Part shown: piece after piece, positions 1-64,000 of the stretch
How positions within the stretch are numbered: the stretch's first letter is position 1
Layout: the number at the start of each line of letters is the position of its first letter
Source: Eledone cirrhosa
Taxonomy: Eukaryota
Assembly: GCA_964016885.1 (NCBI GenBank)
Contig: OZ024746.1
Location: 36,270,001-36,334,000, forward strand
Direction of reading: 5' to 3'
Length of the DNA stretch: 64,000 nt
Made by a program: the position numbers and the translations under genes
The notes under the pieces: generated by a model
The model's database searches: none
The model's input: only the letters and a program-made list of their open reading frames with translations
Told to the model about the DNA's origin: nothing

Positions 1-750
1 AAATGTGGTAAGGAACCAGGTGGACCATAACGCACCAAAGTACTCAATACTTGGGGTAGTAGAGTGGGAAATAGGAACCAGTAAGACCCCGACAGCTGAG
101 CTCAAGCCGTTTCGACGGCTAATTCTGGACTAAATGAACATTTATCCTGGTATTTAAATAGCCGATCTTCTCAAGGGGTAATTCCATATATGGTCAAAGT
201 GATTGTCAAAAATCAGTAGTAATTCTGTGATTGCAAATTAGTAGGGGAGATGGTGGCTAAACCTGCCAGTAGGAGAAAGAGGGGAGGGGTGGAGTAGACC
301 CAATCAAGCGTTGGTAGTGCCAGCTACAGGTGGGCATGAGGTCAAAGAAGATACTGGGGAGGGGGAGGGGGAGGAAGTCGGAACGGTAGGTAGAACAATG
401 GAGGGTAAAAATATATATGAAAGAAAAAATACTGAGAGTGAAGAAAAGCGAATAAGTGTAGAGAAAAAAAAAAAAGAAAAAAAAGTAAAGCAAGTTCTAC
501 GACCTAGGTCTCTAACTATTATTAGGCTAGAATAAATAAATAAATAAAGAAAGAAAGAAGTAAAGAAAGAAATAAAGAAATAACGAAATAAGTAAAAGAA
601 CTAGGTGGGACGGTTAAGGCAAGGACCCTTTTAAGAGGTATAAGAACGTAAATGATACGGTGACGGGTCAACAAAAGGGGCCAAAATACTAAAGAGACTA
701 CCACGAAATAAATAATAAAGGTTTCTACCCGGGCACAATGCCAGCAACCA
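1..750 (-). mobile_element. 3' UTR/pseudo-LTR of a probable PLE (family C), cut by the window edge
   Basis: Bases 1-131 recur at 13305-13435 and 26148-26263 next to (TA)n. Carries an HHR at 86-179. No coding remnant recognised, so PLE identity is inferred. Confidence 0.5.
86..179 (-). ncRNA. Type I hammerhead ribozyme, U3-A8 core variant
   Basis: Minus strand: ACCCC-TTGAGAA-GA(T)CGGCTA..TAGCCGTC-GAAA-CGGCT tgagctc AGCTG-TC-GGGGT. Stems I, II and III all pair. GUC cleavage triplet. Confidence 0.75.
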
Positions 751-754
751 CCTA

Positions 755-1747
755 GTGCAGCAAAGTGAACTAGTACGAGATAATAATTCTGACGTCCGAG
801 CCCTCAACACCTGCCATTCCCATGCCTTCTTCACCCGATATGTAGATGACATACTCATCCTTACATCATCCCATGAGGAGGCAGAGAAAATATACACAAC
901 ATTCTCCAGCATGGACGCCAGTATAAAGTTCAGCATGGAACACCCCGATGACCGCGAATCCCTATCCCTACTGGACTTCCAACTCAGGGTAACAGAGGAA
1001 GGCAACATCCACACCTGCTTCTATAAAAAATCCGCCAGCAGGGACCTGTTCGTACATTTCAGATCGGCCCTCCCACTCTGTGCCAAGTTCGGATACATAA
1101 AGAACGAACTGGCACGTATCAAGAACAAATGCACCGACGCCAGAGACCGAGACACACACACCACACATTTCCTGGAAGTACTCAAACTGAACGGATACAC
1201 GACATCCACCACAAGCCGTGCCAGAAAGAACAGAGGACACCACACCCGAGGCACTAACACTTGCTTCCTGAAGCTCCCCCACTTCAGTGAAGAAACAACA
1301 GCAGCCATCCGCAGAGCCATCAGACGAGAGGGACTGGATATCCAACTGGCCCACTCGGGTCCTTCTTTGCGCGGACGGCTGGCCAAGAGACACTCCACCA
1401 GACATAACAACTGCTGCAGACTAGCCAACTGCCCCAACAACGACACAGACCTATGCCACCAGGCTTACGTAGTATACAGACTAGAGTGTGACAAATGCAA
1501 CAACTTCTACGTAGGTAGCACCACCAGACCACTCCACATAAGAATAAAAGAACACCTCAATACTAACGCTTCCTCATTTAAGAAACATCTAGTTAAATGC
1601 AAAAACACCGATAAAAACATAACAGTTAGGATAGAAACTAAGGAAAGAAAACTCGGCAATCTTTGAATTAAGGAAGCACTTATTATAGATAAAACACATC
1701 CACCAATCAATAATAGACTAGAGCTCAACACCAAATTTATAACCTGA
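755..1747 (+). pseudogene. 5'-truncated PLE ORF: RT C-half (RYVDD, LLDF, YKK) plus GIY-YIG endonuclease
   Basis: Motifs FTRYVDDIL, SLSLLDF and VVYRLECDKCNNFYVGSTTRPLHIRIKEH. In-frame TGA at 1664-1666, then IKEALII...INNRLE to a stop at 1745-1747. Confidence 0.88.
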
Positions 1748-2350
1748 TAGGGCTTCTAGCCCCATATTTACACACCCCACACACACACACACGCACACAC
1801 ACACACGCTTACACCTCCACTTATTCTATCTCACACATACACACACAAAACCAGTTCTAACACCAGATAACACCTACCCCCCCACTTTTACGATTAGACC
1901 TATCTTCCCACACACACACCACACACCCACATACCTACACCTCCATGCATTCTCCCACACACATATACAGGCACGTATATAAAATTTGAAAAAAAAAAAA
2001 AAAACCCTAAACAAACCCCTCTTAAAGGGAGACTACTCTTTATCCACCTAATTTTAATTCTTTGATATTAGAGTTAGAACAGATACTCTATACTATTTCC
2101 GGTCAGCATGGCTTGACTAGAGATTTAAGACGCTGGTTTGAGACCTTTACTTCCCTCCGAAGAAGAGATATTATCTCGAAAATTAAGGACATTTAAATAA
2201 ATTCAAGGTGAAAGACGAATTCTCATCAATATCTTTCACTATTGCATTCTTTTTTCTATGTCCATACCTGCATTGTTCTGGCCTTATTACACATATTCAA
2301 ACGTTTATACCTCATTCCACAATGCTTCAAGTGAACTATAACCTCCTCCT

Positions 2351-2352
<2 letters not shown>
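790..2352 (+). mobile_element. PLE copy: ORF remnant, CA-rich 3' UTR, minimal HHR, ending in (TA)n
   Basis: ORF above, then 3' UTR, HHR at 2154-2188 and a (TA)n tract from ~2355. Confidence 0.8.
2154..2188 (+). ncRNA. Minimal hammerhead ribozyme (C4 variant)
   Basis: CCT-CCGAAGA-A-GAGATA T TATCTC-GAAA-AT-TA-AGG. Palindromic AATT stem III, typical of dimer-forming PLE minimal HHRs. Confidence 0.65.
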
Positions 2353-2426
<74 letters not shown>

Positions 2427-2669
2427 GAGAGAGAGAGAGAAAGAGTGCTGTTAAAATGTTGGGTAAATAATCTATAGCGGTTGGACGCGAAGCCGCTGCT
2501 GTGGCGTATTTATTTACTGTTTCTTCATAGGTGCCTTTTATTCTTATAGCCTGGTCTAATTGATTTTTTGTGTGGTTAATTATGCTGATTAGGAGTAGAT
2601 ATATTATCAAATAATTCTCTTTTCATGCTTTACTCTATTGTATTAGGCTCTGATTATTTAATTTATTAA

Positions 2670-2853
2670 AGCGGTGGATTGGCAGTATCAAGAGAGGGTC
2701 GGACGCCATGCTTTCCATCAGATTTACGTCCCTTTACGATCTGAGTTCAAATCGCGCCGAGATTGACTTTGCCTTTCATCCTTACGTGGTCGATAAAATA
2801 AAGTACCAGTAATGCACTGTGTAATTGCTGGCCATGTGCCTAAAATAGAAACA
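2670..2853 (+). mobile_element. tRNA-derived SINE, full length, with 17-bp TSD
   Basis: A-box-like TGGCAGTATCAAG, B-box GAGTTCAAATC, central GCCTTTCATCCTT..GTCGATAAAATAAAGTACCAGT. TSD ATTATTTAATTTATTAA at 2653-2669 and 2854-2870. Confidence 0.85.
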
Positions 2854-3001
2854 ATTATTTAATTTATTAATTCTTCATTGAGCCACATCGTGAATAGTTG
2901 CCAAAACGACATATATAGTTGGGATTTTGTTTAATTCGTGTATGTGTAAATATTTATATATATATATATATATTTTTTTTTTAATACACATATTTATATA
3001 C

Positions 3002-4811
<1,810 letters not shown>

Positions 4812-4832
4812 GTGCATATATATATATATATA

Positions 4833-4912
<80 letters not shown>

Positions 4913-5153
4913 GCTCCCTCGGTTGAGCTCTTATATTTTTTTAGTTTCAGAAGATTCCGTTATGGGTGAAAGAAGCGATTCTTTGATTAAACTTTAATTT
5001 GTTTATTTTAATAAATATTTCCTCTAGGGTTCTTATTTATTTCATATATGGTTATCCTTATCGAGCCTTCTTCGGATTTTACTCTTCACATTTATTATAA
5101 CTATATAAACACACATACTTACACATGTGTGTTTATACATAAATACACATACT

Positions 5154-5246
<93 letters not shown>

Positions 5247-5466
5247 GGATTAATATCTAGTAACATATATATACAGCAAACCACTTTCCACTGATTGACC
5301 TCGATGTCACTTGATTGATTCTTTTTGAATTCACCACAGACGCAGAGGCAGTGATTTTCTCAATGGCTAGGAATTCAGTCCACGCTTTGCTATTTCCTAT
5401 CCACTGAATTATTTTTTAATATGTTTCTAGAGTCCTCGCTTTGCCTGGAAACTTAGCTGAGAATAG

Positions 5467-5548
5467 GCTTCCCTGACGACGGAATGTTTCTACATATCTT
5501 CTTCGGAAAATATATTTACTCCATTTCAGAAACTAATTAGTTGGAAGT
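5467..5548 (+). ncRNA. Type I hammerhead ribozyme (repeat unit 1)
   Basis: GCTTCC-CTGACGA-C-GGAATG..CATTTC-A-GAAA-CTAATTAG-TT-GGAAGT. Confidence 0.8.
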
Positions 5549-5988
5549 GATATTTTAGTAAGTAAGTTAATTTTATAATTTTCTTATTTTACGTCTCTCA
5601 TATTATTGTTCTGCAACCCCATGCATTGAACCACTATGTTACTAAGACAAAACCTATATATTTGCTAGCATTGATATGCATCTGTATGTATATATATGTT
5701 ACGAGATATTAATTCTTTATAATTATCTCCAAATTATGTGTCGAGCAATATTGGCCATGGCTGCTGCTATGGTAGTAGGCAGGCCGCTGTCTTATTAGCA
5801 AACCACTTTCCACTGATTGACCTCGATGTCACGTGATTGATTCTTTTTGAATTCGCCACAGACGCAGAGGCAGTGATTTTCTCAATGGATAGGATTTCAG
5901 TCCACGCTTTGCTATTTCCTATCAACTGAATTATTTTTTAATAAGTTTCCAGAGTCCTCGCTTTGACTGGAAACTTAGCTGAGAATAG

Positions 5989-6070
5989 ACTTCCCTGACG
6001 ACGGAATGTTTCTATATATCTTCTTCGGAAAATATATTTACTCCATTCCAGAAACTAATTAGTTGGAAGT
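5989..6070 (+). ncRNA. Type I hammerhead ribozyme (repeat unit 2)
   Basis: ACTTCC-CTGACGA-C-GGAATG..CATTCC-A-GAAA-CTAATTAG-TT-GGAAGT. Perfect 6-bp stems I and II. Confidence 0.85.
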
Positions 6071-6141
6071 GATGTTTTAGTAAGTAAGTTCATTTTATAA
6101 TTATCTTATTTTACGTCTCTCATATATATATATATATATAC

Positions 6142-6240
<99 letters not shown>

Positions 6241-6350
6241 TATGTATGTATATATATATATATATATATATAAATATATAAATATATATATATACATATA
6301 TATAGCAAATTTTAAATCCGAAGGCAAGGTAAAATGTCAAATCATTTTAA

Positions 6351-6424
6351 TCACGACATATGTTTCAATAAGACATAGATCGAACGTGAAGCCATGATCA
6401 ATGATCACTGATCTCATCAGCTGA
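6351..6424 (-). ncRNA. Hammerhead ribozyme, slightly degenerate
   Basis: Minus strand: TCAG-CTGATGA-GATC...-GAAA-CATATG-TC-GTGA. Palindromic stem III and GUC site. One mismatch in stem I, irregular stem II. Confidence 0.55.
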
Positions 6425-6619
6425 AAATGAATTGTCTTCAAATTCTCGATATGAGGGAGAACATTTTAATTTTGATACAAATACTCCGTTTTACATCATC
6501 TATATGTTCCCTTGAATGGAATTGGAGATATACAAAAGCGTGAAGAACTTACTATTGGTTACACAAAACGTATTCGACCGTTTCACACAACCAATAATAC
6601 AGCTTACTATGAAACTACA

Positions 6620-6672
<53 letters not shown>

Positions 6673-6713
6673 CACTGGGAACAACTTGTCAGCATTTTCT
6701 TTTCCTTTTACCA

Positions 6714-9777
<3,064 letters not shown>

Positions 9778-10019
9778 TATATACATACACATTTATATAG
9801 ATATATATATATAACTTTCTTTTATATATACCAAGTATATTATACATATTTATACGAATAAAACAGTTATGAAGAGATGCTGTCCATAGAGTTTCGGGTT
9901 AATCAGCTACCATTAATATATATATATATACATAAATATATATATATACTATATATAAGTATGTGTGTTTATGTATGTACGTATGTATGTGTGTGTATAT
10001 GTGTGTGTGTAGTAATAAT

Positions 10020-10111
10020 TGATTCTACTTTTGGCACAATGCTAGTAATTAACCAGTACATTACTGGTACTTTATTTTATCGACCCCGTAAGGATGAAAG
10101 GCAAAGTTAAC
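10020..10111 (-). mobile_element. SINE 3' fragment
   Basis: Matches the 3' half of the SINE at 2670-2853. Confidence 0.75.
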
Positions 10112-11516
10112 GTGTGTAGTAATAATAATGAAACAAAGCTGTCGAACATGACCGACAAATCATCGGTGGTATTCTCTCTCACTCAATAATACAACTAAAT
10201 CTGTTTTTAGAAGGCACAAACTCAATAATATTTACATACATAACGACACGTTAATCAGTGTGAAAAACATGATTTCGTGTGGGTAGGAACATCGATTTTC
10301 TGGCCCATGACCAATGCCTTATTTTATGTGACTTCATCTGCTAGTGGCAGTCCATGTGGATCTACAATGAGCAGCGATTGGGTAATGTTATTAAACATTA
10401 CTCAAATAGCTAGAATCACGTCTTCAGCAGCGATTAGATTCCCAGGAACGGACAGTTCCGCACAGCTATCCACCGCACCACTCCGATTAGCATCGGCTAG
10501 TGTAGTAGTAATCCCGGCTTCCATTGATACTTGACTTAACACCAATTCCTAAGTAAGTGTGTCCTGACCAATCATATGGAACACTTTACGTCAAATTGAA
10601 AACGTGAACAGGCAATAAATCACTCAACAAGAGGCTTCCATAGAGAAAGAAAAATAGTTATGAATAAATCAAACTACAATAGAGAAAATAAAAAAATTCC
10701 ACTTACAATGTCAATACGGCTTAATCCACTGCGAGTATAAAATAATAATGAAACGAAGCTTTCGAAAAGGACCGATACATATATAAATACATAGTTGTTA
10801 GAATGATTTAAATGCAAATTTCCCGCATGAAATCATTTTTAAATCAGCAATTGATCCGGTTTTCTGTTCTTGCGCTTGCAAGTGTCTTTTCTGTGAGCCT
10901 GTCCCTTTTTGCATTTCTCAACCATTAAAAAAATAATCAATATTTATATCATGAAATACTTGTTTTTAACCTTATTTCTTGTAACATATTTTATTTATTA
11001 AATTTTGAAAAATTTCAACATAAGCTGAATATCATTTTGTGAATAAAGTGTATTTTCTCTTTAAAAAAAAACGGTTTTAGTTCTGGCTTCACAAATATGA
11101 TTTTGAAATACCTTTTATTGGTAATTTATTTTACATTGTATTTCTTCCATGATGGAACATAATGAATATATATTCTTTTCTCTGAAAGAACCTATTCAAG
11201 AATAAAAAATGTCACATTGTTTTAATGTCAAAAGAAAATTGTTCCTCTATCTTAGAAATGATATTGAGGAAAGCTCCTAGAAAATGGTTAAAGAAAAATA
11301 GAATAATGCGAAACAGAGACACACATAGTTACACAAAAAACGCAAAGCATCATATGCCTACGCATTATTACTGGTTGGTCTACATATGCATTTTAGTCTA
11401 TCTGTACATGTAGGCTTGCACATCATGCAGTAATTTGAAGAAGTGTTGAATATGCTGTTGTTAAATAAATCTCATCTCTTCTGAGCAGTAGGCATGCTAC
11501 AATGAAAACGAAACGC

Positions 11517-11586
11517 TCATAAGGAATTTATGTAACCTTAGAAACCAGAGGTTTCTGGTTTCTAAGGTTACATAAATTCCTTATGA
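11517..11586. repeat. Perfect 33-bp inverted repeat with 4-nt loop
   Basis: TCATAAGGAATTTATGTAACCTTAGAAACCAGA-ggtt-TCTGGTTTCTAAGGTTACATAAATTCCTTATGA. Confidence 0.9.
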
Positions 11587-11823
11587 ATACTTACCCCTTT
11601 CCCCGATGATATGTATATATTTAAACCATATACATACTCACACAGTAATCCCCATACATACACAATCATACATATGATCTTGAATATGTCACAAGCTAAA
11701 ACTGGTCAATTTTTATGACAAATATCCATCTCGTTAATTTACCAACGCTGTACTCCCCAATGCATCATGTAGTACTGCTCAGAGACTCAAAGTTCTGATG
11801 ATCCCGGTCCTTGTACCGTATGG

Positions 11824-11855
<32 letters not shown>

Positions 11856-11858
11856 CAA

Positions 11859-11924
<66 letters not shown>

Positions 11925-13298
11925 ATGTGTGTGTGTGTGTCTGTCTGTGTGTGTATGTGTGTGTGAGTGTGTTTTTTGTGTATATATCCTTAACACCGTT
12001 TCCTTTTTGCTACTGTTGGTTTCCAATTACGCATTTGCCTTGGTAAGCAAAAATAGATGCTTACTTACATACACACATATGTGCATTTATATATTTGTAA
12101 CCTAATTGCTGGACACACATATGGATGCGCAAGTCTGGCTGCTGCATGAGTGAATGTGTAAATTTAAACATTAAATATTCAGGTCTGTAAAATGGCAGAT
12201 TAAATATTTCGTATATTGAAAAGCCTATCAGCTAGACAACCACAACTAAGTAAGTAAGTGTGGGGCTCATAATATGATAATGCGCACGATTTCGTGTTTA
12301 TGTGTGTGAATGTCTGATATATGTATGCGTGAGTGTGTTGCGTGTACGTGTAATTAAACATAACATTCTCAACGAATCTCTAGAGAAGGCCTTACACTGA
12401 ATCACGAAAATGTTACATTTTTTCAGGCTATTTCTTTTAAGATAGGCAACGAATTTTCAGTATCTTTAGAGCTTCAGGTTGAGTTCCTTGCTGTTCAGTA
12501 AAATCAAATCCTTCCGGGGTCAACTTTGCCTTTCGTCCTTTCGAAGTAGATAAACATATGCATCACTGTACATGTACATCTATGCATGTACATCTATTTC
12601 TCATTTCCTCTCTTACACTTTCTATCCTTCTGTTGATGATATCTACTATACTCAGGCCTAGAAAAAACGAAGAGATCCGCCAGGTTTAATATGCCCTAGG
12701 TACGCCGTATTTCAATGCAGCACACCCTATGACTCAATCAGAAGGTAAGTGACCATAGCACCTCGTAATTATCTTATTAAAATGTGAAATGATTATGTTG
12801 TTTACTATTAGAGAAGCCATGGTTAAGCAGAAGTTTGGTTAAATAAGCTATAGCATATATCAGTCTTACATGATGAAAATTAAATAGTTTAATGCACGTA
12901 AAAAACGGGCAAATTTTATTTCACAACGATATTTTTGCATAGATTCAAAAACAACTAATCTTCTTCCTTCAATTATGGGTGGATGGAGATTGGGTGGCGA
13001 GCATGTTATAATACAAATATTATATTGAATATGAAATAACAGTAAACACAAGTATTACAAATAGTAAAGTTAGACAAATTAACGATATATATTTGTTCAT
13101 GTCCGTACCTAAATAAAGGTAGGTGAAATAAATTTAATACATCGAAGAAAGATAAAAAGTTACGAGCGAAATAAATTTTCATAAAATGGTATATAAAATC
13201 TTGCTCCAAATGACCAGACAATAATACGTTGGAAACATTGCAATAACCTATCAGAGAGATTAATATTATAATTATCATATATATATATATATATATAA

Positions 13299-13500
13299 CG
13301 AAAGAAATGTGGTAAAGAACCAGGTGGACCATAACGCACCAAAGTACTCAATACTTAGAGTAGTAGAGTGGGTAATAGGAACCAGTAAGACCCCGACGGC
13401 TGAGCTCAAGCCGTTTCGACGGCTAATTCTGGACTGTATTAGTCCAGAATTAGCCGTCGAAACGGCTTGAGCTCACCCGCGGGGGTCTTACTGGTTCCTA
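13299..13500. mobile_element. Fold-back fragment of PLE family C terminus between (TA)n tracts
   Basis: 13376-13435 and 13441-13500 are inverted arms around a GTATT spacer. Sequence matches 1-131. Confidence 0.8.
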
Positions 13501-13508
13501 TATATATG

Positions 13509-13622
<114 letters not shown>

Positions 13623-14672
13623 GCATCACTCTAGTTCAGAGGTCTACTATGAAATCTTTGGTAAATGGAATAATTGTATTGTGTTGTGTATTATCTAATT
13701 ATATATAAGTAAGTCCATATGTTCCTTCAAATATTTGATATGAAAAACAACAACGATATCTTAAAACGTATTCGACATTTGCATATATCCTTATTGGAAA
13801 TATTTGAAAACTTCTCTAAATCTATCACTGAATAATTTTCCCCTTATTCCAAACCAGGTAAACCACTGCACTGTTAGTGGAACCTCTGTTTATTATTTTT
13901 TTTTTATGGCTGTAGGTTTATTTTCATCAGGCACACAAAAACATACTCACACAAACATATGACGTTACGATTTTTTTTTACATAACATCGGATTTCGTAT
14001 TAATTCAACATATGTTATCTTATATATGTTTATATATAATCGAAAAATCGAGGAGGTTTCGTTTACATATGAAAAGTATTTATTGCTTATCTACACAATA
14101 TATATATATGTATATATATATATAGATATAGATATGAGTGTGTGTATGTATGGGGGGGGGGGGGGGGGGGTATATATATATACATATGTACACATGTACA
14201 TATTCCAATTATCATTTATTTGTGAAATTAAAAAGAATGCAGCAAGCTGTTTCGTTTGAAATGAAATATTATTTAAAATACAATAAGATTTTGTTCATCA
14301 GAAATATAAATTTATTTGCTTTACCTGAATCTATTATTAAGTATTTCTCGTAAGCATGTAATTTCACCAAGGAAAATATTATTCTGCTGACACTATACGT
14401 ACGTACTGCTCTCTGAAATTTTGCGTGGATATTCCGGTGTCTATATAGGTTATTTCAATAATTGATACACAACAAGCATGACTGCAGATTACATCTAATG
14501 AGTAGATACTTCCGGTCACCAATAAAATCATAGCTTAATGGACAACTCGGCAGAAAAACCGTTGATTTTGTATTTAGTGATTTCTTAGTGTTGCGTTATA
14601 TAAATATATATTGCAAATTAAAAAGTAATTAACAGAATCAAGCAAACATAATTTGTATATGCATTCATACAT

Positions 14673-14732
<60 letters not shown>

Positions 14733-14825
14733 GTGTGTATGTGTGTGTGTGCATGTGTGTGTATATGCATACATACACACACACACACACACCCACACAT
14801 ATATATATATATATATATATATGTA

Positions 14826-14979
14826 TTTTTAACCGTTGGTCACTCAATGATAAACGTTGATTGCCAAATAAATTAACTATGAAGATATAAAAGGTACAGA
14901 AGCAAAAACCAACCAAACAGTGAGTGTGTTCTGTTATTATTTCTGGAAATATTACAACAATGTTACCCTCCCCATGTAT

Positions 14980-14990
<11 letters not shown>
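14826..14990. repeat. Short dispersed repeat, also at ~57806-57972 and partly at 45040-45110
   Basis: TTTAACCGTTGGTCA..CAGAAGC.AAAACCAA..CAAACAGTGAGTG is shared, always abutting (TA)n. Confidence 0.7.
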
Positions 14991-15013
<23 letters not shown>

Positions 15014-15018
<5 letters not shown>

Positions 15019-15214
15019 AATGGTAAACAGGAATATCAATACAATCGGTACAGTTAATGGAAGGAATATATAAGTTTAAAGCTTGAAATAGCAGGAAGAG
15101 GGGCTGTACGTTTTGGAAGCCAGTCCTTCATCGGTAGGAATATATGAAATTAAGATGATTGAAGGCGGACTTAGGATAATATGTTTTTTCAGAAAAAAAA
15201 AAACATATGTACAC

Positions 15215-15284
<70 letters not shown>

Positions 15285-15517
15285 ATATGTATATATATAT
15301 GTATATATATATATATGTGTACATATGTTTTTTTTTTTCTGAAAAAACATATTATCCTAAGTCCGCCTTCAATCATCTTAATTTCATATATTCCTTCCGA
15401 TGAAGGACTGGCCTCCAAAACGTACAGCCCCTCTTCCTGCTATTCTAAGCTTTAAACTTATATATTCCTTCCATTAACTGTACCGATTGTATTGATATTC
15501 CTGTTTACCATTAACAT
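15014..15517. repeat. ~200-bp inverted repeat around a (TA)n spacer, with degenerate HHR-like motif
   Basis: 15014-15215 vs 15315-15517 are near identical. CCGATGA-A-GGA..TCC-AAAA-CG-TA at 15397-15424. Confidence 0.8.
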
Positions 15518-15589
15518 ATATATATATATATATATAAATGTGTGTATGTGTGTGTGTGCATGTGTATATATATATATATATATAATAAT

Positions 15590-15771
15590 TGTTTCTACTT
15601 TAGGCACAAGGCCAGCAATTACCCAGTGCGTTACTGGTACTTTATTTCATCGACCCCGTAAGGATGAAAGGCAAAGTCAACCTCGGCGGGATTTGAACTC
15701 AGATCGTAAAGGGACGTAACTATGGTGGAGAGCATGGCGTCCGACCCTCTACCGATACTGCCAATCCACCG
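15590..15771 (-). mobile_element. tRNA-derived SINE
   Basis: Reverse complement of the 2670-2853 family. ATT tail at 15584-15590. Confidence 0.85.
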
Positions 15772-16316
15772 TAATATGAATATATAGATTTACAAATATA
15801 CTTATTGTAAGGGATCGCATACGGCACCCTTCTGACGTCACATGCAACATGGCATGGATAATTCATACAACGTAATGAATGCATTTTATCTCTGATTTTC
15901 GACTTCACCATTATTATTTCCATTTCATATTTCTAAGTGGCAACATTGCATTGCGGCATTGTTTCATTACTCAGACTAAATGTTAACATTAGGGAAAATG
16001 AAATATGACTTCCTACAATGATTTTGTGTAATATAGTCTTTTATCTCATTAGTAAAATAAGATCATTCAGCTAAGGTGTGTCTTTGGTTAAAAGCTTTTT
16101 GATTAATGAAATATATTGAGTAACTATTTCCCTCTAACCTAAATACTATATATGTATGGATGTGTGTGAGCGCGCGCGCGTGCCTGTGTATGTGTGCCTT
16201 TGTATATATAAATATATATATCATCATATATATATATATATATATATGGGTGTGTGTGTATAACTTAAATATACATATCCATATTCATACACTCACAATC
16301 ACACACGCACGCTCAT

Positions 16317-16356
<40 letters not shown>

Positions 16357-16411
16357 TGAGCGAGAGAGAGAGAGAGAGAAAAGGAGACGGAGGAATAAAC
16401 AACTACATATA

Positions 16412-16477
<66 letters not shown>

Positions 16478-16481
<4 letters not shown>

Positions 16482-17781
16482 GGAGGTGAGTGTTATTGTA
16501 GTACAATAAAGCAATGCAAATATCGGATAAGAAGCACTCTACAGTTTGTAGGACTGTATATACATAATATATAAGAACAAAAGATGGTTGAAAGTGTTCC
16601 AAGTATTTTGTTATGCGCATTTCAAAAACAAATATCATCATTAGATGATATCTGCGTTTTCATCAGATAAAATAGGGATACATGATATGAAGGTTAAAAA
16701 CACTTGTGAATAGTGAAGTTTTAAATCAACATATGAAAAATAATTTAAGATTGATGTGTGATATTGGGAAAAAGTGATGGGTGGTTTGGAAAGGGTGAGA
16801 AAGAGGAGGAGATGAGAATATAGAATGGTGGAGGAGGAGTATGAAAAGGAAGGATGAGAGAGGACGAGAGATGGGTGATAGAGAGAGAGAGATAGCCTTT
16901 AGAACTGAGAAAAATATAATTTGTATCACAGAGAGAAGTTAAAAAGCCGTTGGAAGATAATAGATAAATTAAAAGAATTTGAAATTAAAAGTTGATGAAT
17001 TGAAAAAGGGGTTAAGAATAATATTAAATTAAGGTTTTTACATTGAATGGTTAATAATATGTGCGAGGAAAAAGAAATTGTTAATATGTATTATTAAAAA
17101 ACAAATTAATATGAAATATTAATGGTATTAAGGCTGTACTGTGAAAAGAAGTAGAAGAGTGGATGAGTTATGAATTTAGAGGAATTAGTTAGTGTTTAAG
17201 TTGTTTTTATGTAATGTAATAAGTGTGCGTAATGTATGTAAATAGTTTGTTTACAAATGAGCGCAGAAAGCAAAGAAGACAATAATGTTTAAGGAAGAAA
17301 AAAATCTAACATCAAAATATACGAAATATATTTATAAGCCTTTGAGAAAAAGGATTTTAAACTAGTAAAGTATTAGATATTAGCTGTATACTTTATGGAA
17401 TATTCTGTGGAATTTATGCAAGGAGAGAGAAAATAAATCAGTGCGTCTATTTATTATAGAATCTAATATTAGATATACTGGTAAATTTCTCACATAAAAC
17501 AAAGATTACACGTTCTGGATAGGGAGGCATTCAAGTAGGGAGAGGCAGAACAAACTTTCCTCCAAGAGATGTTATAGTTAATATTTTTGTCTTTCAAGGA
17601 GCATATGAGTTCTGAGAGTGCCGTGTTAGTTGTTTTAAGTTGGTATCTAAAATAAGAATTGTGATTATAAAATCTCACTTTGAAGGAGGTGGAAGTGGAA
17701 ACGAAATAGGTAAAGGAATTGGTATCAGTAATAACTTTACATTCATATACTAAGTTTTTTTTAAGACAATGGTTATTGATC
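16478..17781 (-). mobile_element. PLE family B 3' end: GIY-YIG relic, 3' UTR, HHR
   Basis: Minus translation of 17490-17775: CLKKNLVYECKV..TYFVSTSTSFKVRFYNH..TALSELI..CNLC, similar to the EN at 49860-50350. Terminal part matches 45156-45413. Confidence 0.8.
16606..16672 (-). ncRNA. Type I hammerhead ribozyme (family B)
   Basis: TTTTAT-CTGATGA-long stem II-GAAA-TGCGCA-TA-ACAAAA, with one stem I mismatch. Confidence 0.7.
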
Positions 17782-17935
17782 TTATATTATATATATATAT
17801 TATATATATATGTATATAAGTGCGTTGAACGCATATTGGTACAGTAAAATTTCATCATCATACCGGGAAGTATTAGTAGTCTAGATCTTGTTGAGTTGCA
17901 TATCTGTAGCCGGAGATTTGCCTATTCTGTAATTA

Positions 17936-17985
<50 letters not shown>

Positions 17986-18004
17986 GTGTGGGTGTATATA
18001 TATA

Positions 18005-18097
<93 letters not shown>

Positions 18098-19099
18098 ATA
18101 TGTGTGGGTGTGTATGTATATATATATATATATATATATTAGAAAGTGAGATTTTTTTTACAAAATAATGTGTCCTACACGAGTGAAAGTATAAACATAA
18201 AAGATAAAATCGAAAATGCAACCGGAGTCTTATTTAAAAACATATATATATATATTTATTTGGTTCCTTTACCGGTTACGCAGTTCTTCTGCTTTTCAAA
18301 AGTTGAGTTCAGATGGAGGGTCTGTGGATTTTCTCACATCTGGTTGGTCTTTGAATGTTACCTCTATTATATGGAAAAAGGTGGCTCGAAACGCCAGGTT
18401 TTTAGAGAAGATGATGAAATTTTACTGTACCAATATGCTTTCAACGCACTTATATACATGGAGTCTTAAGACACTTCAAGATAACTAATTTGTTGTTTTT
18501 AACGCTAAATGCTCATACAAAGTCAATTGCTATGCCTTCATAACCAACAACAATGACTATTATAAAACCACTTCCAACAGGATAAAATCACATGAAAATG
18601 GCCAGCATATTTTGCGCATAAATTCGCTGAGGCATCATTTACGTTGATGATCTTATGTGATATTTCCTCATTATTAAAGCACTAGCATTGGTTAGCTTCC
18701 AAATTATGGGAATGTCATCAAATAAGTGAAAAACTTGTCCTAAAAATTGTAATATCATGGTATGGTGTTTGGGGGCCTACTTAATGTTTTGGGGCCACGA
18801 ATTTGAATAGGTTTCGTTTTGGGCTAGTATATAACTTCAGTTCTTTTCTCATTTATTGTCACACCAAACATCTTTGCCGCAAAGGAAAATCGGTTTACGA
18901 GGTTATCTTTGCCTTTCATTCTTACGGGATCGATAAAATAAATTACCAGTTCCAGAAACAATTTTCTTTCAATATTGCCGGTACGATGTCAATTTACTGA
19001 TGTCCCACAAATTTGGAAATTCTTGACACTTTGCATCAGCCCGAGGAACTCCTTCGCCTATTTTTTTCATTATCGGTATATTTTTAGAAATATTCCCTT

Positions 19100-20000
19100 C
19101 TAATCGTTGATCCGATTACGCCCTGTATTTCCGTTTACGGGTCTCGCATGTTTAGACATTGGAAGGATTTCACATCACGATGCATTTCAGTATTATCGGA
19201 AACGTTTTGGTGTAATCATTTCTGCTTGTTCCATCGCTTTCTAGCTCTGGGAAATCAACATTGCCTTTTTCATTCCACTTAATAACCTCTCAATACATTT
19301 CTAGTGTTTCGGGCTTCTACGCTTATAAGCCGGCAATTCTTTCTCCTGAAATACAGCATGTTGACATCGTCTGATAGTGTAATGGCTGCACATCTTCATC
19401 ACGTACGCTATATATTTAGTTTTAAAATATCTTCCTTTTCTATTGTTATTATTCCTGTTCTGTATATAATGATGCGTATTGCTCTGCAATTCAATTCGCT
19501 GATTGTATATTTTCCAATGAGCTTGAAGTTTAATATATTTTCACCATCCGTTTTAATAATTGTTTTCTTTCTTAATTTTGTTTTACCTTATACGCTTCCA
19601 ACATGCCAATTTATTTATGTCCTTCATTTGTGTCTATTTGTTGACTCTTCCCTTCCTTTGGCAAATGGATCTCGTCACGTTTATTGTATTTGTCTCTCTT
19701 CATCATAAGCTTATAACGTTGAAATAGCGATTTCAATTTATATGACATTATATGTCACTGCGCTAATATTCATTTGCTGTTCCATTTCATTCTAGCAAAT
19801 AATATCACTTCAATGTTTGACACTCTTTCCTTCATGTTATATCCACCCGGCGTTTCTGTTTCTCCATTCTAGTGCAATTGAGGTGAGGGTGATGGGACAG
19901 ATTGGTGTGATTTGCTATCCTAATCAGTATCCCCCTGTACATTTTGGTTCCTCCACAGGCGACCTACACTTTTGTTTTACATCTTATATCACTTCGATGC
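19100..20000 (-). mobile_element. Highly decayed LINE (possibly RTE) relic
   Basis: Only faint RT-like motifs (VQGD-like near 19930). No open frame. Confidence 0.25.
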
Positions 20001-20929
20001 GTGTTTTGTTAATTACATAAACATTTGTTTTCCTGCAGGTGTGCATAGATACTTTCTTCAAGCATACTAGTAATGGGAAACGAGGTATTGATGTGCACAT
20101 TGAGACATCGACTTCTGTTCGGTGACTGCATGATCAAGGATATTATGCCTTACGTTTCAGGTCATACAATGCAGGTGTCTGCTTTAGCATTTTGCATTGA
20201 ATAGCCCACGTTCCATACACCGTTGTTTTAGAGTTTGCTAGCATTTGAAGTCGTCTGGTCCGGCTACATTCCTAGTTCATACATTTGCAATTTAATGATA
20301 TTTGGATGAAAATATATATAACAACGTGCAATTTTGTATGTATTCTCTCGCTTGGTCTACTGCCTTTCATTTCCAACTGACATCTGTCACGCACACTCAT
20401 TATCAAATCCTATTTCTAGAGCGTAACGCATGATATTATACAACACGTAATTTTTTATGAGCACTTTAATAAAATTCATTTTATTTTTGACAATTTGATT
20501 ATTCCTTTATATGGTGTCTAACCTACTAGCAGCTTGATAGAAGCTACTTAGGCTATTTACAATTCATCAGCCTATATTGTAGACAAATTATTCGCCTGCT
20601 ATGTATCGAGTTGTATAGGGTAATTAACCTTTGTAGAGGGGTACATATTTTATGATAAGCTACAACTCTTTTTGTATTAACTTTTTCCTATTTTGTATTA
20701 ACTTTTTTCAAATTATTGATATGGTAGTCTGGATCGATGGTGGTTCCCATACAGATTAATGCCAGGTGAGCCTGCGATTCGTGTCAGCCATGGTTGGTAC
20801 TATCAATGTTAATGGGAATACCCATTACTTGTCCGTATGAAATATGCAGTGTTGTCTCTCTTTAATGTCCAATTACTGATGTGAACAACAATATTATTAA
20901 ACCACTCACAGCAGCACCAAAAAAAAACA

Positions 20930-21560
20930 AAGAAAAAATGCCCGGAACTGCTTAGAGGAAACAAAGTAACCCCTAGAAAGACCTAGACATTTGAAAACTC
21001 CTACTACTGTCAGGGAAAATATTGAAGCCGCAGAACTTAGAAAATATTCCAGAAGAAGTTAGAAAACTTTCGCAACCTCAGAACAGCAACCATCCAAAAC
21101 ATCGTGAAACAAGGTGTCAAGAAAGAAATTAAGAGACTGAAAACTGCAATTCACAGCAATCCTAGATGACCCTTCCCTATAACTAGATTGAGGACATGAG
21201 ACTTCTAAAATTTCCATATGTATCTGACTGAGATGAATCTGAGCTTGTGGATCTGAATATTGAAACTCACTAGCAATTCGAAAGCTTTCCAAATATCGAA
21301 TCCCGAGAAGCTAAACTTACAGTCGAATCATAAAGGAAAGGAAAGGGGCCCGGTCATGACATTGCTACCATTGATAATAACTCAGGAACGACAAATTTCC
21401 GGGCGAATGGAACGCAGAAATCATCAGTTATGTACTAAAAGGGGGACTCAACAAATTCCAAATTACCGCCCCTGAGGTTTTCTAAACATCATCTACAAAC
21501 TGTTAACAAAATAATCGCGAAGAGAATCACAAGAGCCCTCGATGAAAATTAACCCAGAAT
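20930..21560 (+). mobile_element. Decayed RTE-clade LINE RT fragment
   Basis: 21395-21555 reads, with frameshifts, PGEWNAEII..KGD..NYRP..FLNIIYKLLTK IIAKRITRALDEN, matching RTE RT domains 0-1. Confidence 0.55.
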
Positions 21561-23377
21561 ATTACATGAATCAAATCTTGCTCCCCAGAAACATCGAAGT
21601 CCAAGTGTTAACATATTTGGCAAGCAGCTGTTAGATTTGCAAGCAATAGGTACCAACATCAAATGCGTATAAGTAGGGCTGACCTGCTGTGCATATGTAC
21701 CCATATAGATTCAATATTACAATTCAAATCTAAAATTCTCCCAGACAACATGATGACTATACAATCTAGCTAACAATATCACATGGTACACAGCAAATAT
21801 TTTAAAAAAGAAACCAACACTAAATTAACAAAATCTACATTATGCATGTCATACGCAACAAAACCTAAGACATCAAAAGTCAATCCCATGAGAAAGAAAA
21901 ACGATATAGGATGTACACTAGCATATGCCCTTATACTCACTACCTCCACAAACATGCACAATACTAGACACGCCACATTAACATGGCAGAGTTAGTCCCT
22001 GCAGTAGTAACTCGCCTTAGATTTTTGGGCGAATTTTGTTTCCTTTTAGTTGCATCTCTTCATATTCTTATCTAAGATCAAACAAGGACGGATTTCACTG
22101 CGTATTTAAGTATCAGCTTATTGCATATGTCAACCTAACAGAGAGTTTTTTGTTGAACACATGCCGAAGATGCCAATTAGAAGGAAAACGTATTTAGTTA
22201 TAAATATTTACAATCTGTACTATAACATCAGCAAGAGATTAATTTTGCCATTCATCTATCCAGGATCAACATAAAAATAGGACAGATAATTACATGTTAA
22301 GACTTGTTTGAAGGGTTAAATCATTTCGAATTTTTCACAACAGTAAAATGTTTGATTTCGTGCCAATAATAGTAACAATTGTTCGCGTTCGTTTTTGTTT
22401 GCTTGCTAAATGCCATTGAATAATTTTAAATTCGCTTTTTCTGCATATCACCAGCTCCACGCAAATCAGATCTGACAATTGCAAGGTCTGTCTCCAGAAC
22501 CGTTTTGTATATTGATCTTCAACACTTATTTTTAATATTTAAGGAATCTGTGAATAGAAAGAAAACAAGCAGTGATTCGTCACTGAATGTGAACTAAGTG
22601 ATAAGAATCCCATTTTCCCATAACCTTCGGCTAACATAAACATGCGTCGTTGTTATTTATGAATGTATTCTTTGAGTAGCTGTTGCTGACACGTGACTTA
22701 TTATTTTTTAGTCAGGTTATAGCTGGAGCTGATGTAGGTGAGGGAGATGTTACAATGTATAGCGCTCTTATGTGTTGTCTTTTATTTAGAGAGACTTATT
22801 TTGTTCCCACGAAAAGAGTGCTTAAGTAGAAAGGCCAAAATATATTTGCATTTCCATAGTGGTAAAATATATTTGGCTGCTTAATGTGTAGGATAGGCTT
22901 TCACGCTGTTCACCCAATTTCGATATATGTATCCATGAATAATTTTCTTTCGGTTGTACCTTGGTTCCTTTTACATACAACTATCACATTTTACGGAATA
23001 TGTTTTTCGTTTGCCTAGTTGTTTCTTTTATAATTCATGTTTTCCACTTGTTTTATGAAAATATGCCTGTAAAGACTCTGGTTCTCTTTTATTTATCTAA
23101 AACTTTTTTTCGTTTATATAATGTCAATGTTATAGCTGCTTCATCGCAGCTATCAATAATTGATATAATTATCCCACAGAACAGAGAGAAATTGATATGT
23201 GAATGAAAAGATCACACCAGGAAAGTGACCGATACAACAGTAATTCAAATTCAACTTTGATCAGTTGTCATACAACAATAAATGGTATACGAGAGTAATA
23301 GATATACAGCAGTAGAGATGAAAAAGGATATATCATCAAGTTATATAACAAATGTTACGAAATATTTTAGGAAGAAC

Positions 23378-23407
<30 letters not shown>

Positions 23408-23408
<1 letters not shown>

Positions 23409-23690
23409 TTCGTATGTGCATCAGGAAAGCTGATATATGTATTGACTTGCTGTCGAGAGGAGTACATAGGACAAACTAAAAACAGTTTTCATCAGCGTAT
23501 GGATCCCTAATAAAAATATGGGAATGCGGAAAAATACCACTGACTGAACATATTGACGCCTGTACCCCTAATGAAGAACCCAATTTCAGCATTTTTCCCC
23601 TCTATAAATTTAAAGACAACGTACCCACAATCAACGCATTGCCAACCAATCATAAACTTATCACAGAATAGGAAATCCGTTTAAACGTAT
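23408..23690 (+). pseudogene. GIY-YIG relic related to PLE family A
   Basis: CASGKLIYVLTCCREEYIGQTKNSFHQR...IPLTEHIDAC..PNFSIFPLYKFKDN, homologous to 8056-8391. Confidence 0.75.
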
Positions 23691-24533
23691 CCACCGCATA
23701 CGAAACTGCAGCAATAACTCCGTTCATGTCAAACAGTATCTTAAAAGCTTGAAAATATGATGTTTACACTCTGAGTTTATCTGTGGACGCCAAACTCCTC
23801 CCGGTATCACTGTCAGTTCAGTAGATCAAACTTTTCATATTAACGTCTTTTTTTACTCATATTCTGAGATGTTGTATGTAGCTTCTCAAGAAGACTAGTA
23901 AACAAATCGATAGGAGCGAACAAAAAATATCTAGAAACAAAACGAGTTCGACTCGTTTGTATATACTTATTCTGTAGATAGTTCAACGTTGACGCTATAA
24001 CGGCAACCTAACGGCAACCTAACGTAAATTCATTATTCCTATCTCAGTTTATATTTGAGACAGCATATCGTCATGGGGAGGACGTTATACCCCTTTCATT
24101 CTTTTTTCTGAAATCTGTTATCAGAATCTGTAAAAATGCTACTATATTACAAACAAGCTAAATTGCGAATTATGTGTAATGATGCTTGCACATTTGGATA
24201 TAATTAAATATTTTTCTTTCTCGAACTATGTAGTTAATTTAAGAGTTTTTCTTAACCATTTTATAATATTATATTCACTACGTGCAATGATCTTGGTAAG
24301 GCAACGGACCGGCAAAATGGTCTTTAAATACAGAATAATTAAACTCCCAAATAAAATAACTAATTTCACATATATTTAATCAATATTGTCTAGTTTCTAC
24401 CAATTTATTTTTGTTAGGGGAATTAGAAACGTCATCGGTCATCACTGCCACAACAGTGGGACAACATTACAGAAAAACCAATGAACACTGGTGAAGCATC
24501 TGAGTTTGTTATTATTAGAAAGAGCAACGTATG

Positions 24534-24608
<75 letters not shown>

Positions 24609-24711
24609 ATAATAATAAATGTGAAGACTAAAATCCAAATAGGGCTCGATAGGTATAAATATATGTCAAATATATAAGAACCCAAGAGCTAATATTTCTT
24701 AAACTAACAGA

Positions 24712-25610
24712 TTAAGGTGTAAGCAAAAAATCGGTGCTTTCACCATTAACGTCGAGGTAATTAACGACCGAGAGGTTGGCCTCAACCTGTATAGAGAGGG
24801 CTGTGAGTTCTTTTCTGAACCTGTCGCAAGCACGAGGGCCGCATTTAGTCATGGTCAAAAGACCATCATCACGGTACAAACCACCGCCCGCGTTGGGGAG
24901 TTCGTCCTTGATAGAGAAAAGAAGGAAAAGTTCGATAAGATCAGTAACCTCCGCAGAATCGCTGGCGGCCATACTCACGTCGAATGGGGTACTATTGGAT
25001 GTTTTAATCCAAATAGAGTCGTCGAAATTAATCACCGAATTAAGGGCATTGAGGATGACATCAACTTCAAAATCCTTAACCACTGTGAGTGTTTTAGTGA
25101 AATGGATAGCTCTAAGGAGAAGTGGTAAAGTGATGGAGGAGTAGTAATTATTGATGTCGAATTGGATAAAAAAGCAATGTTCCTTGTTGGATATGCCGTT
25201 GAACCAAACAATCACCGCGAAAGAATTGTTCCATAGTGCAAGAGGGGCCACACCTCTAATTTCAGGTATAATTCTATCAAGAATCATTTTACTAAGTCTA
25301 CCTAAATCGGACTTCGTAGGGTTAATAAGCCGAATAGAGGGTTTTTTCGGAAAATTGGATTTGTGATCCTTCAGGATAAAGTGGGGAGAAATAGTGTCCA
25401 GAAGTTCGGTCCGGTCCAGGATGTTGAGATCAGAGGTGATTTTAAACCAAGCATCGTTGATTTGATTGATGACGCACCGATTAGTTTTACGGTAATCCTT
25501 AGTTACAGCATTATGTAGTAGTTGATGGTAAGTACTGCGCTCCACTTGATATAGGTTGCCAGTTTTGTCAGAATGGACGTGCACGGCTTTAGAATCCTTA
25601 ATAAAACGAA
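24712..25610 (-). pseudogene. PLE reverse transcriptase fragment (YRDD type)
   Basis: SDKTGNLY, RLINPTKSDLGRLSK, QFDINNYYSSI, FDVSM..SDSAEV, GLYRDDGL, VVNYLDV. Confidence 0.88.
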
Positions 25611-25619
25611 ACGCTCCTA

Positions 25620-25947
<328 letters not shown>

Positions 25948-25996
25948 CACATATAAATATGTACTTGCCAGCATAACTCTGATTCTCGCTGAATTA

Positions 25997-26119
<123 letters not shown>

Positions 26120-26138
26120 TATATATATATATATATAT

Positions 26139-26263
26139 TACGAAGTAAATGTGGTTAGGAACCAGGTGGACTATAACGCACCAAAGTACTCAATACTTAG
26201 GGTATTCCAGAATTAGCCGTCGAAAAGGCTTGAGCTCAGCCGTCGGGGTCCTACTCGTTCCTA
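26139..26263. mobile_element. PLE family C terminus fragment with internal strand switch
   Basis: First half matches 1-57. Second half is the reverse complement of 72-128. Confidence 0.75.
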
Positions 26264-26766
26264 TATATATATATAAATTGATTCGTGATATTTCAGTGAA
26301 ATCGGAAAAAGGAGGTTGAATTGAATTAGTTTCAATGCACATGCTATTTTCATCCGTATGTGGCTAATATTCAGTAACTCTGAATTTGAAAATTACAGAA
26401 TAATCCGGAGTTTGGAAATCAGATACACCTGTGATATATTACATAATAATAGTAATAATAACAGCACCAATAATAATACTATTAATAATAATAATAATAA
26501 TAATGATTTCTTTATTAACCACAAGGGTTTACATAAAGTAGACAGTAAGGACAGTGCAGGACAATGCAGGACGGTACAAATGGGCATTTCTGCGTGTAAA
26601 AAAACAAAAACAGAGGATGTAACAAAAATACCAATGAAAATAACAATGAAAAATTCCCCAATAGGGGGGAGACTTCGGAGGGACATTTGTGGAGAAAGCC
26701 CAGTAAAAAGCCACAATGACCCTGACCACCAAGGCAAGTGCCCTCTCCCAGTTTTCCACCTTTAGT

Positions 26767-29700
26767 TTACAGATATATACTCAGAGTCGGCCCATTCACT
26801 CGGGCCATTCTTGCTTCTCTCACCCATCTTTCAACAAAATGCTGGGAAGAGAGCACTTCCTTCTCTACTCTGATTTTCCTTTTCAAATGAAATTTGAAAA
26901 AGTCAATCAGAGCATCACCGAAGAGGTAAGTACTCGTCTTCAGCCCTTTCAAACGTGTCCACCATACTATCTCTTTCGCCATGGCCACCAGACAGATAAA
27001 AACTGCCTGCCCTTCCCGGCTAAAGGAGGAGGGCGGGGCAATCCTCACGATAGACTCAGATGATAGCTGGATCCGTCCTAAACGCGACAGCAGGTGTTCG
27101 ACATAAACCCACAAGTCAGCAATTTTCGGACACTGGACGAGTGCGTGCAGGACGGTTTCGTCGCCCTGCGCGCATCTCGGACATGCCCGGCTGACGGCAC
27201 CTCCATGCCTGTAGAGTTTATCCCGAACTGGCAAGGCTCCTCGGTAGCACTGCCAGGCCAGAGATTTCTGGAAGTTGTCCATAGGCCCTGGCCCGAAAGT
27301 TCTCCCGAAGAGATTGGCTAGTTGATTTTCGTCGACGCCTAGAGTTTCCCCAAGTACGTCGTCGCTCTTCCCCTCCACTAATCCTCTATAGAACGCCGAG
27401 GTGGAGTTTCCACCGATCACATTGCCCGATTGGTCGAGGGCTGTGAGCGCCTGAAGACATTCCAGTCTCCAGGCGCTCCCTCTCGGTCTTCGCTTGACCC
27501 AGGACTGCAGCTCCGTCAAGGAAACGAGCTGGGGAAAAACGCGTCTAGCAAACGGCGACCACACCTGATCACCGTCGAGGAAGAGGTGGAGATGTCGTAG
27601 CCTGAGCGCGTGCCTGCGCATCATCAGCCACGGCATGCCCAGCCCTCCACGTAGCGGGTGTTGACAACAGATGGACCGCCTGACCATCGGAGCACGTCCC
27701 TTCCACAAAAAGCGAAAGAGCAAACGCTCCAGCGCAGTCAGGCGAGGCTTAGGACAAGGTACGATGGTTAGGCGGTAGCAGATGACAGACGCGATGTACG
27801 CGTTAGCCACCTCCGCTCGACCTTTCAGGGATAGCTTCCTCTCCGCCCATTTCTGGGTGAGAGAAGCCACCCTGCTCGTCACCTCGTCCCAGTTTTTGTC
27901 CGTCTGGAGGTCCGGACCGAACCAGACCCCTAGCAATTTAACCGGTCCGTCCGTCCAGCGCCCGACGACGCTGTTGGACGGCATGGACCTGCCTCTCCAG
28001 GTGCCGAGCTGCAGGCCCACTGACTTTTCCTGGTTGATCATTGCTCCTGTCACCGCTTCGTATTCTCTTAGTGTAGTGCCGATCGCCTCGATGTGTTTGG
28101 CGTTCGACACCACTACGGTGATATCGTCCGCATATGCTGACACGGATCTTCCGCATCCTAGTTCGCGCGGGACTCCCCTCAACGTCTCCAGTTTGTGCAG
28201 TAATGGCTCGAGAGTCAATACGTACAAGAGGGACGAGAGGGGACATCCTTGGCGGACCGAGCGCATGATGTTGAACGGTTCCGACAGGTGACCGTTCACT
28301 CTCACTACAGAGCAGATGTCGCTGTGCATGGCAGCGATCCAGCCTCTGAAGACGGGCCCAAAGCCAGCCGCCCTCAGGACTGCCGCTAGGTAACGATGGT
28401 CGACCCTATCGAAAGCTTTCGACTGATCTAAATTGATCAAGGACCCACCCGTGCCAGGTTCCCTAGCTACCCTCTCTACGATGTATCGCATGAGGTGGAG
28501 GTTGTCGTGGATGGATCTGTCGGGAATGGCGCATGTCTGCGCCTCTCCCACCAGACCACCAACGACAAGCGCCAACCTCTTTGCTAGCACCTTGGCCAAA
28601 ATCTTAAACTCTGTGTTTAGCAGAGTTATGGGCCGGAAATTGTCTATGTTATCCCCCTTGTTCGCATCCTTTCTCAGCAGTGCCACCGCTCCTCGGCTCA
28701 CAGAACTGGGAATTCTCCCGTTCTGTTGCCAGTTGCAGTAGACGTCCGCCAAGAGGCCTCCGAACAAGTCTGGCATCTGTACGTAAAGTTCATAGGGCAG
28801 ACCATCCAAACCAGGCGATTTACCCCTTGTGCAGCCAGTCATTGCCTCCCGTACTTCAGCGGCTGTTATCGGCTTTTCGCAACACTTCGCCTCAGTGGCC
28901 GAGAGCCGCGGCAGTCCGTCGAGGTAGACACTAAAGTCCATCCCTCTACCCGGCCCCCCGCTGCCCCCGAACAGCTGAGCGAAGTGTCGCTGAAAAGCTT
29001 CACACATTTGCCCGGGATCGAGTAGCATGCGCCCGTCGTGGTCCACCAAAGACCGGATCGTGGCTTTGTTGCCACGACGCGCCTCCGCCACTCGGGCCCA
29101 TTGAACGGCTTTCGTCCCCTCGTGTCTGAGAGCACGCACCCTAGCTCTGACAACGCAGCCTTCGTGCTTTGCATTGAAGAATTGCTCAAGGGCCAATTTC
29201 GCCGCAAGCACGTCGGTCGCAATGCCTTTGCTAAGCGCCTCGTCTAATTTTCTAACTAGTTCTCCCTCTGCTCTATTTTTCTCTATTGCTAAAGCCTTAC
29301 TAAACCTAATCGATTCTATTCTAATCGCTCTTTTCAGAGCAAACCACCACTTGTTGTTGACGATGGCCCCCGTCAACGCCCGCTTAACTAGTTCGCTAAT
29401 CCGGTCTCTGTAGGCCTTGCGCGCTGGTAATGACGCGTTTAGCTTCCAGTAGCCGGGTCCTCGTCTATGAAGCCTATCTAAGTCAAGCACACAGGTCACG
29501 AATTTGTGGTCCGTGTAGCTGACTATCTTGAATTGTGGACAGCCTATGCTAGACCTATCTATTTCCCTACAAAATACTCTATCTAGATATGATCTGGATG
29601 ACCCTATGCGGTTTGTCCAAGTCCACATTGGCACATTCGGGAAATCCAATCGGTACCTGTCAGACAGTTCAAAACGCCTGAGCAGGTTGGTGAGGCTCTT

Positions 29701-30186
29701 GCACCCTCCACTCCTATCCGCTAATCCCACACAGTCCCAGCGTGCATCTAAGATCCCGTTCCAGTCGCCCACTAACACTAAAGAGCGGGACGTTCCAAGA
29801 AAGGTCTCCAGACGCCGGAAGAAATCAGGCCGCCCTGCTCCTGTCGGGGCATAGACGGCCACTAGCCTGAAAGCTTGCCCGTCTCCGCTGGTCACGTCCA
29901 GCACCACCAGCTTACCCTCTGGGTCCAGGAAGATGGCCCGTATGGCGAGATCCAAACCTCTCCGAAAAAGCACAGCAACTCCTCCACCCGATCCAGGACG
30001 GCTGGGAGATGCGTACACATCGTAGCCGCCGAAGATCGGTGCGAAGGCCCGTGCTTCGGAGATTCTGGTCTCGCTGATGGCCACTACATCTATGTTTAGT
30101 GACCTGAGGTCGTTGAGCAGGTGACCCTGCTTCCATGACGACCCCAAGCCACGCGCATTTATGCTGCCTATTCTGAGTGAGGTCAT
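26767..30186 (-). CDS. ORF2p, 1139 aa: APE endonuclease, reverse transcriptase, C-terminal CCHC
   Basis: SINARGL, SETR, VYAP, GDWN, YLDR, TDH; KSPGLDG, NFRPITLLN, DQSKAFDRVDH, VRQGCPLS, YADD; CPRC..ETVLHALVQC. Uninterrupted ATG-start ORF. Confidence 0.95.
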   Translation of the reverse strand: MTSLRIGSINARGLGSSWKQGHLLNDLRSLNIDVVAISETRISEARAFAPIFGGYDVYASPSRPGSGGGVAVLFRRGLDLAIRAIFLDPEGKLVVLDVTSGDGQAFRLVAVYAPTGAGRPDFFRRLETFLGTSRSLVLVGDWNGILDARWDCVGLADRSGGCKSLTNLLRRFELSDRYRLDFPNVPMWTWTNRIGSSRSYLDRVFCREIDRSSIGCPQFKIVSYTDHKFVTCVLDLDRLHRRGPGYWKLNASLPARKAYRDRISELVKRALTGAIVNNKWWFALKRAIRIESIRFSKALAIEKNRAEGELVRKLDEALSKGIATDVLAAKLALEQFFNAKHEGCVVRARVRALRHEGTKAVQWARVAEARRGNKATIRSLVDHDGRMLLDPGQMCEAFQRHFAQLFGGSGGPGRGMDFSVYLDGLPRLSATEAKCCEKPITAAEVREAMTGCTRGKSPGLDGLPYELYVQMPDLFGGLLADVYCNWQQNGRIPSSVSRGAVALLRKDANKGDNIDNFRPITLLNTEFKILAKVLAKRLALVVGGLVGEAQTCAIPDRSIHDNLHLMRYIVERVAREPGTGGSLINLDQSKAFDRVDHRYLAAVLRAAGFGPVFRGWIAAMHSDICSVVRVNGHLSEPFNIMRSVRQGCPLSSLLYVLTLEPLLHKLETLRGVPRELGCGRSVSAYADDITVVVSNAKHIEAIGTTLREYEAVTGAMINQEKSVGLQLGTWRGRSMPSNSVVGRWTDGPVKLLGVWFGPDLQTDKNWDEVTSRVASLTQKWAERKLSLKGRAEVANAYIASVICYRLTIVPCPKPRLTALERLLFRFLWKGRAPMVRRSICCQHPLRGGLGMPWLMMRRHALRLRHLHLFLDGDQVWSPFARRVFPQLVSLTELQSWVKRRPRGSAWRLECLQALTALDQSGNVIGGNSTSAFYRGLVEGKSDDVLGETLGVDENQLANLFGRTFGPGPMDNFQKSLAWQCYRGALPVRDKLYRHGGAVSRACPRCAQGDETVLHALVQCPKIADLWVYVEHLLSRLGRIQLSSESIVRIAPPSSFSREGQAVFICLVAMAKEIVWWTRLKGLKTSTYLFGDALIDFFKFHLKRKIRVEKEVLSSQHFVERWVREARMARVNGPTLSIYL

Positions 30187-30221
30187 GTTTAAAATAGAGT
30201 GGAAAAGATGGGAAAGACCAC

Positions 30222-32318
30222 TTACCGTACTTTTGGTAGAGGAGGGATGGTTTTTACATCCCTTTTCACTTGATCGTCTGGTGAAGGGACCGTTGAATCG
30301 TCCCTTCGGCTGGTCGTCGGCTCTTCTAAGAGAATGTCTGAGTATACTCTTCGATTGATGGTTCCTCCTAGGTCCCTGAAATCACCAACTGCGTTGGGGA
30401 ATTTCGTTTTAATGTTTGTGTATTGTTTCTGTGCTATTTTTAGCAGTCTTATGTTAGTTGGCGTTTTGATTGGTGCTGGTATTATGTAGTCCTGTTGTGA
30501 AATGTCTGTGTGTTCAATTATGTAAGTCATTAGTTTCTTGTTGTGTGTATTTATTGCCGTGCATTTGTTTTTCTGGGGGTGGGGTGTGGTTCTGCTATTT
30601 TCTTGTCGTTGTTGCTGGGTGTGTGTGTTTTGTTGTTGTGTTTGCGACGTTGGTGCTTGTGGTGGTGGTGTTGAAGGTGTTGTTGGCGGTGGGGTTGTCG
30701 CCGGTGGTGATGGTGGTGCTAGTGTGGGTGGTGATGGTGTTGGTGTTGTTGCTGCTGTGGGTCTCTTTGCAGTAGACTTTACCCTATTCTCATTTCTTTC
30801 CTCCCTTTTCAAAGGCGACGATGCGCTGCTTCTGCGTTTGTGCCTTCTTGCGACCTTTTGCCATCCCTCTCCCACCTCACACTCCATGTCTGATTCTGTG
30901 AGGTCGGGGAGGGGTACCAGCTCCACTCATTCACTTGTTGTTGTTGGTGATGTTTGCACTGGAGTCTCTGTTGCAGCTGCATTTGGTATTGCTGTTGTTG
31001 TTGTTAATATTTCCACTGCTGCTGCTGTTTTTGATTTCCGCGGCGTGGGTATGGGTGCCACGGACCTATCGTTCCTGGTTGCCGCTTGTCCTGTTGCTGG
31101 TAGCCGTGGAGCCGGATTCGGAAGGAGGGGGGTTTTCTCCTTTCTCAGGGTCTTCTCGTTGCAGAAGGCCCTGAGGTGAGTCTTCGATCCACAGCGAAAG
31201 CATTTCGGGCGTTTGCCCTCAACACTTATGGGCAGTTGAGTGCCGTTATCGAAGTCTATCACATCCGGGATAGCTTCGATGCACTCCTGGTTGGTTTGGA
31301 TTAGCTTCTCAATGGAGGAGCCGACCCAATCTTCTCTTACTTTTTTCTGTACTTGCAGTACAGTTGTTTTGTCCTCGATTCCGACGAGGACAGACGCGGC
31401 CAGCCAAGAAGGGGTCATTCCGGGGGGGACGTGGGTCAGTTTGACCCTCACAATTTTTTGCCCGCAGTAGGAGGGCACCAACACCATTTCCTCGCTCCTT
31501 AGGGTCACTACTGATTGGGCCTTTGCCTCCTGGGGTGAGGCAAAAAGTACGTCTACGGTGGCATATTTTTTGCCTCGGGTGATGTGCGTTTTCCGCTGCC
31601 ACACAGACCCCAAGGCTTTTTGTATTTGGGCCTCTGTGGCTCTTTCCACCCTACGGGATTTTGTACTTACTGTACGGTACGTGACCGTACAGTGCTCTTG
31701 GGTCTCGAAAAACTTTTCCGCTGCCTTGCAGATTGCTCGGTGTCCGTTCTTTGTCACCATCTTCTTCGCTTCCTCTAATTCCTCATTTGTTATGAGGATT
31801 GTTTCCAAGTTTTTCGCAATACCTGCAAATGAGATTAGTTTTTCTCTGCTGTTGTTGTTGTCGTCAGAGCTGCTGGTACTTTTGTTGTTGCTGCAGGTAC
31901 TACCACTACTGCCTCCGCCGCTGTTGCTGTGGTTGTTGTTGGTGTTGCTGCTGCTAATGCTGTTGTTGTTTATGTTGCTGGTGATGCTGTTGCGGCTGCT
32001 ACTGTTGTTTTCATTGTCACTGTTGCTGTTGTTATTACGGCTGCTACTGCTATTATTCCTGACGTCAGACGAATGAACTGGGTTTTCGTATTTCCCGCAC
32101 ACCTGTTTCGTCGCTGTCGTCGTCGTCGTGGAGAAACCTTGCACGCTTTGCACGAGACTTTTCTTTTCTTTCGTCACTTGCGAAAGAGAAGGGAGGGAGA
32201 GAGACACATTTAAAGAAGGGAGGGAGAGAGACAATCTTCTCTCTGCTGTAGTGATGATTGAGGAAGAAGAAGACGGAATGAGTGGGAGTGACGTATGAAA
32301 TTTCTTTTTCGTAGCCAT
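30222..32318 (-). CDS. ORF1p (gag-like, zinc knuckle) with a single in-frame TGA at 30927-30929
   Basis: ATG at 32318 (MATKKKF). CFRCGSKTHLRAFC knuckle. ORFs 30927-32354 and 30222-30926 abut in the same frame. Confidence 0.8.
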
Positions 32319-32559
32319 GTTGTTTTTTTGTTTAAAATGAAATTTTGGGTACAAAACCCCAATAACTGGTTATTTAACCCCGAAGGGCCAAATAACGGAC
32401 AGAAAGACCCCTCTCACGAGGAGGAGGGTGTCTTTATCAACAATTTGGTTCAAGTTTTAAACAATTTACAATTGTTTTAACGGTTAAAAATGACTATACC
32501 TTACAGAGCCGAGCCTCCGTCAACCATGGCATTCAATAATAATAATAATAATAATAATA

Positions 32560-35130
32560 AAATACAAAACTAGGAGGAAAATGCTAAATATTATCATAGA
32601 GGAACTGAAGCAACGCATTGTAGCAAAGAGTGCAAAAATCAGGCGATACGAGAACAGAGTCAGTCAGTATAAACAGAACCGCATGTTCTACAACAACCAG
32701 AAGATGCTGTTTGGACAGCTTGAGGGGAAAGAAAGAGGCAACGACTTGATCCCTGGGGCGGAGCAAACTAAAACATTCTGGAGAGGAATATGGGAGCAGG
32801 ATGTTAGACATAATGTCCAGGCAGGGTGGATTGAGACAGTACAGAGGGAGATCGGTGAGCAGGCACAACAACAAACTGATTTGAGTATCACAGTTGAAAC
32901 TCTTAAGGGGCAGGCCAAAAAACTAACCAACTGGAAATCACCAGGCCCAGATGGTGTGCAGGGGTATTGGATGAAACATTTAACATCCCTCCACCCGAAG
33001 CTGACGGCCATGTTCAATGACTGCTTGGTGTCGGGTGAGGTGCCAGAGTGGTTGACAAAAGGTACCACAGTTCTGATAATGAAAGACCGAATCAAGGGTA
33101 ATGATGTTACCAACTATAGACCTATAACGTGTCTGTCCGTAATGTGGAAACTGTTGACGAGCATTGTGTCTGAGGAAATCTACCATCACCTTGTTACCGG
33201 ACGAACAGAAAGGATGCCGAAAGAAGTCACGTGGTACAAAGGACCAGTTGCTTATTGATAAGATGGTAATGGGGAATTGCAGGAGGAGACACACTGATCT
33301 TGCTATGGGATGGATAGACTACAGAAAGGCATTTGACATGGTGCCTCATTCCTGGATCACCAAAAGCCTGGAGGTCTTCAGGGTGGCAGATAACATCAGA
33401 CAGTTGCTGGGCAGGAGTATGGGGTCCTGGGAGACAGAGTTGACATCAACTGGAGTATCCTTGGGAAGCGTGAAGATCAAGAGAGGTATCTTCCAGGGAG
33501 ATAGCCTGTCCCCTCTGTTGTTTGTCCTTGCCCTGATGCCCTTGACCATTATGCTGCGAAAAGTGAGAGCAGGATACAAGTTGGGAAGGGGAGAGCTTAC
33601 CATCAATCACCTCCTCTTCATGGACGATCTTAAGCTCTTCGGGAAAAGTGAGAAGGAGTTGGATGTGCTTGATGACACTGTCCGTATTTTCAGCAGTGAT
33701 ATATGTATGCAGTTTGGTATTGGTAAATGTGGAGTCATTGTGATGAAGAGGGGTAGGTTGAGCAGAAGTAACGGGATCCAGATACCAACAGGTGAGATGA
33801 TAAAGGAAATTGACTCTGAGGAAGGATACAAGTATTTGGGCGTTCTGGAGGCTGATGGCATAAAGAACAAAAAAATGAAGGAATTGTTAAGAACTGAATA
33901 CATTCGGAGAGTAAGGAGCGTATTGAAGTCACATCTGAACAGCAGAAATGCCATAAGCGCAGTAAATTCCCGAGCTGTGTCTATTATTAGGTACAGTGCG
34001 GGAATTCTGAGATGGAATGTTGCTGAAAAAAAGAAATGGATAGGAAGTCTGGGAAGCTATTGACTATCTACAACATGTTCCACAAGAGGAGTGACGTCGA
34101 TAGACTCTACCTAAGGAGATGTGAGGGTGGAAGAGGTCTTATCAGAATAGAGGACTGTGTTCAGATGGAGAAAAACAACCTACACACATACGTGACTGAT
34201 AGTAAGGAGCCAATGCTCAGAACTGTACTGAAGGAGGGGACAATAGGCCAGGGGATGTCCAAGGAGGAAATAACATCAAGGAGAAAGAGCAGCCTTCAGG
34301 AAAAATCCCTTCATAGTACCTTCTTTGAGAAAACTGAATTTAGAGTTCCACAGACATGGAACTGGTTGAGAAGAGGAGACCTTAAAAAGGCTACAGAAGG
34401 AATGTTAATGACTGCGCAGGGGCAGGCCCTCAAAACGAAGTGGTTGAAACACCGTATTTACAAGGAGGAGGCTAGCCCACTGTGCAGGATCTGTGGAGAG
34501 AGAGAGGAGACTGTGGCTCACATTGTATACGAGTGTAAACACCTAGCCCAGACCCACTATAAGGGCTGGAGACATGATGTGATGGGCAGGGTGATCCACT
34601 GGCACCTGTGCAAAGAAAAACAATTCACCACATTCTGAGAAATGGTATGAGCATAAGCCAGAGGCGGTGATGGAGAACGATCATGTGAAGGTGCTGTGGC
34701 ATTTTAGGATACAGACGGACAAGAAACTGGAACACAATAGACCTGACCTGGTGGTTGTGGACAAAGAAAAAAGATCGTGCCTGATTGTGGATGTGGCCTG
34801 CCCGTTCGACACGAGAGTGCAAGAGAAGGAGAGGGAGAAAATTAACCGATACCAGGACCTAAAGTGGGAGGTGAAAAGGATTTGGAACTGCCATGAAGTC
34901 AAAGTGATCCCGATTGTCATAGGCACACTGGGGACTATCTCCAAAGGTTTCCAGGGATGGTTAAAGAAAATCGGCCCCTTCACGCTTTTTGGAACGCTTC
35001 AAAAGGCATGCTTGCTTGGAACAGCAAGAACCCTCCGATACGTCCTGAATATCTGAGGCTGCATGTAGTGGCTTGATATTCAATCCAACGGACTTTCCAG
35101 TTAACCAACATCAATGACTGAGATTCAAGG
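32560..35130 (+). mobile_element. 5'-truncated, frameshifted R4/Dong-like non-LTR element (RT, CCHC, RLE endonuclease)
   Basis: [45 protein letters not shown]; CRICGEREETVAHIVYEC; RHD; RPDLVVVD..DVACP..KINRYQDL. (AAT)n tail. Confidence 0.9.
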
Positions 35131-35446
35131 AATAACAATAACAATAATAATAATAATAATAATGATTTCATTTATTAGCCACAAGGGCCGACATGTAGGG
35201 GACAATACAAAGACAGGGACAGTGGGGGCTTACAATAAGGTCGAGTAAAAGTGCACAATGGCAAGACTAATTTAACAATGAAAATATAAAATATAAAATA
35301 TAAAATAAACTATGCAAAATATAACAAAATATATTCCCCGATAGGGGGTCGACGACCCTGGGGTGATTCGGGTACCCCACCAATCCTGAACCACCCTGCG
35401 CTTCTAGGGCACCAAGGAGCGCACCCCATTCCTCAAGTTAGCTAGC

Positions 35447-38400
35447 CTATAGGCGCATGGTCAGAGTAGGCCCATTCACACGAGCCATTCTCGCCACATT
35501 CACCCACCTTTTAGCAAATGTACGGGGGGAAGCACTTCTCTCTCCACCCTCACCCTCCTTTCCAGGTGAAACTTGAAGAAGTTGATGAGGGATTGGCCGA
35601 AGAGAAAAGTGTCTGTCTTTAGTCCTTTCAACCTGGTCCACCATATAATCTCTTTCGCAACTGCCACCAGACAGAGGAAAATGTCCTGCTCTTCCTGACC
35701 TAAGGAAGGTGGCGGCTCGATCGTCACTATGGACTCGGCCGATAACTGGATTCGTTCCACACGCGACAGTAGCTGTTCGACATAACTCCACAAGTCAGTA
35801 ATGCACGGACATTGGACAAGTGCGTGCAGAACGTCGTTCTGTGCGCATCTTGGGCAGGTCCGTCTGACAGCACTTCCGTGCCTGTAGAGTTTATCCCGAA
35901 CCGGCAGTGCCCCCAGTAGCATTGCCAAGCGAGGGATTTCTGGATATTGTCCATCGTCCCCGGCTCAATAGTCCTCCGGTACAGACTGGTCAGTTCGACT
36001 TCGTCGAGGCCCAAAGCTTCTCCGAGTGCGTCATCGCACTTGCCCACCACTAATCCTCTATAGAACTCGAGAGTGGAAGTTACACTGATCGCATTGCCCG
36101 CTTGGTAGAGGGCAGTGAGTGAAGGCAACATTCCAGGTGCCAGTCACCCAGTCTCGGTCTCTTCTTGAACCAGGACTGCAGCTCAGTCAAAGAAATGAGC
36201 TGCGGAAAGGCCCGTCTGATAAACGGCGACCACACCTGTTCACCATTGAGGCAGAATATCTGGAGATATCGCTGCTTCAACGCATGTCTGCGCATCATTA
36301 GCCACGGCATGTCCAGCCCTCCGCGTAGAGGGTGCTGGCAGCAGATGGACCGCCTCACCAACGGAACTTGTCCCCTCCACAAGAATTTGAAGAGGAGCCG
36401 TTCCAACTTGACGAGGCGCGGACGGGGGCAAGGCACGACGGTTAGGCGGTAATAGATGACGGACGCGATGTACGCATTCGCCACCTCCGCGCGACCTTTC
36501 AGTGATAGCTTCCACCCAGCCCACTTTTGGGTGAGACTGGCTACTCTGCTCGTTACCTCGTCCCAATTCTTTTCCACCTGGAGGTCTGGTCCGAACCAAA
36601 CCCCGAGCAACTTTACTGGTCCGTCCGTCCAGCGCCCCACGACGCTGTTGGACGGCATGGGCTTGCCTCTCCAGGTTCCGAGCTGCAAGCCCACCGACTT
36701 TTCCGGGTTTAGTTTGGCTCCTGTCAACCTTTCATATTCCTTCAATAAGGTGCCGACCACCTCGATTTCTGAGGTGTTCGACACCATCACGGTGATGTCG
36801 TCCGCATAAGCCGACACCGCATTTCCACGTCCCGGTTCGAGCGGGATGCCCTGCAACAGCTCCAGCTTCCGCAGTAAAGGCTCGAGAGTCAATACGTACA
36901 GAAGGGAAGAGAGAGGGCACCCTTGACGAACCGATCGGGAGAGCGGAAATGGTTCCGAGAGGTGGCCATTAACCTTGACCACCGAGCGTGTGCCGCTGTG
37001 CATTGCAACGATCCAGCTTCTAAAGACAGGGCCGAAGCCAGCTGCTTTGAGGACAAACTCCAGATACCGATGGTCGACCCTATCGAATGCTTTCGATTGA
37101 TCTAAATTGATCAGTGCCCCACCGAAGCCAGGTTTACAACCTACCCTCTCTATGATGTATCGCATGAGGTGGAGATTGTCGTGTATGGACCTGGCTGGGA
37201 TTGCGCAAGTTTGCGCCTCCCCAACCAAATCCTCGACGACAAGCGCCAATCTCTTTGCTACCACCTTGGCCAAAATCTTAAACTCTGTGTTGAGCAGAGT
37301 TATGGGCCTGAAGTTGTCTAATGTATCCCTCTTGTTCTCGTCTTTCCTTATCAGCGTCACCACTCCCCTGCTCACAGAACTGGGAATACTCCCATTATGC
37401 TGCCAGTTACAGTAGAGTGATTCGAGGAGTTCGGAGAACAAGTCTGGCATATTTACGTAAAGCTCGTAGGGCAGGCCATCCAAGCCGGGTGACTTGCGCC
37501 TCATACAGCCGACAAGGGCGTCCTGAATTTCGGCTGAAGTAATCGGCCTTTCGCAGCGCTCAGCGTCAACCGTCGAGATGCGCGGCAAGCCGTCAAGGTA
37601 GGGACTGAAATCCGCTACTCTCTCTGACTCGCCACTCTCCCTGAACAACCGAGCAAAGTGCTGGCGAAAGGCCTCACACATCCGCTTGGAATCGCTTATC
37701 TCGTGTCCGTCTCGGTCCGCCAAAGACCGAATTGTGGTTTTATTACCACGTTGCGCCTCCGCCACGCGGGCCCATCGAACAGCTTTAGTTCCCTCGTTTC
37801 TCAGCGCACGCGCCTTAGCTCTGACAATGCAACCTTCGTGTTTGGCATTGAAGAAATGGTCTAATGCCATTCTCGCCGCTAGCACGTCAGTTGCGATGCC
37901 ACTACAAATAGCCTCGTCTAACTTATCTACCAGCTCCCCCTCCTTTCTATTTTTCTCTAACGCTAGTTCTTTGCTGAACTCTATCGAAGTTACTCTAATC
38001 TCTCTTTTGAGAGCCCCCCACCATCTGTTGTTGATGATCCCCCCTGTCAACTTGTGCTTAACTAACTTATTGACTCGGTCCCTGTAAGCCTTACGTGCCG
38101 GAAATGACATGTTCAGCTTCCAGTAACCAGGTCCTAACCTACGCGTTTTATTTAGGTCGACCGTACAGATCACAAATTTGTGATCTGAATAGGCGACCGT
38201 TTTAAAAAGTGGACAGCCCACACTATTTCTATCTATTTTCCTAATGAAGATTCTGTCTATATACGATCTAGATGACCCCATTCGGTTGGTTCATGTCCAT
38301 ACTGGCACATTGGGGAAATCTAGTCGATACCTGTCAGACAGTTGGAACTGGCTGAGTAGGTGCTTGAGGCTTTTGCACCCCCCGCTCCTATCGGCTACTC

Positions 38401-38871
38401 CCACACAATCCCAGCGTGCGGGATTGTGTGGGAGATGCCATTCCAGTCCCCCGCTAACAGTAAAGGGCGAGACGTACCCAGAAAGGTCTCCAGGCGCCTA
38501 AAGAAGTCAGGTCGTCCGGCCCCTGTAGGTGCGTAGGCGGCCAGCAGTCTAAAGGCACCACCTTCGCTACTGCTTACATCCAAGACCACCAACTTACCGT
38601 CCGGGTCCCGGAAGATCGACCTTACCTCGAGATCCAGTCCTTTCCTAAACAGCACTACCACCCCACCCCACCCCCATTCCCGGCCTGCTAACAGATGCGA
38701 AGATCTGATAGTCGTCGAAAATGGGGGTTAGTGCACGCGTGTCGGAAATTCTGGTCTCGCTTACGGCAATCACATCCATTTCCAGCGACCGGAGGTCGTT
38801 GAGCAGGCGACCCTGCTTCCAGGGTGACCCCAGGCCGCGAAATTTAAACTTCCTACTCTTAATATGGCCAT
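35447..38871 (-). pseudogene. ORF2 (APE-RT-CCHC) with several frameshifts
   Basis: ORF pieces 38395-38661, 36080-38281, 35727-36131, 35500-35928 and 35447-35791 are collinear with the intact ORF2. Confidence 0.9.
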
Positions 38872-38880
38872 ATTGGTAAG

Positions 38881-40858
38881 CTAAGAGAGAGAGAGGGAAG
38901 GTTTACTTACCTCCCGGGTCTTGTGAAGGTCGGGTGGTTCGACCTCCATGGTTGGTGGGGTTTCTTTTGGGAACCCCTTTAAAAGTCTTGATGTGGGTTT
39001 CACATTCGGGTTTCCCACGTCTTGAGGAAAGCTCTCTCGAATTTCTTTGAAGGAATTGAGTGACATTCGGACCAGAAGCAATTCGTCTGGCTCGCAAAAT
39101 GTGCTCATTTCAAAAATCTCCCCCTCTGTTTGAATGTCCTCGCTTCGCGCTAAGAGGGCCATGAGTTTATCGTTGGCCCTTCTGACAAGCACGAAGTTTT
39201 TAACATTTTGTTGGTGTGGTTTTATTTGTTTTCGTTTTGGTGAAGGTGGTGGCGATGGTTTTGGTGGTGTTGTTTCGGGTATGTCTATGTTTGTTGGAGG
39301 TGTGGTGTCTGCAATTTCAGGTATTTGTGTGTTTATTTGTACTTGTGTTTGTTTAGGTTGTTTGCGTTTCGGGGATTGTGGAGGTGGTGTTGATGTTGCT
39401 GATGGTGCTGATGTTATTGGGGAAGTGTCTGCGTTAGTGGTGTCTGTATTTTTTGTTGTGTGTGTTTTTGTGTTTTGTAGGGGCTTTTTTTTTTGTGAGT
39501 TTTCTCTGTTTTTTTTGCACTTTTGGGTTTTCCTTCATCTTCACTGCTGGAAGACAAAGGGTCTGTGTCTGTGAGTGTCTCTGTGTCTGTGTGTGCGTTT
39601 ATTCTTTTTTTGTCTATGTATATAGTTGTGGGGGGGGGGCAGGGGGAGTGGGAGAGCTTTCCTCGTTTACTCCTTGGATTGGTTTTGGTGTTGGTGGTGA
39701 TCCGGCTGTTTTTGATGTTGGTGTCCGTGTTTTTGTTGATGTTGTTTTTGGTGGTGGTGGTGGTGCAGCTTTCCGTGCTGACACTGGCGTTGGCAACAAA
39801 GGAGGTTTGCGAGCCCCTGCATTTTTGTGCTGAGAGCAGAAGGCTTGAAGATGCGTGGCTTCCCCGCAAACGAAGCAGCGTGGCCTTCTTCCGTCAATCA
39901 TTAGTTGGATTGTTGTCCCGTCCTGCAGGCGGGCAAAATCTGGGATGTTATTTATATCCTCCGGTTTCATTTGGAGAAGAATTTCCAAATCCATTCCGGA
40001 CCAGTCTTCTCTCTCTGTCCTTTTGATGTCCAGGAGGGTGGTGTCTGTCCCCTCCTCGATTACGCATCCCAGCAGCTACCATATGTTCATTCCTGGTGGG
40101 ATGCTGGGAATGCGTACATTCACTGTCCTTTTACCCATGTAGGACGGATGCATGATAATGCGTTCCGTTCTGCAGGGGATCACCGAGTGCTTAATAGCGA
40201 GGGCCTCGGATTTGAACAGTACCGAGATGGTACCGAACTGTTTGCCTCTTGCTTTGTACTCTATGTTACTTCCGATGTACTCCAAAGTAGCCTCTACCTC
40301 TGCTTGGCTCGCAAGTTCCACTTTTCGTGTCTGCACCGAAATACATCGAAACAGCACCGTCCTCCTTTGCATGGCCGCCATTGCCTCGTCCGGGATGGTC
40401 AGGTTTGCCCAGGACTTCTCCCGTTTAATTAGCCTCCACGCTTTGGCCAACTGTTCGTCTTTATCGCTAATATCAATATCGATATTCAATAAGCGCTTTG
40501 TTTTTGCTGCTGCAGCAAATGTGGTGTTTCTGATGCTCTTATTGTTGTTGTTGTCATTCTTGCTGTTTCCACCGCCATCCTTGTTTACATTGAAGCTGTC
40601 GGTGTTTTTGTCGTTATTGCTCTGAGTTGTTGTTGTTGTGGTGGTGGTGGTGGTGGCGGTGGTGGTGATGTCGTTTTCAGATGATACTGCTGCTATGCCA
40701 GAAGGTTGTGATGGTAGCTTTTTAGTTTTGCCTTCACATTCAGTAGAGTGGATGACAGGCATGACTGTAGCCGTCGTAGTCGTGGTGAAATATGCAGTAG
40801 CTGCCTTTAAACTTTTGAACTGAACGTTGTTTACCGTTTCAAGGTCGAAAATTTCCAT
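38881..40858 (-). pseudogene. ORF1 (gag-like) with frameshifts
   Basis: Pieces 40076-40858, 39614-39994, 39414-39869 and 38881-39192. RGKQFGTISVLF and zinc-knuckle similarity to the first ORF1. Confidence 0.8.
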
Positions 40859-41108
40859 AATTTTCTTTTGGTGGGGAAGCGATTTTTTTTCGAAGATTTT
40901 AAAAATAAATCTGAATATTCGGGCTTAAAGCCCGAATATTGAGAGTTATCCCTCTCTTTAAATCAAGATGTGTACCTTAAGTTTCGTTAATGACAAGAAA
41001 ATACAAAAAAAAGACACTTTAAAACAGCTTAAAGCTACGAACCTTTTCCCCCGCAGACTTGTCTGTCTTCACACATGTGCGGCCATAATAATAATAATAA
41101 TAATAACA

Positions 41109-42246
41109 ATTGGATTATCTACATATCTAAGGGAATCACATGATTGGATGATCAAACTCGTTTTGAAACACGAAAGCATCAAAAGATCATATTCCATTAC
41201 AAAAGATGCACAAAGATACAGTAATGGACTACACATTTCAGAAGTCCCATTTACTGCTGAAATGGAAAACACACAAAAAGCAAAGCAGGTAAAAGTAACT
41301 GCAAAGAAAGAACTGCTACAGAAACTGGCTAAGAAATGGCAAGAAAAGCCTCTGTATGGAAAATACCCAGAGCGAGCTAACAATCCTGATGTTGACAAAA
41401 CTTTAACCCATCAGTGGTTGGCATCCTCTGGACTGAAATCGGAGACTGAAGGACTGATTATATCGGCACAAGATCAGTGTCTGCCAACAAAAAATTACCA
41501 AGCCAACATAATAAAAAATGGGTGCAGCCCATTATGCCGTATACGCAAAAAACAAACAGAGACCATTGATCATATAATTTCAATGTGCAGTCCTATAGCT
41601 CCAACCGAATACCTAAACAGGCATGACAGAGCTGCACAATACATACATTGGATAATGTGTAAGCATTTTGACCTGCCCCATCAAAAGAATTGGTGGGAGC
41701 ATCAACCACCTCCCATACTTGAAAAATATCACATCTCAATCTTGTGGAACTTTAGCATCCAAACAGACCGAAAAATAGATGCAAACAGACCTGATATAAT
41801 ATTGAAAGACTTCCAAAAGAGGGTATGCCTGCTAATTGATATGTCTGTTCCAATAGACAAGAATGTATCTATAAAAACATTTGAAAAATTGAGCAAGTAT
41901 AAGGACCTGGAGATAGAAATTGGAAAAATGTGGAAATTGAGAACTAAAACAATACCAGTGGTTGTAGGCGCTCTGGGAATGATACCTAAGGGGTCTAATG
42001 ATTACATATCGCAAATCCCAGGAAACCCGCGTATAGGAGAAATACAAAAGATAGTACTAATGGGAACTGCCCATATACTAAGGAAGATTCTGTCAATATA
42101 AGTACATCACAAGTCTAAACACTAAAGATGCATGTGTGAATATGTATGTTCTTTCTTGAACATGGCGGACCTTGATGTCTATTGAGGTCACTGGTTGTGA
42201 CTTGGTGATAACTCGTATGAACATAAAGCAAGATAAATGCAACTGT
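41109..42246 (+). mobile_element. 5'-truncated R4/Dong-like element (second subfamily): C-terminal zinc finger plus RLE
   Basis: LKSETEGLIISAQDQ, ETIDHIISMC, RHD, RPDIIL..LIDMSVP..KLSKYKDL, PVVVGALG. (AAT)n at both ends. Confidence 0.88.
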
Positions 42247-42267
42247 AATAATAATAATAATAATAAT

Positions 42268-42513
42268 TGGAACTGCCATGAATTCAAGTTGTCTCGATTG
42301 TCATAGGCGCACTAGCTACTATCTCAATGAGTTTCCAGGGATGGTGAAAGAAAATTGGTCCCGCCCCGCTTTTTGGAAATTTCAAAAGGCATGCTTGCTG
42401 GGTACAGCAAGAAATCTCAGATACGTCCTGAATATCTGAGGCTGCAGGTAGTGGCTTGGTATTCATTTCAACAAACTTTCCATTTAACCAACATCAATGA
42501 CTGAGACACAAAG
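42268..42513 (+). mobile_element. 3' fragment of the first R4/Dong-like family
   Basis: Matches 34881-35130 (TTGGAACTGCCATGAA...CATCAATGACTGAGA). Confidence 0.85.
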
Positions 42514-42546
42514 AACAATAATAATAATAGTTATTTTAATAATAAT

Positions 42547-42732
42547 TGTTTCTACTTTTGGCACAAGGCCATAAATTACCCAGTGCATTACTGGTACTTT
42601 ATTTTATCGACCCCGTAAGGATGAAAGGTAAAGTTAACCTCGGCGGGATTTGAACTCAGATCATAAAGGGAGGTAACTCTATGCTACAAAGCATGGTGTC
42701 CGACCCTCTACCAATACTGCAAATCCACCGCC
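42547..42732 (-). mobile_element. tRNA-derived SINE with 17-bp TSD
   Basis: Same family as 2670-2853. TSD GTTATTTTAATAATAAT at 42530-42546 and 42733-42749. Confidence 0.88.
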
Positions 42733-42767
42733 GTTATTTTAATAATAATGAAAATAATAATAATAAC

Positions 42768-42804
<37 letters not shown>

Positions 42805-42967
42805 TAGGTAAATATACACGGGTGTGTATGATTGTGTATAGAAGATTATATTAGTAAGAGGAATTCCAACTTTGTCTGATTTACTCGTTTTATTTACAAT
42901 CCTTTAAAATATATATAATGATATTATAATGAAATAGTATGATAGAATATTAAATTCTAAGTGTTAA

Positions 42968-43007
42968 TTGAACAAGTACTTTCATGCTTTCGCAATCTTC
43001 AGTTCAA
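42968..43007 (-). ncRNA. Minimal hammerhead-like motif inside a short inverted-repeat element (42850-43052)
   Basis: TTGAA-CTGAAGA-T-TGC gaaa GCA-T-GAAA-GTAC-TT-G-TTCAA, with one extra nucleotide at the cleavage junction. Confidence 0.6.
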
Positions 43008-43046
43008 CTGAAATCAGTAAATCAGACAAAGTTGGAATTCCTCTTA

Positions 43047-43113
<67 letters not shown>

Positions 43114-43486
43114 CCTAAGTCCATAGAATCATTTCCTCTCCCAATTAGCATAAAACCACACACACAATTACTTATATTATATTGCTCTGATTATTTAATT
43201 TATTACTTCTTCATTGAGCCACATCGTGAATGGTTGCTAAAACATATATATATATATATATGTGACTTTGTTTAGTTTGAATATGTAAATCTTTATATAT
43301 ATATATATGCCTCCTACGTGTGAATCAGTGAAAATGATACACTGTCTTCTAGTTTGATCAGAGCTCTATACTTGAAACATGAAATATACATTATCTCAGA
43401 ACATTGCGAGGTTTATGCTGGTGATGACTTTATGACTGCGCTTGTATTCCTATGTAAATATATCTTGGAGTAATAAAAAAGTGATG

Positions 43487-43881
43487 AATAACATGGTTGA
43501 AAGTACAAACAATGTTATTTATTTACAGTCTTACAATTGTTCCCATGATAGAATTGTCTATATATTGCTAAGTACTGGAGACAGTATAGCTCAATTTACA
43601 ATACATCTAAGTAAAATCATTTCATAGAGAAACTAATAGAAATATAAAATATATGCGTAACGGTAATCTTAAAAATTCAAATTCAATTTGAATTTTTAAG
43701 TATACCATTACGCATATATTTTATATTTCCTAATAGTTTCTGATGAAATGACTGAACTTAGATGTATTGTAAGTTGAGTTATACTCTGTCCAGTACTTAG
43801 CTATTCATAGACAATTCTATCATGGAAACAATTGTAAGACTGTAAATAAATATCCTTGTTTGTACTGTCAACCATTTTATT
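43487..43881. repeat. Diverged fold-back hairpin (~195-bp arms, 1-nt spacer at 43684)
   Basis: AAAAATTCAAATT-c-AATTTGAATTTTT centre. Arms are complementary with scattered mismatches. Confidence 0.85.
43735..43841 (+). ncRNA. Type I hammerhead with long loop II
   Basis: AGTTT-CTGATGA-A-ATGA...TCAT-G-GAAA-CAATTG-TA-AGACT. Confidence 0.7.
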
Positions 43882-43906
43882 CTTTACTCATATATATATA
43901 TATATA

Positions 43907-44138
43907 GTTAAAAGAATAGAGGTGTAACACACAAGTTATTGTATATTGGTAAACGGAATAGAAAATGCTGACAAATTGTTCACAGTTGAAAAATGGTTTA
44001 ATTAGGAATAAAAGAGTATTAGTGATTGTATGGGTTAGTATTCAGTTGTGGTTTTAAGTTTTTAAGTTTTTACCGGTTGCGCATTTCTAAATGCTTTTCA
44101 AAAATAATGTTGAGATAGAGTGTCCGTGCTGTTTGCTC
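43907..44138 (-). mobile_element. PLE family A extreme 3' terminus between (TA)n tracts
   Basis: Near identical to 3121-3316 and to the reverse complement of 4485-4716. Confidence 0.85.
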
Positions 44139-44505
44139 TATATATATATAGCAGAGGTGAAGTGTATATACAAAGTTCAAATATACCTCGGGAATAACAT
44201 ATGATAGTATATATATGACATGTACTTTCAGCATTAGCTCAATGTGTTTTATATACTAGTAGTCTTATGAAAGATTAGAATTTTTAGGGTCAAAAAGCTG
44301 GAAAGGCAGACATAAATAGAAATGATATTCAAATATATAAACAAAAAATTAGCTTTTAAATAATTTTTAATTGCTTACAATATTTTTAAAGGTGTTGCAC
44401 AGACTATGTATATATGGAGACACACACACACACACACATACACATACACACACATACACACACACACACATACGCACGCACACACACATACACACACACA
44501 TATAC

Positions 44506-44633
<128 letters not shown>

Positions 44634-45115
44634 GAAAGAGATAGTGGGCTAAACAATGGAAATTGGACTGTAAGATGAGGCATCGAAAATTAGATGTAAG
44701 TTACGTGGTAATCTGTGATTTGTTTTTTTTTATTTTTTGTTGTTCTTTCGTTGTTCTTTTCAAATTACCATTTAAAAAAACCTTGAAACCCACTTCGAAA
44801 ACATTTAAATCAAAATCAAAGACAGGAAATTGGAACAATATCCACTGAAAGTTCATTAAAACCCGAGAAGACACTTTTAGGTGCCGAACTATTGTACAGA
44901 TAAAATAACAGAAAATTAACAGGCAACCTACTTTTGCTTTTTATTACCTCATCTTACAGTCCATTTTGCATCGTTCAGCTTTCTATCTCTTCGAGGTTAT
45001 ATATTATATACAATGCTTCAAGCAACCTAAATCAATTTGGAGATATAAAAGATACAGAAGCGAAAACAAACCAAACAGTGAGTGTGTTGTGTTATTAATT
45101 CTGATGAATAGATAG

Positions 45116-45155
<40 letters not shown>

Positions 45156-45157
<2 letters not shown>

Positions 45158-45580
45158 TAGGAGGTGAGTTTTATTGTAGTACAATAAAGCAATGCAGATA
45201 TCGGATAAGAAGCACTCTACAGTTTGTAGGACTGGAGTATACATAATATATAAGATCAAAAGATGGTTAAAGGAGTTCCATGTATTTTATTATGCGCATT
45301 TCAAAAACAAACATCATCATGCAATAATATTTGTGTTTTCATCAGATAAAACAGGAGAACATGATATGAAGGCTAAAAAACACTTGTGGGTAGTGCAGTT
45401 TTAAATCAACATATCATATTATGTTGATTTAAAACTGCACTATCCACAAGTGTTTTTTAGCCTTCATATCATGTTCTCCTGTTTTATCTGATGAAAACAC
45501 AAATATTATTGCATGATGATGTTTGTTTTTGAAATGCGCATAATAAAATACATGGAACTCCTTTAACCATCTTTTGATCT

Positions 45581-45590
<10 letters not shown>
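45156..45590. mobile_element. PLE family B terminus with near-perfect fold-back
   Basis: Arms 45243-45413 and 45420-45590. Homologous to 16478-16733. Confidence 0.85.
45482..45548 (+). ncRNA. Type I hammerhead; mirror copy at 45285-45351 on the minus strand
   Basis: TTTTAT-CTGATGA-long stem II-GAAA-TGCGCA-TA-ATAAAA. Perfect 6-bp stem I, palindromic stem III. Confidence 0.8.
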
Positions 45591-45634
<44 letters not shown>

Positions 45635-45707
45635 TTCGTTTCTTATTGGCAACATGAACCTCCCGAAGTATAACAATATTTATATATATATATATATATA
45701 TATATAC

Positions 45708-48333
45708 AGCTCGACTTCTTTCTCTCCTTCTTCTGCCCCTTCCACCCCTCCCTCCACTTCACCACCTCTATCTCCACCACCCACGTCCACTTCTTAGACA
45801 TCACCGTCACCTTCAACCCCTCCCATCACTCCCTCGTCACATCCGCCTTCTTCAAACCCACCGACTCCCACTCTTAGCTCGACTTCACCTCTTGCAACCC
45901 CACCCACACTAAACACTCCATTCCCTACTCTCAACTTTTCAGAATCCGCCGTCTCTGTAGCCGAGATGCTGACTTTGAGTCCCAGGTCCTTTCCCTAGTC
46001 AGCCATTTCATCCGCAGAGGTTACCCCCCCCCCCCCATATCTCATCCACACCGCTCTCACCCGCGCCCGTTCTGTCCCCCGCTCCACCACCCTCACCCCA
46101 CGCCACCGCGCACCCACCCACCATCTCCCATTCCCCATCACCTACCACCCCTCCACCTTACCCCTCCACCGCACCATCCGCCGCCTCTTGCGACGCCTCA
46201 AGTCCGACCCCTCCACCTCCCACATCTTCCCAACCCCACCACTCCCCTCCTTCAAACGCGCACGCAATCTCCGCACCCTCCTCGTCCACAGCTCCCTACC
46301 CCCCAACCCACGCTCCGTTACCCCCCCCCCGGTTCCTTTCCCTGTTCTAGGCCCCGCTGCAACACCTGTCCCCACATCACCAACACCACCACCTTCCAGG
46401 GTCTCAACGGCCACTCTCTCTCTGTCCGGCATGCCTTCCGCTGCACCTCCTCCAACCTACTTCTCTCGGACAGACGGGACGTCGCCTGGCGGACCAATTC
46501 ACTGAGCACCTCCAGGATATTCGTCTCGGGGGTAGTTTCCCCATCGCCCGCCACTTTGGTAGCCCTGGACATTCCGCACGCCATCTCACAGTCTGTGGCC
46601 TACTCCAGTGCCACGGAACACCCGCCAATCGCCTTAGGCTCGAACAACGAACTATCTTAATCTTACAGACCCACACTCCCGCCGGCCTGAACTCCCCACC
46701 CTTATTCATTTAGCCTTCGACCGCCTCCATCCCCCCACACTTATCCCCCACTAACACCACTAACACACCCCTACTTTTCACCGCCCACCCCACAACTAAC
46801 GATACTGAACACCTACACTCAACCCCTCATCTGACCACCCTTCCCCAACTAACATACTAACATCCCTCCCTCCTTCCTCCCCCCTCCTTATCACACGCAC
46901 ACACCCACCGGCACATATATACACGCGCTCACACTAAACACACACCCTACTACCACCACTAACCCTCATCCTCCACACCTCTCACCCCCACACCTCCATC
47001 CCTCCACCCCGCAACTAACCTCACTAACACCCCCTAACCCCAAGCACACGAACACACGCACCCACTTACACCCCCCACCCCACACGCAACTAACATCACT
47101 AACACCCCCCGACCCCACGCACACGTACCCACACACCCTCGTACACCACCAACTCTACACACCCTACCACCACTAACCCCCACTCACACCTGCATTCAAC
47201 CCCTCCCCACCTCCCGTATACTAACACCCACTAACACCCCTTCATCAAACTACACACGCACCAGTACACCACACTCCCTCCATAGAACCACACACAACCT
47301 TCTCTCCCCGCTCCACCCACACCCTCGCTCCACACTCACTCATCCCACCAACACCTCTACTAATACACACACACACCCTCCTCACTCCAACTTTCACACC
47401 TACTCATCCTCGCCCCTTTACCATTCCAACAAATGCTGCTATGCCCTCTGACCACCTCCCAGCACAAACAGACACACAGCACTCCCACTGCTTGACCACT
47501 TCCTGTTGCGCGCGCACCCCACATCTCTCCTCTTCCGACCATCGCTTCATGGAATACTCGCACGCAGAAATTGACCACCACAGAATCCACTAAACACCTT
47601 TGGATTTTACCAACTTTTCAACCATCCTCTTACTTAATCACCTATATAACTCACCCACACACACACACACCAAAAACATTTTTTCTCCACACGCCACCTA
47701 CACCCACAACACGCTTGAACCCCACATACACGTGCTTTCCACCACATATTTACACCCTCAGCCTCCTGATTCCTCTCCCTCCACCCCTCTATCCACACAC
47801 GCACATACACTACGACCCCCCCCCCGCCCCCACACACACACCTCTTCCTGAACATGCAACCCCGTTCTTCCCCCAACCCTAGCTTTCACATACACACACA
47901 CACACACACGTACACCTACACACACACACCACCTTCAGCCCTCTCCGCTCGGACACCCCGTCTCCCTCTCCCCACTCCACCCGCCACCACCCCTACACAC
48001 CCCACACCAATCCACCACCTGTGTTACTCCCCTTTTAATTTCAGTTTATTTTGATCATGCTTTTATATTTAAATTTATCTCATTCCTTGTATTTTGATCA
48101 TGCTTTATTTTTATTTTTATTTTTATTTTTTTCATTCGCACCGTTTCCTTTCGCTATATGTCTCTCCACCACTCCCCTACACACCCTTTGAACTCTGTTC
48201 CCACACACTTCTCACCTGAGGCAGGGCTTATGCCCGAAACGTCGTCCCCCATCAACACCCCACTCTCCAGAGCGTGAAATTAATAAGCATTCGTTGTACT
48301 GTCTCTCTGTTTTGTCCCTGTTGAAATTTGTCC

Positions 48334-48336
<3 letters not shown>
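45708..48336 (+). mobile_element. C-rich Neptune-like PLE, 5'-truncated and decayed
   Basis: HFLDITV, FKPTDSHS*LDFTSC..SIPYSQLFRIRRLCS, FKRARNLRTLLVHS, FRCTSSNL; EN C-terminus ..RLEQRTILILQTHTPAGLN to ~46710. Long CA-rich UTR, HHR, (TA)n end. Confidence 0.85.
48214..48245 (+). ncRNA. Minimal hammerhead (A9 mutated to C)
   Basis: AC-CTGAGGC-A-GGGC ttat GCCC-GAAA-CG-TC-GT. Confidence 0.65.
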
Positions 48337-48430
<94 letters not shown>

Positions 48431-49395
48431 TGAAATTTCCGTTGGAAACAGAAAAGGTCATGGAAATGAAGAGTGTTCTATGTAAGTATCAGAGCAAAAT
48501 TTAATGTATAAAAATCAATACAATATAATTACCTCATTACCAGAGGTTTCCCGAATGAGGCGAATACGAAATAAACGACTTCATTCGTTCGTCAGACGAG
48601 GCAATATAAAACATGGGTAAATACTTAGAAAAACTCATCAAGAAAATCAAAAAAAGATATAGATAAATGAAATAGAAATTGAAATATATAAAAATCTATC
48701 AAGAAATATAGTTAGGTGTGTGTACATGTATGTGTATACGCTCACAGATGTGCATATGTGTATATGCGCACATGTATATGTATAGTGAGAAAGTGTGCGT
48801 ATTTCTAAAATTTAGGGCAACTGTATCTATATGTCTGTAATATACAGACAGAAATGGTTACATCATAAATATATGAATATGAAGGCGCGCGCATAAAACG
48901 CCTGCACACTCGTACACTTAGATGCGGAAAGAAAGGAGTTAAGGGAGTGTAATAATTAAAAGAAAAGTATCAGTCTCGATATATTTATAAAAATATAATA
49001 ACGATAAATTAGAAAGAAAAATATATTTTTAGAAAGAAAAAATTAAAGAAAAGAAGATAAAAAAGGGGTACATACATACACAGACACGCATGTCTCACAA
49101 AAGAAATGTAAGAATAATTATGCTTATATACACACGCGCACTTACACATCCATACGTTCGATACGTCCATACACACACACACACACACATACTTATACTC
49201 ACGCATATAAACCTGTTTGCATCCCCACGCATGAAATTGAGTAAGTAAAAAAGGGGAAAGGGGGGGGGGAGAAGAAAAAAGGAACAAAACATAAAACCGA
49301 GATGTCAAAAACACGGATATAAAGACATGTACACATACGCATAATATATACATACACACACACACAATCACACGTACACACACATATATATACAC

Positions 49396-49456
<61 letters not shown>

Positions 49457-49859
49457 CATACACGCACGCGCGCGCACATACGTAGTCACTCATGTACATA
49501 TATAAAAAAGTATACACACATAGAGGCGTTCAGCCATATTGATACAGGGTGTAAAAACTTGTGGATAAATAAGTACAAATATAAAATTGTAAGATAGGCT
49601 GCGCAAAAATAAAATTAAAATAAGAATAAAAATGAAAATGAAAAATATATCTGGATGGAAAAACACAAAAGACATGTGTAATCAGTTAGTGGAGGAAAAA
49701 GGGAAGTAAAAGAAGGGGAAGTAAAAAATAGAAAGTGAATCGGAGAATAAGGGGGGGGGGATGTGAAGTAAAAATAAAAGTAAAAATAAATGAAATTATT
49801 GACAAGGATAAAAATGAAAGTAAGTCAGAAAGGGTAATTAAAAAGAGAATAATAAGAGT

Positions 49860-51182
49860 TTATGGAGGATAAGTATCTGAAAGTGTGTTAAGTTTATATG
49901 AGCTGGAAAGCAGATGTGATTTCATGTGTGGGCAACTGGTGAAAATTCCCGTCTTTGTGTTCAGGTAGGTCTTTGGTGATTTTAGATTTTGCAATATCCA
50001 AAATTTTTCATTTATGCAGAGCGTGCATTTTCTTGTTCCTCTAGCATATTTTTTAGATTGGTTCAAAATTGACCAATCTAGTTTATATTGGATGCCTTGG
50101 TCTTTCAAATCCCAAATTCTGCTAGCCAGTGCTGTTGTAAATCTTTTTTTCTGGATGTCGAAAGGATGCGACATGTGAGTAATAACGCGTTTTGAATCTG
50201 TCTTGCGTCATACCCACATATCGTTCACTGGTGGCTGGATGGTTGTTGCTGATGGCTGTCACATTAGCCGCATATACAATGGCTTTGGTGTTGCATTTAC
50301 CTTGTAATGGGCATTCACTTTTGATTCTACAGGAGCAAGTTTGATTTTCTCTAGGTGATATTTTGTTGAGGATATAGGACTTAATAGGGGGACCGCAAGA
50401 ATAGCTAATTTTAACACATTTTCTGTTAAAGATCTTATAGTATCTATGTGTTCTAGGGAAATGTTTATCTAAGATTTCTAGGAATTGTTTGCCTACATTA
50501 GTTTTAACTGCTAGAGAGTAGGGAGGTGTGAACCAGATTATTTTTCTTTTCCTATTTTTATCTTTAATAGAGTTAGTGTTGTTAGGTATGTATTTAATCG
50601 GTTCGCTAAAGCCGCTATTTTGGAGGGCTTTATTATAGTAGGGGGATGCCTTATTAAAAATAGCTTCTGAGGAAGAGAGGGTGGAGATCCTACGGCTAAT
50701 ATTAGGGATAAGGTTTTTAAAAACTATAGGTGGATGGCAAGATCCTTTATTTATATATTTTAAGTTTTCATTAGGTTTATGGTATGGTTTATAAGAAGCA
50801 GTAGGCACATCTAGGTTTATATCTAGGAAATCTACGTTGGAAAGGTTAGTGTCAATAGTAATTTTAAGATTAAAACTAGCGAAGGTTTTTATTAAGTCTT
50901 TCCTTAATCTATCTAAGTTATGTCCTATGGTGGTATGGGAAAGTATTAGACCATCATCTCGATAAAGCCCCAAAATATGGTTAGGAAATTTTTCTTTAAG
51001 TGTATGTAAGAGGAATAGACCGACCAGATCACAAACCTCGGCACTGTCATAAGAGCCCATAGAGACATCGAATGGGTTCTCTGGGTTAGATATTTTTACC
51101 CAAGTGTCATTATCATTAAAAAGTAGAGTGTTCCTAGCATGCAAGATGACATTCTCTTCAATATCGGAGATATTAGTGAACC
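49860..51182 (-). pseudogene. PLE RT (YRDD) plus GIY-YIG, left arm, frameshift near 50145
   Basis: FDVSMGSYDSAEV, GLYRDDGL, DFLDI, IIWFTPPYS, CSCRIKSECPLQGKC, IVYAA..YVGMT..FKTRYYSH. Confidence 0.9.
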
Positions 51183-51185
51183 TAT

Positions 51186-52622
51186 TGGTTTAATAATATT
51201 AAAAACAAAATCAGTTCTAGATTCACCCAATTTGACATTGTAGATTTCTACCCATCTATTACACAGACCCTTTTAGTGAAAGCTTTAAATTTCGCTAGAG
51301 GGTTCACTAATATCTCCGATATTGAAGAGAATGTCATCTTGCATGCTAGGAACACTCTACTTTTTAATGATAATGACACTTGGGTAAAAATATCTAACCC
51401 AGAGAACCCATTCGATGTCTCTATGGGCTCTTATGACAGTGCCGAGGTTTGTGATCTGGTCGGCCTATTCCTCTTACATACACTTAAAGAAAAATTTCCT
51501 AACTATATTTTTGGGCTTTATCGCGATGATGGTCTAATACTTTCCCATACCACCATAGGCCATAACTTAGATAGATTAAGGAAAGACTTAATAAAAACCT
51601 TCGCTAGTTTTAATCTTAAAATTACTATTGACACTAACCTTTCCAACGTAGATTTCCTAGATATAAACCTAGATTTGCCTACTGCTTCTTATAAACCATA
51701 CCATAAACCTAATGAAAACTTAAAATATATAAATAAAGGATCTTGCCATCCACCTATAGTTTTTAAAAACCTTATCCCTAATATTAGCCGTAGGATCTCC
51801 ACCCTCTCTTCCTCAGAAGCTATTTTTAATAAGGCATCCCCCTACTATAATAAAGCCCTCCAAAATAGCGGCTTTAGCGAACCGATTAAATACATACATA
51901 ACTACACTAACTCTATTAAACATAAAAATAGGAATAGAAAAATAATCTGGTTCACACACCCCTACTCTCTAGCAGTTAAAACTAATGTAGGCAAACAATT
52001 CCTAGAACTCCTAGATAAACATTTCCCTTGAACACATAGATACTATAAGATCTTTAACAGAAACTGTGTTAAAATTAGCTATTCCTGCGGTCCCCCTATT
52101 AAGTCCTATATCCTCAAAAAAATATCACCTAGAGAAAATCAAACTTGCTCCTGTAGAATCAAAAGTGAATGCCCATTACAAGGTAAATGCAACACCAAAG
52201 CCATTGTATATGCGGCTAATGTGACAACCATCAGCAACAACCATCCAGCCACCAGTGAACGATATGTGGGTATGACGCAAGACAGATTCAAAACGCGTTA
52301 TTACTCACATGTCGCATCCTTTCGACATCCAGAAAAAAAATTTACAACAGCTCTGGCTAGCAGAATTTGGGATTTGAAAGACCAAGGCATCCAATATAAA
52401 CTAGATTGGTCAATTTTGAACCAATCCAAAAAATATGCTAGAGGAACAAGAAAATTCACGCTCTGCATAAATGAAAAATTTTGGATATTGCAAAATCTAA
52501 AATCACCAAAGACCTGCCTGAACACAAAGACGGAAATTTTCACCAGTTGCCCACACATGAAATCACACCTGCTTTCCAGCTCATATAAACTTAACACACT
52601 TTCAGACACTTATCCTCCATAA
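51186..52622 (+). pseudogene. PLE RT plus GIY-YIG, right arm, nonsense at 52029
   Basis: Starts WFNNIKNKISSRFTQFDIVDFYPSI. TGA at 52029 corresponds to AGA in the left arm. Confidence 0.9.
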
Positions 52623-53013
52623 ACTCTTATTATTCTCTTTTTAATTACCCTTTCTGACTTACTTTCATTTTTATCCTTGTCAATAATTTCATTTATTTTT
52701 ACTTTTACTTCACCCCGCCCCCCTTTATTCTCCGATTCACTTTCTATTTTTTACTTCCCCTTCTTTTACTTCCCTTTTTCCTCCACTAACTGATTATACA
52801 TGTCTTTTGTGTTTTTCAATCCAGATATATTTTTCATTTTCATTTTTATTTTAATTTTAATTTTATTTTTGCGCAGCCTATCTTACAATTTTATATTTGT
52901 ACTTATTTATCCACAAGTTTTTACACCCTGTATCAATATGGCTGAATGGCTTAATGTGTGTATACTTTTTATATATGTACATGAGTGACTACGTATGTGC
53001 GCGCGCGTGCGTG

Positions 53014-53066
<53 letters not shown>

Positions 53067-53854
53067 ATATATATGTGTGTGTACGTGTGTTTGTGTGTGT
53101 ATGTATATATTATGCGTATGTGTACGTGTCTTTATATCCGTGTTTTTGACATCTCGGTTTTATGTTTTGTTCCTTTTTTCTTCTCCCCCCCCCCCCTCCT
53201 CCTTTCCCTCTTTTTGCTTACTCAGTTTCATGCGTGGGCATGCAAACAGGTTTATATGCGTGAGTATAAGTATGTGGGTGTGTGTGTGTGTATGGACGTA
53301 TCGAACGTATGGATGTGTAAGTGCGCGTGTGTATATAAGCATAATTATTCTTACATTTCTTTTGTGAGACATGCGTGTCTGTGTATGTATGTACCCCTTT
53401 TTTGCCTTCTTTTCCTTAATTTTTTCTTTCTGAAAATATTTTTTCTTTCTAATTTATCGTTATTATATTTTTATAAATATATCGAGACTGATACTTTTCT
53501 TTTAATTATTACACTCCCTTACCTCCTTTCTTTCCGCATCTAAGTGTACGAGTGTGCAGGCGTTTTATGCGCGCGCCTTCATATTCATATATTTATGATG
53601 TAACCATTTCTGTCTGTATATTACAGACATATAGATACATTGCCCCAAATTTTAGAAATACGCACACTTTTTCACTATACATATACATGTGCGCATATAC
53701 ATATATGCACATCTGTGAGCCTATACACATACATATACACACACCTAACTATATTTCTTGATAGATTTTTATATATTTCAATTTCTATTTCATTTATCTA
53801 TATCTTTTTTTGATTTTCTTGATGAGTTTTTCTAAGTATTTACCCATGTTTTAT

Positions 53855-53932
53855 ATTGCCTCGTCTGACGAACGAATGAAGTCGTTTATTTCGTATTCGC
53901 CTCATTCGGGAAACCTCTGGTAATGAGGTAAT
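53855..53932 (+). ncRNA. Canonical type I hammerhead; mirror copy at 48528-48605 on the minus strand
   Basis: ATTGCCTCGT-CTGACGA-A-CGAATGA..TCATTCG-G-GAAA-CC tct GG-TA-ATGAGGTAAT. 10-bp stem I, GUA site. Confidence 0.88.
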
Positions 53933-53954
53933 TATATTGTATTGATTTTTATAC

Positions 53955-54031
<77 letters not shown>

Positions 54032-55700
54032 CTATCTATTCATCGCCCTCTCTCTGGGATTATAGTAAGATTATTGCGTCGTTTAACTTTATTACGTATT
54101 AATTATTTAGCTAATGATTTAATCATCTATTCTATCATCAGTGCACGAAACGGCACTTAAATGAAATCTGACTACATTGTTTCTTTATATTTATTCATGA
54201 TTATTCCCTACATGAGATGGAATATAGACATATCATCATTTCATACTAAACTATTCACTTCTGATAAAATACTTATAATTTATATCATGTATTATGTTAA
54301 ATATATTGTAAGCATGGAATTAGATCACGTCTTGTTGAATCTATGATTCTTTTTCAAAGATTTAATCAGAAGTTAATCCAAGATTCAATAGGAAACCCGT
54401 AATATAAGTTTTCATTATATATTTACAATTCATCGCAAGTGAGAAAAATGCTAACGATGTTTTAGGAGCATTCAGAATATTAGACATTTTTAAAACACTG
54501 TGTACATTATTTCGACTAGGAAGTTTCAACTGCCTTATTCCATTAATGCTATGACACGACTTTGTCACGTTAATTTACAATAATACAAAATTATGCTACT
54601 GAACTATGAAATATCTCAATCATTTCTTCTTCAGAATTTTTTATTTTATCTAACACACGCAGAATATTGATGGTATTTTAGTGACCCCGAAACTATGAAG
54701 TGCGAGGAAGCACCAAGCAATTTGATCGATATTTCAAGAGAACATTACGGCTGGGATGTTGATACATCCCTCTTTTCCTGCTACCAATCATCATCAACAT
54801 CGTTTAAGTAAACTAATCATATTGTAGAAACCTGGTAATTATAGTCATTAAAGTATTTGTCTAACACGTGAATGTCAACGATTGCGGAAGTATGAAACGC
54901 GACAGCGACTTTAATTTTTAAATAGAAGGTAATGAAATGTACTTAAATATCGCGTAGCGTTTTGTAGGTCGATTTAATTACATTGTAGTTTCTGCAAAAA
55001 TAATAAATTATTTTATTTTCAGAAATGATATTCAGTGGTGGTTAAACGGTGTATGGTTTGTCCGATTATATCAGAATGCCGTATGGTTTCAATACGTGAA
55101 TGAAACAAATATATATAGAGCAAGAATGAGGGCTAAAGAACCTACCATATTCTTATTTATGTAGCCAGCGAAATATGATAAATTGCGACGTTGAAACCCA
55201 TGGCTCAATTAAAGCTGGAATCTGTATTGCTACATCCTAACCAGTTAATATTGGGGCCCTGAGGCTATGAAACACATTTCCGTCTTATTCAGGTATCATA
55301 AAACTAGATCATCCAGCGTCTAAGATATTTTAAATGTGAAGGTATTTGTGGTAGATTATTTTTTTAACAAACCGTGTGGCCTCGTATAGTCTAAATTTAT
55401 ATATATTTATGTACATATATACATATATATTATATCCTAATTTCTACGTACAACACACATGTTTTGCAGATGCTTCGAGTGAGTAGATAGCCGCCAGGAT
55501 TATAAACAGAGGGCTTCGTTAAACTTTACACATATATATATATTTGAAAAAAGGAATGGTATGAATTCAATTGTAGTTCTAATCAATTTAATATTATAAT
55601 ATTATTAAACTAATTTTTTTAGAACTACAGTGAATTCATTCTTTTTCCTTTTTTCAAATATAACTAACTGTACCAACGATTTCACAAATGTTCCAATATG

Positions 55701-55734
<34 letters not shown>

Positions 55735-55819
55735 TAAACATAAGTGTGTGTTTCTGCGAGTGTGTGTGTGTGTATGTGTGTGTGTGTGTGTGCATGTGTG
55801 TGTGTGGGTGTGTGTGTGT

Positions 55820-55900
<81 letters not shown>

Positions 55901-56446
55901 TGTGTGTGTGTGTGTGTGTGTATCAGAAGAAGTAAAAGTGATGAAAGAAGAGCTTTATTTAAGAAATAATGACATGGATAATATAGAAATACTTCTTTTA
56001 TCACCCATCCTTTGCAGTTGTCATTAGATTCGATGACTGCTTCTATACGAGCTCTGAATCATTCTGATGTGCAAACCAGATGATAACTATCTATGGTTGA
56101 CATTTTGCTAGTTTGGGGAGTGTTAATCGAATTCGCGATTGTCTATACATACAAATCATTTTGTAAATATTGCAACGATAAAACGATTCATAATTCTGTA
56201 CAATTCAGATGTATTTTCTCCTTGCTGATGAAACAGTAGGAATATTTGTGAGCCCTTTAAGCCTTATGTTGCTTAACGAAAAATCTATATGTAGATGCTT
56301 GTGAAGATTACTTGGGTTAAATTACTTTATTGGAAGTTTTCCTTTTGGATTGAGTACACGATATACTTAGCATAATTTTATAGAATAATAGTTGAAGTTA
56401 AATTATATCACAGCTTGTTACGCCCATAATATATTGTTACACATTC

Positions 56447-56580
56447 GTGACATCATCAGTGGTACTGTTATCTTTCCTCCCTTTGCATTTCAATGCCTAC
56501 GCCCAGAAATGTCGTAGGAATTGTATAATGGGAGGAAACATAATAGTACCACTGATGATGTCACAGATGTGTGGCGAAAT
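56447..56580. repeat. Imperfect hairpin with partial HHR core at 56552-56579
   Basis: GTGACATCATCAGTGGTAC / GTACCACTGATGATGTCAC arms. CTGATGA-T-GTCACA gatg TGTGGC-GAAA is present, but stems I and III are unconvincing. Confidence 0.6.
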
Positions 56581-56644
56581 AACTTAGCTAGACTATCTCT
56601 ATATATATATCTATATATCTATATATCTGTATATCTATATATCT

Positions 56645-57565
<921 letters not shown>

Positions 57566-57576
57566 ATATATATATA

Positions 57577-57656
57577 ATCGTAAGGTTGTGAGTTCGATTC
57601 CTGGACCAGGTGATGCGTTATGTCCTTGAGCAAGACACTTTATTTCACGTTGCTCC
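57577..57656 (+). mobile_element. Fragment of a second tRNA-derived SINE family
   Basis: B-box GAGTTCGATTCC followed by TGTCCTTGAGCAAGACACTT. Confidence 0.6.
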
Positions 57657-57752
57657 TTCTACCTGGAGTTGCGACCGATAGATAGTATTAGCAATTGGAA
57701 AGACCAACGGAAACATTGTTCCCTCGGTCCGATTTGACGAAAGTCGATCGTT

Positions 57753-57801
<49 letters not shown>

Positions 57802-57973
57802 GTACTTTTAACCGTTGGTCAATCAATGATAAACATTGATTGCCAGATAAATTAACTATGGAAATATAAAATATACAGAAGCGAAAACCAATCCCAACCA
57901 AACAGTGAGTGTACTCTGTTGTTATTTCTGTCAACAATATAACAATATGACCCTCCCCAAATATAATAACATA

Positions 57974-58036
<63 letters not shown>

Positions 58037-58062
58037 TACTTATGTACACACACACATTCACT

Positions 58063-58094
<32 letters not shown>

Positions 58095-58095
58095 C

Positions 58096-58122
<27 letters not shown>

Positions 58123-58126
<4 letters not shown>

Positions 58127-59647
58127 AAAGACGTAAAATAGGAAAATAAAAAAAAAAATTAAAAAAATTAACTTACTAGAATGTTCACTCCAACTAATTA
58201 CTTTCTGCAATGGGATAAAGACAGTTACGTAATGAACTGTTGAGAATTTCATTGCGTCATCAGGGAGGTCTATCCTCAGCCAAGTCTGTAAGCAATGCGC
58301 TGAAACTGGGGACTCATATAAAAATAATAATAATTCGGTAAATGGAACAGCTATCGGGGACTCGATTCTAAGTACTGAAAATCTCGCTGCCACTGGTCAA
58401 ATGGCCGATTCTAAAGAATCAATCACGTGACACTGAGGCTAGTCGGTAGGAATGGGATGGTAAGATGACAGACGCCTACTAACACACCAAAAATTTAGTA
58501 GTTGTTTTGGCAGGTTTGCTCGACAAATCAGTGATTTGGAGATAAATATAGATCATTTAATATATCTACTAACATAAGCGCACAGATGTACGCTAATGCC
58601 AGCAAATACACAGGTTATGTCATAGTACCTAGGTGGTTCAATGCAGGAGGATGCAGAACAATAATATAAAAGACGTAAAATAAGAAAATTAAAAAAAAAT
58701 TTTTTTTAAATTAACTTACTAAAATTTTCACTCCAACTAATTAGTTTCTGCAATGGGATAAAGACAATTACGTAATGAACTTTTGAGAATTTCATTGCGT
58801 CATCAGGGAGGTCTATTCTCAGCCAAGTCTCCAGGCAATGCGCGGACAATGGGGACTCATATAAAAATAATAATAATTCGGTAAATGGAACAGCTATCGG
58901 GGACTGGATTCTAAGTACTGAAAATCTCGCTGCCACTGGTCAAATGGCCGATTCTAAAGAATCAATCACGTGACACTGAGGCTAGTCGGTAGGAGTGGGA
59001 TGGTAAGATGACAGACGCCTACTAACACACCAACAATTTAGTAGTGGTTTTGGCAGGTTTGCTCGACAAATCAGTGATTTGGAGATAAATATAGATAATT
59101 TAATATATCTACTAACATAAGCGCACAGATGTACGCTAATGCCAGCAAATACACAGGTTATGTCATAGTACCTAGGTGGTTCAATGCAGGAGGATGCAGA
59201 ACAATAATATAAAAGACGTAAAATAAGAAAATTTAAAAAAAATTTAAAAAAATTAACTTACTAAAATTTTCACTCCAACTAATTAGTTTCTGCAATGGGA
59301 TAAAGAGAGTTACGTAATGAACTGTTGAGAATTTCATTGCGTCATCAGGGAGGTTTATTCTCAGCCAAGTCTCCAGGCAAAGCGCGGACACTGATGACGC
59401 AATGAAATTCTCAACAGTTCATTACGTATCTGTCTTTATCCCATTGCAGAAACAAATTAGTTAGAGTGAAAATTTTAGTAAGTTAATTTAAAAAAAATGT
59501 TTTTTAAATTTTCTTATTTTACGTCTTTTATATTATTGTTCTGCATCCTCCTGCATTAAACCACCTAGGTAGTATGACATAACCTGTGTATTTGCTGGCA
59601 TTAGCGTACATCTGTGCGCTTATGTTAGTAGATATATTAAATTATCT
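58123..59647 (-). repeat. 542/543-bp tandem repeat (~2.3 units) plus inverted partial unit; retrozyme-like
   Basis: TATAAAAGACGTAAAATA at ~58123, 58665 and 59208. Inverted copy at 59391-59647. One HHR per unit. Confidence 0.9.
58731..58810 (-). ncRNA. Type I hammerhead; further copies at 58188-58267 and 59273-59352
   Basis: CTCC-CTGATGA-C-GCAATG..CATTGC-A-GAAA-CTAATTAG-TT-GGAG. Confidence 0.85.
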
Positions 59648-59648
59648 A

Positions 59649-59727
<79 letters not shown>

Positions 59728-59831
59728 GGATTAACAAATAATAGTTAAATGCAGTCCACTTAGGTGAAGTCCAGTTATGGTATTCCAGGTAGTGGATGAT
59801 ATTAACGCTTGGCTTTTCTTCATTCTCGCAT

Positions 59832-59937
59832 GCTCCGAAGATCTGACGGGTTATAATTCTGTATTGGCGATCGAGTGACGCAAAATTAGGCGGATAGCGA
59901 TCTCTAGACAGACCAGTTCAGTGAAACAAATGTAAGC
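59832..59937 (+). ncRNA. Hammerhead (C4 variant) with long loop II in a solo element between (TA)n tracts
   Basis: GCT-CCGAAGA-T-CTGA...TCAG-T-GAAA-CAAATG-TA-AGC. Confidence 0.6.
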
Positions 59938-59989
59938 TATGTGATTAAAAACTTTTTTGTATAGCAAACCATGTAAACCTTCTTTCCTG

Positions 59990-60086
<97 letters not shown>

Positions 60087-61082
60087 CATATGTACACATA
60101 CGTTTGTGTGTGTATACACGTTCAAACAACCAAAGTGTGTTTCCTTCTAAATAGATCGTGTATGTCCGCTTCTATTATATAATAGTTATGCAACGCTTTA
60201 TTCGTCTCACTACTATAGATCCGTCTCACTGCCTTCAGCCGGATGCTCGTGTAGAAAGTGAGCATCATGCCCTCTCTCTAGAGCAACATAATGACACACA
60301 CGCTGCTTTCGTATATAACCCCTAAGTTAAAACAAACAAGAGAACCAACATCAAGAATTCGGATCACATATTGGTATCTGGGAAGGCCAAATTAAATAAA
60401 CGTTTCTTAATCAAGGGACGAGCTTTAGACACACAGGCAACCGATCGACTACAAAAGTAACAAGTCTCATATTGTCAGTCAAGGAGGCTGGCGTGAAATT
60501 TTCCATCAAATCCAATTTCCTCGAGACATCGATGCCATATGTTAATTTATCTAAAGCTTGTTGATTATGTATCAATGAAAGATCAAACATCTTACATGGG
60601 CTACACAAGGGCACATGCCTTAACGTGAGAGCCAGATTTCATTCTACCGCTGCCCCAAGGTGGGAACTATTTTGTCAAACATGTATTTGTGAGATGAAAG
60701 GTTGGAGATAGCTTTGACAATATTATACATGAAATTCACAAAAAAGTATTGTGGAGTGCCAGAATCTTGCTTTATTGTAGGGAAATCTATTGTTTGAATT
60801 TCTATATGACTTGGTTTGGTTATTGTTTAGGTTTAGGTTTTCATCTAGAATATGAGAGCAGTAAGGTTAGATTCTATAGTTATTTGTGAATCGAAATATC
60901 TGAGATGTTTTAATGATTTATTATGTCTGTACGTTTGCATTCCTAGCTATTTCCCGAGCCTTGTACATGAACAGCTCAATGCATACAGATGGATATAGAT
61001 CGCCTAAAGTGTTTAATAAGGCATAGGCGGATCCAATCGCCTATATATATATATATATATATATAAGTTTTAATATAGATGA

Positions 61083-61131
61083 GATTCTACAGGACTAGAA
61101 CTGTTTCATTCTTTAGAAATCATCAGGAATC
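61083..61131 (-). ncRNA. Compact type I hammerhead
   Basis: GATTC-CTGATGA-T-TTC taaa GAA-T-GAAA-CAG ttctagtc CTG-TA-GAATC. Confidence 0.85.
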
Positions 61132-61986
61132 ATATATATGACGGATGAATGAACATGACCACATGCCATTGTTTCTGTTTGTATGTAGTCATCTTCACAG
61201 GTATATGTTTGTATTTGGTTGCAGTCTTAATATTCAATAATTTATTGTCTTAATAAATTGCATGATGTGTACATTTCTAATTACGTACTTGCATAATATA
61301 TTACACACTAGGTTCGCATACTTTTGAATAGAAAACTCTATAGAACAGTGTTAAATTCTCGAGTAATTATGATTTCATTAATATTTAAATTGTAATTAGG
61401 TGAAGTAAATATATACCAATACGTTTGAAATAAGCACATTTCTATCAGAGGTCAGGCACTTTCAAATCAGAGATTATTCCTAAAGATTTATTCGATATCC
61501 TATATAACCTATAAATGGGTAATATATAATATGCAAGAGGTGTTTCATATAAATGTAATGATGTATTATTGTATGCAGCTTTATATGTTATATATTATGT
61601 AACATAGGTCAAGTATAGTGGGAATGATAAATCAGTATTAGACTTGGGAAATTCGTGAAAAGATGATTTGGTGCAAAGGGGAATTATATTTGTAAGCAAA
61701 TGTAATATTTCGACTTATAAAGCAAAATAAAAGATAATTATTACTAAACCCATGATCTGTTAAGTTTAGGATTATTCCACTTACGGTTGATTAATAGGAA
61801 AAATATAAATTGTTGGGCCATTATTGTATAGTTTATTACGAAATATATTATTAAAATTATTGATCGGATTACATAGAGAATTAGAGTAAATCAAGATGAA
61901 AAAAATGACTATATATAAACTACCGATTCAGGATATTGACATTGAATATTTATCAGATGCAATTTAATACTATATTGGAAATATCC

Positions 61987-62035
<49 letters not shown>

Positions 62036-62037
<2 letters not shown>

Positions 62038-62891
62038 TCATTTAATTTATTGATTTATTGATATTTTATTTGAGTGACCCGAATCTTCCTGGTCGTTCTT
62101 TTTCGGCTGTACGCGTGATTTTAGGCATGACCTCTATGTGTTGGTATTTTAACGATAGTTATAGCTCTGATTTATTCAGATTATTGAGCCCTCTGCCACA
62201 CATATCGGATAATGTTTATCGTTAATTCGTAAGCTGTTTTTTCCGATTCTCGATTATTCTACTATATTTAGCTCTAGACCTTAGCTATTGACCAGTTAAT
62301 TTTATTGATTATTTTTTGTCGATCTTATTGACTGATGAATAGCTCCTGTTTATTTTAACACGTCTGTTGAGCACTCTGATTCGATATGTGATATTTTGTA
62401 TCCTTACATGATTTGCACATCACCGACATTTTTCGCTAATGTAGAGGTTATCTCCCTTGCTGGGTACCATGTGCGTTTCTGGCTAAGGGTCTTCTATTCA
62501 TTGTCGGACGGAATTCCCGTTGAGAAAGCTCTTCCTCGTCCCCCCTTCTCTAGAAGTCTGATATATTTTTTATGTGGGCTGATAGTGATTGGAATAAGGA
62601 ATTGCAGAAACCCAAGAAGCTAGATTTAACTTCCTTCTAGCGGGTCCGGGTGAGTTTTTTACATTCATATAATTTTTTGATTTATTGATATTTTATTTGA
62701 GTGACCCGAATCTTCCTGGTCGTTCTTTTTTGGCTGTACGGGTGATTTTAGGCATGACCTCTATGTGTTGGTATTTTAACGATAGTTATAGCTCTGATTT
62801 ATCCAAATTATTGAGCCCTCTGCCACACACATCGGATATTGTTTATCGTTAATTCGTAAGCTGTTTTTCCGATCCTCGATTATTCTACTAT
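62036..62891. repeat. 627-bp tandem repeat (~1.35 units) bounded by (TA)n
   Basis: GAGTGACCCGAATCTTCCTGGTCG at 62072 and 62699. Confidence 0.85.
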
Positions 62892-62898
62892 ATATGTT

Positions 62899-62954
<56 letters not shown>

Positions 62955-63001
62955 GGAGAGTATTGAAGTTTGCTTGAAGCATTGTGGAATAATAAGATAT
63001 C

Positions 63002-63206
63002 TTTTCTTTAGGTCGTTTTCGAAGCCTTATCAATGCAGATGGGTAATTCTCCGGTAACAAGATCCGGTGGTGAAGAGAGATATATAAGTGAATGTAGAAT
63101 GGATCTCATTCTACATTCACTTACATCTCTCTCTTCACCACCGGATCTTGTTACCGGAGAATTAACCATCTGCATTGTTGAGGCTTCCAAAACGACGTAA
63201 AGAAAA
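63002..63206. repeat. Fold-back hairpin, ~100-bp arms, 5-nt spacer
   Basis: ..AATGTAGAATG-gatct-CATTCTACATT.. Confidence 0.88.
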
Positions 63207-63223
63207 TTTATATTTATATATAT

Positions 63224-63253
<30 letters not shown>

Positions 63254-63254
<1 letters not shown>

Positions 63255-64000
63255 AATGAAAGTTAGAGTTAATAACTCTTACTTAAACCCTGTAATCAGT
63301 AAGCTCAAAGTATAAATACCGAGCATTATAATAATAATATATATGTAGTAAGAAAGACAGTAAATCGTGTGTCTAATATTAATAGGGTTGAAAGACCACA
63401 TTTGTTTGAAATATTTAACCATGAAGCAGACAGAATTGTAAAATAAAATAAAATTATATTATACAAACCGCCTCAATAACAATTATATCTCTCGGACAGA
63501 TTAATCTGTTTCGCCCTGAGTGTGTTTGCAACAGATAATCCATGGGCATCATCAGCGAGAGAATCTGATTAAATGCGACAAACACCTAGTACCAACGTTC
63601 ACACAGAAAAAATTAATTCATCACCTCGTGTGCCGTAAGTCAAAAGTGGTATGAGTGTATTGGGTAGAAAGAACAGTCCAACTCACGCAAATTAATAAGC
63701 TCACCTCTTGAGGGAGCCGACATATAAATGAAAGTTAGAGTTATTAACTCTTACGGAAACCCTGTAATCAGTAAGCTCAAAGTATAAATACCGAGCATTA
63801 TAATAATAATATATATGTAGTAAGAAAGACAGTAAATCGTGTGTCTAATATTACTAGGGTTGAAAGACCACATTTGTTTGAAATATTTAACCATGAAGCA
63901 GACAGAATGATAAAATAAAATAAAATTATATTATACAAACCGCCTCAATAACAATTATATCTCTCGGAGAGATTAATCTGTTTCGCCCTGAGTGTGTTTG
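63254..64000 (-). repeat. 472-bp tandem repeat with HHR (retrozyme-like), runs off the window
   Basis: AAATGAAAGTTAGAGTT at 63254 and 63726. Confidence 0.88.
63488..63562 (-). ncRNA. Canonical type I hammerhead, GUC site
   Basis: TCTCTCG-CTGATGA-T-GCCC..GGGC-GAAA-CAGATTAATCTG-TC-CGAGAGA. 7-bp stem I, palindromic stem III. Confidence 0.92.

Follow-up and report, generated by a model that had tools for sequence, protein, structure and literature searches.

The window analysed in this work is a 64-kb stretch of DNA from Eledone cirrhosa. At positions 26443-42771 it holds a stack of two Tx1-like LINEs (minus strand), three R4/Dong copies (plus strand) and one SINE (minus strand), whose boundaries with the (AAT)n tracts around them were read by eye from the sequence. 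Such a tract lies at all seven boundaries of the stack (7/7). The original tract at the left end (26443..26504) is degenerate at first and then pure, with (AAT)7 at 26484-26504, and adjoins the 3' end of the first LINE, Tx1-A. An (AAT)8 tract (32535..32559) runs from the 5' end of Tx1-A to the 5' end of Dong-A, whose tail meets the tail of the second LINE, Tx1-B, in a tract made of two AAC variants followed by (AAT)7 (35131..35163). The 5' end of Tx1-B is joined to Dong-B by the tract at 41085..41105, with (AAT)6 at 41087-41104, and Dong-B to a Dong fragment by (TAA)7 at 42246..42267. The tail of this fragment, together with the first copy of the 17-bp target duplication of the SINE (42530-42546), occupies 42514..42546, and the second copy (42733-42749), together with the degenerate right end of the original tract, occupies 42733..42771; all these tracts are given as read on the plus strand.

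An earlier note on this DNA had proposed the order and the strands of the elements, and the sequence, the translated frames and the domain matches agree with it. Its statement that no element interrupts another was borne out by our reading of the boundaries over the whole stack, and at this locus the APE elements and the SINE do read the tract as (ATT)n and the RLE elements as (AAT)n. Since each tail pairs with one strand, this fixed polarity is largely a consequence of that pairing and not a separate surprise. The motif (AAT)4 is matched 24 times in the window, while 0.17 matches are expected from shuffles. All 24 matches are on the plus strand and 22 of them are at the seven boundaries of the stack; the other two, at 58323 and 58866, belong to a 543-bp tandem repeat, and (AAT)4 tracts make up about 24 of the 47,700 bases outside the stack.

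The Tx1-like LINEs

Tx1-A (26505..32534, minus strand) is a full-length LINE of the L1 group, with a 5' UTR of about 215 nt and a polyA signal immediately before its (ATT)n tail. Its ORF2 (26767..30186, minus strand) is open over 1139 aa and encodes an N-terminal APE endonuclease, an RT and a C-terminal zinc finger of the zf-RVT type (Pfam PF03372, PF00078 and PF13966), which is the architecture of the L1 group; its best PDB match is human L1 ORF2p (E 8e-53), against E 2e-21 for R2. ORF1 (30222..32318, minus strand) encodes a CCHC knuckle and an RNA-binding region resembling that of ZCCHC3, and has one in-frame stop near 30927. This stop is private to the copy in the window, since the X6 and X1 read contigs listed at 30929 all differ from it, and in other public read runs the coverage of the Tx1-A family extends to the 5' end. 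Tx1-B (35164..41084, minus strand) represents a second full-length subfamily, frameshifted in this assembly, and its ORF2 is 75% identical to that of Tx1-A over 721 aa. Both copies have the two-ORF organisation, with homologous ORF1 products that fall in CCHC and ZCCHC3-like clusters (0.91-0.94). Several of the frameshifts in the stack are single-base indels that are absent from most reads, and they may be assembly errors. We call these LINEs Tx1-like, a provisional label resting on the architecture, the CCHC ORF1 and motif likeness; the sequence searches returned no named Tx1 reference.

The PDB search with the Tx1-like ORF1 gave no match below E 0.07, a literature search for a link between ZCCHC3 and Tx1 found no paper, and the APE domain, folded from its sequence alone, gave a model too poor for use (pLDDT 38.8).

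The R4/Dong copies

Dong-A (about 32560-35130, plus strand) is a 5'-truncated R4/Dong-type element with several frameshifts, in which the RT is followed by a CCHC knuckle and a restriction-like endonuclease. Dong-B (about 41106-42245, plus strand), also 5'-truncated, is open over its C-terminal ~330 aa, with a zinc knuckle and the same type of endonuclease; it belongs to a distinct subfamily, with a different 3' UTR and 41% aa identity. The Dong fragment (42268..42513, plus strand) consists of the last ~250 bp of the Dong-A subfamily, and the two are closely alike over these 250 bp. Both Dong-B and the fragment join their tract through a microhomology of 2-6 nt. Motifs in the alignment reveal RT, CCHC knuckle and a PD-(D/E)xK endonuclease in that order, and no APE domain. 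The RT is closest to R2 proteins (E 4e-15) and the alignment profile matches only R2 proteins; a PDB search with the Dong-B C-terminus alone gave no match. The R4/Dong assignment is a putative one, made from motifs and RT similarity.

The three Dong copies of the window (3/3) are inserted in a TAA repeat, which their sense strand reads as (TAA)n. The preference of Dong for such repeats, taken as established in the earlier note, was described at the Bombyx mori Dong junction, which has the same polarity and the same kind of target (PMC3774820) and which the stack fits. In public reads, the 15,685 loose read ends that follow Dong 3' ends have an (AAT)n consensus (agreement 0.55), and at other loci there are at least five Dong-(AAT)n-Dong junctions. 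In Octopus vulgaris, Dong-R4 elements occur in abundance and have been active recently (PMC13282606).

SINE copies and the shared 3' hairpin

The SINE of the stack (42547-42732, minus strand) is 186 bp long, ends in an (ATT)n tail and is flanked by a perfect 17-bp target duplication, from which it follows that its insertion site was the degenerate part at the end of the tract. It is one of five copies in the 64 kb, and the family is short, non-coding and dispersed, with a repeat tail and target duplications. Duplications were found for three of the five copies (17, 15 and 17 bp) and all three start with ATTATT; the remaining two copies have no recognisable duplication. Two of the three duplicated copies lie outside microsatellites. 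One is at 2653..2870 on the plus strand, with a 17-bp duplication (2653-2669 and 2854-2870), and the other is a 5'-truncated copy at 10005..10126 on the minus strand, whose insertion site, marked by a 15-bp duplication, has no more than three ATT units. A tRNA-derived head was sought, and ARAGORN gave 0 genes and Rfam no match over the stack copy, the Rfam search yielding chance-level matches only.

The 3' end of the SINE contains a small hairpin (42559-42571) that is also present in both LINEs. In Tx1-A it has a 4-bp stem and a 5-nt loop and lies 12 nt before the tail (26517..26529, minus strand), and in Tx1-B (35177..35189, minus strand) the same loop is held by different stem pairs. The SINE has this loop as well, with compensatory changes in the stem, and its 3' end, aligned in the same register, agrees with those of the LINEs at 14-15 of 22 positions. 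The same 4-bp hairpin was found unprompted by RNAalifold. Three of the four pairs are altered on both sides and 21 of 24 cells can pair, a covariation that comes from three lineages only; as many cells paired in 4 of 500 shuffles, and controls slid along the alignment scored 0.00-0.28 versus 0.55 for the hairpin. The hairpin folds weakly (z-scores -0.74 to +0.85), its 4-bp form being part of the best fold in two of six sequences and a 3-bp form in one of six. The stretch shared by SINE and LINE 3' ends is short, about 25 nt.

These 3' ends suggest that the SINE is probably mobilised in trans by the Tx1-like lineage. Target duplications measure 7-18 bp in the L1 group and 7-15 bp, mostly 10-12, in RTE elements (PMC6007223), and the 15-17 bp seen here are a better fit to the L1 group. 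An RTE element as partner is ranked lower because of these lengths and because of the match to the Tx1-like 3' ends. Of the 900 SINE families with recent activity in O. vulgaris, whose genome consists of SINEs to 11.6%, 893 have no classification (PMC13282606); in the literature searched, no partner LINE for an octopus SINE was found. The hairpin common to the SINE and both LINEs and the SINE duplications starting with ATTATT are new here.

Proposed target choice of the Tx1-like LINEs

Both Tx1-like copies of the window (2/2) have pure (ATT)6-8 at both ends. Since the 5' ends are included, the 3' tail alone is insufficient as an explanation. Furthermore, a randomly inserting 6-kb element would almost never enter a 30-bp tract without cutting a neighbour. 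The Tx1-like 3' end matches the window twice, both times in the stack. By the criterion of PMC4494074, a Tx1 family is target-specific when more than 20% of its copies are flanked by one kind of repeat; here the ATT repeat flanks 2/2 copies, in a sample of one window selected for this stack. Scans of genome contigs and viral contigs found no further Tx1-like copies. The metagenome scan returned 80 distant relatives (best-segment identity 22-48%, mostly on short contigs), none of them with (ATT)4, which is uninformative on this lineage. In public reads, a second junction between a Dong tail and a Tx1-B tail is present at another locus. Loose read ends at 29183, 34839/34840 and 36387 coincide with AATT cut sites or adjoin them, and were set aside as ligation chimeras of the RAD library; a read joint between 29024 and 34983, at the other cut site, was rejected as well. 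Read run X12, which lacks the locus, gave 280 reads, almost entirely from a low-complexity stretch rich in GGT, and runs X4 and X5 (shares 0.08 and 0.06) were left out of the read analysis.

We consider it likely that two unrelated target-primed retrotransposition machines repeatedly hit one (AAT)n microsatellite from opposite strands, with a graded preference for ATT and with the SINE moved in trans. R4/Dong, with its restriction-like endonuclease, would insert as published, the sense strand reading (TAA)n. The shared hairpin and the ATTATT at the start of the SINE duplications lead us to infer that an octopod Tx1-like lineage (APE, at least two subfamilies) probably nicks the AAT-reading strand at an ATT seed. 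The nicked 3' end (...AAT) would pair with the (AUU)n tail of the Tx1-like RNA, and the other strand would be cut about 15-17 nt further on, so that the Tx1-like sense strand then reads (ATT)n on both sides. The RT may recognise the small hairpin just before the tail, and the SINE, having the same hairpin and tail, could be mobilised in trans by this lineage. Tail and duplication would together leave at least five repeat units on each side of every insertion, and in this way the target would be rebuilt and the elements would align without cutting each other. Target regeneration by each insertion, proposed in the earlier note, indeed follows from tails and duplications. As for an APE family converging on (AAT)n from the opposite strand, which the note also put forward, the full-length copies with ATT at both ends support it at this locus. 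The SINE copies with ATTATT-starting duplications outside microsatellites suggest that, in place of strict microsatellite specificity, a short ATTATT seed may be sufficient, long pure tracts being hot spots. At present ATTATT occupies 172 of the ~128,000 strand positions of the window, 44 of the 172 within the stack tracts. Under a seed-only preference, the chance of two copies in these tracts is ~1-6% (hand estimate), which selection of the window can absorb. A preference of the whole family would be extrapolated from two LINE copies, in a window chosen for its stack, and the tract at the 5' end of each Tx1 copy doubles as the 5' flank of a Dong.

A related and unlikely account needs no dedicated microsatellite-specific endonuclease: the (AUU)n RNA tail would mostly choose the site, by pairing with whichever AAT end had been nicked, and the endonuclease would have a loose preference for A+T, a scheme put forward for RTE-related elements. 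Microsatellite-like 3' tails have been linked to the first bases of duplications (PMC6007223), RNA-DNA pairing can act as a filter on nicked sites (PMC1950540), and for two of the three SINE duplications the site has no more than 2-3 ATT units. This account differs from the targeted nicking that we prefer in degree. Against it, both LINE copies are in pure tracts of at least six units, and no other 3' end of the family is present in the window.

More doubtful still is that the Tx1-like elements have an (ATT)n 3' tail and no target preference, Dong aiming at tails and pre-existing tracts and chance doing the rest. Dong targeting is established (PMC3774820, PMC1635306), and Dong insertion into Tx1 tails predicts the tail-to-tail read junctions just as well as our preferred mechanism does; it explains the 5,765 molecules that end at an AATT site in the Tx1-B 3' UTR with the first mate upstream. 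However, tails alone cannot yield pure 5' tracts on two of two full-length copies, and they leave the ATTATT-starting SINE duplications unexplained. The contact of Tx1-A, Dong-A and Tx1-B requires at least one Tx1 landing in a 30-bp tract, for which a hand estimate gives ~5e-4 for each random insertion in 64 kb.

That the 5' (ATT)n is integral to the element (a read-through transcript copy), or that the stack arose in the assembly, by joining across short repeats, is very improbable: both Tx1-like subfamilies do begin directly after the repeat, the single-base indels are present and no read contig spans the stack, but an integral repeat would still need targeted landing to give zero interruptions, the stack SINE has a true duplication, and the same kinds of junction occur at other loci in independent reads.

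Relation to known elements

Tx1-clade specificity for other microsatellites, mentioned in the earlier note, has precedents in PMC4494074. Kibi and Koshi (Tx1 clade, teleost fish) and crocodilian Tx1 families are, like the LINEs of the stack, APE-type elements of the L1 group that insert into microsatellites, their targets being (TC)n, (TTC)n, (TTCC)n and (TTTC)n (PMC4494074, PMC3812793). In contrast, the LINEs of the stack are those of a cephalopod, and their probable target, (ATT)n, contains no C and is common with an RLE element. No ATT-targeting Tx1 was found in the literature searched, Repbase being outside this search. The Dong copies resemble Dong of the R4 clade (B. mori, Anopheles, Biomphalaria) and Rex6, in which an RLE element sits in TAA repeats with (TAA)n upstream on the sense strand (PMC3774820, PMC1635306), and bring nothing new save a tract common with oppositely oriented APE elements.

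Similarly, in crocodilians a Tx1-group LINE, Tx1-Mar, mobilises a SINE, SINEU, with the same target preference. That link was drawn from a shared transposon target and 5' heads (PMC4494074), whereas here it comes from the 3' hairpin and tail and concerns an ATT-repeat target. Bivalve SINEs with CR1/L2 and plant Au SINEs with RTE also have a LINE-like tail and a conserved stem-loop with compensatory changes (PMC4824008, PMC6007223); unlike these stringent pairs, the partner here would be an L1-group, Tx1-like element and the shared stretch is about 25 nt.

A wider scenario, which we regard as possible though somewhat short of probable, is that octopods harbour a still-active Tx1-like lineage whose APE specifically targets (ATT)n and which shares every AAT microsatellite with Dong, each clade building landing pads for the other genome-wide, and that a major octopus SINE family is driven, unrecognised so far, by this lineage through a conserved 3' hairpin. 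If so, one enzyme would link the expansion of the SINE with the load of AAT microsatellites in octopod genomes, (ATT)n would join the known targets of Tx1-type LINEs, and the locus would be a clear case of APE and RLE endonucleases converging on one repeat from opposite strands. The LINEs of the stack provide a candidate partner for an octopus SINE, and the stacking offers a proposed mechanism for transposable element hot spots in cephalopod genomes.

With the almost intact, recently active Tx1-like copy, both the choice of target and the recognition of the hairpin can be tested directly, and the copy would add a natural APE specificity to the set available for studying endonuclease targeting. 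In the L1 endonuclease, the loop T192-S202 is a target determinant (PMC1950540). The loop aligning with it has nine residues and a GS(S/A)R core in both Tx1-like copies of the window, and this form recurs in the three close relatives that cover it (3/3), while it is different in four relatives with 38-41% identity.

Results and Discussion

Our re-reading of the window sequence bore out the element order, strands and junctions described in the earlier note for the stack (26443-42771), in which two Tx1-like LINEs and a SINE on the minus strand, and three Dong copies on the plus strand, lie among seven (AAT)n boundaries. (AAT)4 has 24 matches in the 64 kb versus 0.17 expected; 22 of them fall at these boundaries and two in an unrelated tandem repeat. 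The tracts at the two outer edges are degenerate, those between them pure; from this we infer that the stack began as an old microsatellite of ~100 bp whose pure middle was struck repeatedly. At 58135-59655, a ~543-bp tandem repeat with one partly inverted copy carries (AAT)4 in every full unit, none of them struck by an element.

Tx1-A (26505-32534, minus strand) has an open ORF2 of 1139 aa with APE, RT and zf-RVT domains, closest among solved structures to human L1 ORF2p, and an ORF1 with a CCHC knuckle and a ZCCHC3-like region. The single ORF1 stop is missing from the 37 contigs of public run X6 and the one contig of run X1 that are listed at that position, so the family is probably intact; with 12 mismatches to an X1 contig over 1516 bases, Tx1-A is young. 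Tx1-B (35164-41084, minus strand), a second subfamily with 75% identity over 721 aa, is frameshifted in the window, and several of its single-base indels, missing from most reads, may be assembly errors. The name Tx1 is presumed from element architecture and motif likeness. The window has the look of octopod DNA: an ORF2 relative in Argonauta hians shows 58% identity, and a short piece of an Octopus sinensis tectonic-3-like protein model is 64% identical to the Tx1-like ORF2, suggesting TE exonisation or a gene-model error. In runs from several organisms, 39-73% of the words of 26520-36400 are present. Two proteins filed under Escherichia coli (P0131, P0143), 64-74% identical to this ORF2, are probably animal DNA contaminating bacterial assemblies. 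The Tx1-B 5' UTR contains a perfect ~14-bp hairpin (40893-40964), noticed in an Rfam alignment, and a short inverted repeat near 32340-32400 in the Tx1-A 5' UTR resembles it.

The three plus-strand copies carry RT, CCHC and RLE motifs, and their profile matches are to R2-type proteins only; we take them to be Dong/R4 from architecture and motif likeness. Between Dong-B and an X1 contig there are 17 differences in 1116 bases, so the periods of activity of the two clades roughly coincide. Published accounts describe Dong insertion in TAA repeats (PMC3812793, PMC1635306, PMC3774820), and the Dong share of the stack is already known. The recently active LINEs of O. vulgaris include Dong-R4 (1129 insertions) and L1-Tx1 (421 insertions) (PMC13282606).

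Are the ATT repeats at the Tx1-like copies only tails? Pure (ATT)6-8 lies directly 5' of both copies, an ATT repeat also lies 3' of both, and each 5' tract doubles as the 5' flank of a Dong. From the contact of Tx1-A, Dong-A and Tx1-B it follows that at least one Tx1 copy landed inside a ~30-bp tract, an event of ~5e-4 per insertion were landing random within the window (hand estimate); there is thus good support for a Tx1-like preference for the ATT repeat here. The earlier interpretation, that both clades target one (AAT)n tract with fixed polarity, is partly supported, by the preference at this locus of two LINE copies with tracts at both ends, and is extended below. The polarity itself follows from the tails, with (TAA)n along the Dong sense strand and (ATT)n along that of the Tx1-like copies; the B. 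mori Dong 5' junction has sense (TAA)n in the same polarity as the window copies (PMC3774820). A preference for an ATT seed alone is possible for the LINEs, since 44 of the window's 172 ATTATT sites now lie within the stack (hand count).

The SINE can serve as a reporter. Only the stack copy (42547-42732, minus strand) of the five in the window is within a microsatellite. Target duplications are perfect in three of the five (17, 15 and 17 bp), each starting with ATTATT, which occupies 172 of ~128,000 strand positions; none is recognisable by inspection at the other two. These lengths are nearer those given for the L1 group (7-18 bp) than for RTE (7-15 bp, mostly 10-12) (PMC6007223). Over its final 25 nt the SINE agrees with the Tx1-like 3' ends at 14-15 of 22 positions, and the register to the tail is kept (chance ~1e-4 to 5e-4, a post hoc hand estimate). 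RNAalifold gave one common 4-bp hairpin for six SINE and LINE 3' ends, with a 5-nt loop identical in four of the six and three of four stem pairs changed on both sides. In it 21 of 24 cells pair, a value reached by 4 of 500 shuffles, with slid controls lower. Against the hairpin, no more than three lineages contribute to the covariation, the method carries a warning that kinship by itself may outscore shuffled sets, and folding each sequence singly did no better than shuffles. Mobilisation of the SINE by the Tx1-like LINE is, in our judgement, likely, and if true, a short ATT seed suffices for the machinery and long tracts are hot spots. The flank (2854-2910) of the SINE copy at 2672 recurs without a SINE at 43190-43250, apparently an empty copy of the target inside another repeat.

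The L1 loop T192-S202 is presented as a determinant of nicking preference (PMC1950540). In the aligned Tx1-like loop a single residue sets Tx1-A and Tx1-B apart; the loop keeps its length and core in the three close relatives that cover it and is different in four aligned relatives at 38-41%; this would fit one common target for the lineage and proves nothing alone. We propose that the Tx1-like APE nicks the AAT-reading strand, that the freed ...AAT end would pair with the (AUU)n RNA tail, that RT held at the 3' hairpin would copy the RNA, and that a second cut 15-17 nt off would yield a duplication of five to six units. Dong insertion would be the mirror image, by its RLE. As every event would add a tail and a duplication, the target would stay usable on both sides and elements would line up unbroken. 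The observations behind this proposal are the anatomy, domains, flanks, SINE duplications and common 3' end.

Four of 19 listed runs were compared, and one of them, X12, lacks the locus. Run X17 comes from a RAD library, with read starts at all four GCATGC sites of the compared stretch and ends at AATT. Some 142,000 molecules start within Dong 3' ends; 15,685 loose ends past the Dong end have (AAT)n as their consensus, at an agreement of 0.55. A Dong end is linked through the repeat to a different 5'-truncated Dong by five joints (201-305 reads each), and in another (148 reads) a fragment-like Dong end meets the 3' end of Tx1-B. Such stacks therefore occur repeatedly in the sequenced organism's genome. 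Within the Tx1-B 3' UTR, 5,765 molecules terminate with the first mate upstream; if one locus yields at most ~300 reads, they would come from ~20 or more loci, the first mates' identity aside. The reads fit equally well Tx1 targeting the repeat and Dong targeting Tx1 tails.

The Tx1-clade microsatellite targets named in the accessible parts of two sources are TC, TTC, TTCC and TTTC (PMC4494074, PMC3812793), in contrast to ATT here; SINEU is there described as a Tx1-driven SINE (PMC4494074). The literature searched, in part, named no Tx1 family with an ATT, AAT or TAA target, and Figure 3 of PMC4494074 lists further targets; it is quite possible, if at a guess the less probable case, that Repbase already records ATT for one. 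The same literature held no account of Tx1 and Dong in one common tract and no partner LINE of an octopus SINE. An ATT-preferring Tx1-like lineage on the strand opposite Dong, with a probable partner SINE, appears new; its basis is two copies of the LINE and the target duplications of three SINE copies.

Elsewhere in the window, a 5.4-kb near-perfect palindrome (48499-53961; arms 90-98% complementary, 118-nt spacer) has ORFs that look like inverted copies of a Penelope-type RT/endonuclease; Pfam gave nothing at E 0.01 for three pieces of the region. Weak matches to RVT_1 and GIY-YIG at 719-1666 (plus strand) and to RVT_1 at 24712-25656 (minus strand) point to Penelope-like remnants, the latter stopping just short of AT tracts that precede the stack. 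Three long inverted repeats, at 3117-4683 (463 nt, 100%), 14984-15547 (282 nt, without spacer) and 45238-45595 (176 nt), suggest inverted Penelope-type or MITE-like elements among AT tracts.

Follow-up and report, generated by a model that had tools for sequence, protein, structure and literature searches.

A non-coding hammerhead element of Eledone cirrhosa, probably copied from two internal sites by a Hydra-clade Penelope-like enzyme

A non-coding hammerhead element with several thousand copies in the genome of Eledone cirrhosa is probably, judging from its sequence, a non-autonomous passenger that is copied by the reverse transcriptase-endonuclease of a Hydra-clade Penelope-like element (PLE) and primed at two internal sites. 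Our analysis started from a 64,000-nucleotide stretch (C6:36270001-36334000, hereafter the window), and the family was searched over the 3.0-Gb genome. Because the mirror-image insertions of the unit end at two points (S1 and S2) beside hairpins that are shared with Hydra elements, the unit was likely written into DNA by a Hydra enzyme working from both sides of a break. A preliminary description of this locus had proposed a retrozyme-like element mobilized by PLEs. The first proposal is supported by tandem non-coding units that carry one hammerhead each, are dispersed and are without LTRs, while the second is supported and can be narrowed to the Hydra clade by the (TA)n targets, the rule governing S1 and S2, the hairpins and one chimera.

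Organization of the arrays

From cut site to cut site the unit measures 542 or 543 nucleotides on the minus strand (Table 1), the predicted cut sites of the main array lying after positions 59277, 58735 and 58192. The preliminary description called both lengths non-coding, and indeed the longest ATG-initiated ORFs of unit dimers reach 29 and 40 amino acids. A homologous array with a 522-bp unit on the plus strand was recovered as described, and both arrays run out into (TA)n at an equal unit position. The two share 70.8% identity across 544 columns and are end members of one non-coding family. What did not hold is a purely tandem organization: the repeated units are present, but the last 265 bp of the main array (59391-59655) form an inverted arm on the plus strand, and the 522-bp units are likewise accompanied by a 35-bp inverted arm that had been overlooked. 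Most of what the sequence tells about mechanism comes from two features that the preliminary description missed, the inverted arm and the pair of fixed end sites.

Within the unit, the cut site is followed by S1, a hairpin, S2, a second hairpin, a conserved block and the hammerhead. The block, which contains CACGTG and recurs at 5827-5846 in the 522-bp array, is nearly invariant across subfamilies that are otherwise 69-95% identical, and is a possible internal promoter element.

Table 1. Features of the hammerhead unit and of a Hydra-clade element in the window
Feature	Coordinates	Strand	Remarks
Main arm	58123..59401	-	5'-truncated unit (start = unit position 418), two full units and 70-nt tail to S1, (TA)n
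Inverted arm	59391..59655	+	Unit positions 471-542, then 1-192; stops at S2 in (TA)n
Unit of 542 nt	58735..59276	-	Cut site to cut site
Unit of 543 nt	58192..58734	-	Cut site to cut site
Near-invariant 20-nt block with CACGTG	58956..58975	-	Putative internal promoter element; again at 58413-58432
522-bp subfamily array	5275..6125	+	1.6 units and tail; S1 end in (TA)n
35-bp inverted arm of 522-bp array	5241..5275	-	S2 end in (TA)n
Type I hammerhead	59273..59352	-	Sequence-intact; C.A at 10.1-11.1; GUU
Type I hammerhead	58731..58810	-	Core intact; private changes weaken predicted stem II fold
Hammerhead	58188..58267	-	C15.2 to G in stem III
Bulged hairpin 1	59179..59202	-	Few bases behind S1; further copies 58636-58659 (-), 59538-59561 (+)
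Bulged hairpin 2	59061..59085	-	Few bases behind S2; further copy 58518-58542 (-)
Two-armed coding Hydra-clade element, family H1	48422..53960	.	Hammerheads at both ends; separate from unit, S1/S2 end rule shared

Also present in the window are two LINE copies that are related to each other and encode endonuclease, RT and zf-RVT domains (26767-30381, 36080-38727), remnants of a second non-LTR type (32494-35056, 40962-42101), and fragments of other PLEs with GIY-YIG domains (719-1666, 8056-8671 and 45878-46713; Pfam matches for the first two).

Family size and covariation

Exact-pattern counts gave 5,115 copies of a hammerhead half-motif, against 3 for its control, and 7,567 of a mid-unit 20-mer, against 0; the copies are dispersed on many contigs. 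Searching with the units returned 1,583 candidates in one case, 39 of them scored, and 2,010 in the other, 40 of them scored. Three contig sets compared with the array contain related DNA under two organism labels, a match that is uninformative about RNA. Eleven representative units are 69 to 95% identical and include intermediates that bridge both window arrays. No root is given for the unit tree, the midpoint root being unreliable.

Across 17 hammerhead rows, hand-picked from 29 clusters and related to one another in a way that inflates the score, the covariation score was higher than in every one of 500 shuffles and in every slid control, as the preliminary description would lead one to expect; the count of pairs with a double change failed to beat the shuffles (249/500). 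One stem II pair takes all Watson-Crick forms in the 17 rows (U-A 6, A-U 4, G-C 4, C-G 3), and a second is U-A in 12 and G-C in 3. These patterns support selection on the hammerhead. A covarying helix was also found in the region formerly taken as loop II. A third tandem family, with a 483-bp unit, aligned poorly to the unit and was excluded from the covariation analysis.

Insertion ends and hairpins

We mapped 114 insertions, with overlapping loci merged into one and three segmental duplicates excluded. The best hits of the 542-bp unit contributed 37 and those of the 522-bp unit 38, and a pattern list supplied the other 39, among which 12 had been selected for their stem II variants. The 182 outer 3' ends fall at S1 (85), at S2 (80) or elsewhere (17), where S1 lies 61-70 and S2 179-192 bases behind the cut site, and (TA)n adjoins 151 of the 165 fixed ends. 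Fixed 3' ends go together with variable 5' ends, partial tandems, 5' truncation, an inverted 5' arm and a tail at one end; the insertions terminate at internal unit positions in (TA)n, and there is no LTR organization.

Two head-to-head arms occur in 71 of the 114 insertions. When three compound insertions classed as one-ended and 12 with one end off-site are set aside, 56 have both ends at fixed sites, and 55 of them pair S1 with S2 (p about 2e-15 against free choice). The single S1/S1 case is a compound insertion, and S2/S2 was not seen. This end map largely refutes a DNA-level satellite or fold-back repeat in which the hammerhead would be a decaying relic. An 11-unit array with signs of local exchange would suit such a repeat, but the spread over many contigs, the fixed 3' and variable 5' ends and the compensatory changes speak against it, and we consider it very improbable.

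A few bases behind each site lies a bulged hairpin, whose four-pair stem is accompanied by a 3' bulge of two bases and by an inner stem. It is present behind S1 in 82 and behind S2 in 86 of 94 units, with 17 matches elsewhere in the 94, and shuffled units yield 0.05-0.06 matches each. The same hairpin occurs behind both end sites of the Hydra-clade family H2 and behind the first site of H1, the second H1 site being missed by a descriptor that was written after viewing these sequences and was applied to the units, H1 and H2; Neptune, Naiad and Poseidon elements also occur in this genome. In the published consensus of the coral element Hydra-2_Amil, a hairpin of this kind is visible by eye at the 3' end. 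On the whole, we consider Hydra-driven priming at two sites likely.

Hydra-clade elements as candidate helpers

Two coding Hydra families were examined in full. Copies of H1 have open frames of 719 amino acids with the CxCX5C, CxxC and CxH motifs that, in the linker and endonuclease, define the Hydra clade (PMC8557442), and the protein resembles, by eye, Hydra-1_Obim of Octopus bimaculoides. From hammerhead to hammerhead the H1 unit spans 3,685 bases. Its 3' ends lie at two sites, which follow the cut site by about 38 and 115 bases, and two-armed copies have one of each end in 8 of 8 cases. H2 encodes 713 amino acids and ends at about 29 and 117. On these features, H1 is a candidate for the kind of helper that the unit would use.

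In one chimera (L218 / L234, G000:C1 about 19117600-19119300), unit positions of about 2-425 are joined to the coding 3' part of H2. It starts at about the predicted cut site, has no (TA)n at the joint and is unique in the genome; template switching or a later deletion between neighbours would each suffice to produce it.

In addition, we found units inserted in the TA tail of H2 copies at eight loci (L003, L013, L016, L025, L143, L178, L220, L227) and beside an H1 end once (L123); the placement in H2 tails may reflect timing or preference. H2 itself (L198-L203; window 24715-25656 and about 4915-5100) has a hammerhead with a CUU site and a basal U.U in stem II, and its core reads CAGAAGA, not CUGAAGA, in L198-L201, L203, L016 and L218.

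Alternatively, the units might have been amplified together with one coding Penelope-like family, of which they would be only the terminal repeat or a remnant left by internal deletion. Their parts are indeed ordered as in a Hydra terminal region (cut site, two ends, hairpins), and Xenopus retrozymes match Penelope terminal repeats (10.64898/2026.07.22.740005). However, the head-to-tail unit joins leave no room for an ORF, and among about 280 intact-type hammerheads scanned only 6 rows (4 loci) had a Penelope-like protein match within 2.5 kb upstream, which at the loci checked (L016, L114) belongs to a separate neighbouring insertion. Moreover, blastn of the units against 30 H1 loci gave no nucleotide similarity, and neither blastn nor tblastn found a coding parent sharing unit sequence in the loci examined. 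We regard this account as unlikely; an ancient origin of the unit by deletion is compatible with its being a Hydra passenger.

A mobilizer from another TA-targeting clade (Neptune, Naiad or Penelope/Poseidon) is similarly improbable. The window does contain fragments with GIY-YIG domains of other types, and Naiads likewise favour (TA)n, but the hairpins, the two-site rule, the U at the cut site, the basal mismatch of stem II and the chimera are all in keeping with Hydra.

The hammerhead motif

The hammerheads of the unit have the canonical type I features, namely CUGANGA and GAAA cores, an NUH site and three stems, with cores at 59348, 58806 and 58263 in the main array (minus) and at 5473 and 5995 in the 522-bp array (plus). 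In each of these copies the basal pair of stem II is a C.A mismatch, a feature passed over in the preliminary description, and the site reads GUU. The 10.1-11.1 pair is C.A instead of the canonical G-C in 284 of 288 motif rows, a set in which overlapping loci are counted repeatedly and some loci were found by a pattern that fixes the C.

The preliminary description assigned a full type I hammerhead to each unit. This is true of the copy at 59348, but a C15.2-to-G change affects the copy at 58263, and the plus-strand arm is without the 5' strand of stem I because it begins at the hammerhead core. The compensatory difference in stem II (GCAATG/CATTGC versus GGAATG/CATTCC) was confirmed, as was the palindromic stem III of both arrays. 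In stem I, pairing is kept between the arrays, by a paired insertion and not by a substitution. Loop II, said to be unrelated, can be aligned through intermediate subfamilies and contains an inner helix with compensatory changes. Nor is the GUU site unusual, as 10 of 25 Hydra-clade families carry U at the cut position (File S2 of PMC8557442; our own count). The same material has a 10.1-11.1 mismatch, mostly U.U, in 15 of 25 and lists C.A for PLE-X1_cBra.

Among B-type units, 38 of 45 have stems I and II both predicted at over 0.5, and among A-type units 27 of 37 do. For the 58806 copy, stem II has a predicted probability of 0.08, against a median of 0.99 among the 45 B-type units. Stem III is predicted to be unstable alone and to form a self-dimer of 10 pairs (-9.0 kcal/mol), a pairing already described for dimer-dependent animal hammerheads (PMC4209133). 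With its C.A at 10.1-11.1, GUU site and short stem I, the ribozyme may be slow; in Xenopus, one of nine predicted retrozyme dimers was reported to cut in vitro (10.64898/2026.07.22.740005). Rfam gave no hammerhead match over 58123-59655 at E<=10, nor across the window at E<=1. The conserved C.A pair together with the long stem II makes this a natural ribozyme variant worth assaying.

Several other hammerhead repeats were noted. At window positions 63250-64000 (minus, continuing in L096) lies a different tandem family of 472 bp, with one Hydra-type hairpin and a hammerhead that has an extra U after the core, a 14-base palindromic stem III and a GUC site. A two-armed non-coding piece ending in (TA)n at 43400-43900 contains a candidate hammerhead (43740-43836) whose long stem II has a basal A.G. 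The 483-bp tandem family (L034-L036, L097, L180) has the canonical G-C pair, a GUA site, a palindromic stem III and a tail resembling that of the unit, and it abuts 522-bp copies tail to tail within one TA tract. Finally, a small family with a short stem II and a (TA)n end about 22 bases behind the cut site is found at window positions of about 61050-61130 (minus) and in L003, L005 and L129.

The template: circle or multimer

Because S1 and S2 both lie behind the cut site, copying must have passed through the ribozyme junction in every arm that exceeds the tail in length, and the template of such an arm was either an uncut multimer or a ligated circle. Units within one insertion appear from their variants to have a common template. 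At multiply covered positions, 33 private variants are common to at least two copies within an insertion, 15 of them across both arms, against 238 singletons. In the B group, 12 of 96 differences within an insertion are located at family polymorphisms, versus 426 of 1061 for the nearest other insertions; in the A group the corresponding values (2/26 within, 22/150 between) do not differ significantly. The 16 variants found in only some copies of an insertion form a mixed pattern, with 8 in the same arm, 4 in the same register of both arms and 4 others.

In the Hydra-passenger explanation, tandem copies would be transcribed, paired hammerheads would cut as dimers via the palindromic stem III, and the monomers would be ligated into circles. 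A Hydra protein would then bind both hairpins and cut both strands of a TA tract, and S1 would be the priming site for one strand and S2 for the other, through a TA-like match of 3-5 bases. Both cDNAs would extend back across the ribozyme junction, and the two truncated cDNAs would be joined at their 5' ends.

We rate a circular rather than an uncut linear template as an even chance. The same Hydra two-site insertion could use an uncut linear multimer transcribed from a few long master arrays, with the hammerhead trimming only read-through RNA and the circle unneeded, an account that is less probable as a whole but deserves serious weight. For an Anolis element, hammerhead mutants left in vitro insertion undiminished and uncut RNA was the main substrate (PMC11167929). 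Most arms are shorter than two units, the four variants at the same register in both arms suit a multimer, and L130 (G000:C5:11373386-11379653), with one 11-unit arm and 0.4% divergence between units, is a candidate master array or else a recent local expansion. On the other hand, the copies of one insertion resemble each other more closely than expected from family polymorphism (B group), circles are indeed formed by relatives in coral, mussel and axolotl, and long arrays are rare (20 of 185 arms reach two units and 3 reach three) although subfamilies are many.

As a reading of ribozyme activity, the 5' ends of the arms give a divided picture. A manual count places the 5' ends of 12 out of 55 shorter arms between -15 and +20 of the cut site, versus 7 in two flanking windows (p 0.007), an excess that the palindromic stem III could itself create by seeding inversion junctions; in the pattern-picked set, only 7 of 59 do so. 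No RNA-editing signature was detected in the unit copies (A>G 14 versus T>C 24; 12 versus 25).

Relation to known retrozymes and Penelope-like elements

By its sequence, the unit qualifies as a non-LTR retrozyme. Like the metazoan retrozymes (PMC7229834; 10.64898/2026.07.22.740005), it consists of tandem units that are non-coding and low in GC and carry a single type I hammerhead apiece, with a short palindromic stem III and thousands of dispersed copies. Its length, presented as a novelty in the preliminary description, falls within the 51-972 bp reported for vertebrate retrozyme consensus sequences, which in ray-finned fishes average 650 bp (10.64898/2026.07.22.740005). Penelope-like helpers for animal retrozymes were already proposed (PMC7229834), and retrozymes have been tied by sequence to Penelope terminal repeats in Xenopus only, as far as the consulted portion of that work goes (10.64898/2026.07.22.740005). 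In contrast, two-armed insertions, fixed double ends, (TA)n targeting and start-site hairpins are absent from the consulted portions of both accounts. The long stem II with C.A at its base is a further difference, and circles, which were demonstrated there, are putative here.

With the Hydra-clade PLEs (PMC8557442) the unit shares (TA)n targets, a hammerhead near the 3' end, an inverted 5'-truncated arm, an optional tail at one end and the same bulged hairpin, in addition to the cut-site and stem II features given above. Autonomous members have a single ORF with RT, a CxCX5C linker and, at the C terminus, GIY-YIG, none of which the unit contains; because its longest ATG ORF is 29-40 amino acids, it is not such a member. 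It is also shorter (about 540 nt versus 2-3.7 kb; PMC8557442), and its tail of 118-122 nt exceeds both the reported 30-40 bp (PMC8557442) and the roughly 77-88 nt of H1 and H2.

A mechanistic parallel is the Anolis Poseidon, in which two internal start sites downstream of the hammerhead, shown in vitro, define the genomic tail and both DNA strands are cut and extended (PMC11167929). Its start site, however, lies in an AC-rich stem loop without target homology, while the ends of our unit carry TA-like matches just 5' of the hairpins and its arms use opposite sites.

Our literature search returned no account that describes this family, cephalopod retrozymes, a hammerhead with C10.1/A11.1 or twin priming in PLEs, and an entry in Dfam or Repbase is possible; it likewise returned no retrozyme whose end sites and hairpins link it to the Hydra clade, and no strict opposite-site rule.

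The origin of the inverted arms and one-sided tails of PLEs is named as an open question in PMC8557442. As a tentative suggestion, which we think doubtful, the two hairpins may constitute an RNA address: a dimer of the Hydra-clade protein would load on both hairpins of one circular RNA and prime the cut strands of a TA tract at different sites, and the 540-nt circle would be a minimal parasite that keeps the address, the promoter block and a dimer-dependent ribozyme. If true, such an address would account for both the one-sided tail and the inverted arm of Penelope-like elements. The family supplies a short protein-free template whose two mapped start sites each adjoin a candidate RNA signal and obey a strict opposite-site rule, and the same genome contains helper candidates with open frames; the question of the helper and that of the arm and tail are therefore testable in one in vitro assay.

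Follow-up and report, generated by a model that had tools for sequence, protein, structure and literature searches.

A candidate animal non-LTR retrozyme with hammerhead motifs inserted at (TA)n tracts in the genome of Eledone cirrhosa

The window analyzed here is the whole 64,000-nt stretch at positions 36270001-36334000 (forward strand) of contig OZ024746.1 in the Eledone cirrhosa assembly GCA_964016885.1, a 3.0-Gb, AT-rich genome. At its right-hand edge lies a repeat with a spacing of 472 nt (63250/63255-63726, then 63727-64000), which the original prediction had described as a non-coding 472-bp tandem repeat that starts at a (TA)n tract and as an unrelated, independent second retrozyme candidate. 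This description was borne out in all its parts. Beyond the window end the repeat goes on for another 360 nt, up to a further (TA)n tract, and the extended locus (L013) contains 2.34 units (472+472+161 nt) bounded by (TA)n tracts on both sides; the longest ATG ORF in positions 1200-7000 of L013 (the repeat plus 4.6 kb beyond it) has 75 aa, and sequence comparison revealed no relation of the 472-nt unit to other repeats of the window. The features are as follows (positions of the window unless L013 is named; numbers above 64000 lie outside it).

62952..63216, no strand: neighbor outside the unit, a short two-armed remnant, end of Penelope-like element (PLE) family B, 83-86% identical to L169
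63209..63254, no strand: left (TA)n tract, putative target
63250..63254, minus strand: fixed end B (distal), where the arm begins, putative start of reverse transcription (104 exact (TA)n-end matches)
63255..63726, minus strand: unit 1, 472 nt, non-coding (L013 1255-1726, 100% identity)
63320..63346, minus strand: fixed end A (proximal, TA/TAA-rich), start of the opposite arm in two-armed copies (54/59 second arms)
63488..63562, minus strand: type I hammerhead motif 1, predicted cut 63495/63494
63556-63562/63488-63494, minus strand: stem I, TCTCTCG/CGAGAGA, 7 bp
63549-63555, minus strand: core CTGATGA
63544-63547/63513-63516, minus strand: stem II, GCCC/GGGC
63517..63543, minus strand: loop II, 27 nt, kept across subfamilies, complementary to the upstream element
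63496..63509, minus strand: palindromic stem III, ACAGATTAATCTGT, a loop-less derived form with a 7-nt loop deletion between TAATC repeats
63567..63585, minus strand: conserved upstream element, predicted partner of loop II (masking hairpin or pseudoknot)
63727..64000, on to 64198 outside the window, minus strand: unit 2 (L013 1727-2198, 95.3% identity)
63960..64000, minus strand: 3' half of hammerhead motif 2, in which G>C at 63969 breaks the first stem III pair
up to 64359, outside the window, minus strand: unit 3, partial, 161 nt (L013 2199-2359, 96.3% identity)

The 7-bp stem I, GCCC/GGGC stem II and 14-nt palindromic stem III that had been predicted on the minus strand were all found at 63488-63562, with GAAA after GGGC, followed by stem III and GUC, and with an extra U (T in the DNA) between positions 9 and 10.1, a nucleotide reported to be typical of PLE hammerheads (PMC4209133; here and below, published work is cited for the available portions of its text). 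The core and the three stems occur in both units 1 and 2, with one stem III pair broken in unit 2. The motif had been called a textbook GUC hammerhead: the core, the stems and the GUC are present, and the pattern of core plus stem II has 451 exact matches genome-wide (including a younger sister subfamily) versus 0 for the reversed control, but the word textbook goes too far (Rfam yielded no hammerhead at E<=1 across the window nor at E<=10 locally, the isolated motif folds like its shuffles with a z of -0.2, and the hammerhead is not the minimum-energy fold). The 5' half of the ribozyme in the form of this locus has 237 exact genome matches and the full palindromic form 5, with 0 for the reversed control in both cases. 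A change of GUC to CUC in unit 2 had also been noted; it is present at 63969 and is private decay, G being retained in 34 of the 35 other full units. With a stem III pair broken in its upstream ribozyme, the window copy is probably unable to liberate its own monomer with any efficiency.

The three units of the locus differ from each other by about equal amounts (4-5% pairwise divergence) and have at least 11 subfamily alleles in common. Units 1 and 2 are distinguished by 22 positions, the change of GUC to CUC among them, at which the family allele is present in only one of the two and the allele in its partner occurs in at most 1 of the 35 other full units. The locus is a partly decayed, ageing copy of a dispersed repeat, and it is one unusually long single arm from site B of a dispersed family, not a local satellite. 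The 22 differences are mostly transversions; the spectrum of the family is more even.

BLAST searches yielded 1822 candidates for the unit, and among the 40 scored, full-length matches were 89-96% identical. These belong to a dispersed, multicopy family that shares its genome with PLEs, with a unit length of 472-477 nt and a GC content of 35%. A phylogenetic tree of 112 insertions took the form of a ladder of successive subfamilies, and multi-unit arms were common in the younger sister subfamily. Stem III was scored in 165 ribozyme copies from 124 insertions, a sample enriched for palindromes, in which 87 copies showed a loop ATCCCT, 61 the inverted loop AGGGAT, 12 the loop-less palindrome, and 5 other states; none of the 124 insertions mixed the states. 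Stem III is thus mostly a 7-8 bp hairpin with a loop of 6-7 nt (looped in 148/165 copies). In a tree of a 58-row subset the inverted loop formed one clade (support 97), and a single clade of palindromes was rejected in the same subset (AU p 6e-9). The original prediction had proposed that the palindrome could fold in cis or pair between adjacent units, and a weighty role for it in dimerization is not supported: the palindrome is not monophyletic and therefore reflects recurrent deletion, not a design of the family, and at the sequence level it is a minority form produced by a recurrent 7-nt loop deletion, which still folds in cis. Fold prediction gave most pairs of the looped stem III a probability of at least 0.8, and the loop-less form 5 bp in cis at a probability of ~0.4; an obligate dimeric hammerhead would have a stem III too weak within one motif, unlike that of this family. 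The loop was inverted once (from ATCCCT to AGGGAT; seen in L043, L036, L090 and the younger subfamily), and from the inverted-loop lineage came the youngest subfamily, whose arms reach 5.5 units (L267).

To compare the ribozyme with the rest of the unit, five subfamily consensuses were set against the main one. Core and stems were variable at 1/46 positions versus 158/431 elsewhere (Fisher p 9e-8, a contrast inflated by indel runs), and the only change in core or stems retains a G-U pair. Loop II together with the 19-nt element upstream of stem I was variable at 5/46 versus 153/385 positions (p 7e-5). The upstream element and loop II can pair with each other at -18.4 kcal/mol, and 4 of 2000 shuffles reached an energy as low. 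In four circular monomers folded with ViennaRNA, the upstream–loop II hairpin had a probability of 0.76-0.995 and stem II at most 0.23; the same hairpin dominated in 5/5 transcript prefixes folded, and the best fold containing the hammerhead lay 0-3 kcal/mol above the minimum. The subfamily consensuses contained no two-sided compensatory change in this pairing. The circular consensus monomer folded more stably than its shuffles (z -3.9; 0/60 shuffles as low), and folding was strand-specific (-117.7 kcal/mol versus -93.9 for the antisense). The conserved pairing is therefore predicted from the folding models to tune, mask or brace the ribozyme core, and to keep the ribozyme off in most folds; a partial pairing could be an activating pseudoknot instead, because ViennaRNA cannot model pseudoknots. 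Two other candidates were dropped: a CAGAU/AUCUG pairing between the flank of stem I and loop II, because CAGAU varies between subfamilies, and a hairpin just beyond site B, which is not conserved.

The layout of the insertions was studied in loci in which (TA)n is joined to site B. There are 104 such genome matches, 100 of them listed. The 83 loci analyzed are those among the 100 that remain once 4 tandem duplicates from a single locus and 13 loci obtained by score-ranked searches, the window among them, are set aside; since all of these 13 have arms of at least 433 nt, arm lengths in the 83 are biased short. Two inverted arms, back to back, were present in 59 of the 83 loci. The second arm started at site A (unit positions 66-92) in 54 of the 59, at site B in none, and elsewhere in 5, sites A and B being ~80 nt apart; 44/54 A ends were in contact with (TA)n versus a background of 11%. 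Single arms ended in (TA)n in 11/24 cases. The outer ends are thus fixed at two sites and flanked by (TA)n, and the inner ends are ragged. The junctions between arms overlapped by at least 2 nt in 34/59 and were never blunt, as delimited by BLAST, an estimate that is crude since BLAST overruns ends. The layout is of the PLE type (partial tandem, inverted truncated arm, a tail at one end only, AT-rich target).

The median length of the B arm was 219 nt, and 11/83 B arms were longer than one unit; the arm in the window measures 1110 nt. Of the B arms, 37 extend as far as the cut site and 33 of these run more than 10 nt past it, and the template was therefore either a circle or an uncut multimer. 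Whether arm ends accumulate at the cut was also examined, and the idea was rejected (only 1/83 B arms ended within 3 nt of it); 4 B arms stop 3-7 nt before it, two of these directly at a (TA)n run. Only 2/83 loci contain two cut sites within one arm. In 17/83 loci, site A (unit 71-92) has itself been hit by an element that we take to be SINE-like, often as an inverted pair (L005, L009, L136, L195).

Whether the arms of an insertion were copied from a single template was addressed with private alleles, i.e., alleles found in no other insertion, in 173 distinct insertions. The two arms of an insertion shared 0.72 private alleles per kb (11 in 15,316 bases) and successive passes of one arm 1.3 per kb (16 in 12,206, with multi-unit loci counted repeatedly), compared to a baseline of 0.021 per kb between loci, or 0.098 when the comparison is with the nearest other locus; the shared private alleles came from 14 insertions. 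Discordance at family-polymorphic sites was 2.1% and 1.2% within insertions versus 14.3% between them. Within-insertion pairs were closer to each other than to the nearest other insertion in only 22/63 cases, which is a weak test, and the three units of the window have no shared allele unique to the locus. The sharing of private alleles could also stem from unsampled source loci or gene conversion. Scars of A-to-I editing were not seen among the shared private alleles (only 2/22 are of that type). Note that a plain search for back-junctions cannot prove a circle, because a genomic tandem yields an identical junction.

PLEs co-exist with this family in the genome: three of their families gave 23,828, 51,737 and 10,113 first-look candidates, which are not copy numbers. 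Family A, with 23,828 of these, has intact RT and GIY-YIG ORFs (900 aa), and a 5'-truncated copy of this very young family occupies positions 719-2351 of the window; a motif scan detected no canonical hammerhead in it. From their motifs we take families A and B to be Poseidon-like and family C to be Neptune-like. In the ORF-bearing families A and B, too, insertions combine the two types of fixed end, which in these families are separated by ~40 nt and lie at (TA)n. The unit showed no sequence similarity to families A, B and C and does not have the RT plus GIY-YIG ORF between pLTRs that defines an autonomous PLE. Adjoining the repeat, tblastn next to the locus detected no PLE ORF attached to it (the nearest PLE protein fragment lies 4.3 kb off on the far side of the repeat), and a normal ORF-pLTR junction was present in 0/173 insertions, so that the locus keeps its standing as a retrozyme candidate, as originally predicted.

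A link to one of these families comes from a hybrid insertion (L272; G000:C1:339131501+), in which, at 567-1894, an arm of the sister subfamily starting at site A runs gapless into the 3' UTR/GIY-YIG end of family B, while the arm facing it consists of the distal end of family B itself. The sequence of L272 fits a template switch within one insertion in which the rule of one end of each type is kept; a deletion between two neighbors in one TA tract is a possible alternative. The junction has 1 genome match and was not amplified. Family B also lies just outside 4/173 insertions, and its remnant at 62952-63216 sits between TA tracts directly to the left of the repeat. We tentatively regard PLE family B (L169 type) as the helper, an assignment that may well prove wrong. 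A second apparent hybrid, L030 with family A, was discarded, being really a short family A insertion that abuts by its outer end.

Taken together, the locus is probably a single-armed copy of an animal non-LTR retrozyme, likely inserted in trans by a PLE RT/GIY-YIG protein. In such an insertion the PLE protein would cut both strands of the (TA)n tract, the two DNA ends would serve as primers for reverse transcription that starts internally in the RNA, at site A from one end and at site B from the other, and the two cDNAs would join at short overlaps, or one would join the far (TA)n, as may have happened at the window locus. The most likely template, in our opinion with a slight lean, is a unit-length circle, which could arise by two hammerhead cuts in RNA of rare multi-unit source loci, and otherwise an uncut multimer. 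The same element and helper with an uncut linear multimer from tandem source loci as template, the ribozyme being mostly off and no circle being formed, is less probable. In its favor, hammerhead mutants leave PLE insertion in vitro unaffected and the RNA used is mainly uncut (PMC11167929), the ribozyme core is predicted to be masked, and 0/83 B arms pass a second cut site (the 5 longest stop at 642-675 nt, below 722). However, other arms do pass at least two (L147, L165, L013, L027, L099, L202, and the sister locus L267 with six), the units within an arm share private alleles, stem III states are never mixed in the 124 insertions, and one subfamily after another has kept the ribozyme strongly conserved. 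One elaboration of the circle reading, which we think doubtful as a whole, is a gated ribozyme parasite in which pairing of the upstream element with loop II would keep the hammerhead off in nascent and circular RNA until a Penelope protein binds, the protein of family B then copying one circle into both strands of the cut TA repeat from two starts, with the ability to switch between its own RNA and that of the retrozyme in a single insertion.

Concerning the window copy itself, the 2.34 units might have been produced by local tandem duplication after a shorter (~1.3-unit) PLE-type insertion, which would explain why its arm far exceeds the median and why the alleles common to its three units are all subfamily alleles, the differences among them being private, and such a process has occurred at L184 (G000:C12:46691002-46691960), where five head-to-tail copies of a complete 195-nt two-armed insertion form a minisatellite derived from one insertion. 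This is improbable, though, given that the units are equally diverged, as for one event, that the far end falls at a junction hot spot (unit 157-167) of several ordinary arms, and that multi-unit arms are so common in the sister subfamily. The units might also be normal pLTR tandems left by an autonomous PLE whose 5' truncation removed the ORF, and three PLE families among many were compared; this reading is very improbable, given that arms longer than one unit always enter the next unit and never an ORF, and that a normal ORF-pLTR junction is absent from all 173 insertions. A chance hammerhead-like motif in a DNA-level repeat (satellite or MITE) would account for the lack of an Rfam match and for the unremarkable isolated fold, and can scarcely be reconciled with the selective conservation of core and stems, the strand-specific folding, and outer ends that are fixed while inner ends are ragged.

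The family resembles animal non-LTR retrozymes (PMC7229834; 10.64898/2026.07.22.740005) at the sequence level: the tandem units are non-coding and low in GC (35%), each has one type I hammerhead, copies are dispersed, PLEs co-exist in the genome, and the monomer is predicted to be self-paired. It differs from them, according to the same sources, in several respects: the unit is slightly longer than the typical 150-450 bp, stem III is a stable hairpin of 7-8 bp versus 1-2 bp (loop II having 27 nt here), and copies are mostly shorter than one unit, two-armed and with fixed ends, a two-fixed-end structure not being reported in the available text of either source. No pLTR homologue was found here in three PLE families, in contrast to 21 PLE matches among Xenopus families (10.64898/2026.07.22.740005). 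In these studies, mobilization of animal retrozymes by PLEs and a circle intermediate are proposed, not demonstrated.

With PLEs and pLTR hammerheads (PMC4209133, PMC8557442, PMC11167929) the family shares partial tandems, an inverted 5'-truncated arm, an optional 'tail' between fixed ends, microsatellite targets and the extra nucleotide at 9/10.1; a preference for microsatellites and copies arranged in tandem or inverted are established characteristics of PLEs (PMC8557442). In vitro, both strands are cut and extended by a PLE protein, which starts at two internal RNA sites that bound a genomic 'tail' (PMC11167929), and the two-end layout of the present family matches this. Unlike PLEs, the unit has no RT or GIY-YIG ORF and its tail is ~80 nt versus 30-40. 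Both start sites are TA-rich here, whereas the anole element starts at sites non-homologous to the target; microhomology with the target is therefore possible in this family.

A pseudoknot that braces stems I and II is predicted in roughly 40% of hammerheads (PMC3088659), and loop II here is similarly complementary to the 5' flank of stem I, but the complementarity comprises ~17 pairs, and its complete formation is predicted to leave no room for stem II, which means that it could inhibit rather than activate the ribozyme. Retrozyme dimers of Xenopus lacked in vitro cleavage in 8/9 cases (10.64898/2026.07.22.740005), and the predicted switch might account for the conservation of many ribozymes of this sort despite their poor cleavage in vitro. 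The kind of element is already known; new are the conserved upstream–loop II pairing and the single hybrid insertion that points to a PLE family as helper. A literature search retrieved no description of this family or of the upstream–loop II pairing in the available texts (the supplements of 10.64898/2026.07.22.740005 and PMC7229834 may list related units). The family supplies exact coordinates for two start sites, the target, a candidate helper and the predicted switch.

Other repeats were noted in the window. At 58122-59655 a 543-nt repeat of ~2.4 units plus an inverted arm, unrelated in sequence, is two-armed and has a compact CTGATGA...GAAA core in each unit; at 5275-6125 there is a TA-flanked 522-nt repeat with hammerhead-like cores, at 62036-62893 a TA-flanked 627-nt repeat in which a hammerhead-like core was not found, and at 45238-45595 a TA-flanked perfect inverted pair with a hammerhead-like motif per arm. 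The window also contains a 5.5-kb nested inverted repeat without Pfam matches (48499-53961) and several LINE-type RT/APE ORFs (26767-38290).
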